This document shows, one piece after another, positions 1 to 64,000 of a stretch of 64,000 nt of DNA. A model generated the notes under the pieces. It ran no database searches. It was not told the origin of the DNA and worked only from the letters and a program-made list of their open reading frames with translations. This DNA comes from Chromera velia (Eukaryota): positions 62,001-126,000 of the forward strand of contig JAHBMJ010000377.1 in the NCBI GenBank assembly GCA_018398765.1. The letters are read 5' to 3'. Made by a program: the position numbers and the translations under genes. Numbering within the stretch: position 1 is the first letter of the stretch; every line of letters begins with the position of its first letter.

Positions 1-200
1 ACTGAAAGAAAAGACACGCAAGGGAAAGAAAACTCAGATCCAGGCTCAGTCGCAAGAATGAGTCGGACACAGATTTAATCAGATTCCCTCGAATTCACAA
101 AACTACAATGCATACACTAGCTGTCTACATACATGGGCGCCCGCCCATTCGGCTCTCTCTACTAACAGAGACCAACAAAGAGGAAAGAAAGCCCACGTAC

Positions 201-2658
201 CTTCGCACGTCTGCCCTCCCCCTCAGCAAAATCGATCAGACGCACCAGCCCTCCGTTTCTCTCACTGATCGCTATGCGCCTTCCCATTTCGTCTGCCGCA
301 AGGCCCATTGGCACGTTCAGTCTGACATCCTGAATATTCGCTTCCAAAACACGCCGCCGCTCCACGGCCTCCTTCTCCTTCCTCTTCTGTCTTGCCGTCT
401 CTGTCTCTCTCGCCCCTGCCTCATGCTCTCTGATGCCCCCCCGCATGATCCTGGTCCTGTTCATAATGGCAGAAGACTGCTCACCTACCTCCCCTGCCCT
501 GCCGACTAAAGTCTCGAAGGAAAGAATCATCGAAACGGACTTGAGGGCAGAAGAGGAAGAAGAGGAGGGCACATAAGGTTTCAGTCGGACCAAACGGACG
601 CAGTGCACATCTGCTTCTGCGAAAATGAGACATTCTGAAATCCCAGCAGAAGCAGCAGACGACTTGCTGCTTGGTTTTGTGTTTGATGAGCCAAAGGGAG
701 ACGCTCGGAGTGCGCTTCGAATTCTCTCCTCCGACTCCTGCCGGAAGTCCGGACAGACGACGATCTGCTGGGGTAAACCAATCCGCACTGCCCCCTTTTC
801 CGCATTTGTTGATGTTTTGCCGCTTCTGCTGCTGTCACTGTTTGTAGTGCCACATCCAGGTCTTCCAGGGACACCGACAACGACAGAGACTGACAGGCTC
901 TCGTCAGAGACCATTCTTCGGATGCAATTGTTTCCTGTGTCTGCAAGAAGACATACTTACTTGTGGACAATCATAAAACAAAACAAAATAAAACTTGTGA
1001 CAATGGAAAAGGTTGTGCACGGACTGCCAGACCGAAGGGGAAGAAGACACTAATGCCAACAGAGACTGCATGGATGAAACAGAGAGAGCAAAGTTGCATG
1101 ATATCAGGCTTAGAGATTTGGAAACAGGACAAGAATGAGGGAACTAGCGAAAGGACACCACAAAGCGCAATCAAACAAAGGACGGATTGATTTCTCGATC
1201 GCACCCTCTTTTGCCCATGCACCTGAAATGTAGAGGTTTCCGCTCAGGTCAAAGGCGAGAGATGAAGGAAACTTCAACCGCACCTGCAATTAATCGCCCG
1301 GACAGGTGCTAGGGCAAATACACAGAGAGAGATGCATGCGGAGAATTAAAGAGAGACAGGCACCTTATTTCTTTCATTCTCTGACCCTATCCCTTTCCCC
1401 TTCATGTCAGGAAGGTCACAGTGAAAACACCCCACTCAAGGATATTCAAGGATGGACCAACACAACGCGAAGCGACTTGCTGCAGCTTATGCTTATGGAA
1501 CCAAGTTGACGCACGCATGGGCATGCAGAGTGACTGGCCTGAACCAAACCCGAATGAATGAAGGATTACTTCTTGCTTCTCTCTATTTGTTCACGTACTG
1601 ACTTACCTTTGAAGCTGGGACATTCTGGTTCTGCCTGACTATCTCCTCGTCCTCCACCGGCCCCTTTGCAAGCACTGCCGTCTTCAGTGCGTCCTGCTCA
1701 TTCTCCGCTTCGACAGAATGCTCTCCTTCGCCCCCCTCGTCCCCGTCTCCCGAGGGGGAAGGGGCAGACAGGCCCTTGTGCTTCCTTGAGATGATGGTGC
1801 ACAGCGAGGCAGCACGGTCAAATTCTGGAGTGACACCGTCAGAGGCGGAGACCGGAAACCGGAGGACCCGAATGGCGTGGTTGCCTGAACAAGGAGAAGA
1901 AGAAGAAGAAGAAGAAGAAGAAGAAGAAGAGGAGGAGGAGGAGGAGGAGGAGGAAGGGACGAGACGGTTGGAAACAGAGAGAGAAACAATGAGACTGGAA
2001 GGAAAGAATGCAGAGATAACACAGCAGAAAAGCCCCCCCGAATTTGGAAGAGTGATCGACAGATATTCATTGCCTGAAGCTAAGCTTCAATTGGTATCTG
2101 ATGGATCTAATGGAGTAGTCTTGAGACCACCATGTGTCAACGCTTAGCGACCCACAAGGCAGCAAAGAGAAGAAGAAGGAAGGAGGGAAGAAAGAAGGGG
2201 GAAAAGGACGAATAGAATCAAAAGAATAGGAATCGCAAGAAAAGACGATAATTAATGGATGAATCTTCCTTTCTGACCGGAATCACAGAACCAAACGAGG
2301 CCCGGTTTCTTTGGAAAGATTGCCAGACCCTTGGGGAAGGACAGAAGAGAGTCAACTGCATCTCCCCCCTCAGTACCAGAGTCACCCTCTATTCCGACGC
2401 GGCCTGCATGCATTGATTTTCATACAGAATACGCACGCACGCTTGACTGCTTCCAAACGATAATTGCAAAAGAGAGCGGAAGTGCACCATCTGCATTATC
2501 TTGTTTATTTTACGTGAAGAGCAGCTAATAGGGGAAAACCTTTGTCTTCGACACATACCCTGACATCCACAAAACCGGACAGACGCACATAAAGCCGCCC
2601 CTGCAGCCCCGCACGCACGTCAAAGAAAGAAAATCGAACGAACGAACAAACGGACGAA

Positions 2659-2689
<31 letters not shown>

Positions 2690-2791
2690 AAGAAAGAAAG
2701 AAAGAAAAACAGACAGACAGACAGACAGACAGGAAGGAAGGAAGGAAGGAAGGAAGGAAGAACTAAAGAGAGAGAAACAGAGAGAGAGAGG

Positions 2792-2825
<34 letters not shown>

Positions 2826-2828
2826 GAA

Positions 2829-2861
<33 letters not shown>

Positions 2862-3133
2862 GAGAGACAGAGAGAGAAAAGAGGTTGCGCAATTGACCTG
2901 CGACCACCGAGATCCGACTGCGCTGATCTACGTGACGGATCACATGATTCTTTCTGTCGCTCACAAAAAAACCTCCTTGTCTGCAAGCAACAGTAAAAAA
3001 GCAAGAAAAACAAAAGGATAGCGTCTGTGCAGACACACGAACTTACTTGCACACATTTACACGGTTACATACTTGCACACAAACGCACTCTCTCTCTCTC
3101 TCTCTCTCACTCTCTTACTCACTCACTCACTCA

Positions 3134-3185
<52 letters not shown>

Positions 3186-4555
3186 CACACTCATACACAC
3201 ACACGCATACACACACACGCATACACATACACACATGCACACAAGGGGAGAGAGAGAGAGAGAGGCAGAGAGAAGAAGAGAGAGAGAAACCCCTCTTCGC
3301 GCGTTTCCATCCAGGCAAAAGTCGTTCGCCCTCTCTGCAGAGCACTCCCTCTTCACCCTTCAGCGAATTGAACATTTCGTTCTTTTCCTCCTGACAGAAG
3401 AAAAATTCAAACAAACAGCAATGCTCCAGAGGTCTTCTGACAGGACAAACAATCAAAACTCCTCCTTCCCCTTCTTACAGACTCCCTCACCCACCCACCC
3501 ACCCATCGTGAACTGCGTGGAAGGGTTGCCACATGTCTGCATTGCGTGCGTCACCCTCCTCAGGATCCCCTCCTGCAGGACCCCAGGCACTCACATGATG
3601 AACGCAGCAGATGGATGTAGCGGGGCCCTAGCTTGCAAAAGGGGGGGCGTTCATTCAACAAATCCACTGAGAACACTTTTGCCATGCAGAAGAAAGCAGG
3701 TCACTCATGAGGTTCCTGTGTCATAGAGTGTCAAAAAGAAAGCAATACAGAAGAAAGCAGGTCACTTGTGAGGTTCCTGTGTCATAGAGTGTCAAAAAGA
3801 AAGCAATACAGAAAAAAGCAGGTCACTCATGAGGTTCCTGTGTCATAGAATGTCAAAAAGAAAGCAATACAGAAAAAAGCAGGTCACTCATGAGGTTCCT
3901 GTGTCATAGAGTGTCAAAAAGAAAGCAATACAGAAAAAAGCAGGTCACTCATGAGGTTCCTGTGTCATAGAGTGTCAAAAAGAAAGCAATACAGAAAAAA
4001 GCAGGTCACTCATGAGGTTCCTGTGTCATAGAGTGTCAAAAAGAAAGCAATACAGAAAAAAGCAGGTCACTCATGAGGTTCCTGTGTCATAGAGTGTCAA
4101 AAAGAAAGCAATACAGAAAAAAGCAGGTCACTCATGAGGTTCCTGTGTCATAGAGTGTCAAAAAGAAAGCAATACAGAAAAAAGCAGGTCACTTGTGAGG
4201 TTCATGTAGGGTCAAAAAGAAACAGAGGGGGGGGAGGGGGGGAACACTGTGCTATCTGTTGAGCTCACATTCTGAGACTCTGCCTGAATGCCGATTCGTG
4301 AACTACAAGCCACAATGATTCGAATGAGCTAACGTACCCAGTTTCCCTGACCCTGCCAGCACGGATCTCGTCCAATGAAACTTCTTCACGTGCTTTGCGA
4401 ATTCGGTCTCTTCCCTGCCCCCTCCCGTGGAGGGTGAGGAGCTCGCATGGCCAGCAGAGGGGGTCCCGAGAGACCTGTACCCGGAGCCTTTGTTGTGAAC
4501 CGTTTGGGCCCCTGTGAGCAGAATACGAAGCATGCGACAGTAATCCGCCAGACAG
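201..4555 (-). CDS. Partial multi-exon NHL-repeat (beta-propeller) protein; runs off the left window edge, 5' exons unresolved
   Basis: Minus-strand exons with GT/AG ends at ~4555-4338, 2980-2898, ~2075-1607 and ~956-201. They encode NHL-like motifs: FFVSDRKNHVIRHVDQRSRISVVAG, CLLADTGNNCIRRM, LIFAEADVHCVRLV, IAISERNGGLVRLID. Exon set is incomplete. Confidence 0.6.
2630..3290. repeat. Compound microsatellite tracts (GACA, GAAA, GGAA, GA, CT, CA), intronic
   Basis: Directly visible simple repeats flanking the small 2980-2898 exon. Confidence 0.95.
3688..4203. repeat. Minisatellite, 61-bp unit, ~8.5 copies
   Basis: Unit AGAAAAAAGCAGGTCACTCATGAGGTTCCTGTGTCATAGAGTGTCAAAAAGAAAGCAATAC recurring every 61 bp. 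Confidence 0.95.
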
Positions 4556-4565
4556 CTAGATAGAT

Positions 4566-4576
4566 GACAGACAGGC

Positions 4577-4644
<68 letters not shown>

Positions 4645-4647
4645 GGA

Positions 4648-4682
<35 letters not shown>

Positions 4683-4685
4683 ACG

Positions 4686-4728
<43 letters not shown>

Positions 4729-4850
4729 GGACAGACAGACAGACGGACAGGCAGACAGACAGACAGACAGACAGACAGGCAGACAGGCAGACAGGCAGAC
4801 AGACAGACGGACAGACGGACAGACGGACAGACGGACAGACGGACAGACGG

Positions 4851-4921
<71 letters not shown>

Positions 4922-4947
4922 GACAGACAGACGGACAGACAGACGGG

Positions 4948-4996
<49 letters not shown>

Positions 4997-5010
4997 GGAC
5001 AGACAGACGG

Positions 5011-5044
<34 letters not shown>

Positions 5045-5095
5045 AGGCACACAGACAGATAGACAGACAGACAGACAAACAAACAAACAAATAAA
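4566..5095. repeat. (GACA/GACG/GCCA)n tetranucleotide microsatellite
   Basis: Directly visible. Confidence 0.97.
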
Positions 5096-6481
5096 CATAC
5101 AAAGAAGACAAATTATTGCACAAATAAACATACAGATAGACATATCAGACAGACAGGAAAGCAGACAGATAGACAGTGACAGATACATAGAAAGAAAGAC
5201 ATCTTTTACATTGCCATCCCTCCTCCTGCTTCTCCCCGACACACACTGCCCTCTATCAGTCCCTGGCCGATAACTCAAGCTTTTTCAATCACATATAATG
5301 CGGGTGCTCAAGTCGTGAAGGAGGGCAGTCATGTGCGCCAGAAATTTTGCCCTCGGCGACTCAGGTCAGACACTGTGTGCATGCATCCTCGGGGCTCACT
5401 CACCGATGTGGAGGTCGAATTGGTCTGCACAGGCAGGGAGGGAGAAAAGGTGAACAGGGAGAGGTATGTGATGCGTGCACGATCATGTACAAGATGGAGA
5501 AGGGCAGCCTTCCATTTGTTTTTCACGTCGTACCTTTCATTCTGTTTCCCTCCGTCGCTTCCTCTTGAGCATGCACCGATACGAAAAAAAACTCGGGCCT
5601 CAAGCTACAGTGCGCTCAGAGGGGATGAATCCTCCCTGTCTTGCACAAGACAAGAAACGCGGCTTGACTGTCCAGTTTCCAGAAAGGGAGAAAACGCTGT
5701 GACCCTGGAAGAGCTCGACGACTTTCTTAGTAGAGAGAGAGTCAGACTGACTGATGACACTTAATACTGCAGAGTGTCAGACTGAATCTGGACCGAAGGA
5801 TTGATTCATGTCCAGTTCACCGATGACCAAGCTGACTTGTTAGTGCGTGCCGATATGGGTGTCTACCATACACATTGGTTCCTGGTTGGCTCATGCATGC
5901 AATGGAGCATCTGTGACTGTGAAACGGCAACCAGAAAAGTGCTGCATGTGACAGCTAATATGTCATGCAGCCATAGGTTGATTCATGGTTGATTCGGACG
6001 GTCGATTTCGATCGCATGAGTGTCGGGTTTTTGGGGGGGGTTGGCATGTCCGCCGCGGGCCCGCGGCTCGCGCGCTTTAAGGCGTGCGGTCCCATGCCGT
6101 CCCTAGCTGTCGATCATTCTCTGTCTCCTGCGCACCGTCTCCTCTCAGGTCGACTATGAGCGTTCTGGAGGTAGCCAGATCGATCGCCGGATTATCTCGT
6201 CTGTTTCTCTGCTCTAACCATCTCTCTTGGTCCAGGCACATCTCTCTCTGTCATCGCTTTCTGAGTAACAGATCCCTGCAGCATCATATCATTGGTCCAC
6301 AAGTCACTCTGAGGACGACACAGGATCGACAGTTCGAAGTTTCCACAAATCCTCTGCACAGCCCCTCGCTGTGCTCTCTTTCCCTCGACCTGCACATCTC
6401 ACCGCCGTGGCGTGTCGACACTTCTCCCTTTGATCCTTCCAAAAAGTGAATAAAGCGGAAAGGTGACAGTGATCCTCAGAA

Positions 6482-8326
6482 ATGATCTTTCGCGGTGCAT
6501 CCGAATTTGACAGCGACGACGTTCCAAACCTGGATGAGGAGAAACCCCTCTCATACGTCCAATTGTGGGCTGCGGGAGGCGTTCCCTTCACCGTCCTTGA
6601 AGGTCTTGTTCCCTTTTTTTCTCATCGAGACCTGCAAGCAATGGCCAAGACTTGCAGAGGAGCGTTGGTCGACTTTTGTTCGCAGTTGCAATTGAAAGGG
6701 ATCATCAAGGAGTCAGACGACCTCTCCGAATTCTTCAAGGAAGCCCCAGGCCGTGCCACCTGTCCCGACTTTGCTCTGGACATTCTCACCCGCACCGTCC
6801 GAATCCCCACATGGGGCGAGGGTGCCAAAGCCCGTCCCTCAAAGTTCTGCAGAGAATTCCTTGCAGAAATCTTCTTCCGAGATGTTTTCTTCCCCCCTTC
6901 CTCTGCCAAGTCTAAGGACTTTCTGTTGTCTCTGAAACAGCAGATTTATTGCAGAATTCCCGCCCCCCTCTTCCAAGAAGTCTCCAACCTGTATCACTTA
7001 CGTGAGGACAAAAAAGAAACTCTGGGTGCCGTGGAAGCCCTACGGTTGGACATTACTATGCCGACCTGCCCGGAGAGGAGCTATTCCTGCCCGGCAGAAG
7101 AAACCGAAATTCCTTCCCCCGAGCAGGTCCTTCAATTCACGTCCCTGCGTTCTTTGACCCTCTGCGATTATGCCGTCTCCCCGTCTCTCAAAGCATTCGC
7201 CAAAGCTGCAACAACCAAGAAAAAGTCCGTCTCCTCTTTTCCTCCCCTCCAGCGCCTGGAGGTGGAGTGGCCCCTCGTGCGGGATGACGAGGGTGGCCCA
7301 GACTACAGGGAGGATGCCGGGGCCCTCGAGGCCCTCTGCTCCCACCTAGGGCCCCGGCTGGAGGCCCTCGGCTTGAGGGTGGATCACCGGCAGTTGCCCT
7401 CCGAGCTTGTCCCTGTGTTGGTCGGGGTCAGCGGGACCCTGAGGGACCTCCAGCTGCTGACCTGGAGCGAGTTGAAACTCAAAGGTTCTGGGAGGGATCG
7501 GTATGAGGAAGATGAGGAGGGGGGTGGGGGGGAAGAGGAAGAAGAAGAAGAGGGGGAGGAAGAAGAAGAAGAGGGAGAGGAAGAAGAGAAGAAGGAAGAA
7601 AAAAAGGGTGAGAAGGCAGAAGAGGACAAAGAAAATGAAGAGGAGGGTAAGGGAGAAGAGGGTGAGGAAGAGGAGGGTGCCGAGTGCATTCGGCAGACAC
7701 CCCTCGTTTTACCTCCTCGCAGTGTAACCGTACTGTCGAAGTTCAAGAACCTCCAACGTTTGCAGATGGTTCTTGGGTTTCGAGAGCAGATTCACATGAT
7801 GAATGAGCTTAGGCAACTCCCCTTTTTGACTAGGTTGGGGACATTGGTATTTGAACTTCAATGTGAGGACGGCAGAAGTCGCAGTAGCTTTTTGAGGAAA
7901 TTTCCTTTTGACCTACCTTTGTTCCACCCGGACGTCATCAAGAGGGGGATGGAGGAATTGGCCCTTGCTGTTGACTGCGGGGGTGCGCTTGCGTACAGAG
8001 AGGGATTGAGGGCACAGGGCCTGTACGCTGAAGGCATCTCAGTGCCAGGCACTGCCAGCCATCCGAGGGTGGGTGTGGTGAGAGTGAAGGTGAGCAACTT
8101 CAAACAGGACCCCGGAAATGGAGTCTGTAGTCATAAGTTCGAGAGTGCAGCATGGGCCTGGATGGTCCATTCGTTTTTTCCAGAGAGAGTCATTTTGTGG
8201 ATGAACACGGGGGTGGGGAGGGAGCGAAAGGACGAAATAGCGTGCTTGGCTGCCTTGGGTTCCGTTGGAGGCGACGGAAGGATTGACGGTCAAGGGGCAA
8301 ATGTAGGTGGTGTGTTTTCATCTTCC

Positions 8327-8367
<41 letters not shown>

Positions 8368-8809
8368 TTCTTCTTTTGCTGCTGCTGGTCCTTCTGCGTC
8401 TGGGGTGAGGGCTAAAGCTCGTTCCAAGAGCGAGGCAAAGGGTTGTTCTTCCTCCTCCTCCTCCTCCTCCAGTAGTCGCATGTCCTTGTCAGACTCAGTT
8501 AGCAGACAGAGACCCCTTCAGATCTACGAAGATCTAGACTTTGATATGGAAGAGGATTCTGTGACACTTCCCGTGTCCACCCCGTTAGGGAAGTCTCCTC
8601 TGCCCTGCGACACGCAAAGGTACAGAAAGTACGGTGAAGAAGAGAAATATGACCAGACAGGAAAGAAAAGAAGAAAAAAGAATGAGAGGGGTGCTGATAA
8701 ACATGATGATAAGGATGATGACCAAGATGCCGTATACAGTGATGCTGACGATGATGAGGCAAACCAAAACCCTGCTGGACGCGAACTCATGTTGAGACTC
8801 GGACTTTAA
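6482..8809 (+). CDS. Intronless 775-aa protein, putative F-box/LRR-like with poly-Glu and poly-Ser tracts
   Basis: Long ORF. N-terminal VPFTVLEGLVPFFSHRDLQAMAKTCR resembles an F-box. Repeated LxxLxL segments (SLRSLTL, PLQRLEV, RLEALGL, TLRDLQL, NLQRLQM). Domain call is by eye. Confidence 0.6.
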
Positions 8810-11442
8810 GTCTTTGTCGAGACTAGCCATCAACGTTCACGTGACTCATGCATGTTATTCAGCTGTGGTTAGTGGTCCAACAGACTCCAATTTTTGTAGG
8901 TTGCCGTGCCCAGTGACTATACGACCACCACCTTGGAGTGTATTCAGTCACACTGTCAGAGCTAGTCACACAACTCCGGCCATGAATTTCCGGTATTACT
9001 AGTAGTTATAGGTCATGATTAGTTATGATTTTTTTTTGGGGGGGGGGCATTGACTTAAAATTTGTTTCTAGCGTCTAGCTAACCTGTTCTTCCGCCTCTT
9101 CCTTCTATCCTGTTTACTGTTCTCGCTACTTTAATTCATTTAATCCAATTATAATTTTATTTTTTTTATTATAATCTTATCATAATATTTGCCATTGGGA
9201 CACGATGGCTGGCGGGTTAAGTCACGTCATCATCGATCAGCACCATCAATCTAAATTTTTGAATATATGTATGTTTTTTAATTGATAAAAAAAAATAATC
9301 AAAGCTTAAAGCCGTTGAAAAACTATATAGGCGTCCGCAAAAAAAAAAATCCCAAACTTGAAACCCTTTATTAAAAGTTTATTTTTTTTTCTAGTTTTTC
9401 TTTTTTAGTCAAATAACTGTTCCATGTTCAAGTCTAGCGTCATGATCAGCCAGCTAGCATTGAATGAAAAGAAAAAAAATCAAATGCGAGCCTCAACATG
9501 CGCAGTCATACGTATATATACTTCCCGCTTTTTTTAACGCTTTCAAGTTCTTCCACTTTGTATGCATATATTTTTTAGTTTGCGAAGCAGCTCCAAATTC
9601 GTCCTACAAAGGAAGAAAAAGACAGAAAAAACGTAAATACGTCTTTTAGACTTCTTTATCGACGAAAACGTCAACAAAGCTGAATGACCACCTTGCCCGT
9701 ATAGTAGCGTATACATGCCTCAAGAGAAAAAAACGGAAAGGAATTGGTAAAAAAAATTAAGATGACGTCAGATGTACCGATTGTCCCTTCAATCTGACAA
9801 GACAAAGGAAGGGACAGACGGGGAGGTACCAAAGAGTAAGGGAAAAATTCAAAGCAAAATCCTTCCTGCAAGCTCCCAGCCAGACTTCATTCTAATCTAG
9901 GATCGATCACCTCATCCATCTATGCTTCTCGGCCAAACATATCATTGCACGTCTTCATTAACAGTCTTGCCAAAACCACATCCAGGGAGAGACTCAATTC
10001 TCTCACCTTGCTCATGGACATGTGCTGATGCATGAATGTGTGTGTGTAGGCAGATAGATTGGAGGTCTTCTTTCCAACAGCTGCAACAATAGAAAACGAA
10101 GAAAAGCTGACCGACAAAATCAACGCGAGAAAGATTGGCTGACTGTCAGCATTTTTGATTTGAACAGAAACGGCTTGCGCCCAATCTACTGGAGGCCAAC
10201 GAAAGGAAGGGAAATGTACCTTTTTCAACGCCCTGTATTGATATTTAACGAATCGATACGCATGGACCAATCCGATTCGGACCGTGCGCCCTCATTTTCT
10301 TCCTTCCCGTTGATGACAGGAAGGAACAGTGACTGTGCCTCCTCTGAGGCTTCCTTTGTATGGATCTTCTCCTGATCGATCACGTGTAGACTGACAGGCC
10401 GGACAGAGACCAACCTCATGCATGCATGCGTATTCACGTACGGGTTGATGAACATTAAAGAGAAAGGAATTGAAATTAAAGCCAACTACACAGAGGCAAA
10501 AAACAACAAACAAAAAGGGGAGAGGGAGGGAGGGAGAAATTCTGCGGACCCACCCGACTGTCATGCACTTAACTGAAACCAAATAGAAGACTCAACCAAC
10601 CGCATCCCATGCATGCAGTCCTCTTCCCCCTCCCCCCCAGCCTCTGTCTGAGAGACATGCATTCGCCACGTCGATCGCACGAATTTGTTTTAAAAAGAGC
10701 TTAAAGCGTTAGGACTACATGCGAAGGAGACGGGCACAGGTCTCACGCGAGGGAGGGCTCATATGAATTGACCGAGAGAGAGGCGATCGTGCCAGTCGGT
10801 AATCATGCATGGAGGGGAATCGATCAGGCAGGCATTCATCATGCGGGGAAATGCAATGGCGTGGCGTTAATTTGTTGATGAGAGGGACAGAGAGAGAGAG
10901 AAACAGAGAGGAAAATGAACTCTTCTCTTCGTTGCTTTTCGGTGTTTTTCTGGTTTCTGCGTCTCCTCACCCCGAGGCTTTTCTTTTTTTTGTGATCATT
11001 CAGAGTCAATGGTTGTTTCGTTTCTCCGATCTTGCTTGACTCCAGATTTGCGTCCGCGATTCTCCAGAATTTATTTTGTTTGTCTCAAACTGAAGTCGAA
11101 TGCTTGCCTGCGGTTGCATGGTCCTATCGTCTTTGATTGAAGAGAAATGCAAAACCTCTCCCCAACCAACCCGATGCGGCCCAGTCATGCAGGAGTTCAG
11201 AGAAGAGAAAAGAAAAACGCAAACCCCACGTTCTTTCTCACCCCACTCGATCTCTTCATTGTTCTCTTTGACTTGTCGTCAGCAAAAAGGGACGGATCCG
11301 ATTTCTCGTCTCTCCCTCCCACCCTTTTTCATTCTGTCTGCATGTCTCTCCAGTAGTCTTTTCTGATTCTCTGTTTCCAAAGCCAGACAGGAGGGCGGAT
11401 AGCTGCGTTGAGCTATTCCGTCATGCATTCGAGAAAGGCAGA

Positions 11443-11478
<36 letters not shown>

Positions 11479-12393
11479 GAGAGAGAGAGAGAGAGAGAGG
11501 GGGGGGNNNNNNGGGGGGGGGGGGGGGGAGAAATGTAAGGAAGGAAGGGATCCATGGACAAGATCGACGACATGAAAGAAATCACGTGATTTTCCCTCGA
11601 CATGCTGACAGCGGGCTGCTGAACAGTCAAACCGACCTATCATGCAGTCCGGCTGTCAATTTTGGATTTGTTTGTTTCGTTTCTTGTGAGAAAACGAAGA
11701 GGAGAATAACCGAAGCGGCCGCCCTCTCGTTATCTCACATCATTCATTCATGCCACGATGCACTCATGCACTTAATTAAAATCGAATTTTCATTGCAAGG
11801 CCTCTCCCAACGCAGCGATGCATGCTGCCCAAGTGCAGCAAATGTTAAAACGGTGGATGCATGGAGGGAGGGAAGAGGTTCAGGAGGGAAGGAAGGAAAT
11901 CCGGCTGCTGACATCCGCGCTCTGCCTCCCCTTCCTTCAAATAGAAAGCAGCAAACCATCGCAGGCCGATGGACAGTGGTAGTTGTGAGTGAGGGAAGCT
12001 GCCGAGATAAAGAAAGAGGAAGGCGGGAGAGGAAACGAAAGAAACGGCAATTGCAGTAGAAAGGAAGAAAAGAGGGGGGGGGCAAAGAAGAAAGGAGGGA
12101 AGGAAGGTTGGAGAGAAAGAAAGAAGGAACCGATACTCGTACCCCCTAAAAAAGGAGAGTCGAGTGAATTTACTTTACAGCAAGGAAGGAAGGGAGGCTA
12201 CTCATGCAATCAAGGAATTTATTTGAAACCGGAACGGCCTGTCTGCCTTCCTTCTTTATTTTCCCCCTCCGTTTTCCCTCTCCTCCCAAATTTTTCATTT
12301 CATTCATCTTGTTCAACATCCTCACGTCTCCTTTCCACTCTTGATTCTTTTCCATTCCATTCTCTTCTATTCTTCCCTCACCTCTTTACTCAC

Positions 12394-14310
12394 TCATGCC
12401 GACAGAATGGGCTTACGACCGGATGAGGAGGAGGCCGTGCCAGGCGCTGCCTTGGCTGAGTCGACCAGCTTGTACAGAGGGGGGAAGGTCGCTCTTTTGA
12501 CTGCCTTGTAAACCTCAGCGAGGCACATGAAGACGACGGACAGGGCAAGAACCAGCCCCCACTCCCAGCTGCCCCCCAGGTGCTTGAACACCTTATCGTT
12601 GATGAACGGAGCGTAAAGGAGAGGCACGCACAGCAGCGTGCCGCACACCACCGAAGCCCACAGCACGGTGTTTTTCAGCGTCGACTTCCAGAAAGGAAGT
12701 CTCTGGTGTCTGCAGTTGTACGCATGCAAAAGGAGCAAAGTGTTCAGGGTCAAAAACGCCGTCCCACGTGCCCTCATCACGTCGTCGCAGTCGGTGCCAT
12801 AGTTGCCGTTGCACTCAATGCCTAAATTCCCGTCCGCGAACGACCAGATGTAGATGGAGAAGGCAGCCAAGGTCATGGCGCCCATGATCACACCGTACAC
12901 AGTGCAATCGAGGATGGCCTCGAAGGTGAAAAGCCCATGAGAGACTGGGGGTCTCTGCATGAGATCTGGAGGACACTCATCGAGAGCAATGCCGATCGCG
13001 GGACCGGAGCCCGTGACTGTATTGACAAAGAGGATGGCAATGGGGGAAAGGACAAAGACGGGGAAATTGCGTGCGTCAACGACGTAGGCGAGGGAGATGA
13101 GCAAGGTGACTGCCTCGGCCATGTTGCCAGACAGCAGATGCATGACGAAGCTGCTGATGGATGTGAAGATCCGTCTCCCCTCCTGCACTGCGGAGACGAT
13201 GGTGGCGAAGTTATCATCTGCAATGACGATATCTGCAACTCCCTTGGTGACATCGGACCCTGTGATGCCCATTGCAACACCCACATCTGCCTGTTTGATG
13301 GCAGGGGAGTCGTTCACGCCATCTCCGGTCATGGCAACGACTTTCTTTCTTCTGTGAAGAGCCTCGACCATCCGAACCTTAGAGGCTGGGGAAGAGCGGG
13401 CAACGATGAGGGGAAGGTCGGTCATAGCATCTAGCTCGGCATCGGTCATGGAGTCTAGCACGGGGCCAGTCATGATCATACCCTTCTTGGAGGGGCCCTC
13501 TGGGACGATGCCGATTTCTTTGGCGATGGCCTCGGCGGTGGAGGGGTGATCCCCTGTGAGCATGCGCACAACGATGCCCGCAGAGAAGCACTTCTTGACG
13601 GCAACAATGGAGCTGTTCTTGGGGGGATCTCGCACAGCCACAAGGGCAAGGAGACGGAGGTCACTCTCGACTTCTGCTCTCTCAAAGGTTGTGATATCGT
13701 CGGTGGGTTCTGGGAGGGAGAGGTCAGTGCGTTGTGCAACTGCAAGGACCCGCAGTCCCTTCTGTGCTAGTTTCTCCATCGTCTCCACTAGGGCCGTGTT
13801 GGCGCCAGGGTTGTTGGAGCACCGGGGAAGGATTGCCTCAGGGGCTCCTTTGACGGTCACCAGGTTGGTGTGTGCACTGGGGTCGTGCCACCCTGTTGAC
13901 ATGGTCTTGGTGGTGGAATCGAAATCAAACGTCCCCCTGGACTCCCAATGGGCGTGTGCGGAGTCGAGAGTAGGGATGCTCTCGTCCTTCAAACCATACA
14001 CAATCTTATGAGCCATCTCCATCAACGCAAGCTCTGTAGGAGAGCCGGTGCCCTCGAGCTCATCTGGGTCAATCTCTGTGTGCCCATGGACGGGCACGAG
14101 CTTGGCCGTGCTGCAGAGCACAAGAGCACGCAGGGTGTGACGGAGGAGGACCCCGTCTTCTTCGGTGATTTCTGTGAGGGGGGTGGACCAGGTGGCACGG
14201 CGGTTGTGCCGGGGCCCATCAGGGATCAGTTGCTCGTGGGGAGAGCCGTCGGCATTGCAGAGAACCAACCCAGCAGGGCGCATATTGCCTGCAGGCATGC
14301 AGGGGGAAAG

Positions 14311-14377
<67 letters not shown>

Positions 14378-14378
14378 A

Positions 14379-14414
<36 letters not shown>

Positions 14415-16652
14415 GAGAAAGAAAGAAAGAAAGAAAAGAAGAGAGAGAGAGAGAGAGAAGGGGTTTGCGCTAAATTGGCGGACAAAACAAAAAGCAAGAA
14501 GACAGAGAGCCACACAGGCACACACAAAGAACAAAGCAGGAAAGAAGAAAAGTGTCTCGGACAAAGAAAAATTGGGACCATAGAGCAGACAGACGCAGTC
14601 CCAAACCGCTCAACCAATCAACGAACCAACCTTCAGTCAAGGTTCCTGTTTTATCTGAGCAGATATCCGTGACCTTGCCGAGTTGCTCCAGTGCAGTCAT
14701 GTTCCTCACAATCGCGTTGGATGCCGCCATTCTTCTCACAGAGATTGCCATGGTGACAGTGATGAGGACGATGGCTGCCTCAGGCAGGATGGCGACCAGC
14801 GTGGCAGAGGCGTACAGGAGAGCCTCGTTGGTCAGGTTCCAGCGGAACGCGGTGAAGATGAACACACCTGCATGCAATCAATCGATATAGCGTGGGAATG
14901 AATGAATGAATGAGCATCAACACTGGGTGGGCACCTGCACCTGCTTCTTTCACGTCACGCAAGTCTGTCTGCCTGTCTGTCTGCCTCCTTTTCTCTGCGG
15001 TGCCGTGCAGAAGAGTGATACCGAGAAAGGCAGGCGGGCAGGCAGATAGTCAGAAAGAACGAGCAGCTACGACACGGCCAGACGGTTCAAACACGCTCCT
15101 CCCCTCCTCTCCCCTCCCAACGCAATCTCCCCATACACTTACCGAAGATAATGCCGATGACAAAGAGGAAGTACATAAGATACTCCATCGTCATCGTCAG
15201 TGCTGTCTTCTTCTTGCTTCCCGACTCGGAGAGCTTCGCAGCGATCTTGCCAATCTCCGTCTTCTCTCCAACGCAGACGACCACACCTGCACGCACAGTC
15301 AGACAGGTTAGAGAAAAAATCAGAGTGAGTACACAGTTTTCCTTCCAGCAAACCTTCAAAACCTCAACACAGAGACACCTACCTCTCAAGGAATGCGCAA
15401 GACAGCACTTGCTAGCTGAAGAGACGAAAATTCATTCAGCAGATCTATCTGCGTGGCGTTCCTTCCAAGAACAAACAAACAAAACAAAGTTGACTGACAA
15501 ATCAACATGCAACCATAGGTCAAAAAGAGAAAGGAAACCAGACACAAGCCCCGACTTATCGATCTACTTCTTCCCAGTTCCGACTGACCCCTGCCGCTAC
15601 CCTGCGAGACGTTTGTCTGACGGAAGCACATGTTGGTCCTGTCTCCCACTGCTACGTCGAACTCCCCCTCCTTGGGAGGGGGGAGGGGAGCGAGGGTCTT
15701 CACCACAGGGACGCTCTCTCCCGTCAGGACGGCCTCGTCGACCTCCAGGCGGTTGATCTGCAAGTACACACGCACACAGGCAGGCAGGCAGTCAGGCACT
15801 CGGGTTCAGAATACTCCACGCGCATGCACAGAGTGTTGTTCAATACGATACTGATCGGTCAAGTATGACTTCCCGAACAATCACGAGTCTCGATCTCTCT
15901 AGCTCATCATTGAATGGCCAAATCACGCATTCTCAAACAAGGTCTGTCTGCGGCAATGTTGCTGAACGAGGGAGCAAAGGAGCAAACGGATCGAATGTAA
16001 AAAGAGCGACGAGAGTGGAAACAACTGACTGAGCCATGCAGTATGTCCAAGAGGATATGTCTATGGAGTATATTTATTTATAGAATTTCTCTTAATTCAC
16101 CGCACTGACCTCCATGATACGAAGGTCAGCTGGCACGACATCTCCGGTCTTCAGTTCCACGACGTCCCCCACCACGACGTCACACAGAGGAACCTGCTTC
16201 TTCCTGCCATCTCTGACCACGGTGGCACTGGTAGCGCCCCCCAGGTGTCTGATCGCAGCCATGCTTTGCTCGGACTTCCACTCTTGGACAATGGATACGC
16301 CCGCGTTGAGGAAAATGACGATGACGACCACCACGGCCTCGATCCACTCCTGGATGGAGCAGGCAAGGACCAGAACAGCCGCCAGAATGGCAGTCAGAGG
16401 GTTACAGAAATTCCAGAAGATCACCGAGATCAGGGACTTGCCGTGTGCCTCTGCCAGTTTGTTTGTGCCGTACAGTTGGCGTTGCTGAGTCACCCATTCT
16501 TCATTTGAACAGTTTGTTCCACCCACTGCGTGGTAGACTTCGTCAGCAGCGAAGAGATGGGCCTTGCCGGGATCGGAAACCGAAATGTTATTGGTTGTGC
16601 TTGCACTGCTCTCGCCCAAAATGGCGGAGGGAGCCACGAATTCTGCGGACAT
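12394..16652 (-). CDS. ENA: P-type ATPase, type IID (ENA-like Na+/K+ efflux ATPase), 995 aa, 5 exons: 16652-16110, 15757-15589, 15286-15143, 14867-14631, 14288-12394
   Basis: All introns are GT-AG and phases join into a 2988-nt ORF. Motifs: LTGES, ILPEA, TDICSDKTGTLT, KGAPE, MLTGDH, TGDGVNDSPA, HLLSGNMAE. DICSDKTGT and HLLxxN are typical of ENA pumps. Confidence 0.92.
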
Positions 16653-16848
16653 ACTGAGCGACCCGTCAGAAAAAAAAAACTCGTGTTTCGCTTCAGCGTC
16701 TTTCTAGGCTTTGGTCTCTTTGAAAAGCACTTCACAGCATTCACTCACAGAAGAAAATTTCACATCTGACAGTAGGCTGTTTTGGAAATTTGGTCAGGAG
16801 GCGATGAGTTGAAAGGATGGTCGGTCAGAAAGAAAAGCGCAATTTGTC

Positions 16849-16870
<22 letters not shown>

Positions 16871-16883
<13 letters not shown>

Positions 16884-16945
16884 CGATCGGTCTGACATGC
16901 ATGCAATTAATGTCAAAAAAAAATTAATGTCTGACATGCATGCAC
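16871..16945. promoter_or_regulatory. Duplicated TCTGACATGCATGCA box upstream of the ATPase (ApiAP2-type TGCATGCA site)
   Basis: Two copies at ~16871 and ~16930, next to a (TA)n run ~220 bp upstream of the ATG. TGCATGCA is a known ApiAP2-binding motif in apicomplexans; function here is inferred. Confidence 0.4.
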
Positions 16946-17290
16946 GCTCAAAGGCCAGTACTGGGCAAAAAATGCTGCCGGGGTCATTTGGGGCCCGCGC
17001 AAGCCTGCATGCATGAATGTATGAATTATAGAGCAGGATATCCCCTTTGGGGTTATGCCGGGGCCCTGCTTAGAGAGGGTGAGTCTGATGCGTACGTACG
17101 TCGAAGTTGAAACTCTTCATACAGAGGGGATTCTACCTTTGACGCACATAAACAGAAAAGTATTTCCATGCCTCTCCTCTCTCCATTTGGTTTCTTTATC
17201 TTGCAGTCGGTCAGAAGCGTAAGCTTGATAGTGCAGTTGGAGGCGTAAGCTTGAAAGTAATTGATGAGCAGACTCGTTTGTAGACTTTCT

Positions 17291-17590
17291 GACAAACTAG
17301 GCTAGATCCGTCCCTTATATATGGGGACACGACATACATAACAAACCTCCCTGAACCTAAGGGCCACTTAAAAAAATATAATCAAGATCATCTCTATCTG
17401 CGGCATCTTTTTTCAAGAGACCGTCCACGCCTGCGGCGTAGACGGTGAAGACACCATCCAGATATGCGGCTTTGGCTTTCAAGACACCATAAATGATCCA
17501 CGCCGCAGTCAAGCTTATCCAAAAATGCGGCCTGAACTTTCAAGTGGTAGTTAGGTTTAGAGAGGTTGCATGACAAAACCCTCAATCATC
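17291..17590 (-). repeat. ~68-bp dispersed repeat, copy 1 (interrupted by a MITE); hairpin + CTAG, Helitron-3'-end-like
   Basis: GACAAACTAGGCTAGATCCGTCCC...GGGGAC...CAATCATC; similar copies at 18044-18111 and 40947-41014. Confidence 0.7.
17344..17567. mobile_element. 224-bp MITE, 17-bp imperfect TIRs, degenerate 8-bp TSD
   Basis: AACCTCCCTGAACCTAA ... TTAGGTTTAGAGAGGTT, flanked by ACATAACA / GCATGACA. Removing it restores the 68-bp repeat. Confidence 0.75.
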
Positions 17591-18043
17591 AAAGACTAAG
17601 GCAACAAAGCACAGCAAAGTCGATTGGAATACTGCCTGAATCTTTGTGGATGCTTCATAAGATTTACCTTATAACATTGAAAGTCATGATTAAAAGAGAT
17701 TGAGACCGCGACTAACCATGATGTCACTTTTTTTCGATCTGGTTGGGGCAAGCTTAGCTACTTAGGCAAGCTAGGGTAAATAAGACGTAGAGCTGTTCTA
17801 GTTTTTTTTTGTTAATATAAGTCAATATAAACAAACATTTTTTTTTAGTTAATAACATCAAACTTAAACGCACTCTCTCACTAACTTTTTTACTAGCTTT
17901 TCCACAACTTGGTACAACCTCTCCCCTCTTTTCGTTGTTCTCCGAGTGCTACTCTACTGCCGCTTGAGAAATGAGCCGCAGTAAAAGTGATTAATGAGCA
18001 GTGTTCCTAGATTTAGAACAGATGGGACGAACCGGAACCTTTT

Positions 18044-18111
18044 GACAGACTAGGCTAGATCCGTCCCTAATACATGGGGACGCGGCATACATAACAAAAA
18101 CTTCAATCATC
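18044..18111 (-). repeat. ~68-bp dispersed repeat, copy 2
   Basis: Aligns to the 17291 and 40947 copies. Confidence 0.75.
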
Positions 18112-19266
18112 AAACTTTGTACAACCTTTAAATAGCAACCTCAACATTATATTTTGTTTCTCCTACTTTCTCATAAGGTATCCCAGAAAATCCTCCGTCA
18201 AAATTAATTCACAGTTTTCATTTTCTATAATTTTCTAGCTTTATATATTGTCATCCATAAATTTTTTTAGCATTTATTTTTAGTTTGCATGATTTATTAG
18301 TACAGAATTTGATTGTTAGTAGTTGCTAGCTAGCTTAGTTGATCTTTACCTCTTTTTATGCTATATTTAAATGAAGTCTAAAAGTTGTTTAAAATTTATG
18401 CTGGTGGGCATGGCATGCCTTCAAAAAAGTTTGTCAAGCGGTACAGGAATGACTTAAAACGAACTGAGATTCCAGGAAAGAATGAGAAACATATTGATAA
18501 ATATGAACTAGGCAGTCCGATCTAGTCAACACATAAGTCATGAAAGAGATGAAGCAGATATAAAACAAAACGACATAAAACAGAAAGGCAGGTAGACATG
18601 AAGGAAAGGGGCAGGCAGACATGAGGAAGGGAGACAGGGAATTTTTTTTCAAACTCGAGAGAGAGAGGCAGGCAAACACGAGGGAGACAGACAGGCAAAC
18701 ATGAGAAAGAAAGGCAGACAAACACAGTCAGGTAAGAAGGGGACAGGCGGGCAAGAAGGAAACAGGTAGGCACGAAGGAGACAGGCAAGCAAAAAGGAGA
18801 CAGGCAGGCAAGAAGCAGACAGGCAGGTAAGGATACGAACAGATAAGAAAGAAACAGCCAAGCATAAAGGAGACAGGCAGGCAAAAAGGAGACAAGACTT
18901 AAGGCATGAAGGAGAGAGGCAAGAAAGAAGGAGGCAGCCCAACGGTAAGGACAGACAAAAACAACACAAACAACTAAAAAGAGAATCATTGTCAGAAACG
19001 GGCTGGTGCAGAACACAGCAAAAACCTCTAGTGGTCTAGATTCCCCCAACCGTCGGCATGCAGTCGGATAAGATCAAACTAACTTCTGCAGTTAGCAAGT
19101 CGCACACTTTCTTACTAAAGTCTCTACTCAATCTTTCTTTCTCATCCATCGACTTTAATTCTACATCCATCCAGACTTAATTCCCGTCTAATCAGGCGAT
19201 ATTTGTTTCTAGCAGAGCATTCTATAGCCGAACAATTCTCTCTATCTTGCCAGAATGCATGCCTAG

Positions 19267-19845
19267 GAGGGGGCACTTCAGCCGGTTACACCATGGTTAC
19301 TGACCCTACACCCCCCCTCCTACAACGTGTGACATGTAACCATCAATCAAAAGTGGTGCCAATCGATTAGTTACGTTTGGTTACTCACAAAACTGGCTTC
19401 AAGATTGTTAAACAATTTTGAATCAGGTTATGGTCAAAAATGATGAAAAATGATGTGTCACACTTACTTTGCCCCCAAACCCCCCATAACCAGGTAACCT
19501 GTAACCTTTTTTGACCCCCCTCAAAAATGAAGTAACCTCCCTCAAGAAGCATTCAAACGTGTTCTAAACATCATTTTGAATGTTTTTAAAAGTTAAAAAT
19601 TTGGTCGGTTACTGAGCTTAAAATGTTTATAACCGGATAACCTATAACCTCTTTGTATAACAAAGATAAAAAGGGGGTAACCCAAAGTAACCATATACCT
19701 TACACTTCAAAAACATCAGATTTTGACGTAACTTGACCAAGTGGAGCTCCAGGTTGCCGGACTAGCTCGCAAAAATTTGTTTTTGTTCACATTTTATGTT
19801 ATGTTGGGCTCAAAATCTACCATAACCTTCCAGAGTGCCCCCCTC
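19267..19845. mobile_element. ~580-bp MITE with TIRs, 3-bp TSD (TAG) and internal GGTTAC/GTAACC motifs (possibly PIF/Harbinger-like)
   Basis: TAG|GAGGGGGCACT ... AGTGCCCCCCTC|TAG; many GTAACC/GGTTAC-like motifs inside. Confidence 0.7.
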
Positions 19846-20078
19846 TAGATACACGTTCCTTTCTGTCAGTCTAACAGCAAGAAGAATTCATTCGTGTTGG
19901 CATGCATACAGACGCTACCTCACATTTTTGTCAAAGAGCCTTCTTGAGCCTTGCTGCTTACCTGCGTATGCATCTCTTTCCTGCGAGATGTCTCCCATGC
20001 AATCACCAGAACATATTTGGGGCTAGATGCATACAGGAAAAAAACTTAGGCATTGAGATTGACTCGATCATCCATTAC

Positions 20079-20901
20079 CTATTATGCTTGTCGCACAGGG
20101 TGTCTGCGAGGTGCTGCTTCACGACGCTTAGGGGTAGCATCTGAGGAGACACGGAGAGAAGTAAAATACAAAGCTAGGGGGCTTGGACACTCAAGCAGAC
20201 GGAGAGACGAGAAAGTTGGCCGCGAAATTCAATCCTTCTAGCTGCCTCTCACCCTCATGCATGTAGCCTCCTTCATACAGAGCGCACGTATGTAGACACA
20301 CTCTCTGTCTTCCAAAATCGTGCAAACGAGATAACAACACAGAGACAGACGGAGAAAAAGATGCACAGACGGATGGAGAGAGAGGGGGAGAGAGAGAGAG
20401 AGAAAAAAAGAACTGAAACCACCCACAGCCTAAAAACGGTCACCCCGGATCAACACACAAACCCACGTGGGAGACCAGAAGATGCATACTTAGGTTGTGT
20501 AGCAAGCTATCCATGCAGTAGGTCTTCTTTCGACTTTGGAGAAAAAAACCAAAAACACGAGTACCGTCCCTTGAAGCCTTCGCCCCGTTCTGCCACTAAT
20601 TCATTTCCTGCCGTGCTTCTTTCTCTTCCCCTAACGCTTTTTTGCTCACTTAAGCACCATGAGGAAAGGTTCTAATTTCAGAAGGATCTCTCTTTCTTTC
20701 TCTCTCTCTCTCTCTTTTGGAAACGCAGATCGACCACCCATGTCCTGCACTCCCTATTTACTTCTGCTTTCTGACCGTCTCACAGCCATCTATGAAACAC
20801 GCCAGTCAAACGCTCTCTCTCAACGCTTCGACTTTCTCTTGGATGTAGAGAGAGAAGCACTTCTTGTACAAGAAGTGTCTACAAGGGAGGGATACCCAGT
20901 C
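20079..20901 (-). pseudogene. 3' fragments of an Ariadne-type RBR E3 ligase pseudogene (second half of RING1 and linker)
   Basis: 20901-~20824 encodes DWVSLPCRHFL(Y)KKCFSLYIQEKV, with TAC at an expected Cys and a CAA acceptor. 20140-20079 encodes MLPLSVVKQHLADTLCDKHNR. Phase 0 matches the EE(Y)PIC exon ending at 47488. Confidence 0.65.
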
Positions 20902-20907
20902 TTGCGC

Positions 20908-20943
<36 letters not shown>

Positions 20944-22305
20944 GCAGTATCGGAGAGACAAGCCAATTATACCTCTATGCCTACATAAGGCTCTCTTCTA
21001 CCGTCCATACAAACATAATCCTTTAGTCAGTCGTAACCACTTCGGCCATACTTCAGTGCTCTGCTCCCCCAGTCATAAACACGAATTTTCATTCCGTTCC
21101 ATCGATGTGTTGGTCAGAAAGGCCAGCCATCATTGTTCATCGCGAACAACTGTTATCGAGACCATCTCTCTGCAAACCCACCTTATGGTCAGTTGGCTTT
21201 CCGCTCTTAAACTCGCTTTTTTTCTCGACGGCCACTGTCTTCTGTCACGGAGCTTGCTCCATAGCCCATATGCAGTCTGGTTCTGAGAAGCCATGTATGG
21301 GCTTGATGCCATCAACCCCTAGACAGGCTGTAGCGCGTTTATCACTCGACCTGAGTACTCCTATTCTCAAAGCACTCTCTGATTCTATATGAATACATCC
21401 TTTGCATGCAGATCATCTCTGTACATTACCTTTTTGGTAAAGGTTTTTGGCGCATGATGCTTTTTGCCGTCGTTTCGCTGTGGTTTTCACGGTGTTAAAG
21501 CACAAGTCAGTCTGAATTCAGCATATACTATACGTCTGTTCAAAACATCTTCGGCTTCACGCTAAGTCTAGTACTTCCCGACTGCTTTTTACAGCTGTTT
21601 TCGAATTTATTTTTGTCTGCTTTCCAATGTGCAGGCGGATGTAAAATTCAAAAATTTGGGACTGCATAGTGCTGAAGCTGTACGCCTTCGGGGGCCCTTG
21701 TACACTGTACCCATGGCGCTGCATCGGTGCAACAAACTCAGATCAGTAAAGCTGGAAAGCAGTCTTTCGGACTCTTTTCTACCTTTTTGCAGCCTGTGCG
21801 ACATCATGCGCAGCACTGAAGCTTGTTCCACGGATAAGTAGAAGAATGTAGGTAGGTGAGCTTGTAACAATAACCTATACACTTCATTAAACTTTCCGGC
21901 CCTCTGATGCTTCATATCCAAGACTGCTAGCCATCCTGGTTCTTGCAAACTGTACATAACCAGAGAAGTTTAGCAAAGGTCTCTTTACGGTAAAGATAGT
22001 TAGTAACTCTGCATGACTTTTTGATATTTCATTTTTTGCAGTTCATTTGGACTTCTTCAATTTACATCGATATGCCATCCCCCCGAGGACAGTGCTAAGC
22101 TGCTTAACGACGGATATTAAAATATATTCAGTCAGTCTATGTAGAAGGTGGTTATCAAATCATCTTCTACACTTTTTTTGCAACTGCATACTTCAGCGCT
22201 AAATTATCTATGAGTATCTCATGCGTATCTCTTATTTTTTATTTAAAAAACTTTTATGACCAGAATCTTCTTTTCAACATATATCACAAGAGAAAAAAAA
22301 AGGAA

Positions 22306-24826
22306 ATGGATATCCAAAATGGTCGGCAACAGCTTGCGGCCTATGCCCAGCTCTATAGAAGAGCAGTGTTCATATTTTTCATCTTCACCCACATCCAAAT
22401 CCCACCGGACCCCAAAACTGGAGAAAAGAAGAGAAAGATATTTTATCCACCTCTAAAGTGGTCCGAGATTACGCGTGAAAATATGGATGCGTACATTGAT
22501 CTAGAAAAGCATGAGGGCATTGTGCTTCTTACGGATGAGAAGAGTAGTTTGACCGTTTTTGATTTTGATTGTCGAGATGAATACGAAAGGGCCGTTAGAG
22601 AAAACCCTGAGAAGAAAAAGCACCTGACAGTCCAGACGCGACGAAGCTTTTATATATACTTTCGATATGACCAAAAAATCCCAAACCAAAGTGAGGTGCT
22701 GTTAGAGTACAAAAAGGTTGACGCATGGTCTGAAGGTGGGCTGCTGATTGCTCCTCCAACGACCGTATACATTGAGAAAGGAAGCGAGACCTTTCAGTAT
22801 GCATTTATTTCGGGGGATGAAACACAGGCTCCATTCCAGCATGCATAAAATATACTAGGCAGAGGCCTTCTCCAGCCAGTTCCATATTTTTTTCTTGATG
22901 CGATGGTACATGTCGCTTCTTCTAAGAGAAAGGCCCAAGCGAATCTCAGCCTACCATCAAACGCCCCCCCATCACCAGTCGACAATACCTACATGCTAGC
23001 AGAAGCCTGTTCACTTTCACAAAAGATCGATGCGGTCGCTACAGAGATTAAAAATTTGTGTGATTGCCTTTTGGATGAGCGGGCACAAAGCTATCAACAT
23101 TGGATCGATATCGGTCATACAATCAAGAATGAATTAGAAAAAGCTGGCTGTCAGCTCTTCCACACATTTTCTGAAAAGTGCCCGGCCAAATACGATTCAT
23201 ACGAGTGCAACAAAAAGTTTGATTCGTTTCTGTATCGGGCGGGAGGGAAGCAACGTTTAATGAAAGCCTCCCTCCACATGTGGGCCTACGAAGACAATTC
23301 TCAGCTATACACCAAAACGATTGCTAAAGCGGCAGCTACTGAAGTGACCCGTCTCCTTTTCCCTTCCCCAGGTGCTAAAAGGTCTCATCGCAAAACCCTG
23401 CCTCTGCTTTTAGCTTCAACTCATACAAAAGTAGGATGGCTGCTAAGAACAATTTTGGCTGACCGGCTGAAATACTGCTGGGGAGAATTTTTTTTCCGAG
23501 AGGGTCATCGGTGGGAATCTTGCCCCATGCAGGTCGATAATGCCCTCTTGCGTATCTGTCTCCAAACAAACATTTGAAAGCCCCTCTCTGCAGAAAAGAG
23601 TGCATTCTTTTCCTAAAATGTCCCTACCATAAAAAATATTATTGAAACACTGAAGTGCTGTGCCCGACAGGACGATAACCAAGACAACGAGCTATACGAC
23701 CGTCTTCATCGCAGCTTGAAGGGGAAGGTTTGTTTCGAAAATGGTGTGTATGACCTTCCCAGCCAAACTTTCACCCCATGGGCACAGATTGGCAGCAGCA
23801 TTGATACAACCATCATTATTAATTATGACTATGATTCCACGCCGAACGAGGAAGCCATTGAAGAAGTGCACATTCAAGGTTTTGAAGCTGCATTTGAAAA
23901 ACAGGCCGACCTATTTCTCCGCCTGCCATGTTGAAGATAAACATTGGGGGAGATGTATGGGAGAGCGAAATTCAGGGAAAGGCGTCACCAGCACTCTTTT
24001 GCAGAACACGTTTGAAAAGTACGTCATCAATCCTCTTTCAGAAATTTTTTTGATGGCTTCGTTCCATACAGATCCCGCCAAAGAAGGTGGATGGATACTG
24101 GACGCCGAGTTTGCCCGCTTAGCACTTACCCAGGAAATTCAGATGGACGCCTCTAATAAAGTGGTCAAGATTCAAAATTTAATGGTAATCTGATCAAACG
24201 TTTTGCTTTCGGTGGAGATGTGCTATGCGCACGACGTCTGTATAACAACGCCCAAGAATTTCGGATTGACGCCGGCCTGTCTGCTAATGTTTTGTAACGA
24301 CTGCCCTCCGATTGAGCCTGTCGATGCTTGCGAGACAATGTTTTCTTTTGAAAGCCTAAATAAGTTTAAGTCAGCCGCCTGGTTTGAGCAGCAACGATCG
24401 GATTATGGCCATACAAACAACTATCTGTCCAGGTATAAAATGGTAGACCCCGACATCAAAGAGAAGTGTGCAACTGCCAGGTGGATCCATGCTTGCTACC
24501 ACCTGATTTTCCATCATTACCAAACCTCTGCTTTGATATTGCCTCCCGATAGCAAAGATCCTGTGGTTGACAGTGAGCGATATCCCGAAACCATCTGTGA
24601 ACGGTGTTTTCAAATTACAGGGATTGAGACAGATATCGTCAGCAATAGTGACTTAGAGTTGTTTATTCGTCAACAAGACCTCAACATCATAAAACTCAGG
24701 CTGCAACAAATACTCAAAAAAATAGGCAGAGGCCAGCCTGAGATACAACCTTGGCGGAGAAATAACCAGAGAGGCCTTTGTAGTTTCAAGCTAGCACCGC
24801 CTGATAACACTCATTTCGCCTTTTAG
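22306..24826 (+). pseudogene. Prim-Pol (bifunctional primase-polymerase) + PriCT-2 + D5-like SF3 helicase, copy 1
   Basis: Prim-Pol: LTVFDFD, TVQTRR.F(H/Y)IYF, VDA(R)SEGGLLIAPPT. PriCT-2: SYQHWIDIGHTIKNE. D5_N: VCFENGVYDL. Walker A GERNSGKG, Walker B RLALTQE, motif C LLMFCND. Disrupted by several stops and frameshifts. Confidence 0.88.
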
Positions 24827-24839
24827 CATGATACACTGT

Positions 24840-24983
24840 TCATGTCTTTATGTGCTGAAGCTCTAACCAAGCAAGATCTAAGCGTTTTTTTGCATACCAC
24901 CTTCGCTGTCCATCTCGAATCTTTTCCAGGAAGCAACTCCGGTAGAGATGCATCGTACGTCGTTGTGCTTCTGTGGTTTTCAT
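24840..24983 (-). CDS. Small basic 47-aa ORF MKTTEAQRRTMHLYRSCFLEKIRDGQRRWYAKKRLDLAWLELQHIKT
   Basis: ATG-to-TGA ORF behind an AT-rich stretch. It resembles small basic helical proteins of DNA viruses, by impression only. Disrupted in copy 2. Confidence 0.4.
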   Translation of the reverse strand: MKTTEAQRRTMHLYRSCFLEKIRDGQRRWYAKKRLDLAWLELQHIKT

Positions 24984-25119
24984 GTGGAACTTTACTTATA
25001 TATATTATTTACAAAGCAACGATAGACATAGGCGTTTTTCAGAAGTGAGTATTATCTTAGAGGTCCTTTGATAACTTCTGTAGCACCTAGCTCCCCACTA
25101 GTCCTCGTCCATAAACTCA

Positions 25120-26701
25120 TCAAGCTCTTTTTGTAGACTTCTGGATGGCTCTGTCTTCTGTGCAAGTAAAGAACCACTGCTCAATCTGGAGCTACCAGGG
25201 CGGGCCTATAAAGAATAGGCCTTTATCCACCGGGGAGATTGAGGAGAAGGAGGGCGAACTATACGCGTACGAGAAGCCAGACTCTGATTGGCATTGCGGA
25301 GCCCTTTGTGCTGCCAAAGATGCCGCGGCGGCTACTCTGCACCTCCAACATCCATAAGAGAGAAAGACAAATCGTTTCAAATTGAATACAATCCGGGGAT
25401 ACTGATGGCCATGTTTGCTAGAGGGGATCCCAAAGAGATTCAGCGGCTGTGTATAGTAGTATTGCTGAGGTGGATCACGGGAGCTGGCAGGCGTGCTAAA
25501 GGCAAAATCAGGTTCGGGGTCATTTGTTTCTCCTGTGCTGAATGTGGAATAAAGACGTGCAAGTTCCAGCTGCAGATGCGGTGGGAGGTGCGTTTTTAGA
25601 AAGTCCTTCAGCTCCACGCTTAGTAACCAGCTTGTGAGAGGGCAAGGTTTTGTTTCATCACCGGTCTTAAGCTTTATTCCTGACTCCTGCGTTATTATAA
25701 TAAGAGCAGTAGCGCGGTTCATGGAATCTTCTACCTCAGAAAAATCGAGGACTGCCAGGCGTTTGTCAAGCAGCTGGACGTCTTGTCTCACTTTATAATG
25801 GTACTCAACAAGCAGGCGGTCCCCGGTGCCCTGGAAGTTTGATACTGGAATCTATTACAGATTATCTGGGCCTAATGGGTAGTCTTTCCATTGAACCTTA
25901 TACTGATTGCGCCTCTCGTCGTAGTCAAGAATTTTCTCAACCTCCTACTCTGCGTCATCAGAAGATTGGGAAATCATTGAGTCTGGCTCTTTGCCTGTAT
26001 TTCGGATTTGAAATGGAAGCATGCCTTTGACTCTGAAGTATTGATGAAACAGATCGAGATCGCCGCTTCCTTGGACCTTGTAATCAAGGCCCGAAGCCCA
26101 ACACAATTCTTGAATGCTCATTCGCATGATCTGTTCATCTGCTCGTTTTTTTTGCCGCTGACGTGCTGTCTGGTTAGCTTTCGATTCTTCCTGACTCAGG
26201 GCAATATTCTTCGGGATTTGGTGCTCTTCATCTAGGATTCCCAATTCTGTATAAAGGTCATAATTGGGGGAAAAATGTGTATCAGACCATAATAAGTATG
26301 AGTCGATTCGGTAGACCTGCTTCCTGACCTCGTCGCAAAAAGACCGGAACATTGCTAGTACATGTGCATGGGAAACGTTAATTAGCCATTCTTGGCGGGA
26401 CTCAAAAATCCGCACTAGGCTTTTGAGCTTATAGTCGCTGAATAAGTCAAGGATCAATCGGGATCAATCGTTCAAAATGATTCAGCCGCGTTTGCGTGAC
26501 CCCAGGCGGAAACACTAGGATACACATAATGTTGAAACCCCACGGATAGCATAAATGGTACTAGTCCAGTCTCTGGTCGGGGTTTTTTAACATGCTACTA
26601 ATTTTAATAAGCGACGGAGATGCTAGGAAAGGATTTTTTAACGCATACAGAATTGGGCGGTTTATGTTGATCAAACAGGTGATAGCTCCACCGGCCGGCA
26701 T
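25120..26701 (-). pseudogene. T5orf172-type GIY-YIG nuclease - chromodomain fusion, copy 1 (~525 aa reconstructed)
   Basis: N-terminal ILYALKNPF...IKI(G)ST.KNPD.RL..Y...FERLI...EW. Chromodomain EVEKILDYDERRNQYKVQWKDYP...WIPVSNF...LLVEY follows an in-frame TAG at 25945-47. A 10-bp duplication at 26451-70 shifts the frame. Confidence 0.8.
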
Positions 26702-26831
26702 ATTTTTTTCGTTTTATCTTACAAGGCGGGGTACAGAGGCAATAAGCCACGCAGCGCGATTCCACATGCACAACGCTAAATTATGGAGATACTCAGCGAC
26801 GCGTCGATCAAAACACAGGAGGTCGGCGTTT

Positions 26832-27446
26832 TTATTCCACAAAAGAGACTCCAGGGTCCCCCCCTATTACAAAAATGCGATGCGCATCACGTGCTAGTTC
26901 TAGAAGGCTGCAAAGTTGCACTAACATTGAAAGAGGTGCTAGTGGAGCAACAGTATCAAAATTTAGGTTTCCCAAAAGCTGCGCTAGGACTGCAGTCTGT
27001 ACACGGACCTGTAGGCGGGACTCGGTAATATATTCTAAGAGCCGTTTATATGGAACAGGGACGGCGGAAGGGAACAGGCAGTCGTGGACCACCATTAGAG
27101 CCTGGAGAGCCCACAACCACCATCCACCCACGTATGCTAGCGTGGAAACACAGTCCAGAATGCCCATAGGTTGAAGACCACGCTCTAGCGATGTACTAGG
27201 AGAAGGTTCAACTAGGTCTACCGAAACATCATCTTGTAAGCTTTCTAGTAAGCTTTCGTCTAGCGCATCTAGCAGGCTTGCTGAAGCCTCAATAATTTGA
27301 GTACTAGCGGTTACAAGCGGCACAAGGTGAAAAGGGACAACTAGACTGCTACTCGGGAACTGGTTGTAAAGAAAGTCGGCAATAAGCGCTTGGGCGGGCA
27401 AAGGGAAGATTTGATGCTTGATTTGTTCGAAATTATATTTTTCCAT
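26832..27446 (-). CDS. Unknown 204-aa element protein, copy 1 (stop-disrupted in copy 2)
   Basis: ATG ORF downstream of an AT-rich putative promoter, directly upstream of and co-oriented with the GIY-YIG gene. Confidence 0.5.
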   Translation of the reverse strand: MEKYNFEQIKHQIFPLPAQALIADFLYNQFPSSSLVVPFHLVPLVTASTQIIEASASLLDALDESLLESLQDDVSVDLVEPSPSTSLERGLQPMGILDCVSTLAYVGGWWLWALQALMVVHDCLFPSAVPVPYKRLLEYITESRLQVRVQTAVLAQLLGNLNFDTVAPLAPLSMLVQLCSLLELARDAHRIFVIGGDPGVSFVE

Positions 27447-27707
27447 CCTAACTTACTGCATAATTTAATATTTCCCTAGATATTTCCTATTCAAAAACAA
27501 ATTATATATGTTAAAGCCTAGTTAAAGCCCTAAAAAACTATAGCTAATAAATTATTGGCTAGCTGGTCGGTGATACGTACACGAAGAGCACTAAACCAGG
27601 GGGATAGTATCTGCATTGAGGTTGTACTTGCAAGAGGCTGGCAACACATTCATGAATTTCACCTCCACATCCGTCTCTTCTTTTCGTTTCATCTCAATTT
27701 TCTTGTT

Positions 27708-28082
27708 TTAGCTGTCCGGCGATTCTGCGACGTTCTTGGAGCTCTGTGCTGCCTGATCGACTCCTTGGGATGCTTCGAGATGTTCTGCCTCGGGGGATGC
27801 CGCTTGGGGGATGGCGCTTGCCAGTGGGGGTGCACCTGACGCCGCTGACGGTGTCCCTGTCTGAGTCACTGAGCCTCTGTCGCGGCCCCAGCCTCTCTTT
27901 GCAAACAGGGTTGCCGAGGCAGAGGAGCTAACAATGGAGAAGGCAAGAGCGACGCCGAGGTTGCCCCAGTAGGTGCTGGAGGGGGCGCCGTCGTACCACG
28001 CAAGAACGATGGCCACCACACCGAGGATTGTAAAAATGATGGTACCAGCCCAAATTTCCCAGACTTGTATCTTGTGCCCATC
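27708..28082 (-). CDS. Putative small two-TM membrane protein of the element, copy 1; start uncertain
   Basis: Frame reads IQVWEIWAGTIIFTILGVVAIVLAWYDG...WGNLGVALAFSIVSSSASATLF; preserved in copy 2 (45179-~45553). Confidence 0.4.
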   Translation of the reverse strand, partial: DGHKIQVWEIWAGTIIFTILGVVAIVLAWYDGAPSSTYWGNLGVALAFSIVSSSASATLFAKRGWGRDRGSVTQTGTPSAASGAPPLASAIPQAASPEAEHLEASQGVDQAAQSSKNVAESPDS

Positions 28083-29344
28083 TGTCCTGCGTACACAGTG
28101 TTAAAAGATGTGACGTCTCATGTATCTTGGATAATGTTCTGACTCACGCGACCAAAAGGAGAAAAGATAACGCCTTTCCATTCCTCAAACGATACACAAA
28201 AAAGGAGGGCATGTACTAAACCATGGATGCGCACTGGACGAAGACAGACGAAGATCCAATCCGCGCCAATCCGAACGTCCAAAGGAAACGACGCGATCGA
28301 CCTTGAGCCACGCACGTGAACAACCATCAGACACCTACGCCCTTCGCGAACCTTTCTTCGATGCACCGAACACCCGGAGGTCTCGAACCAACGGCCATTC
28401 GCGAAATTTTCGTTCGAACGACAAAAAAAAAAACGGAGAAGGCCCGCAAACACTAGCTCAATCAAAAGCTTGGCAGACCACGCGGAACCGAGACCGGACG
28501 TCCTGACGTGGGCAGACACGCTCCACGCTCGCATGCTCAGGCTGCCTGACGATTTCATCCATGCACCCATCACAACACAGCCGACCACACAACACGCGCA
28601 TGCACGTCAACTTAAAGAGATGAAGGTGCCGAATGTAGGATGGAGAATTTTTTGTTCGGGCGACGAGAAAAAGAAAAGGGGGGGGGGAACCCCGCGGACA
28701 CGGCGCTCAGGTTTCTCACACAGCCAGCCACTCACACACACACAGAGCACTCGCGCACTTCCATCTGGCAACGTCGAATGTATGCTGGAGAAAACGGGAA
28801 AGGCCCGCACACACTCAAAGCTCGACAGACCACGCAAAGCCACAGCAGACAGGCAGGCACACACGCCCTCCATGGCTCGCATGCACGCTGTCTGACGGTT
28901 CCATCCATTACGACACACCCGACCAACAGCCACACACGGCACGCGCATGTCAATCTAAAGAGATGGAGATGCCGAATGTAGGATGGAGAATTTTTCGTGC
29001 GGGCAAGGGCGCGACGGAAAAAGAAAAAAAACGGGAAGGGGAAGCCAGGTCGAGCCAGACGAGTCACACGCGACTCAGGAGGAAACCAGAGAGCCGAAGT
29101 CCTAGAGGGTGACGGATGACACACGAAAAGAGAGCACACAACGGAGGTACGAAGACCTGCCTGACGATCAGGGAGGCCAGCCAAGTAGACAATAGAAGAG
29201 CGTCATTTAGGAGACAAGATGTCAGGCGACAGCAGCAGAGGCGACGGCTCACAACGACGTTCAGGGGGTGCCTTGCATGGAGGGGCTGCCGGGAAAGCCA
29301 CGCAACAGTCAAGAAAAAAAGGAAGAAGCTGTGCCGGGCAGCCA

Positions 29345-31960
29345 CACAACAAAAAGGGAACCGGATGACCCACCTGCAGTTGCGGTCCGGGAGGCGTTGT
29401 ACTGGTCACTCAGGGCAATCTTGTTTTGTATGCTGGAGTCGTTGAACCCAGCTTCGTCAAACCCGCGCGAGATGAGCCACTGACGATACTCCACATCAAG
29501 ACCCTGCCAAGCATTCCCATTGTACGCGTGCACAAGCCGATTTCTTGCCTCACGAGAAAGGGTCCATTCTGCATTTGAACCAAAAAACGCGAGGTGACAT
29601 GACGAAATCGCGATTCGAGAAACATTGGAAAAGGCCCGAAAAAAGGACCCTCGGCAAATGGGAAGAGAGCGGCAGGGAAATCCGAGAGGGTGCTAAGTGA
29701 GTAAAGCGGTGACAACTGGCAGGCAGTTCAGAGAAAAAAAAACCTTACGAATGCACAGAAGCAAGGAGCCAAAGTCGACTGCATAGAACGTCGGTCAGCC
29801 GGTAGGGACCAGGGCGCATGCACACAAAGAGGCTTCTGGCCAACGGAACAGTATGAAGCTAGAGGAAAAACCGATCAGTCCAGATCAGGCTGACGAAGAG
29901 TCCCAACGAGAAACGTAAGGGCATCAGTCAGTGAAACAGAAGTGAGCAGGCAGCCCAGACAACAAAAAAAGAAGGGAAACAGACGCACCTGTGGGAGGAA
30001 TCGAACTGCCTCTGGCAGAGTCCCGGTCGTCCGGCAGCAGAGTGGGGGTGTGGAGAGCCTGCACACACACACACACGAAGGCGAAGTTCTTGATTGGAAC
30101 GAGTCAACAGATCCTGAGGCCACCACGGCAGGCACGCTCCACTCACCGCTGGAAGAAGCTCCCAGGCTGCCCCCTTGGGCCCCAGGCTCGACTCGGCCAC
30201 CTTGCTACCCTTGGAGTTCCTCTCAAGCCACACGCAGGGACCTGCAAAAGTGCCAAGAAAAAGCGTTTCGGAGCAGGAACGCGAGAAAAGACGGCCAGCA
30301 CACAAGAGATAGCGGTATGGGTACACAAGCTCACGAAAGTGGAAAGCAGGACACGGAGGACGGACGGACGGACGGACGGACGGACGGACGGACGGACGGA
30401 CGGACGGACGGACGNNNNNNNNNNNNNNNNNNNNNNNNNNNNNNNNNNNNNNNNNNNNNNNNNNNNNNNNNNNNNNNNNNNNNNNNNNNNNNNNNNNNNN
30501 NNNNNNNNNNNNNNNNNNNNNNNNNNNNNNNNNNNNNNNNNNNNNNNNNNNNNNNNNNNNNNNNNNNNNNNNNNNNNNNNNNNNNNNNNNNNNNNNNNNN
30601 NNNNNNNNNNNNNNNNNNNNNNNNNNNNNNNNNNNNNNNNNNNNNNNNNNNNNNNNNNNNNNNNNNNNNNNNNNNNNNNNNNNNNNNNNNNNNNNNNNNN
30701 NNNNNNNNNNNNNNNNNNNNNNNNNNNNNNNNNNNNNNNNNNNNNNNNNNNNNNNNNNNNNNNNNNNNNNNNNNNNNNNNNNNNNNNNNNNNNNNNNNNN
30801 NNNNNNNNNNNNNNNNNNNNNNNNNNNNNNNNNNNNNNNNNNNNNNNNNNNNNNNNNNNNNNNNNNNNNNNNNNNNNNNNNNNNNNNNNNNNNNNNNNNN
30901 NNNACACAACAAAAAGGGAACCGGATGACCCACCTGCAGTTGCGGTCCGGGAGGCGTTGTACTGGTCACTCAGGGCAATCTTGTTTTGTATGCTGGAGTC
31001 GTTGAACCCAGCTTCGTCAAACCCGCGCGAGATGAGCCACTGACGATACTCCACATCAAGACCCTGCCAAGCATTCCCATTGTACGCGTGCACAAGCCGA
31101 TTTCTTGCCTCACGAGAAAGGGTCCATTCTGCATTTGAACCAAAAAACGCGAGGTGACATGACGAAATCGCGATTCGAGAAACATTGGAAAAGGCCCGAA
31201 AAAAGGACCCTCGGCAAATGGGAAGAGAGCGGCAGGGAAATCCGAGAGGGTGCTAAGTGAGTAAAGCGGTGACAACTGGCAGGCAGTTCAGAGAAAAAAA
31301 AACCTTACGAATGCACAGAAGCAAGGAGCCAAAGTCGACTGCATAGAACGTCGGTCAGCCGGTAGGGACCAGGGCGCATGCACACAAAGAGGCTTCTGGC
31401 CAACGGAACAGTATGAAGCTAGAGGAAAAACCGATCAGTCCAGATCAGGCTGACGAAGAGTCCCAACGAGAAACGTAAGGGCATCAGTCAGTGAAACAGA
31501 AGTGAGCAGGCAGCCCAGACAACAAAAAAAGAAGGGAAACAGACGCACCTGTGGGAGGAATCGAACTGCCTCTGGCAGAGTCCCGGTCGTCCGGCAGCAG
31601 AGTGGGGGTGTGGAGAGCCTGCACACACACACACACGAAGGCGAAGTTCTTGATTGGAACGAGTCAACAGATCCTGAGGCCACCACGGCAGGCACGCTCC
31701 ACTCACCGCTGGAAGAAGCTCCCAGGCTGCCCCCTTGGGCCCCAGGCTCGACTCGGCCACCTTGCTACCCTTGGAGTTCCTCTCAAGCCACACGCAGGGA
31801 CCTGCAAAAGTGCCAAGAAAAAGCGTTTCGGAGCAGGAACGCGAGAAAAGACGGCCAGCACACAAGAGATAGCGGTATGGGTACACAAGCTCACGAAAGT
31901 GGAAAGCAGGACACGGAGGACGGACGGACGGACGGACGGACGGACGGACGGACGGACGGA
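29345..31960. other. Near-identical ~1.07-kb duplication (offset 1560) across the N gap 30415-30903; probable assembly overlap
   Basis: 29345-30414 matches 30905-~31960; both end in the (GGAC)n tract at the gap. Confidence 0.85.
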
Positions 31961-34639
31961 CAGACAGACAGGATTGCAGGTAGCTAGAGAGGGCCAAAGG
32001 AGGGGGAAAGCAGAGAGGGAGACAAAAAGCCAAGGCCGAAGGAGGGCGGGACGGCTGGCATGGAGACCCACCTGCAGGACTCGCGTGGCCATCCAAAGGA
32101 GCGCCAGCAATGGCTAGAGGCTGCACGCAGGGTACCAGGGGGGGGCAAAAGGATAGAGACACGCAAGGGGGCCGGAGACACGCGAACAAAGATGGGACAG
32201 CAAAACGGTCCTGGCACGCCTGGCTCACCTCTTGTCGTGGGGTTGCGAAGAGGTAGGGGCAGACGTCGTCCTTCGGCCTCATGTTCTGCAGGGCAAAGGT
32301 CTCCTCAGGACGCTCCCAGGGATCTGCATCAAGGACACAAAACAAAGTCGACACGCGCTGAGAAGAAAGCAAAGGGCCATAGAGAGAAGAAACACACGTT
32401 CCCCCAGTCCGAGAAGCGGGCATCGCTAGAGACAGCTAAAAGGGCGGGAAGAAAGCAGACAGGACGAAAGAAGAGAAAAGAGGGAAAGGACCAGACAGAA
32501 CAGAAGAGAGCCCAGAGCCACAGAAAAGAAAACGGAAGGAGGAGGGAGATGAGCAATCCGGGATCGCAAACAGGAGAAGAGCAGGAGCACTGCCAGGCCA
32601 GGCGGACAGGACAGCAGGGAGAGGAGAGGAGAAGAGAAGAGAAGAGGGGAGGAGGTGGGGGTGGCAGGAGGCCCGGGAGGGAGAGGAAGGAAGGGCTCCT
32701 ACCGCCGCAAGACCGTTGGAGAAGGCAGACAGACAACGCAGAAGAAAAAAGAGGAGGAGCTCGAAGGCTCGAGCCTGATAAAGAGGCCAGACACAGAGGC
32801 CAGAGAGAGAGGTGACACTTCCAACCGCGGGTGACGGTCTTCGAACCGAAGTGTCACCAACCCAAGAAGGTGAAAGCACCTCACCGGTGACACTTGTGAC
32901 ACTAGTGACACCTTTTTAGAAAAAGTATGTAGAGAAAAAGAAGATAGGGAGCTGTATAGAAAGAAAAGTTTTTGGAAACGGTGTCACAACTGTCACCACT
33001 GTCACCGATTCCCTGCTTTCACCTTCAAATGGTGGTGACAGCCGGATGACGCTTCTTTTTCGGATGGTGACACTCCGAAATTAAGGGAACTGCAGCCTCA
33101 ACTCGAACCGATGAAAAGGACAACTGAGAGACCTGCCTGGCCAGGCAGAAAACAAGAGAAGCGACCAACCCATCCCTCGGGAACGTACCTGCAGAAGGAG
33201 AAGCGTCCCAGTCGACTTCCAGTGGGGCGATGGGAGTCTGGAGAGGCTGCACGCAGAGGGAGAAAGACGTCAGTCCACCAACGGAGGAAACGCGTCGACA
33301 GGCCGGACACGCGTGACCCACCACTTCTCGTTGGGCTGCAGACAGGTATCCCAGGTTGTGCAGGACAAAGGTCCCCCCGAGATCCCCCCAGGCACCTGCA
33401 GGAAGGTGAGGGGAAGAAATGACTTGGCCTTTGGAGAAAAACCCAGCTCGAGGGACACAAGAAGAAGGGGGGAAGGTAGTGATCAGCTACAAAGATCCCA
33501 AGAGGTAAGGACAGGACGGAACTACGAAGGGTGAGCAAGAGGTGAGGACAGTACGGCAGAGGGAAACGAAGGGCAGGGCTGGAAGAGAAACAGGGGGCAA
33601 ACAGGGGGCAAGAGGTGAGGACAGAAGGGCAGGGGAGAACGAAGGGCATGGTTGGACCGATTACGCAAGCAAAGACGGGAGGGGGGTGAGGGCCGAACCA
33701 CAGGGGGGAAGAAGGAACCACGGGAGATAAGCGCAGAAGGGGAGGGGAATGTAGGGAAGGAAGGGCAGAAGAACAGGGCACCACACGTAGAGGTGCTTGT
33801 AGATCGATCGGAAAGAAGAATACGAACCAAAGGGATTCAGAATTGCTCAAGGCAAGAGCTGTGGAAGGACCAGGGAGGGTGAGGACGGCCAGAAAGGAGC
33901 AGACAAATCGAAAGGGGGGGGCGAAAGGCGGCCCAACGGGCAGCAGGGAGCAGAAAGAACTGCAAAGAGTAGGGAGGTCTTTGAGCTTGAGGTCCAGGAC
34001 AGAAGAACGGGCAGGGGAAAAGCAGCTTGGCCGAGTGAGCACAGGAATCGAGGAGCACGCAAGGCTGGGACTAGGGCTGGGAAGACAACAGGCAGGCTTC
34101 AGGACGGACCCGTCTCGTCAACATCTCGCCAGTCAGGCAGTTCCTGCTCATCCAAGACCACCTGCGCTCTTGTTCCAGAGTCCGCCCCCTGATCAACATC
34201 CTCACCCGTCAACTCGTGGCTGCCCTCCTCATGAAACCTCGGAGCAGGCCTCGACCCAATGTGTTGGTTGCAGACGTCCACGTTCAAGCAGAGACGGGAC
34301 AAGACTGACGCCCTCAGCTTCCACTCCAAACCTGCCCCCCCGACTCCCTCCTCCCCCCCACTACATATTCTTGCGCTTCCCCGAGTTGTTGCTACTCCCT
34401 GAGTCGCTGCCCACCGAGAGGCCTCCACTCGGGGCAGGAAATGCGTCCTTGCCCCCATCAACCCCAGTCCAGTTCGAAGCACAAGCGCACCGGATCGAGA
34501 CGGACAACACCCAGCCGCAGTAAGGGAAAACAACGGATCTAGTCTCGCTTCCCAGCGTCCCACTAGCTGCTGGACGCGATGTAGAGTCGTCGAGAGACAC
34601 CACGGCGATTCTGGGGACAAGAAATTCTGCAGCCTGCAT
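31435..34639 (-). CDS. Putative multi-exon gene(s) of unknown function in segment B
   Basis: Series of short CAG|...|GT-bounded minus-strand exons (~31704-31801, 32071-32120, 32230-32323, 33189-33247, 33321-33395), some paralogous to each other; no domain recognised. Confidence 0.3.
32811..33076. promoter_or_regulatory. Iteron-like GTGACA/TGTCAC array around an AT-rich core; candidate replication origin
   Basis: GGTGACACTTGTGACACTAGTGACAC, an ~70-bp A-rich spacer, then GTGTCACAACTGTCACCACTGTCACC, plus flanking copies. Confidence 0.55.
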
Positions 34640-34642
34640 ACA

Positions 34643-35247
34643 GAGTTGCGGCCCTCTTTAAGTCAGCGAATCGGCGTGTTGCCCGATGTTGCCCGCGTAC
34701 GTCTATCTAAAGAACATGGGACTGCCATGTAGAGGGCGATTTTGTTGGGTCGCGCGGCGCCAGGCTTTCTAGAGCGGCCATTTTTAGCACCGCGGCTGCG
34801 CCGCGGTTCCTTCCAGGCCCCTCCGCGGCGGCGCCCCCCCCCGTTTGGGACATGGCCCCATATACCGTAAAAACGGTTTTTTCTGAGCGCCGCAGGCGCC
34901 AAAAAAAAATTTTAAGGTGTTTCAATGATAAATTTGATCAATTGCTGATCAATTTGGTTCAACTTGCCTCAGAAAAGGTAAAGACCGGAACAATCACATC
35001 GCGGTTCCCCCCCTTTCTTCAAGGTTTTACAAACGCGGCTCGCCGCGGTGCGCCCGAAGCAGCGCTTGGTGCCGCTCCGCGGCACCGCGGCGTTTGACCG
35101 TAAACGCCGCGGTGTCTAGAAAGCCTGCGCGGCGCTGCCGCGCGCACCGAAGGAATCGCCCGCGCCGATCGTCCATGCAGGCCTACGGAGACGGGTCGCT
35201 CGTAATGACACGCGCTGGCACCTCCCCCCCTAAAGAGGCTGCTTCTC
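34643..35247 (+). other. ~230-nt rod-like fold-back (ssDNA or RNA structure) interrupted at its apex by a MITE
   Basis: Eight nested complementary blocks, e.g. GGGCGATT/AATCGCCC, CGCGCGGC/GCCGCGCG, CCTCTTTA/TAAAGAGG. Confidence 0.55.
34761..35127. mobile_element. 367-bp hAT-type MITE
   Basis: Perfect 13-bp TIR CAGGCTTTCTAGA/TCTAGAAAGCCTG; perfect 8-bp TSD CGCGGCGC (34753-60, 35128-35). Confidence 0.9.
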
Positions 35248-38200
35248 CCTGTTTATCGCACACGTGGGGACTGTGCGTAGGGAAGCGTACATCAATAAGA
35301 GCACCCATTGGGATAGTATTGAACATCCGGCTAGTCGCGTGGTAGGCTATGCTCCTCTTGAGCTGAAAAAGAATTGTTCGATCGGCAAGCAACACAGCGC
35401 AATGCCCAGCTACTGTTGCGCATACTCCAATTATACCTCTATGCCTGCATAAGGCTCTCTTCTACCGTCCACACAAACATAATCCTTTAGTCAGTTGCAG
35501 CCACTTCGGCCACACTTCAGCGCTCTGCTTCCCCGGTCATGAACACGAATTTTCATTCCATTCCATCGATATGTTGGTCAGAAAGGCCAGCCATCATTGT
35601 TCATCGCGAACAACTATTGTCGAGACCATCTCTCTGCAAACCCACCTTATGGTCAGTTGGCTTTCCACTCTCAAACTCGCTTTTTTTCTCGACGGCCACT
35701 GTCTTTTGTCACGGAGCTTGCTCCATAGCCCATATGCAGTCTGGTTCTGAGAAGCCATGCATGGGCTTGATGCCATCAACCCTTAGACAGGCTGTGGCGC
35801 GTTTATCACTCGACCTGAGTACTCCTATTCTCAGAGCACTCTCTAATTCCATATGAATACATCCTTTGCATGTAGATCATCCCTGTACGTTGCCTTTCTG
35901 GTAAAGGTTTTTGGCGCATGATGCTTTTTGCCGTCGTTTCGCTGTGGTTTTCACGGTGTTGAAACAGAAGTCAGTCTGAATTCAGTACGTACTATACGTC
36001 TATTCAGAACATCTCCGGCTTCACGCCAAGTCTATATAGTACTTCCCAACTGCTTTTTGCAGCTGTTTGTCTGCTTTCCAATGTGCAAACGGACGTAAAA
36101 TTCAAAAATTTGGGACTGCATAGTGCTGAAGCTGTACGCCTTTGGGGGCCCTTGTACACTGTACCTATGGCGCTGCATCGGTACAACAAACTCAAGTCAG
36201 TAAAGCTGGAAAGCAGTCTTTCAGACTCTTTTCTACCTTTTTGCAGCCTGTGCGATATCATACGCAGCATTGAAGCTTGTTCTACCGATGAGTAGAAGAA
36301 TGTAGGTAGGCGAGCTTGTAACAATAACCTATACACTTCATTAAACTTTCCGGCCCTCTGACGCTTTATATCCAAGACTGCTAGCCATCTCGGTTCTTGC
36401 AAGCTGTACATAACCAGGAAAGTTTAGCAAAGGTCTCTTTACGGTAAAGATAGTTAGTAACTCTACATAACTTTTTGATATTTCTTTTTTTGCAGTTCAT
36501 TTGGACTTCTTCAATTCACATCGACATGCCATCCCCCGAGGACAGTGCTAAGCTGCTCAACGACGGATATCAAAATATATCCAGTGAGTCTACATAGAAG
36601 GTGGTTATCAAATCATCTTCTACACTTTTCTTGCAACTGCATACTTCAGCGCTAAATTATCTATAAGTATCTCATGCGTGTCTCTTATTTTTTATTTAAA
36701 AAAAATTTTATGACCAGAATCTTCTTTTCGACATGTATCACAAGAGAAAAAAAAAGAAAAATTAATCGATATCCAAAATGGTCAGCAATAGCTTGCGGTC
36801 TATGCTCAGTTCTATAGAAAAGCAGGGTTCATATTTTTCACCTTCACCCACGTCCAAATCCCACCGGACCCCGAAACTGGAGAAAAGAAGAGAAAGATAT
36901 TTTATCCACCCCTAAAGTGGTCCGAGATTACGAATGAAAATATGGATGCGTACATTGATCTAAAAAAGCATGAGGGCATTGCGCTTCTTATGGGTGAGAA
37001 AAGTAATTTGACTGTTTTTGATTTTGATCGTCGAAATGAATACGAAAGGGCCGTTAGAGAAAACCCTAAGCTGAAAGAGCACCTGACAGTCCAGACGTGA
37101 TGAGGCTTTCATATATACTTTCGATATAACCAAAAAGTTCCAAACCAAAGTGAGGTGCTGTTAGAGTATAAAAAGGTTGACGCACGGTCTGAAGGTGGGC
37201 TGCTGATTGCTCCCCCAACGACCGTGTACATTGAGAAAGGAAGCGAGACCTTTCAGTATGCATTTATTTCGGGGGATGAAACACAGGCTCCATTCCAGCA
37301 TGCATAAAATATACTAGGCGGAGGCCTTCTCCAGCCAGTTCCATATTTTTTTCTTGATGCGATGGTACACGTCGCTTCTTCTAAGAGAAAGGCCCAAGCG
37401 AATCTCAGCCTACCATCAAACGCCCCCCCATCACCAGTCGACAATACCTACATGCTAGCAGAAGCCTGTTCACTTTCACAAAAGATCGATGCGGTCGCTA
37501 CAGAGATTAAAAATTTGTGTGATTGCCTTTTGGATGAGCGGGTACAAAGCTATCAACATTGGATCGATATCGGTCATACAATCAAGAATGAATTAGAAAA
37601 AGCTGGCTGTCAGCTCTTCCACACATTTTCTGAAAAGTGCCCGGCCAAATACGATTCATACGAGTGCAACAAAAAGTTTGATTCGTTTCTGTATCGGGCG
37701 GGAGGGAAGCAACGTTTAATGAAAGCCTCCCTCCACATGTGGGCCTACGAAGACAATTCTCAGCTATACACCAAGACGATTGCTGAAGCGGCAGCTATCA
37801 AAGTGACCCATCTCCTTTTCCCTTCCCCAGGTACTAAAAGGTCTCATCGCAAAACCCTGCCTCTGCTTTTAGCTTCAACTCATATAGAAGCAGGATAGCT
37901 GCTAAGAACAATTTTGGCTGACCGGCTGAAATGCTGCCGGGGAGAATTTTTTTTCCGAGAGGGTCATCGGTGGGAATCTTGCCCTAGATCTTGCCCCATG
38001 CAGGTCGATAATGCCCTCTTGGGTATCTGTCTCCAAATAAACATCCGAAAGGCCCTCTCTGCAGAGAAGAGTGCATTCTTCTCCCAAAATGTCCTTACCA
38101 CAAAAAATATTATTGAAGCACTGAAGTGCTGTGCCCGACAGGACAATAACCAAGATAACGCGCTGTACGACCATCTTCATCGCAGCTCAATTTTGAAAGG

Positions 38201-40046
38201 GGAAGGTTTATTTCAAAAATGGTGTGTATAACCTTCCTAGCCAAACTTTCACCCCATGGGCACAGATTGGCAGCAGCATTGATACAACCATCATTATTAA
38301 TTATGACTACGATTCCACAACTGACTGTACTGACAATTAAAACTTTTATACTAGAAAGTGACTTTTAATTTTCTATATATCACACTAAATTTTATATAAA
38401 AAACTAAGTCTTTAAAGTACTTAGAATGATTTTATTTATTGTTTTTTACCTGCATGAAAGTATGAACAACTTTTAAAGATAAGGTTTAATAGGTTTGTGG
38501 TGTGTATGTTGGAAATTGTTGGACGTGAGTGAGGTGAAAGAGTTATAGTATGTTGATATGTCGGGGAATAATTGTAAACTCTGCAGGTATGTGACAATAC
38601 GCAGTGTAATGCACAAACAAGCTAACTTTTACTTTCAATGGAATACGCCGAATCCACATACTGATGTAAGAAGCGAGCACACAGTGGGCAACCCCCATGA
38701 AAGGTAAGAATGAATGTCCACAAACAGATCTGCCGATTTGACACCCACAGAAAGCAGTTCAACCAAACAAATGTTGAGCACTATGACCGTGCAAGAGGTA
38801 AATGCTTAGCTTCTGAAAGCTTGATCGATCCATGGCCTCTAGCCAGAGGGCTTTGCCCATGACCGGCCATCATAGCGTTCTTATTTTTTCTGGATGAGGC
38901 CCGGCACTGGCCACTGGGTCTTAGTCCACCCAGGAGCCCTACCTCCAAATTCTTATGCAAACAAGAGCTGCGCCTCACTCCCACAACTTCAGATTACCCG
39001 AGATTACCAGCTGTAATGCTTTCTCACGAAACCCAAGCACCAACAAACGGTCCTCCGAGAAAAGCTCAGTCTGACCTGCAGCACAGATATACAAAAATTC
39101 ATAAAGTGGCTCACCTTCTGGCCATCCAGAGCTGGCCTCCTCATCCAGAAAGCCTTTCCAGCTCCTTATCTAGAGCTTGTTAGAGCGCACGCATAAAACA
39201 GATTCAATGGAAGCTTTACTGGGGCAACTTGCGTGGAGACGGGCCGTGCCTTTCGTGATGGAAGATCGAAATTGCCCTCTCAGGGCAACCAGTAGAGTAA
39301 ATATTATAAACCCAAGAAAAAGCAAAGAAGCCAATCCTCTGGGCTTTCGATAAAGCCTACTTTCATCGTTGGAGAGCAAGTCTGTGTGATGGGAGAGAGG
39401 CAGCACTAGGTTGTGCTCTGATTGACTTGAAACATTCGACGGAAAGCCGATTTTGGGAGCCGATTTTAGATTGGCCAACCATGTGATGGCCCCGGAAGGC
39501 AAGCTACATGTTGTGGGCCAGGGTCCGGCCGGCCACCAAGGCTAAAAAGCACTTCCCGGCTGCACGCTGACCCATCAAAATGCCGATCTAAAAATTTTTT
39601 AGTAAAGTCTTCAGAAAGTTCTCCTCCAATCAGAAAGTCAGGTCAACAGAATGGGCCTCTATCCACAAAATCTCGTTGTCAAGCATTCCATTGGATTGTA
39701 TTGGAAGGCTTGACAACGACGAAATCGTGTTCAGCTTATTATTCCAGAACCTCATTTTTGGAGGGGTTACAGATTCCGGATTTTTGTCCCCCTCCGGTAT
39801 CTGTGTTGGCTGGACACCTCTGGTTGCTCGTGAGAGTGATTGCCTCGGTGCAAAGGAGTTGTCCGACAATTAGAAGGGTTGCCGGACTGGTTTAGATCGC
39901 TCAATCAGGTCAGTTCGTTTTATATCGTTCCACCAGCAACAGGAGGGGGTGAACCCTCTCACAGAGGTATGAAACGGCCAAATTTGGTACCTTTAGTAGA
40001 AAGGGGGGGTCCGACCTGCTCTGCAGGTTTGCGTCCAAAATGTTGC

Positions 40047-40395
40047 TTTCCTAATTTCGGCTTTCCTGCCTGCCTGATTGCCTTCCCTATTTTAGCTTTC
40101 CTTCCTGCCCAAGTTTCCTTTTAACGCTTCCTAATTTCGGTCATCCTGCTTGCCCGATAGCCTTCCCAATTTTATTCTTCCTGCTGGCCCGACTGTCTTC
40201 CCAAGTTCGGCCTTCTTGTATATCTGACTGCCTCCCAGAGTTCGTTCTTTCTGCCTACATGCCTGCCTTCCAATTTCGATTTTCTTGATGGCCTGACTGC
40301 CTTCCAATTTCGGCCTTCCTGCCTGCCTGATTGCCTTCCCGATTTCGGCCTTCCTGCCCGTCCGATTGCTTTCCTAATTTCGGTCTTCCTGCTTT
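40047..40395. repeat. Degenerate ~34-bp tandem repeat (CCTTCCTAATTTCGGCCTTCCTGCCTGCCTGATTG-like)
   Basis: Visible periodicity inside the 2.8-kb element. Confidence 0.7.
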
Positions 40396-40946
40396 CATAT
40401 ATCATTCTGATGCAAATTAAAGATACAGGTTATATTTGCATGCATGCTTTTATGTGTATTCTGGCGATTCGACTAACTTTCTGTTTATGTGTACGTATTT
40501 TTGCAGGTGGCGTTCACGGGTGTGCATGTTTGATATATACGGAGATGCCCCCCCNNNNNNNNNNNNNNNNNNNNTACCCGTGACACGCCCGCCGTTGAGC
40601 AGTGCCTCATATGAATTGAAAACAAAACAGTTATGATCATGAAAAGAAATGCTTCAATCAGATCGATTCAGAGCCATTCAGATACATTTCTTATTGTGTT
40701 TTCATCTTAGCGTTAATTTACGATGATAGGTACTAGACAATTTATGGTTTTGAAAAAATATCTACTCTATGTATACATTTTTTTATTTTATTTTTTAAAC
40801 ATCTTACTAAGCTTAAATAGTCTTAAATGAATTATGAAAATCAATTAGTTTAAAGGTGTGTTGTGAGGCCGCGATTGATCAGCTGTATCAAGGTGATCGA
40901 AGTCACGCCTATTTTCGTTGCTGGTAGTCGTAGGATGGAACAAATC

Positions 40947-41014
40947 GACAAACTAGGTTAGATCCGCCTCTCATACATGGGGACGCGGCATGCATGAAAA
41001 AACCCTCAATCATC
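40947..41014 (-). repeat. ~68-bp dispersed repeat, copy 3
   Basis: Aligns to the 17291 and 18044 copies. Confidence 0.75.
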
Positions 41015-42393
41015 GTTTAAAGGTTAAACTATCTATTTTAATGTTTTAAAAACTAAATTTTTTAGTCACTTTCCAGTATAAAAGTTTTAATTGTCAGTAC
41101 AGTCAGTTCCACGCCGAACGACGAAGTGCGCGTTCAGGTTTTTGAAGCTGCATTTGAAGAACAGGCCGACTTGTTTCTCCACTTTCTTGCCAGAGCAATT
41201 GGGGGCCATGTTGAAGATAAACATTGGGGAAGATGTATGGGAGAGTGAAATTCAGGGAAAGGCGTCACCAGCACTCTTTTGCAGAACACGTTTGAGAAGT
41301 ACGTCATCAATCCTCTTTCAGAAAATTTTTTGATGGCCTCGTTCCATACAGATCCCGCCAAAGAAGGTGGATGGATACTGGACGCCGAGTTTGCCCGCTT
41401 AGCACTTACCCAGGAAATTCAGATGGACGCCTCTAATAAAGTGGTCAAGATTTAAAATTTAATGGTAATCTGATCAAACGTTTTGCTTCCGGTGGAGATG
41501 TGCTATGCGCACGACGTTTGTATAACAACGCCCGAGAATTTCGGATTGACACCGGCCTGTCTGCTGAAGTTCTGTAACGACTGCCTTCCGATTGAGCCTG
41601 TCGATGCTTGCGAGACAATGTTTTCTTTTGAAAGCCTAAATAAGTTCAAGTCAGCCGCCTGGTTTGAGTAGCAACGATCGGATTATGGCCATACAGACAA
41701 CTATCTGTCCAGGTATAAAATGGTAGACCCCGATATCAAGGAGAAGTATGCAACTGCCAGGTGGATCCATGCTTGCTACCACCTGATTTTCCATCATTAC
41801 CAAACCTCCGCTTTGATATTGCCTCCCGATATTGAAGATCCTGTGGTTGACAGTGAGCGATATCCCGAAACCATCTGTGAACAGTGTTTTCAAATTATGG
41901 GGATCGAGACAGATATCGTCAGCAATAGTGACTTGGAGTTGTTTATTTGTCAACAAGACCTCAACATCATAAAACTCAGGCTGCAACAAATACTTAAAAG
42001 AATAGGCAGAGGCCAGATACGACCTTGGCGGAGAAATAACCAGAGAGGCCTTTGTGGTTTCAAGCTAGCACCGCCTGATAACACTCATTTCGCCTTTTAG
42101 CGTGATACACTGTTCGTGCCTTCATGTGTTGAAGCTTTAACCAAGCAGGATCTAAGTGTTTTTCTGTATACCACCTTCACTGTCCATCTTGAATCTTTTC
42201 TGGGAAGCAAGTCCGGTAAAGATGCATCGCACGTCGTTATGCTTCTATGGTTTTCATGTGGAACTTTACTTATATATATTATGTACATAGCAATGATAGA
42301 CATAGGCGTTTTTCAGAAGTGGGTGTTATCTTAGAAGTCCTTTGATAACCTCTGTAGCACCTAGCTCCCCACTAGTCCTCGTCCATAAACTCA

Positions 42394-44172
42394 TCAAGCT
42401 CTTTTTGTAGACTTCCGGATGGTTCTGTCTTCTGTGCAAGTAAAGAACCGCTGCTCAATCTGGAGCTGCCAGGGTGGGCCTGTGAAGAATAGGCCTTTAT
42501 CCACCGGGGAGATTGAGGAGAAGGAAGGCAAACTATATGCGTACGAGAAGCCAGACTCTGATTGGCATTGCGGAGCCCTTTGTGCTGCCAAAGATGCTGC
42601 GGCGGCTGCTCTGCACCTCCAACATCCGTAGGAGAGAAAGGCGAATCGTTTCAAATTGAATGCAATCCGGGGATACTAATGGCCATCTTTGCTAGAGGGG
42701 ATCCCAAAGAGATTCAGCGGCTGTGCATAGTGGTATTGCTGAGGTGGATCACGGAAGCTAGCAGGCATGCTAAAGGCAAAATCAGGTTCGGGGTTATTTG
42801 TTTCTCCTGTGCTAAATGTGGGATGAAGACGTGCAAGTTCAAGCTGCAGATGCGGTGGGAGGTGCGTTTTTAGAAAGTTCTTCAGCTCCACGCTTGGTGA
42901 CCAGCTTATGGGGGGGCAAAGCTTTGTTTCATCGCCGGTCTCAAGCTTTATTCCTGACTCCTGCATTATTATAATAAGAGCAGTAGCGCGGTCCATGGAA
43001 TCCTCTACCTCAGAAAAATTGAGGACTGCCAGGCGTTCGTCAAGCAGCTGGACGTCTTGTCTCACTTTATGATGGTACTCAACAAGCAGGCAGTCCCCGG
43101 TGCCCTGGAAGTTTGATACTGGAATCCATTGTGGAATCTGATTATTTGGGCCTAATGGGTAGTCTTTCCATTGAACCTTATACTGATTGCGCCTCTCGTC
43201 GTAGTCAAGAATTTTCTCAACCTCCTACTCTGCGTCATCAGAAGATTGGGAAATCATTGAGTCTGGCTCTTTGCCTGTATTTCAGATTTGAGATGGAAGC
43301 ATGCCTTTGACTCTGAGGTATTGATGAAACAGATCGAGATCGCCGCTTCCTTGAACCTTGTAATCAAGGCCCGAAGCCTAGCGCAATTCTTGAATGCTCA
43401 TTCGCATGATCTGTTCGTCTGCTCTTTTTTTTGCCGCTGACGTGCTGTCTATTTAGCTTTCGATTCTTCTTGACTCAGGGCAATGTTCTTCGGGATTTGG
43501 TGCTCTTCATCCAGGATTCCCAATTCTGTATAAAGGTCATAATTAGGTGAAAAATGTGTATCGAACCATAATAAGTATGAGTCGATTCGGTAAACCTGCT
43601 TCACGACCTGGTCGCGAAAAGACCGGAACGTTGCTAGTACATGTGCATGGGAAACGTTAATTAGCCATTCTTGGCGGAACTCAAAAATCTATACTAGGCT
43701 TTTGAGCTTATAGTCGCTGAATAAATCAAAAATCAATCGCACTGCACACACTCCTAAATTTTTGGCAAAGCCTCTTTGAAAAGTGAATTTTGTGGTTTTT
43801 AAAGGGGGTTTTAGGGTGGTTTTAGGGGGGTTTTTGCCCCTCAGAAGAAGACTTTTTGCCTAAAAATGAATTTTTAGCAGCTTATGACCAAAATTAACGT
43901 AAACCAATGGTTCATGAGTGCATGCAGCGCGGGATCAATCGTTCAAAATGATTTAGCCACGTTTGCGTGACCCCAGGCCGAAACACTAGGATATAAATGA
44001 TATTGAAACCCCACGGATAGCATAAATGGTACTGGTCCAGTCTCCGGTCAGGATTTTTTAACGTGCTACCAATTTTAATAAGCAACAGAGATGCTAGGAA
44101 AGGATTTTTCAACGTATACAAAATTGGGCGGTTTATGTTGATCAAATAGGTGATAGCTCCACCGGCCGGCAT
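42394..44172 (-). pseudogene. GIY-YIG (T5orf172) - chromodomain fusion, copy 2
   Basis: MPAGG...ILYTLKNPFLASLLLIKIGSTLKNPDRRLDQY. The chromodomain core is open after the TAG at 43225-27: EVEKILDYDERRNQYKVQWKDYPLGPNNQIPQWIPVSNFQGTGDCLLVEY. Confidence 0.8.
43740..43929. mobile_element. 190-bp CACTG-ended MITE (EnSpm/CACTA-like), 2-bp TSD CG
   Basis: CACTGCACACACTC ... GAGTGCATGCAGCG (11/14 inverted match); absent from copy 1. Confidence 0.75.
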
Positions 44173-47100
44173 ATTTTTTTCCTTTTATCTTACAAGGCGG
44201 GGTGTAGAGGCAATAAGCTACACGGCGCGATTCCACATGCACAACGCTAAATTATGGAGATGCTCAGCGACCCGTTGATCAAAACACAGGAGGTTGGTGT
44301 TTTTATTCCACAAGAGAGACTCTAGGGTCCCTCTCTATTATAAAAATGCGATACGCATCATACGGTAGTTCTAGAAGGCTGCAAAGTTGCGCTAACATTG
44401 AAAAAGATGCTAGTGGAGCAACAGTATCAAAATCTAGGTTTCCTAAAAGCTGCGCTAGGACTACAGTCTGTACACGGACCTGCAGGCGGGACTCGGTAAT
44501 GCGTTTTAAGAGCCGTTCATATAGAACAGGGATGGTGGAAGGGAACAGGCCGTCGTGGACCACCATTAGAGCCTGGAAAGCCTACAACCACCATCCACCC
44601 ACGTATGCTAGCGTGGAAACACAGTCAAGAATGCCCATAGGTTGAAGACCATGCTCTAGCGATGTACTAGGAGAAGGTTCAACTAGGTCTACCGAAACAT
44701 CATCTTGTAAGCTTTCTAGTAAGCTTTCGTCTAGCGCATCTAGCAGGCTTGCTGAAGCCTCAATAATTTGAGTACTAGCGGTTACAAGCAGCACAAGGTG
44801 AAAAGTGACAACTAGATTGCTACTCGGGAACTGGTTGTAAAGAAAGTCGGCAATAAGCGCTTGGGCGGGCAAAGGGAAGATTTGATGCTTGATTTGTTCG
44901 AAATTATATTTTTCCATCCTAACTTACTGCATAATTTAATATTTCTCTAGATATTTCCTATTCAAAAACAAATTGTATATGTTAAAGCCTAGTTAAAGCC
45001 CTAAAAAACTACAGCTAATAAATTATTGGCTAGCTGGTCGATGATATATATACAAAGAGCACTAAACCAGGGGGATAGTATCTGTATTGAGGTTGTACTT
45101 GCAAGAAGCTGGCAACACATTCATGAATTTTACCTCCATATCTGTCTCTTCTTTTCGTTTCATCTCAATTTTCTTGTTTTAGCTGTCCGGCGATTCTGCG
45201 ATGTTCTTAGAGCTCTGTGCTGCCTGATCGACTCCTTGGGATGCTTCAAGATGTTCTGCCTCGGGAGATGCCGCTTGGGGGATGGCGCTTGCCAGTGGGG
45301 GTGCACCTGACGCCGCTGACAGTGTCCTTATCTGAGTCACTGAGCCTCTGTCGCGGCCCCAGCCTCTCTTTGCAAACAGGGTTGCTGAGGCAGAGGAGCT
45401 AACAATGGAAAAGGCAAGAGCGATGCCGAGGTTGCCCCAGTAGGTGCTGGAGGGGGCGCCGTCGTACCACGTAAGAACGATGGCCACCACACCGAGGATT
45501 GTAAAAATGATGGCACCAGCCCAAATTTCCCAGACTTATATCTTGTGCCCATCTGTCCTGCGTACACAGTGTTAAAAGATGTGACGTCTCATGTATCTTG
45601 GATAATGTTCTGACTCACGCGACCAAAAGGAGAAAAGATAACGCCTTTCCATTCCTCAAACGATACACAAAAAAGGAGGGCATGTACTAAACCATGGATG
45701 CGCACTGGACAAAGACAGATGAAGATCCAATCCGCGCCAATCCGAACGTCCAAAGGAAACGACGCGATCGACCTTGAGCCACGCACGTGAACAACCATCA
45801 GACACCTACGCCCTTCGCGAACCTTTCTTCGATGCACCGAACACCCGGAGGTCTCGAACCAACGGTCATTCGCGAAATTTTCGTTCGAACGACAAAAAAA
45901 AAAACGGAGAAGGCCCACAAACACTAGCTCAATCAAAAGCTTGGCAGACCACGCGGAACTGAGACCGGACGTCCTGATGTGAGCAGACACGCTCCACGCT
46001 CGCATGCTCAGGCTGCCTGACGATTTCATCCATACACCCATCACAACATAGCCGATCACACAACACACGCATGCACGTCAACTTAAAGAGATGAAGGTGC
46101 CGAATGTAGGATGGAGAATTTTTTGTTTGGGCGACAAGAAAAAGAAAAGGGGGGGGACACAGCGCTCAGGTTTCTCACACAGCCAGCCACTCATATATAT
46201 ATGGAGCACTCGCGCACTTCCATCTGGCGACGTTGAATGTATGCTGGAGAAAACGGGAAAGGCCCGCACACACTCAAAGCTCGACAGACCACGCAAAGCC
46301 ACAGCAGACAGGCAGGCACACACGCCCTCCATGGCTCGCATGCACGCTGTCTGACGGTTCCATCTATTATGACACACCCGACCAACAGCCACACACGGCA
46401 CGCGCATGTCAATCTAAAGAGATGGAGATGCCGAATGTAGGATGGAGAATTTTTCGTGCAGGCAAGGGCGCGACGGAAAAAGAAAAAAAACGGGAAGGGG
46501 AAGCCAGGTCGAGCCAGACGAGTCACACGCGGCTCAGGAGGAAACCAGAGAGCCGAAGTCCTAGAGGGTGACGGATGACACACGAAAAGAGAGCACACAA
46601 CGGAGGTACGAAGACCTGCCTGACGATCAGGGAGGCCAGCCAAGTAGACAATAGAAGAGCGTCATTTAGGAGACAAGATGTCAGGCGACAGCTGCAGAGG
46701 CGACGGCTCACAACGACGTTCAGGGGGTGCCTTGCATGGAGGGGCTGCCAGGAAAGCCACGTAACAGTCAAGAAAAAAAGGAAAAAGCTGTGCTGGGTAG
46801 CTACACAACAAAAAGGGAACCGGATGACCCACCTGCAGTTGTGGTCCGGGAGGCATTGTACTGGTCACTCAGGGCAATCTTGTTTTGTATGCTGGAGTCA
46901 TTAAACCCAGCTTCGTCAAACTCGTGCGAGATGAGCCACTGACGATACTCCACATTAAGACCTTGCCAAGCATTCCTATTGTACGCGTGCACAAGCCGAT
47001 TTCTTACCTCACGAGAAAGGGTCTATTCTGCATTTGAAACAAAAAACGTGAGGTGACATGACGAAATCGCGATTCGAGAAACATTGGAAAAGGCTCGAAA

Positions 47101-47487
47101 AAAGGACCCTCGGCAAATGGCAAGAGAGCGGCAGGGAAATCCGAGAGGGTGCTAAGTGAATAAAGCGGTGACAACTGGCAGGCAGTTCAGCCCATGCACA
47201 GAGACAACGGGGGGGGGATCACATGGATGATGCCCCCCCAAAATGGTGGGAAATTTAAAAGGGAAACTCAGGACAGACACACAAAGGTCATCATGAGGGA
47301 ACTCGATCTGGAACGAAAACAAAATTCCAGAGGCAATTCGGAGACAAAGAGAACAAGTCAGATCAACGACAGGAAATAAGAATGGCAAGTTCATTGCGAA
47401 AAGCGGGGAGAAAAAAGAAAAAGAGTCAAGAGAACAAAAGATGCGAAACGGCAGGATTGAAGACACAATGACCGACTATAGGCTGAC

Positions 47488-48229
47488 CTCCTCGGCGACA
47501 CCCTCCCTGCAGATAGGATACTCTTCCAGGGCTGCGGGTGGCGCCAGTGCCCCTGCATGCGTGGGCACATGATCACAGAAGACAACCGCACATCCAAACA
47601 GAGATTTACCAACCAACCAGCATACGGACACATTCAGGGATGGATACTGAAAGAGGACCGAGGGAAGCAATTAGACAAGAAAAGAGACTTTATACAGCTA
47701 ATCGATCAACCCCCCTATACATGTAGCCTAAATCCCAAATTGGTTCACACAAACCCATGAAGATCCCCTACCCATCTGCTCCTCACAGCTTTGCCCTCAT
47801 ACGCGTCCCCTCTAGGTCGTCAAACCAGGAGGCCTCCAGACGTTCCCTGTCGAATCTGCAGCAGCACACAATTAAAGGTAAGGAAAACATATGTAGACTG
47901 TTAATTCCAGATTAAACGCTACAGTACAGGAAAGCGGATTGAGAAGATAACACTCAAAGAAGTGGAGCGACGCGAAACGCAAAAACGGAGTATAGCTAAC
48001 ATCCCCCCACCTGAAGTGCACCATCAGCACCTCCGCTTCGTCTTCACTGATGTGGAAGGTCTCCGCCGTGTCGCGAATCTCTTTTTTCAGGATGTCCCTT
48101 ACTGCAGCCACCGTTAAAATCTCAACCACAGGTCTTCGAGATGGTCGGTGGAAGAGAAGCCGTTTTTTCGCTTTCAGTGGGGCTCCCGATGGAGTTTTCC
48201 TCACCATCTCCTGGTGCTGCATCTTGAGG
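47488..48229 (-). pseudogene. 5' part of an Ariadne-type RBR E3 ligase pseudogene (UBA-like domain and start of RING1)
   Basis: Exons 48229-48011 and 47855-47787 splice to ...KEIRDTAETFHISEDEAEVLMVHFRFDRERLEASWFDD. Exon 47552-47488 encodes EE(Y)PICREG. The joining phase of the last exon and the upstream exons are unresolved. Confidence 0.7.
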
Positions 48230-51113
48230 CTGCATCAAATTCAGCACAAAGAAGGGCAGGCGGGAAGGAAAACAGTAGGAACTGAAAAGAAGGGGAGAGG
48301 AAAAAACATGGGAAAGGGAGGTTGACAGAAGATCTTCATAAGGGGGGTCTGAAAGAAAGGAGGGAGCAGAGAGAGGACAGATGAGAGAGACGAACAAAGG
48401 AGTGTATGTACATTCTCGAAGAGGCCCGCCCGCTGTCTTAATTTGACTTTTAAAAAGAGTGAAGGGAATCTCCCAAGGAAGGGGGCAACTCCCAACATGA
48501 TTCTGAAAGGCTCTCTCTCCATATAAACAGAAAGGCAGAGAAGCTCATGATCAGAAACAAATAGAGAAAGGAATGTGAACAGTGACAAAGAGGCAGGCAT
48601 GAAGCTGCAGAGGGGAGGGGGGAAAAACACGATGGAAGGAACGAAGGGAGGGAGGGAGGGAGAGAGGGAGGAAGGATAGAAGGGAGGAAGGAAGGAAATA
48701 AAGAAATAACAACGTAAACGAAGATGGGAGAATAAAGAAGAGAGAGAGGGGGAGAGGAGAGGGGGGGAGAAGGGGGGGGAGAGAGAGAGAGAGAAAAAGT
48801 GCAGTAAGAAAAACAAGGCAGTTTTCACCTTGCATACGTTTACAAAGAGCATGTGATGACAAACATCATGTTGTGCTTATCAGGATGCAGACAGGGTAGA
48901 AAGAAAGAAACAGAGAGGGAGGACTGATCCTACAGTGTATCGATCATGGTGATTTGGACACTGCAAGAAAAGCTGCCAGCCACTTTGAGGATGGAAGACA
49001 CGATCAATGCACAGATACACAGACCCTTCAACTTATTTCATGCATACGTACACACATCGGAGAAGACAAGGAGGAAAGACCGAGATGAGAGTAAGAGAAA
49101 TAGACAGAGCCGGTAAGGCATCAATCATGGGACAGAGAGGGAAAGAAATAATGGGTGGGATTTTATAGCAAGTGCACATCATGGCAAAAGGAGCACACAG
49201 ATCAACTTAATTTCACATATGTCTACGCCTGCACGAATGTTCAAAGTGAGAGACATAGATTTTTTCGATCCCTCGTTGCAGACAAACTCATGCAGACCTT
49301 GCACCGACACTCACCTAGCACGTGCCCCCACCCCCTTCTGGTCATTTGCACAAACACAAAGCCATGCTATCAAGGAAACACAAGAGCAAGCTAGAGAGTA
49401 GAAGCCACAAAACAGTCATAAACTCCAACACAGATCAACGGATGAACAAACATCAAGTAGATTTTCCTGCAAAGTCCCCCAAATTCTAAAACTATGTACA
49501 CATAATCATACACGCACTCAAACACCACGGACCCCAAAAACAAGGATGGGCATGCTTGTTCGATTATAAAGGCCGCAAAAAGCACACACGTACACCAACC
49601 TGTTGACATCAACGGTGAGATTTCTCTTCTTGTCCAAGCTGATATCCACTGCTTTCTTTGCCCCCTTGTGGCCTCCCATACCCCAGAAGAACACCTCCTG
49701 CTCCTCTTCGTTCTCCCCTTTCAGGAATCCCGGCGCATTCTGAATGACCCCCTTCGCGAATCGTGTCTTTCTGTCCTCTGGCCAGAGCAGCCCCGTCAGC
49801 CCAGCCCCCGTCCAGTAGGAATTGAAACAAGATTCTTTTCAACTTTTTTCTGTTGACTGCCTCTATTAGATCGTCTGCCCACTCTTCAACAGGTCTCCCA
49901 GCTTCCACGGGGACCAAAAGAACGGCTGCGCGGACGTCGAGCATTTTCTGTGAAGAGCGAGAAAAAAAAAAAAAAGAGCACAGCGACCGAGTAACCTCAA
50001 ACAATAAATTGGCTCTTCTTTCCTCTGTGCTCATGATCAAGTTTGTGAATTCAAAGAGGAAAGCGATTTAATTTCTGAGGAAGCAGATGATCCCCTCCTT
50101 TTAATCTGAAGGTGACAGTGGCAGCTCTGGGGCGCTTGCGATTCTCGCATCAGCTGCCTGGCCTTGCGGAGTCCATGTAGGCAAAAAGATTATTTCACAC
50201 AGACGGCGCTTTTCTTCCATTTTCTCTGCGGGTTCAATTGACGACTAGCTATCATGCCGACTACAAAAGGTCAATGCATTTTAGAGATAAGAATGCCACA
50301 CAGAGTTTTTAGAGAAGACGCAACCAAACAAACGAGCGGGAAACTCAGAATTTCTTCATCAGAATTAAAAGGAAACTGGGAGACGCATGGGACCATGGAG
50401 GAAAAGGAGACGGATGACTTTTGTTTGAAGGCTGCTTCTCGGTCCGAAACTTCTGGTTAACTTTTCTGTCAGTCTTCGCTGACTGGAACCTTCTTTTAAT
50501 AATTTCAATTCCTGCCGCTTGCGCTGATCGGGCAAAACAAAAAAATGTAACTGACCTAGCTTTCAAAGGAGTTCTCTCGATCGAGATGGAAGGTTCCTTC
50601 CTGCATGTGCAGAATGAAAATTCAAAAAGAAAGACGGGTCGGTCGAAGAAGGCTGACAGACAGGTCACAGTTCAAAGGAATTTTTTCTTTGTTCTCACCT
50701 GGATACACCTGGACAGATCCTATGCACTAGGCCGAAATGAATGCACTCAAGGAGAATGACGAGTGCCCGTTTCTGTTGGAATGACTGTCGGATTGCAGGG
50801 GCGCATAGGGGTGCACAACAGTATCGATCACTATGCAACATATTGCATACATATTGCAACATCCATGCAACCTGTTTTTTTCCCGCGCGCGGCGCGGCGC
50901 CTTGCATGCAAGGCCCCAATTAACTTTGCAGTCGCGCGCCGCCGAGCATCGCAACCATCTTCAACCATACTATACAGGCAAAAGAACTGCACGTCACTAT
51001 GCTCATCTATCAGGGAGACGATCTCTTCGGAGGATCTGTATTACAATCAAAGCAAAGAGATCCTTAGGACAGAGAGCGAGAGAGAGGCAGAAGAGTGTCC
51101 GGTTTGACGAAAG

Positions 51114-52225
51114 ATGAGTGCAGAAAACCCAGCCGCGGTGAAGGTGAAGGAGACTGCCGTCTCCCCCACCTCCCTCATCATGTCGGAGCCCCTGAAGCAC
51201 TTGGTGCATGAACACTTGTGGGAGTTCGACTCTGACTTCAAAAAGATGGAAGCGTACATGTTCAACTCGCGTGGCATGACGGAATTCGGCCATGCAAGGC
51301 AAACTTTCAAAAACCACTTGTGTGGCACCTTTGCTCTCTGTGCCGCTTGGGGCCTGCCTAGAGCTGTGAACCGCTGTGGTTTGTTCCACACCACCTACTC
51401 AGGGGATCTGTTCCGATTCTGTGTGTTGCGTTCTGAGAGTTCAGAGGACAGGGCGACTCTCCGCGGGGTGATCGGGGAAGACGCAGAGAGACTGGTCCAT
51501 CTGTTTGGGTCCGTGCGAAGACAGAAGGTGATGGACCACATCTTTGAGAACGGGTCTCTGCCCGACTCGATGCAAGTTCCCCTCAACAGAGAGACGGACA
51601 AGAAAGCTCTAGAGTCTGAGACCGTCTCCGTCTCCTCTCTGAATGCTGCTGCGATCATGATGGTCACTGTAGCCGACTATCTGGATCAGTTGACCGGGTG
51701 CAATGCCTGGAAGGATATCTACCAGGTAGAAGGGGAGGACCAAGTGATGCTGTGGCCCGGGTCCGGCAAGCCCGGCGTGGCCCATCACTGGCTGACCAAG
51801 CTTGCAAAGGCCTCCGCCCCTCTTCTCCCATGCAGTGTCCCTCCCGCTGTGTTCGAGAACTGCACCGGCACCATCACAGAAGAAGACGAGACAACTGCGA
51901 GGGACCTCTACTGGGACGTGGTGAGGGATGATGATGACAAGAAAATGTCCGAGGAACAGAAGGAGGAGGCACTGAGGAAGTGCATTCAACTGAACAGGTC
52001 CGTATGACAGACACACACACACTCTTTTCCCCCATAATACTTCCCGCCTGCCTTGTGCTTCTCCTTCATACTTCCCGACTCCTTGTGCTTCCCTATGCAC
52101 CCCACTTCATATGGTCCGGAAGGAGCTGCTGTAGCTAGACGTGTAGTTTCCGTTTTGATTCGTTCTCACTGACCGTCAGATGGACAGATCTTCATTTCAT
52201 TTCGCCAGATGCTTCCCAGACAGCT

Positions 52226-52256
<31 letters not shown>

Positions 52257-52840
52257 ACATCCATCTGCATGTTGATAGCTGCATGTGCGTCTGAGAATGG
52301 GGGTGTTCCTCTCCTTCATCATGTCGGTGCTGGTAGTCGCGTCTCCTTTCCCTTCAGAGCAGGCAGGCAGTTTCTTTGATGGATCCAGCAGACAGACACT
52401 TCTTCCCTGACTCTGGAAAATAAATTATGAAGTTTTGGGTCGCATATATCTGCATGTAGATGCATGTTCAAATTTTGATGTGAAGTTTCACCCAACTACG
52501 TTCCAATGGAAGCAGATTCGTCGGAGAGCCCCACACGCTCCTTGCTCAGATTCTCTTCCGCAAGGGCCTGCACGCAGAGGCGAGCGCGGAGTGCCAGCAG
52601 GCATTGCGGAAGATGTACGCGATGTGCACAGCCTGGGACAAGCGGATGCCTTGGAATGAGTGGGTGTGCTTCACCAGAATTACCTGGCTCCGGTCTGCGC
52701 GTCTCAGCCGGGGGTTGCCCGAAGACTTCCCGCGTCGGGAGAATGGACTGTGTGTCCTGGAGGAGATGGTGGAGGAGATTGAGAAGCTCGAAAAGGAAGG
52801 GCAGGAAAAGGAGGAGACAAGGGGAAGGCAGGCAGGTTGA
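51114..52840 (+). CDS. DUF6817-like (HD-type N-terminal motif) protein with TPR-like C-terminus, 402 aa, exons 51114-51997 and 52516-52840
   Basis: GHARQTFKNHLCGTF...WG...CGLFHTTYS; spliced C-terminus NRFVGEPHTLLAQ...AWDKRMPWNEW. GT-AG intron with consistent phase. Confidence 0.78.
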
Positions 52841-53866
52841 GGGACTGACAGTCTGAAGGCGGGAGGGAAGGGCGAAATGCGACCATGAAGCGGGATGCTG
52901 CAATTAAGGGAATCATGGGAAGACTGTGAGGAGAGAAGCCAGAGAGCAGCTAGGCATGAGGGCGGCTGTCTGGTGGGTTTGTCCGTCTCCATCTCGTCTT
53001 GCCTTGTTCACAGCTGGCGGGGGGGCTGTGGGGCCCTTGCCTTTCATGTTTGTGGATTCCCTGATTGTAATTTTTTTTCTTTCTGGGCGTGAGGTGGCGA
53101 GGTGCTTGTAGAAAGAAGAGGCAAGAGGGAGGGATCGAATTGTGAATCCGAGACGGAATTCTGTATCACGTCGATTACATGTGACCGCATGTCGTTTTTT
53201 TTGTGATTTTTTCTTTCTCGGTATTCGTCATACCGGGAGCTCTATTTATTCGTCCCTTCGCGTCAAGCTAAGTGCGTGTGCGTGTCGCTGCGATCTGATA
53301 AGCGGCGCTGGTCACATACATGCAAAGTGTATATCTGGACACACACGCATGCATTCAAGCGCGTGAAATGACGAAATAACTGAAAGTTCCGAAATGCCTT
53401 CAGTTATGCGAAAAGAGGAGAGTGGGGGAGAAGATCTTTCGACGACTTCCCTTTTTTCGTCTATTTAACTGACAATCTCTGTACATGCACGTTCACTTCG
53501 GTTTCCTCCTTTTCTTTCCTTTGCCGCATGACATCCTCTGTGAGTCATTCAAACATTTTGTTTTCTATTAAGAATCAGTCTTTGCTGCACTCTCTCTATC
53601 GACGAACCGTGGATGCATGGAAATTGGCTTCTCGATCTGTGCCCTTGCCCCTCCTGCCTCATTGTGTATGAGTTCATCGGGGAATAGGAATCGAAGGATC
53701 GAGGGAATACATGCAGACGTGAGGGGAAACTTCCGGGTCGATCCGGGCACAATAATTTTCCATCCATCGTGTCCACATTTGTCGACATACGCCCGAAAAT
53801 GGGCGGTTTGGCCTTTGCTCTATGCGTGCTGTCCTAGGTGCTGAACTCTCTCTCTCCCTCCCTCCT

Positions 53867-53928
<62 letters not shown>

Positions 53929-54514
53929 TATGTGTGGACCTATACGCCCGAAAATAGGTGGATTTATCTTCGCTGTATATATGTGCTTTGTTGATTTGAG
54001 AAGCTCAGATTAAGAGCCGTCAGTCAATCAAAATCTGAAGCTGATTTCAAATATTCTTAATTCAGCCACTGTTTATAAAATTCCTGGTATAAAATTCTTC
54101 TATAGAAATTCTTCCATCGACTCATATAGGGATATCGAGAGGGCTTTATAAAGAAGGGTTATAAGATAACTTGAATTAACGGCTAATGAAACTAATTGAA
54201 CGGTAAGTTGAATCTCAAGAAACAAATTTGACTCTTTCCCTATCTTATAGAAAAAATCACTAAAAACTTCTAAATTTAAATTTAAAATCAGATTTAAAAA
54301 TTATATCTAAAATTATATTTTAGAACGGACCCTAGAGTCTATCGTCTCAAATCAAACTGTTTTAAGCTTTATTTCACTTTAAAACATTTTAATTAAAAGT
54401 TAAAACTCTACAGATCGCACGATTTGATCGCACCTAGATCGATGCAGCTACTTTTATAAAACCGAAATGGCGAAATCGACGGATTTTTTATTTACTTGCA
54501 TGAATTAACTTAAT

Positions 54515-55944
54515 TTACGAAGCTCCGACTCCCTGAAGTGCTGCGAGGCGCTTCCTCCTCATCTCCTCCTTGTCACTGACCACCTCCCCTCCTGTGGCGT
54601 GGCCTGGCGTCTTCCATACCTTCTCGGGGTCCACACCGTCAATTACCTGCAAGGGGCGGCGAGAGAGCGGGAGTGTGCGCGCATTTAGAGCGCTCCCTGA
54701 AAAAGAATTCTGTATGAAAATGCTGAATCCATGCACCGTCAATTACCTGCAAGGGCGGGCGAGAGAGCGGGAGAGGCAGAGACTAATCGTTGCGGCAGGC
54801 ACTCTCTTCCTCGTTCTCTGCATGCGGGGCGGTTCTCTGCCTAGCTGCCTGCTTCCCTGGCTGTCTGACTCTCGGAATTAGTATCGGTCTGACAGTCCGT
54901 GTGACCGTGTGTTCTTCTCTCCGACTGTCCTTTCGGTCAGTCTGGCTGTTTGTGCTTGCCTGTCTCTTCGTTTATGAATGCAAGCATGTTCATCAGGCAG
55001 ACCCCCCAACCCCCCAACCCACCCACCTTCTCGATGTCAAATCCCTCAGCCTTGGGGTTTGGTTTGTACTCTCCCCCCGTCACCTGTGCTAAGAGTCCGG
55101 GGTTGGCTGCCCCCATTCTCTCTAGCTGCTTGTACCTGCATGCAGCCATTCCGCGTCAGATTCCTTCCTTCCACCCATGCATCGATTCATTCACTCATTC
55201 ATTCATCAATCCATCAACCAGTAGCTCAGAGGAGGAAGGGAGAGAGGATCGATCGAGGAAAGAAGTGCATATCTCTCACTCATACCGGCAGGTTCATTCG
55301 ACACGTGCATGACCGAAACGTGATGACCAAAACAAGTACAGCGTCTTTCTTTCTTTCTTTCTTGTTGAAGAATGAATGACTTTTAGGGATCTTGCGTTGA
55401 ATCAGAGGTAGGTGGGTCGATGGGTGGAGAGAGAGAGAAATTAGAGTCGGACATGCAGGGAGGGAACGGACACGAGGGAGGCCAGGCCTAGCTTCGGGAG
55501 GAATTAAGAGACAGCTAGGAGAGGAATAACAACAATGAAGTTACAAGGGGTGAAAGGAAAGACACATATACCACCAGATTAGCCGAGCTACGTCAGAGTA
55601 CAGTCAATCGGACATTCACAAGGGGGAGGTGGATCCCCGAGGGAGGAGATTGTGCATTGAATGGTAAGGTGGGCTTTTTGCTTTCTTTCACGCGCATGCA
55701 TGTACAGATGTATGCATGTGTTTGCCTGTGTGTGTTTTGGTTGTTCAGTGCAGGACTGCGCATGCATGTACAGATGTATGCATGTGTTTGCCTGTGTGTG
55801 TTTTGGTTGTGCAGTGCAGGACTGCGCATGCATGTACAGATGTATGCATGTGTTTGCCTGTGTGTGTTTTGGTTGTTCAGTGCAGGACTGCGCATGCATG
55901 TACAGATGTATGCATGTGTTTGCCTGTGTGTGTTTTGGTTGTNC

Positions 55945-56011
<67 letters not shown>

Positions 56012-56739
56012 AAGAAAGAAAGACAGACAGACAGACTATATGTTTCTTCTTCTCCCTCCTTTTCTTCATGAACACAACAGACAAAAAGAAAGAAAGAACA
56101 AAGACAAAAGAACAGCACCAACAATCAAACAGCGTGGGCAGGGGGCCCGAAAGGTGAGAGTTAAGCGCCCCTTGCCTCTCCACCTCCCGACAGACTTTCA
56201 CGTGATCACTGGTTTCACACGCTACTCCTCTGCTGCTTCCACTCAAGACAAGAAAGAGAAGAAAAAAAAGACAAGACAAGAACATTCAAAAATCAAAAAA
56301 AGAAAAAGGAAAAAAGAAAACTGCACGCGGGGACCGGCACCGTCATGGTCTTTAGACAGGGGTGGGGGGGTGGGGGGGCGTCCCTGCGGAGGGGGATTCT
56401 TCTGATGCTGTGTCTTCGTATCTTGCGGGAGGACTCTTTCGGCGGTAACGAAACTCTCAAAGTCCCATACCGAAAGAGCGACGGTGCTGGTGGGGCCGGA
56501 AACCTTCTCCAGAACCTCTTCTCTCTCTCAGGATTCCTGTTCTGAAGGGGACGGGTTTTGATGCTCTTGGTCATGCGTGGAAGCTCGGTTGGGGATGTCG
56601 CTAGAAGCAGAAGCAGAAGCCGAGGCGGAATTGGGTTCTGCGGCTGGGGCGGAGACGGGGGCTGGCATGGGATCGGGGGCGGCGGCTGCATCTGGCTCTG
56701 GCTGGTTCTCTTCTGTTCGGTGCAGCCTTCTTGACAGAC

Positions 56740-56780
<41 letters not shown>

Positions 56781-57418
56781 AAGAAAGAAAGAAAGAAAGA
56801 CAGACAGAAAGAAAGAAAGATAGAAAGAAAGAAAGGAAGGAAGGAAGGAAGGAAGAAGGAACCGAGAAGGGAAGGAAGACAAGAAGAAGCAGAAACACCG
56901 ACAGGCGGCCAGCAGATAATAGAGAGTGAACGAGTAATTGCATGAGTGAAAGAAATTCAATGAATCAATAAATGAATGAGTGCACAAATGAATGGACGAA
57001 TGAATGAAAAAATTAGAGCACGAATAAACAAATGAACAGAGGAATCTGAATGAACTACACACACCTCCCGTCAAGTCGTTTCCCGAGCAGATAGAAGAGC
57101 GCACAATCCGAGAACGAGTTGCAGTTTTTTCTCACAAGATCGTAACTTCCCTCTGCATGCATGCAGGCAGTCCCACACACAGAAATAAATAAAGGAAGAG
57201 AGAAAGGAAGAAAAAGATAAATTAAAGGATCACACACACCGACAGAGAGAAGCGAGCGGGGAGTCAATTTAGAGAGCGGAAAGGAAACAAAAGCAAGAGC
57301 GGATGGGTGAAAGCGACACAAGAAGGTAAGGGAAGGGAAAGAAAGGGAAGGGAAAAGAAATCAAATGAACTCAGCGTACTCCCCCCCCCCTCATGTTCCT
57401 TTGCATTCTTTCCTATTT

Positions 57419-57459
<41 letters not shown>

Positions 57460-59993
57460 AAGGAACCCTTAATCGACGCACGTACGCTGTGAATACCAGA
57501 CAGACGATTGATCCTCCAGATCGTCCTGCCACGACTTCAAAAAAAAAGGGGGAGAGAAGGCAAAAAGAGAGACGTCAATCCAACGAAGACAGCTAGACCA
57601 TGCATGCTTCATTCCTCGACAGATTGACCGACCGACCGACCAACTGCATAGTCCTCTCCACGCAGACGAACCAGCAAGCACACAGGCGGAAAGTCAGACC
57701 AGAAAAAGTAAGCAGAATCCCGAGCAAGGAAGGGGAAGGAATCGAAAAGAAGCCTGTCACCACAAAAACAGACGACTAACCTCCGAAGTGAGACCTCAAA
57801 GCAAGCAGCACATCCGATCCAGACTTGTCGGACATCCCTGCAACACAACGCAAAGCAATGCCGTACAGCGACACACATGGGATGCATTTTAGTATACTGA
57901 ATTATGAAGGAGTAACACAAACCTGCAAGGCCATGACATACAAATGGGAATTCGGATTCATGCAGATCGATCGATCGATCGATCGTTCATTCATTCATTC
58001 ATTCATTCATTCATTCGAGGAGAATTAACTTTAAAAAAAAAAAAAAAACGAGGACCTGCATGTCCGTCCCGCTGTGGTCGGACAACCCGTTCCCTTGACC
58101 GTCAGTCTGTATGGTCCGCTTGAAAAATTCACTCAGTCGCACAACAAAGTGAGCAAAATGGACAGACATCGATGGAATGATCGGCCCAGCTGTCCAGAAA
58201 CAGCAAGAGAGAAAGAACACGCGAGAAAGGAAGGAAGGAACAGATTCAGGGAATACATCTATTCTTCTCTGTGTGTCTCTCTCTCTTCCGATACAGAATC
58301 GAGTTGGTTGCCGTCCTCCCTCAAGCCTCCCTTCCCTCTTCTCCACCACCAGAAGGCACGGAGGCAGGCAGAATGAGTTCAGCTTTGTTGTAAATACATC
58401 TCTCCTGCTTATAATGCCTATGAATCCATCTGCCCGCACGTCAACTTCCTCAATTCGGTTCCATGCACCCATGAATGCGGTCAGACGAATCGATCGATGG
58501 TTCATTCAAACTTTCCCCTTCGTCTTCATTCCTGATTGACCCAATCCATCCAATCCACTCACTCATCCCCTCGTCTTCATTCCTGATTGACCCAATTCAT
58601 CCAATGCACTCACTCATCCCCTCGTCTTCATTCCTGATTGACCCAATCCATCCAATCCACTCACTCATCCCCTCGTCTTCATTCCTGATTGACCCAATCC
58701 ATCCAATCCACTCACTCATCCCCTCGTCTTCATTCCTGATTGACCCAATCCATCCAAGCACTCACTCATCAGACAGCCAACCATCAATCAACCCAAACAC
58801 ACCCACGGCACTCCAATCACATCACGGCCTCGTGAGGAGTCCACAGAAAGACACAGCAGCAGAGAGAGAGAGAAAGAGAGACCCCAGAAGGCCTCTGCAC
58901 TGACCCATGTCGATGACTGCTGTCTTCTGTCCTGCCTGGTTTGCCTGCTGGTGACTGCCAAGGTTTCGTGTGGTCTCCACGCCCCCCATGTCGAAGAAGT
59001 ACTCCTCTCCGTTCACAACCACGGAGGTGTGGTAGGCCTGAAAGGGAGGGATTCCTCCTGCAGGCACTCATCAACCAACAGCACTGCATATATAGGAGGT
59101 GTGGTAGGCCTGAAAGGGAGGGATTCCTCCCGCAGGCACTCATCAACCAACAGCACTGCATATATAGGAGGTGTGGTAGGCCTGAAAGGGAGGGATTCCT
59201 CCTGCAGGCACTCATCAACCAACAGCACTGCATATATAGGAGGTGTGGTAGGCCTGAAAGGGAGGGATTCCTCCTGCATACACTCATCAACCAACAGCAC
59301 TGCATATATAGGAGGTGTGGTAGGCCTGAAAGGGAGGGATTCCTCCTGCAGGCACTCACCAACCAACAGCACTGCATATATAGGAGGTGTGGTAGGCCTG
59401 AAAGGGAGGGATTCCTCCTGCATACACTCATCAACCAACAGCACTGCATATATAGGAGGTGTGGTAGGCCTGAAAGGGAGGGATTCCTCCTGCAGGCACT
59501 CATCAACCAACAGCACTGCATATATAAGATGTGTGGTAGGCCTGAAAGGGAGGGATTCCTCCTGCAGGCACTCATCAACCAACAGCACTGCATATATAGG
59601 AGGTGTGGTAGGCCTGAAAGGGAGGGATTCCTCCTGCAGGCACTCATCAACCAACAGCACTGAAAGGATAAGATCGCACAATGTTCTCATTTCACCATGA
59701 GGCAAACACCCGGGCATGGGGGCATCAATGGAATAGGCAAAGAGTCTGGGGGCAAAGAGTTGAGTCGAAAGTTGGCGTACGCGAAGGCATTCGGAGACGG
59801 CAAGAAGCATAGATGCAACGACAGAGAGCGTGTGCTAACCGAGGACAGTTGCGGCCAGCTGGACTTTGTTCTTGGCCTTAGCAGGGTCGATGATTCTTCC
59901 TGTACTCCCGCTCTTCGCAGGGGGGGAGGCAGAGGATTGGGAGGGGCCTGCTGGGGCTCCCTGCGGAGCCTCACTCGTTTGGTTTGCTCCCAT
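54515..59993 (-). CDS. PPPDE/DeSI-family isopeptidase, 230 aa, 6 exons: 59993-59840, 59057-58905, 57837-57781, 57152-57065, 55135-55027, 54646-54515
   Basis: Catalytic motifs AYHTSVVVNGEEYFF and YDLVRKNCNSFSD. All phases join into 693 nt. N-terminus MGANQTS is myristoylation-like. Confidence 0.88.
55693..55942. repeat. Intronic minisatellite, 66-bp unit, ~3.8 copies, ending at an N
   Basis: CGCATGCATGTACAGATGTATGCATGTG... period 66. Confidence 0.92.
58516..58770. repeat. Intronic minisatellite, 51-bp unit, ~5 copies
   Basis: CCCCTCGTCTTCATTCCTGATTGACCCAATCCATCCAATCCACTCACTCAT. Confidence 0.92.
59023..59662. repeat. 72-bp tandem repeat, ~9 copies, spanning the intron 1/exon 2 boundary of the PPPDE gene
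   Basis: Each unit (minus strand) carries an acceptor-like (T/G)GCAG|GAGGAATCC...TACCACA and continues into an in-frame TGA. Confidence 0.95.
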
Positions 59994-61297
59994 CTTCCCT
60001 TCCACCAGTTCTCTTTCCGAAATCTGTCGTTCTGCAAAAGGCGTACCAGAAGTGAAAACTGATCCTCAGTTAAACAGACTTTTGGGGTTGTTGCTGGGCT
60101 TGAAGAGGTTTGAATGTAGGTTGGGAATGTTGTGGAAGTTTGCATGCATGGATTGTTGCTGTGTTGGGCAATGTTGGGCATCGAAGAGCTATAGAGCTTT
60201 AGGACACACACAAAATTTTTTGTCAAGTCTTCTGCAATCTTCTGCATGCGTGTGCATGCTCACACCATGCTCCCTCTCCTCTGTCCCTCACCCTGACCAT
60301 CCCCTCTCTTCTCCAAGTCCCCATCGTCCGATCAACTCTGTCAGACAACTTCCCCAACTTCCTTAAAGTGTCCCGAGAGTGTCCTTAGTCGACTGTTGGG
60401 ACGGTGAAGGGAACTTGTCCGGTTTCGGGGTGGTTTGGGGAAGTTGCGTTCTCGGGCTGTTGCTCGGCGCGTCAAACTGGACTCTGGTGGAACCTCGATC
60501 GCCCCTTAAAGTCAGTCACGCAGAGGAACCTTCGACACACCTTTGCTGGAGATCGAAAGACTCACCTGTGTGCAGATTTTGAGGACAGGGGATGAACGTT
60601 TCGGTCAACTGGGGGCCCTGGAGGGAGACGGTGGTGCAACAGTGAAAGTGTATCCACTAGACCGATGAAGGGTGATCGGTCCTTTGCTAGGGTCCTTTGC
60701 TGAAGTCATCACCTGATCATGCACAGAGGGACTGCATCCTAGTCAGCATACTGTCCTGTGTGCAGGTTGGGAGTTGATTTCAACCGCTGTGAATCCAGAA
60801 TAAAATTTGTCTCCATCTTTTTGCTGCAGCAGAAAACGTGAGAGAGAAGAAGCCGCTTCCCTTCGTAAGTCTTCGGTAGTCTTTGGGTGCATCGACCCGT
60901 TTTGTGTTCAAGAAAATGATGTGCTCTCATCAGGAGCATTTTTTGTTTTGTCTCCTCAGCGTTGTGAATTCAGTGTGTCTTACCACGTGAGCCCGTCCAT
61001 CCATCTGTTTTGAATTCTTTCCGTTTTTTCCCGTTGTCCACAAGTACCCGTGCCTAACCTCTTCCCTCTCGAGTTCAAACAGCGGCCGTGTTCCAACATA
61101 ATCAGTGACACCAGAACTCCCGCATGATTAGGCACTGAGGCCCGCGATCCGCCCGCGATCTCGGCACTTCAACTCTCTCGTCTTTGAGATGATGATGAGA
61201 GTTGCAGCTAGAGGGTCTTTTCACTTCTTTCACTGCCCGAGTAATTGTGTGTGAGTCCTTTATGTGTGTGTGTGTGTATGTGTATGTGTGTGTGTGT

Positions 61298-61330
<33 letters not shown>

Positions 61331-61794
61331 AAGACGCTAGGGACGTTGCTCTCCCAATCTGTTGCCTCCAGCCGTTTGGCTTATTCCGTTTGGTGAATTG
61401 AAATAAAAGGTTTGACTTCCAACTGCATTCATCCGCATATGGACTTTCTGCAGCTGCGTTCCCCATTGATGGGAGGTCCCGAATTGGGCACAGGGGGGAC
61501 CATCCCCGGTAGGTGTATGTCCTCTCTGGGGGGTGTCTGTTTGTATGCGTCCTGTTTTGTCATGTTTTGTCCATCTTCTTTTCTCAGCCGCACAGGCATT
61601 CTGGCATTTCTCAAAGCTCACGAGATTCCTTCTGGTACGGTAACCTTCTATTTGAGACCTGGAAGACAAGAAAGAAGAAGAGAGACACAAAGAAGAAAGG
61701 TTTTTCCTGCTTAAGCCCTGAAAGAGAAAACAGAAGAAGAAAAGAAAAGAAAAGTCTTTTCTGTGTGCGTCCTGGGCTTTCACGATCCTGTCCG

Positions 61795-61870
61795 TCATCT
61801 CTCTCTCTCTCTCTCCCCCTCTCTCTGTGCGGTTGGGTGTGCGTGTCTTTGTGTGTGGTGTGTGTGTGGT

Positions 61871-61916
<46 letters not shown>

Positions 61917-62095
61917 GTGTGTGTGGTGTGTGTGTTCGTGTGTGTGTGGTGGTGTGTGTATGTGTGTGTGTGTGTATGTGTTCTTGTGTGTGTGTTCTTG
62001 TGTGTGTGTATGTGTGTGTGTTCTTGTGTGTGTGTGTGTGTGTGTGCGTGTGTATGTGTGTATGTGTGTGTGTGTGTATGTGTGTGTGTGTGTGG
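61795..62095. repeat. (CT)n / degenerate (GT)n microsatellite
   Basis: Directly visible. Confidence 0.95.
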
Positions 62096-64000
62096 ACTGA
62101 ACACAGTGGTATTCGTATGGTTCTCAAAAGTTGGTGAACAGAGAGAGGAGAAGTGCGCTTCCGACCTGAGTAAGGTTACATCGCTGATTTCAAAGGTAGG
62201 TGGCGGCCTCAACAAATTGCAAATCAAGAATACTGGCAGGGCCTGTGGTCCTACCCCAACAGCCCCCTCACCCATCCACCCACCACTCAAGCAAACCACA
62301 GCCCTTCGTTAACCGATCGGTCAGTACCCACCACATACGAACAACGGTTGCCAATCGAGAAGAGTCACTTCAGGGGTATTGTCCCTCTTGGCCTCGACAG
62401 TTGCATGGGTCCTCTGGGCATAGCCTCTAGGGCGCAGTCCCCGTCTCCCGGCCCTATTGTCTGGCACTTAGAAAAGGTGCGTACAGTATTCTGATGAAAG
62501 TGCTGCTTATTGCGAGAAGCCCTGCAGCCAGTTTTTATCTTGCAAATTAAAAAAAAGTTTTGCATATTGGCAGGGCCTGTGGTATTTGAAAATAAAGGGA
62601 GGGGGGGTAGACATCCCATGGCCAGAGGCAATGTCCGAGGGGGCAGATTCACAGTGCCTTCAGCCATGTGTTGTAGGCACATCCGTCCATCGGAATGTCT
62701 ATCTGCCGCAGTGGGAAGGATCAGTCAGATAGTGAGAAGAAGGGGAACGGGAAGGAGAAGCATAGACGGCAGCAACCCGTCGGAGTCCATCCTGGGGGCT
62801 GCAAGGAGACTGCATGCTTTAACAGAGGTCCTCGTGCTAATCGAAGTCCTGCAGGCTTGACCTGTTTCTTTCCTGTCTGCTTTAGGATTGGCAGGGATAA
62901 TATGAAGCATGTTTGCTCGTTCGTCGTGTTGAATGGAGTGACTCTGCTTTTACCGTGTCTGCCTGACTGTCCTAGCTGTATGTCTAAAAGCCCATCTCCT
63001 TCCCAATCTGCAGGCCCCTTGAGGGTCCCTCTCTGGGGGAATCTGCCCGGCGCTTTGCCTTTGGAAAGGCGACAGGGCTCATCTACGCACTCTCAAAGTC
63101 AGTCAAGCAAGCAGGCAGGCTGACACAAAAAGAAAGAAAGAAAGAACAGTTAAGTCATGACGCACGTCTAAGAGGGGCATGTCCACCTTGGAGGCATTCG
63201 GGCTCCCTATGTCCCTTCCTCCGTCCCTGCAATTCCCCCCCCCTCTCTCTGTCTCTCTTCCCCCCCCCCCAACCCCCTTTCTCATACACAAACGATGTAG
63301 CTTGACGGTATGCGAATCTGCATGTGTCTGTGTTTTCATTGTGTATCTTTCCTTCCTTCGATCCCTCTCGCTCGATCCGACTGACTGATCCATCCATCCA
63401 TCCATCGCAGGAGTTTAATTTTTTTCGCTGGCAAGACCAATCCGAGGGACCTAGGCTTGCACGATCTGCAGAGAGTAGAGAAATCAATGCAAAAGTTTGC
63501 AGAGTCAGTCAGTAATTCAGTGGTTCAAAAGCCAATTTAATTATCTTCTTTTGCTTCTATGGACGATTTTCTTTTTTTGCTCTCTTCCAAAAAGCTCCCG
63601 TACTTGTTTTCACAAGAAAAAGTGTAAGGTCTCAAGAGAGAGAAAGCCAACGTTCCTCAATAACATGTGCAGAAAGGTCATGAATGGACCAACACGATGA
63701 GTTACCCTTCTTCTGTGATGCGCCACTTGCACAATGCGCTCTTACGGAATTGTGTTGTTGGGTTTTATCATAATTTTTATAGAAAAATTGGCCTCCCTCG
63801 AAATTGATTGTTTCAATCTCTCTTTCTCCCTCTCTCTCTGCCTCCCTCCCTCCCTCGCTTCCTCAGCATTTCGCAAAAGCGCATTGAGAATGGACCGGAC
63901 CACGATGACATCGCGGTTCTGAAGGAACTCAGAGCATAATTTCTGCAAATGCAAAAGTGAGTCAGTCGATCAGAAGGTAAACTGTACAGGAATTTCTCTC

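What the first reader, a model, noticed from the sequence alone, without database searches (positions are those of the whole stretch)
25120..26701. Hidden GIY-YIG (T5orf172) nuclease fused to a chromodomain in a primase-helicase element
Seen: the ORF track shows only fragments. Removing the 10-bp duplication GGATCAATCG (26451-70) and reading through five stop codons gives one minus-strand frame of ~525 codons. Four of these stops are sense codons (CAG, CAA, TGG) in copy 2; the TAG at 25945 is shared. The N-terminus (ILYALKNP...IKIGST.KNPDRRL.QY...FERLI...EW) fits the T5orf172/MUG113 GIY-YIG family. The middle, open in copy 2 at 43224-~43075, reads EVEKILDYDERRNQYKVQWKDYP...WIPVSNF...LLVEY, a canonical chromodomain. 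The shared TAG lies where the first aromatic-cage residue (W/Y) belongs. Known: chromodomains on chromovirus integrases steer insertion to methylated-histone chromatin. Inference: this may be a chromatin-targeted endonuclease that cuts host DNA to promote integration or replication of an element with no integrase. I do not recall this architecture being described.
Basis: partly seen in the sequence, partly recalled or inferred. Interest (0 to 1): 0.85.

Follow-up and report, generated by a model that had tools for sequence, protein, structure and literature searches.

The report
Broken nuclease–chromodomain gene in repeat element
Two decayed copies of a repeated DNA element carry a broken gene that once joined a probable DNA-cutting domain (T5orf172/GIY-YIG type) to a histone-mark reader (chromodomain), a pairing I did not find in print and one that would likely have steered the cutter to marked chromatin.

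Summary
On the minus strand, 26701-25120 (copy 1) and 44172-42394 (copy 2) are two 93-95% identical pseudogene copies of one ~523-codon frame. Every stop private to one copy is a transition of a sense codon in the other. The 10-bp duplication at 26451-26470 matches the two target-site repeats that flank a 192-bp MITE-like insert in copy 2. The shared TAG (25945-47) reads TGG (Trp) in most other copies of this repeat family in two sequencing runs, and is W or F in the two protein relatives.

The chromodomain is real. Pfam is below threshold on the window copies, but the stretch aligns end to end with a Pfam-significant chromodomain in a Chromera velia homologue.

The T5orf172 call is probable but borderline: 19.0 bits against a cut-off of 20, on one copy only.

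No intact copy was seen, and no relative carries both domains. The two window copies are a segmental duplication of one already dead copy, so linkage to the neighbouring primase-helicase gene rests on one ancestral locus.

A chromatin-guided nuclease is a reasonable inference and is untested. I rate it a new variant of a known theme (chromodomain-targeted mobile-element enzymes), of moderate interest.

The parts
20963..29731 (.). Copy 1 of the duplicated repeat segment. The right end is repeated by an assembly duplication around an N gap (29344-30412 = 30904-31973).
   Evidence: Self-BLAST gives 93.1-95.5% identity to 35427-47190. There are no terminal inverted or direct repeats at the ends.
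35427..47190 (.). Copy 2 of the duplicated repeat segment. It carries two extra nested insertions.
26461..26701 (-). Copy 1, N part of the gene (80 codons). It holds the T5orf172-like first half (ILY...KISSM...NPDQRL...FERLI) with one TAG at 26563-61.
   Evidence: Translation. No Pfam hit on this copy. At 26563 and 26592 most other copies read G, giving CAG and ACG.
26451..26470 (.). Tandem 10-bp duplication GGATCAATCG x2. It shifts the frame and is read here as the footprint (retained target-site duplication) of the insert still present in copy 2.
   Evidence: It is absent from other family copies (table 4 and loose ends).
26332..26460 (-). Copy 1, inferred second half of the T5orf172-like domain (LDLFSDYKLK...SRQEWLINVSHAHVLAMF).
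   Evidence: Translation. It has no profile hit of its own, so the assignment is by motif reading and is inferred.
25948..26331 (-). Copy 1 linker. It holds the conserved motif M..QE..W..G..YK..G shared with the two Chromera relatives. The invariant Met codon is at 26121-26119.
25792..25947 (-). Copy 1 chromodomain (X-EVEKILDYDERRNQYKVQWKDYP...IPVSNF...LLVEYHYK). It has the shared TAG at 25947-45 and private TAA and TAG at 25857-52.
   Evidence: Pfam Chromo E 5.8e-4, 20.2 bits. Coordinates. Homologue alignment.
25120..25791 (-). Copy 1 C-terminal tail (~223 codons, no known domain, one private TAG at 25194-92), ending at TGA 25122-20, which is followed by a second stop.
   Evidence: Summed contig depth is lower at 25318-25539 than over the two domains.
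43930..44172 (-). Copy 2, N part of the gene (81 codons, no stop). This is the stretch that gives the T5orf172 match.
   Evidence: Pfam PF10544 E 2.1e-3, 19.0 bits, profile positions 2-48 of 101. The Atlas's nearest named clusters are T5orf172/MUG113/GIY-YIG at 0.90-0.93. BLASTP to a phage T5 T5orf172 ORF gives E 1e-3.
43740..43931 (.). 192-bp MITE-like insert that splits the T5orf172-like domain in copy 2. It is flanked by the 10-bp repeats 43730-39 and 43932-41.
   Evidence: There is no second copy in the window.
43066..43227 (-). Copy 2 chromodomain. It is open apart from the shared TAG at 43227-25.
   Evidence: Pfam Chromo E 1.4e-3 to 4.3e-3. BLASTP to P0007 covers the whole domain at E 4e-8.
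42394..43065 (-). Copy 2 C-terminal tail with one private TAG and the shared terminal TGA.
22108..24826 (+). Copy 1 primase-helicase pseudogene, convergent with the nuclease-chromo gene. It holds Prim-Pol (22108-22845), PriCT-2 (22849-23574), D5_N (23617-23931) and a helicase-like stretch with a GKGVTS Walker-A-like motif (23720-24823).
   Evidence: Pfam gives Prim-Pol 24.2 bits, PriCT_2 E 5.8e-12 and D5_N 22.1 bits (cut-off 22.4). PHROGs gives DNA primase at 5e-5. The helicase is read from the motif only, with no profile or PDB hit.
38319..41108 (.). 2.79-kb element with 45-bp terminal inverted repeats, nested in copy 2's primase-helicase gene and absent from copy 1.
   Evidence: No Pfam family in its ORFs.

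Best explanation
These are two decayed, locally duplicated copies of a repeat-family gene that once encoded one ~523-residue protein: a probable T5orf172-type (GIY-YIG superfamily) nuclease domain at the N terminus, a ~110-residue linker, a canonical chromodomain with a full aromatic cage, and a tail of unknown function. That protein is predicted to have acted as a chromatin-tethered nuclease for the mobile element that carries it.

Shown:
- the continuous ancestral frame;
- the chromodomain;
- the high copy number of the family;
- the neighbouring primase-helicase gene.

Probable: the T5orf172 identity.

Inferred: the layout mirrors modular GIY-YIG homing enzymes such as I-TevI (a weakly specific catalytic head, a long linker, then a targeting module; recalled knowledge). 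Here a histone methyl-lysine reader takes the place of the DNA-binding module. The enzyme would therefore cut or nick DNA beside marked (H3K9me- or H3K27me-type) nucleosomes. Host repair could then insert or copy the element there, which parallels what integrase chromodomains do for chromoviruses.

The copies in this window are dead. They carry stops, a frameshifting footprint, a MITE-like insert, a 1-bp deletion and transition hypermutation.
For: One frame.
- The C part has 4 stops in 446 codons, against 18-31 in the other frames. None of 2000 shuffles has 4 or fewer.
- All private stops are transitions of sense codons in the sister copy.
- The shared TAG reads TGG in most family copies: 431.6 of 486.5 depth in X1 and 792.6 of 914.6 in X2.
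- The 10-bp duplication is absent from other copies. It corresponds to the target-site repeats of the insert in copy 2.

Chromodomain.
- Pfam Chromo scores 16.5-20.2 bits on five overlapping queries from the two copies.
- phmmer over 1.84 billion proteins finds 3 hits at E <= 1e-3. P0006 (E 7.3e-15) has W at the TAG position. P0007 (E 3.8e-8) has a chromodomain that passes Pfam (41.2 bits, residues 114-161). P0008 is a generic chromodomain protein.
- BLASTP of copy 2 against P0007 aligns the whole domain, including W.P..N...LL.E.H.
- 35 of the 41 listed Foldseek rows for a low-confidence model are chromodomain chains.
- The cage residues W (VQW) and Y (KDY) are present in both copies.

T5orf172.
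- PF10544 gives E 2.1e-3 and 2.7e-3 on two cuts of copy 2's N part.
- The Atlas's nearest named clusters are T5orf172/MUG113/GIY-YIG.
- BLASTP to a T5 ORF that passes PF10544 at 49 bits gives E 1e-3 over NP..KIG.S.NP..RL.QY..P.
- At 26592 most other copies read G, which restores KIxST.

Mobile context.
- About 600 contig pieces at 80% likeness or more lie on 24800-27000 in each of two runs.
- A Prim-Pol/PriCT-2/D5_N gene lies next to it.
- No integrase, transposase or recombinase family was found in any of the 151 stop-to-stop ORFs of 60 aa or more in the two copies.
Against: - No intact copy was seen.
- No protein in 5.8 billion clusters (word-indexed) or 1.84 billion representatives carries both domains.
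- The two relatives are chromo-only gene models. P0006 starts exactly at the Met that is invariant in all four aligned sequences, so a separate chromodomain protein is possible.
- The T5orf172 evidence is below Pfam's cut-off. It is absent from copy 1 and lost when the stretch is given as a 90-aa ORF. The second halves score nothing.
- A two-sequence T5 profile scores the X-joined reads at only 9.5 and 9.3 bits. The best of 1000 shuffles scores 5.4.
- Both AlphaFold models are low confidence, with pLDDT 52.8 and 49.7.
- phmmer against PDB sequences finds no chromodomain.
- Pfam's T5orf172 domain was first proposed as a DNA-binding module (recalled), so catalysis is not assured.
- The shared defects show that the two copies are one locus duplicated. 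Gene linkage within one element, the element's ends and the absence of an integrase are therefore poorly founded.
- No chromatin, expression or activity data exist here.
Confidence: 0.45

Rival explanations
1. The gene is a selfish passenger. It would be a free-standing homing-endonuclease-type T5orf172 gene riding in a virus-like (polinton-like) or other primase-helicase element, and it happens to have acquired a chromodomain. It would spread itself by cutting rival or empty alleles packaged in host chromatin, rather than serving the element's integration.
For: A paper on cryptophyte polinton-like viruses (passages read, PMC12220804) reports that AEP-S3H primase-helicases are frequent there. 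It also reports that GIY-YIG genes, including the T5orf172 subfamily, are widespread, mostly as standalone homing-endonuclease-like genes. The gene here is convergent with the primase-helicase gene and is not part of it.
Against: No capsid, packaging ATPase or other virus hallmark was detected in the copies, although they are heavily decayed and Pfam is poor for such proteins. A homing enzyme needs sequence specificity, and no DNA-binding module was found apart from the T5orf172-like domain itself.
Confidence: 0.2
2. The protein does not cut DNA but tethers or regulates. The T5orf172-like domain would bind the element's DNA and the chromodomain would bind host nucleosomes. This would anchor a replicating episome to chromosomes, or recruit or evade silencing.
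For: The element encodes its own primase-helicase, which suits an episomal phase. T5orf172 was first described as a DNA-binding module in viral regulators (recalled). The catalytic residues could only be placed by eye, because the domain is split in both copies.
Against: The N part keeps the Tyr (ILY), the KIG.T motif and the Arg (DRRL) that align with a phage T5 T5orf172 ORF. Downstream there is a Glu in QEW, but its placement is by motif reading only. The family's nearest Atlas clusters are named GIY-YIG nuclease.
Confidence: 0.2
3. There are two genes rather than a fusion: a small T5orf172 protein, and a separate chromodomain protein starting at the conserved Met (26121-26119).
For: P0006 (217 aa) begins at exactly that Met, and P0007 (262 aa) lacks any T5orf172 part. 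The Met is invariant in the four aligned sequences.
Against: In copy 1 there is no stop between the T5orf172-like C half and that Met, and both parts are in the same frame. P0007's homology extends about 35 residues upstream of the Met, from query residue 78. The two gene models come from automatic annotation of a repeat-rich genome and may be truncated: P0006 loses similarity halfway through the chromodomain.
Confidence: 0.12
4. The long frame and the motifs are chance features of non-coding repeat DNA.
For: All profile hits on the window copies are below curated cut-offs.
Against: The stop depletion is far beyond shuffles. There are library-wide significant homologues. Most other copies carry sense codons at the stop positions.
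Confidence: 0.02

Closest known systems
Chromovirus (Ty3/gypsy) integrases with a C-terminal chromodomain
   Same: A mobile-element enzyme that acts on target DNA is fused to a chromodomain. [quoted passage not shown] That such chromodomains direct insertion to heterochromatin is recalled (Gao et al. 2008, not read here). The aromatic cage is of the three-residue type.
   Different: Here the partner is a T5orf172/GIY-YIG-like domain at the N terminus, not an rve integrase. There are no RT, LTR or rve domains in the copies. The element carries a DNA primase-helicase.
Modular GIY-YIG homing endonucleases (I-TevI type) and free-standing T5orf172 genes of phages, giant viruses and polinton-like viruses
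   Same: An N-terminal GIY-YIG-superfamily head is followed by a long linker and a targeting module (I-TevI layout, recalled). T5orf172 genes are common in elements with primase-helicases (PMC12220804 passages). The N part resembles a phage T5 T5orf172 ORF at E 1e-3.
   Different: The targeting module is a histone-mark reader rather than a DNA-binding domain. In polinton-like viruses the T5orf172 genes are reported as mostly standalone. No paper in the library holds both 'T5orf172' and 'chromodomain'.
Chromera velia proteins Cvel_5272 (P0006) and Cvel_29272 (P0007, named 'Chromo domain-containing protein')
   Same: They share the same linker motif plus chromodomain, at 48% and 27-30% identity. 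They are the only relatives found.
   Different: Both are short, chromo-only gene models without a T5orf172 part. Their genomic context could not be read.
Penelope-like retroelements (GIY-YIG endonuclease as the mobility nuclease)
   Same: This is a eukaryotic mobile element that uses a GIY-YIG-superfamily nuclease instead of an integrase or transposase (recalled).
   Different: There is no reverse transcriptase here. The nuclease subfamily is different. Penelope nucleases are not known to carry a chromodomain (recalled).

Membership tests
Chromodomain (Pfam PF00385) | Profile match at or above the curated cut-off (25.1 bits) | tested here: not met
   The window copies score 16.5-20.2 bits, and only profile positions 2-27 of 53 align. 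The stop or X at the first cage residue and a loop insertion lower the score. The homologue P0007 passes at 41.2 bits and aligns with the window copy over the whole domain. Membership is therefore accepted by transitive homology, not by the direct score.
Chromodomain (Pfam PF00385) | Three aromatic cage residues (HP1 Y24/W45/Y48 positions; numbering recalled) | tested here: met
   W of VQW and Y of KDY are present in both copies. The first position is TAG in both copies, but it is TGG in most family copies and W or F in the relatives.
Chromodomain (Pfam PF00385) | Three-stranded sheet packed against a C-terminal helix | tested here: inconclusive
   The single-sequence AlphaFold model has pLDDT 52.8, with three strands and no helix. 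Foldseek against the PDB finds nothing at E <= 1e-3, yet 35 of the 41 listed rows are chromodomains.
T5orf172 (Pfam PF10544, GIY-YIG clan) | Profile match at or above the curated cut-off (20 bits) | tested here: inconclusive
   Two cuts of copy 2's N part score 19.0 and 18.6 bits over profile positions 2-48 of 101. There is no hit on copy 1, on the 90-aa ORF or on the C halves. The domain is split in both copies, so only half could be scored. The X-joined reads score 9.5 and 9.3 bits with a two-sequence T5 profile, against 5.4 for the best of 1000 shuffles.
T5orf172 (Pfam PF10544, GIY-YIG clan) | Catalytic Tyr, Arg and Glu of the GIY-YIG fold in register | tested here: inconclusive
   Tyr (ILY), KIG.T and Arg (DRRL) align with a phage T5 T5orf172 ORF. 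The Glu (QEW) was placed by motif reading only. The structure model is unusable (pLDDT 49.7).
Chromovirus / retroviral-type integrase elements | An rve integrase core (and RT and LTRs for chromoviruses) | tested here: not met
   No rve, RT or other recombinase family was found in the 151 ORFs of 60 aa or more in both copies. There are no terminal repeats at the copy ends.
Polinton-like virus / virophage-like integrated element | Double jelly-roll capsid genes and a packaging ATPase | tested here: inconclusive
   Pfam, PHROGs and NCBIfam give no such hits. However, the copies are decayed, their true ends are unknown, and these libraries detect such capsid genes poorly.
D5-like primase-helicase (neighbouring gene) | An AEP primase, PriCT and D5_N followed by an SF3 helicase | tested here: inconclusive
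   Prim-Pol scores 24.2 bits (cut-off 22.8), PriCT_2 46.3 bits and D5_N 22.1 bits (cut-off 22.4). The helicase is read only from a GKGVTS Walker-A-like motif (printed), with no profile or PDB hit.

The most novel reading that the evidence does not exclude
A previously unrecognised class of eukaryotic DNA element, replicated by its own primase-helicase, inserts without an integrase or transposase. Instead it uses a GIY-YIG-superfamily nuclease that is aimed by a histone-mark reader rather than by DNA sequence. This would be a natural 'epigenome-guided nuclease'.
Probability: 0.2. Interest if true: 0.8.

Novelty: new variant of a known kind. Interest (0 to 1): 0.5.

Why it matters
Chromodomains are known to steer retrotransposon integrases to silent chromatin. 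If a nuclease of a different superfamily, in a DNA element with its own primase-helicase, is aimed the same way, then chromatin-mark targeting has been recruited independently by very different mobility machines. It would also give a compact natural template for nucleases that read histone marks instead of DNA sequence.

The family may explain part of the large unclassified repeat fraction of a chromerid-type genome. The Chromera genome paper's repeat table lists 6.3 Mb of unassigned class 2 DNA and 13.8 Mb of unclassified repeats (PMC4501334, supplementary file 11).

The practical value is limited for now, because only dead copies were seen.

Tried and rejected
Searches for relatives that found nothing:
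- The search for homologous proteins with P0001;
- the same tool with the PriCT-2 ORF, longer proteins;
- the same tool with alignment A2, which found only P0007 itself;
- IMG/VR scans with P0001, the PriCT-2 ORF and P0003;
- a JGI metagenome scan with A1;
- tblastn of P0003 against phages, where the 3 hits at E 2-9 were meaningless;
- PHROGs and NCBIfam on the gene pieces;
- phmmer against PDB sequences for the chromodomain ORF and both halves of the primase-helicase;
- this scan's earlier notes by place and by sequence.

Structure:
- Single-sequence AlphaFold of the chromodomain piece and of the T5orf172 N part gave pLDDT 52.8 and 49.7. The second model was not searched because it is too poor.

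Building a broader T5orf172 profile:
- This failed. IMG/VR returned only T5-like phages, 8 loci at 99-100% identity. The genome-contig scan returned none. Only a weak two-sequence profile could be used.

Sequencing runs:
- No RNA holder is listed, so nothing can be said on expression.
The copy number of the primase-helicase part and the family's true ends therefore stay open.

Genome and host:
- No whole genome is held for the window.
- I first considered a fungal host with RIP. The ATPase's nearest Atlas clusters are mostly Ascomycota, and 92% of differences between the copies are transitions. I dropped this reading because the ATPase introns are 250-400 bp and rich in microsatellites. In addition, the only relatives of the gene are Chromera velia proteins.

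Splice-acceptor reading of the shared TAG:
- Rejected, because most copies read TGG there.
Full report
WHAT IS THERE

The window is eukaryotic. It holds an intron-split P-type ATPase gene at 12394-16652 on the minus strand, and no whole genome is held for it.

It contains two direct copies of a long segment: 20963-29731 and 35427-47190. They are 93.1-95.5% identical over three blocks. The copy ends carry no terminal inverted or direct repeats and no obvious target-site duplication.

Of the 437 substitutions between the copies, 401 are transitions. Where the neighbouring base is unchanged, they fall in CpA/TpG (146), CpG (112), CpT/ApG (69) and CpC/GpG (39) contexts.

THE MINUS-STRAND GENE

Copy 1 reads as 80 codons (26701-26461, one TAG), then a tandem 10-bp duplication (26451-70), then 446 codons (26460-25123) with four internal stops, then TGA. 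The C part has 4 stops where the other five frames have 18-31. Shuffles give 22.8 +/- 4.5, and 0 of 2000 shuffles reach 4 or fewer.

A base-by-base alignment of the two copies shows the following.
- Every stop private to one copy is a transition of CAG, CAA, TGG, CGA or CGG in the other.
- Copy 2 has a 1-bp deletion in an A run.
- There is a 6-bp indel in the chromodomain loop.
- One TAG (25947-45 / 43227-25) is shared.

THE 10-BP DUPLICATION

In copy 2 the same two 10-mers flank a 192-bp insert (43740-43931). Its ends are imperfect 12-bp inverted repeats: 9 of 12 positions match and the mismatches are transitions. Copy 1 has both 10-mers but no insert.

The simplest reading, which is inferred, is this. 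A MITE-like element inserted into the ancestor of both copies and made a 10-bp target-site duplication. It was later lost from copy 1 and left the duplication as a footprint. Other family members lack the duplication ('10 left out at 26451' in 3 contigs of X1 and 2 of X2, and loose ends that read through a single 10-mer).

THE FAMILY

Contigs of public runs were laid on 24800-27000 at 80% likeness or more. They give 607 and 591 pieces in the two large runs, and every one of the 30 bins is covered. Summed depth is 100-871 in X1, where single listed contigs have depth 9-17. This is therefore a multi-copy repeat family.

The best-supported differences from the window are mostly A>G and T>C. The window copies thus carry G>A and C>T changes relative to most copies.

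Three of these differences matter.
- At 25946 most copies read C, which turns the shared TAG into TGG. This holds for 431.6 of 486.5 depth in X1 and 792.6 of 914.6 in X2.
- At 26563 they read G (TAG becomes CAG).
- At 26592 they read G (ATG becomes ACG, giving the KI.ST motif).

These are observations on copies. I built no consensus.

THE TWO COPIES ARE ONE LOCUS

The two window copies share the TAG and the insertion site. They therefore descend from one copy that was already dead and then duplicated locally. They are not two independent insertions.

THE CHROMODOMAIN

Pfam Chromo hits the window copies at 16.5-20.2 bits (E 5.8e-4 to 8.2e-3). This is below the 25.1-bit cut-off, and only profile positions 2-27 align. 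phmmer against PDB sequences finds no chromodomain.

A phmmer pass over 1.84 billion representatives gives three hits at E <= 1e-3.
- P0006 (217 aa, E 7.3e-15, 48% identity) reads ...DSDWEIEEILDFDERRNRYKVLWKDYP, with W where the window has TAG.
- P0007 (262 aa, E 3.8e-8) has a chromodomain that passes Pfam (41.2 bits, residues 114-161), with F at that place.
- P0008 is a generic chromodomain protein.

BLASTP of copy 2 against P0007 (E 4e-8) runs from the linker through the whole chromodomain.

A single-sequence AlphaFold model is poor, with pLDDT 52.8 and three strands. Foldseek finds nothing at E <= 1e-3. Even so, 35 of the 41 listed rows are chromodomain chains such as MPP8, CDYL2, Rhino, CBX7, HP1 and Polycomb.

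With W, W and Y at the three cage positions, this is a canonical methyl-lysine-reader chromodomain in the ancestral state. The residues are seen directly. Binding is inferred.

THE T5ORF172 PART

Only copy 2's N part gives PF10544: 19.0 bits (E 2.1e-3) as 81 aa and 18.6 bits as 63 aa, over profile positions 2-48 of 101, against a cut-off of 20. Copy 1, the same stretch given as a 90-aa ORF, and the second halves give nothing, even at E <= 10.

Independent leads are as follows.
- The Atlas's nearest named clusters for the 81-aa piece are T5orf172/MUG113/GIY-YIG families at 0.90-0.93. The shared-feature counts (153-168) are under the tool's 170 guide.
- BLASTP to a phage T5 ORF that itself passes PF10544 at 49 bits gives E 1e-3, with 33% identity over 42 residues.
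- The X-joined reads of both copies outscore their halves and all 1000 shuffles with a weak two-sequence T5 profile. The scores are 9.5 and 9.3 bits against a best shuffle of 5.4, but the E-value is only about 0.1.

I rate the T5orf172 identity as probable, not proven. The domain is split in both copies, so the full domain could not be scored.

FUSION OR TWO GENES

In copy 1 there is no stop between the T5orf172-like part and the chromodomain, apart from the shared TAG at its first residue. All parts share one frame. P0007's homology begins at query residue 78, upstream of the conserved Met.

Against a fusion, both relatives are chromo-only gene models, and P0006 starts at the Met that is invariant in the alignment. 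Both are automatic models from Chromera velia CCMP2878. Their loci could not be read.

No protein with both domains was found anywhere.

THE SURROUNDINGS

The plus strand carries a convergent pseudogene with Prim-Pol (24.2 bits), PriCT-2 (E 5.8e-12) and D5_N (22.1 bits against a cut-off of 22.4). It also has a helicase-like stretch with a GKGVTS motif that gets no profile or PDB hit. In copy 2 this gene is split by a 2.79-kb element with 45-bp inverted ends.

None of the 151 stop-to-stop ORFs of 60 aa or more in the two copies matches an integrase, transposase, recombinase, RT or capsid family (63 at E <= 0.05, 88 at E <= 0.01). Given the decay and the unknown element ends, this is weak evidence that the element lacks an integrase.

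HOST

The only relatives are Chromera velia proteins. The two large runs hold about 200 million letters of contigs, and the Chromera genome paper gives 193.6 Mb with about 30 Mb of transposable elements (PMC4501334, passages read). Its repeat table lists no primase-helicase class, but it does list 6.3 Mb of unassigned class 2 DNA and 13.8 Mb of unclassified repeats (supplementary file 11).

The window therefore probably comes from Chromera or a close relative. This is inferred.

HOW IT MOST LIKELY WORKED

The layout is a GIY-YIG-type head, a ~110-residue linker and then a targeting module. This is the layout of modular GIY-YIG homing enzymes (recalled knowledge), with a histone-mark reader in place of the DNA-binding module.

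I infer a nuclease tethered to marked nucleosomes that breaks nearby DNA, so that the element is inserted or copied there by host repair. This parallels integrase chromodomains of chromoviruses (PMC3605345, abstract seen in the listing).

Three rivals remain: a homing-type selfish passenger, as reported for polinton-like viruses (PMC12220804 passages); a non-catalytic tether or regulator; and two separate genes.

NOVELTY

No paper in the searched library holds both 'T5orf172' and 'chromodomain'. None holds 'chromodomain', 'polinton-like' and 'GIY-YIG' together. Six papers hold 'GIY-YIG', 'chromodomain' and 'transposable element', and none of them describes such a fusion by title or abstract. 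I could not consult domain-architecture databases.

Earlier notes of this scan record chromodomains paired or fused with other mobile-element enzymes, namely RAG1-like transposases and giant-virus serine recombinases. These notes are unchecked here, and they make the theme less isolated.

VERDICT

The architecture is probable. The function is inferred. Only dead copies were seen. I rate it a new variant of a known kind, with interest 0.5.

Noticed in passing
window 20963-29731 vs 35427-47190: 401 of the 437 substitutions between the two linked copies are transitions, spread over CpA, CpG, CpT and CpC contexts. Most other family copies carry G or C where the window has A or T. This is a RIP-like or deamination-type decay of repeats in what is probably an alveolate alga rather than a fungus.
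   Followed up: partly
window 43740-43931 and 26451-26470: A 192-bp MITE-like insert with imperfect 12-bp inverted ends and 10-bp flanking repeats sits in copy 2. Copy 1 keeps both 10-mers without the insert, which looks like an excision footprint. There is no second copy of the insert in the window.
   Followed up: partly
window 38319-41108: A 2.79-kb element with 45-bp terminal inverted repeats (97.8% alike) is nested in copy 2's primase-helicase gene. It has 4-6 bp of repeated flank (CCAC or TTCCAC). None of its ORFs matches a Pfam family, so it is probably non-autonomous.
   Followed up: partly
window 29344-30412 and 30904-31973: A 1.07-kb stretch is repeated at 99.7% identity on either side of a 489-N gap. 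This is most likely an assembly artefact that doubles the right end of copy 1.
   Followed up: no
window 26832-27446 (-) and 44306-44923 (-): A 204-codon ORF lies just upstream of the nuclease-chromo gene on the same strand. It is open in copy 1 and broken in copy 2, with no Pfam, PHROGs or NCBIfam match. It may be a further gene of the element.
   Followed up: partly
window 12394-16652 (-): A P-type cation ATPase gene is split by introns of roughly 250-400 bp that are rich in CT and CTTT microsatellites.
   Followed up: partly
window 6482-8809 (+): A 775-codon open frame has no Pfam family.
   Followed up: no
window 58879-59742 and 3559-4290: There are two tandem arrays: nine copies of a 72-bp unit and nine copies of a 61-bp unit, with the inner copies 96-99% alike.
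   Followed up: no
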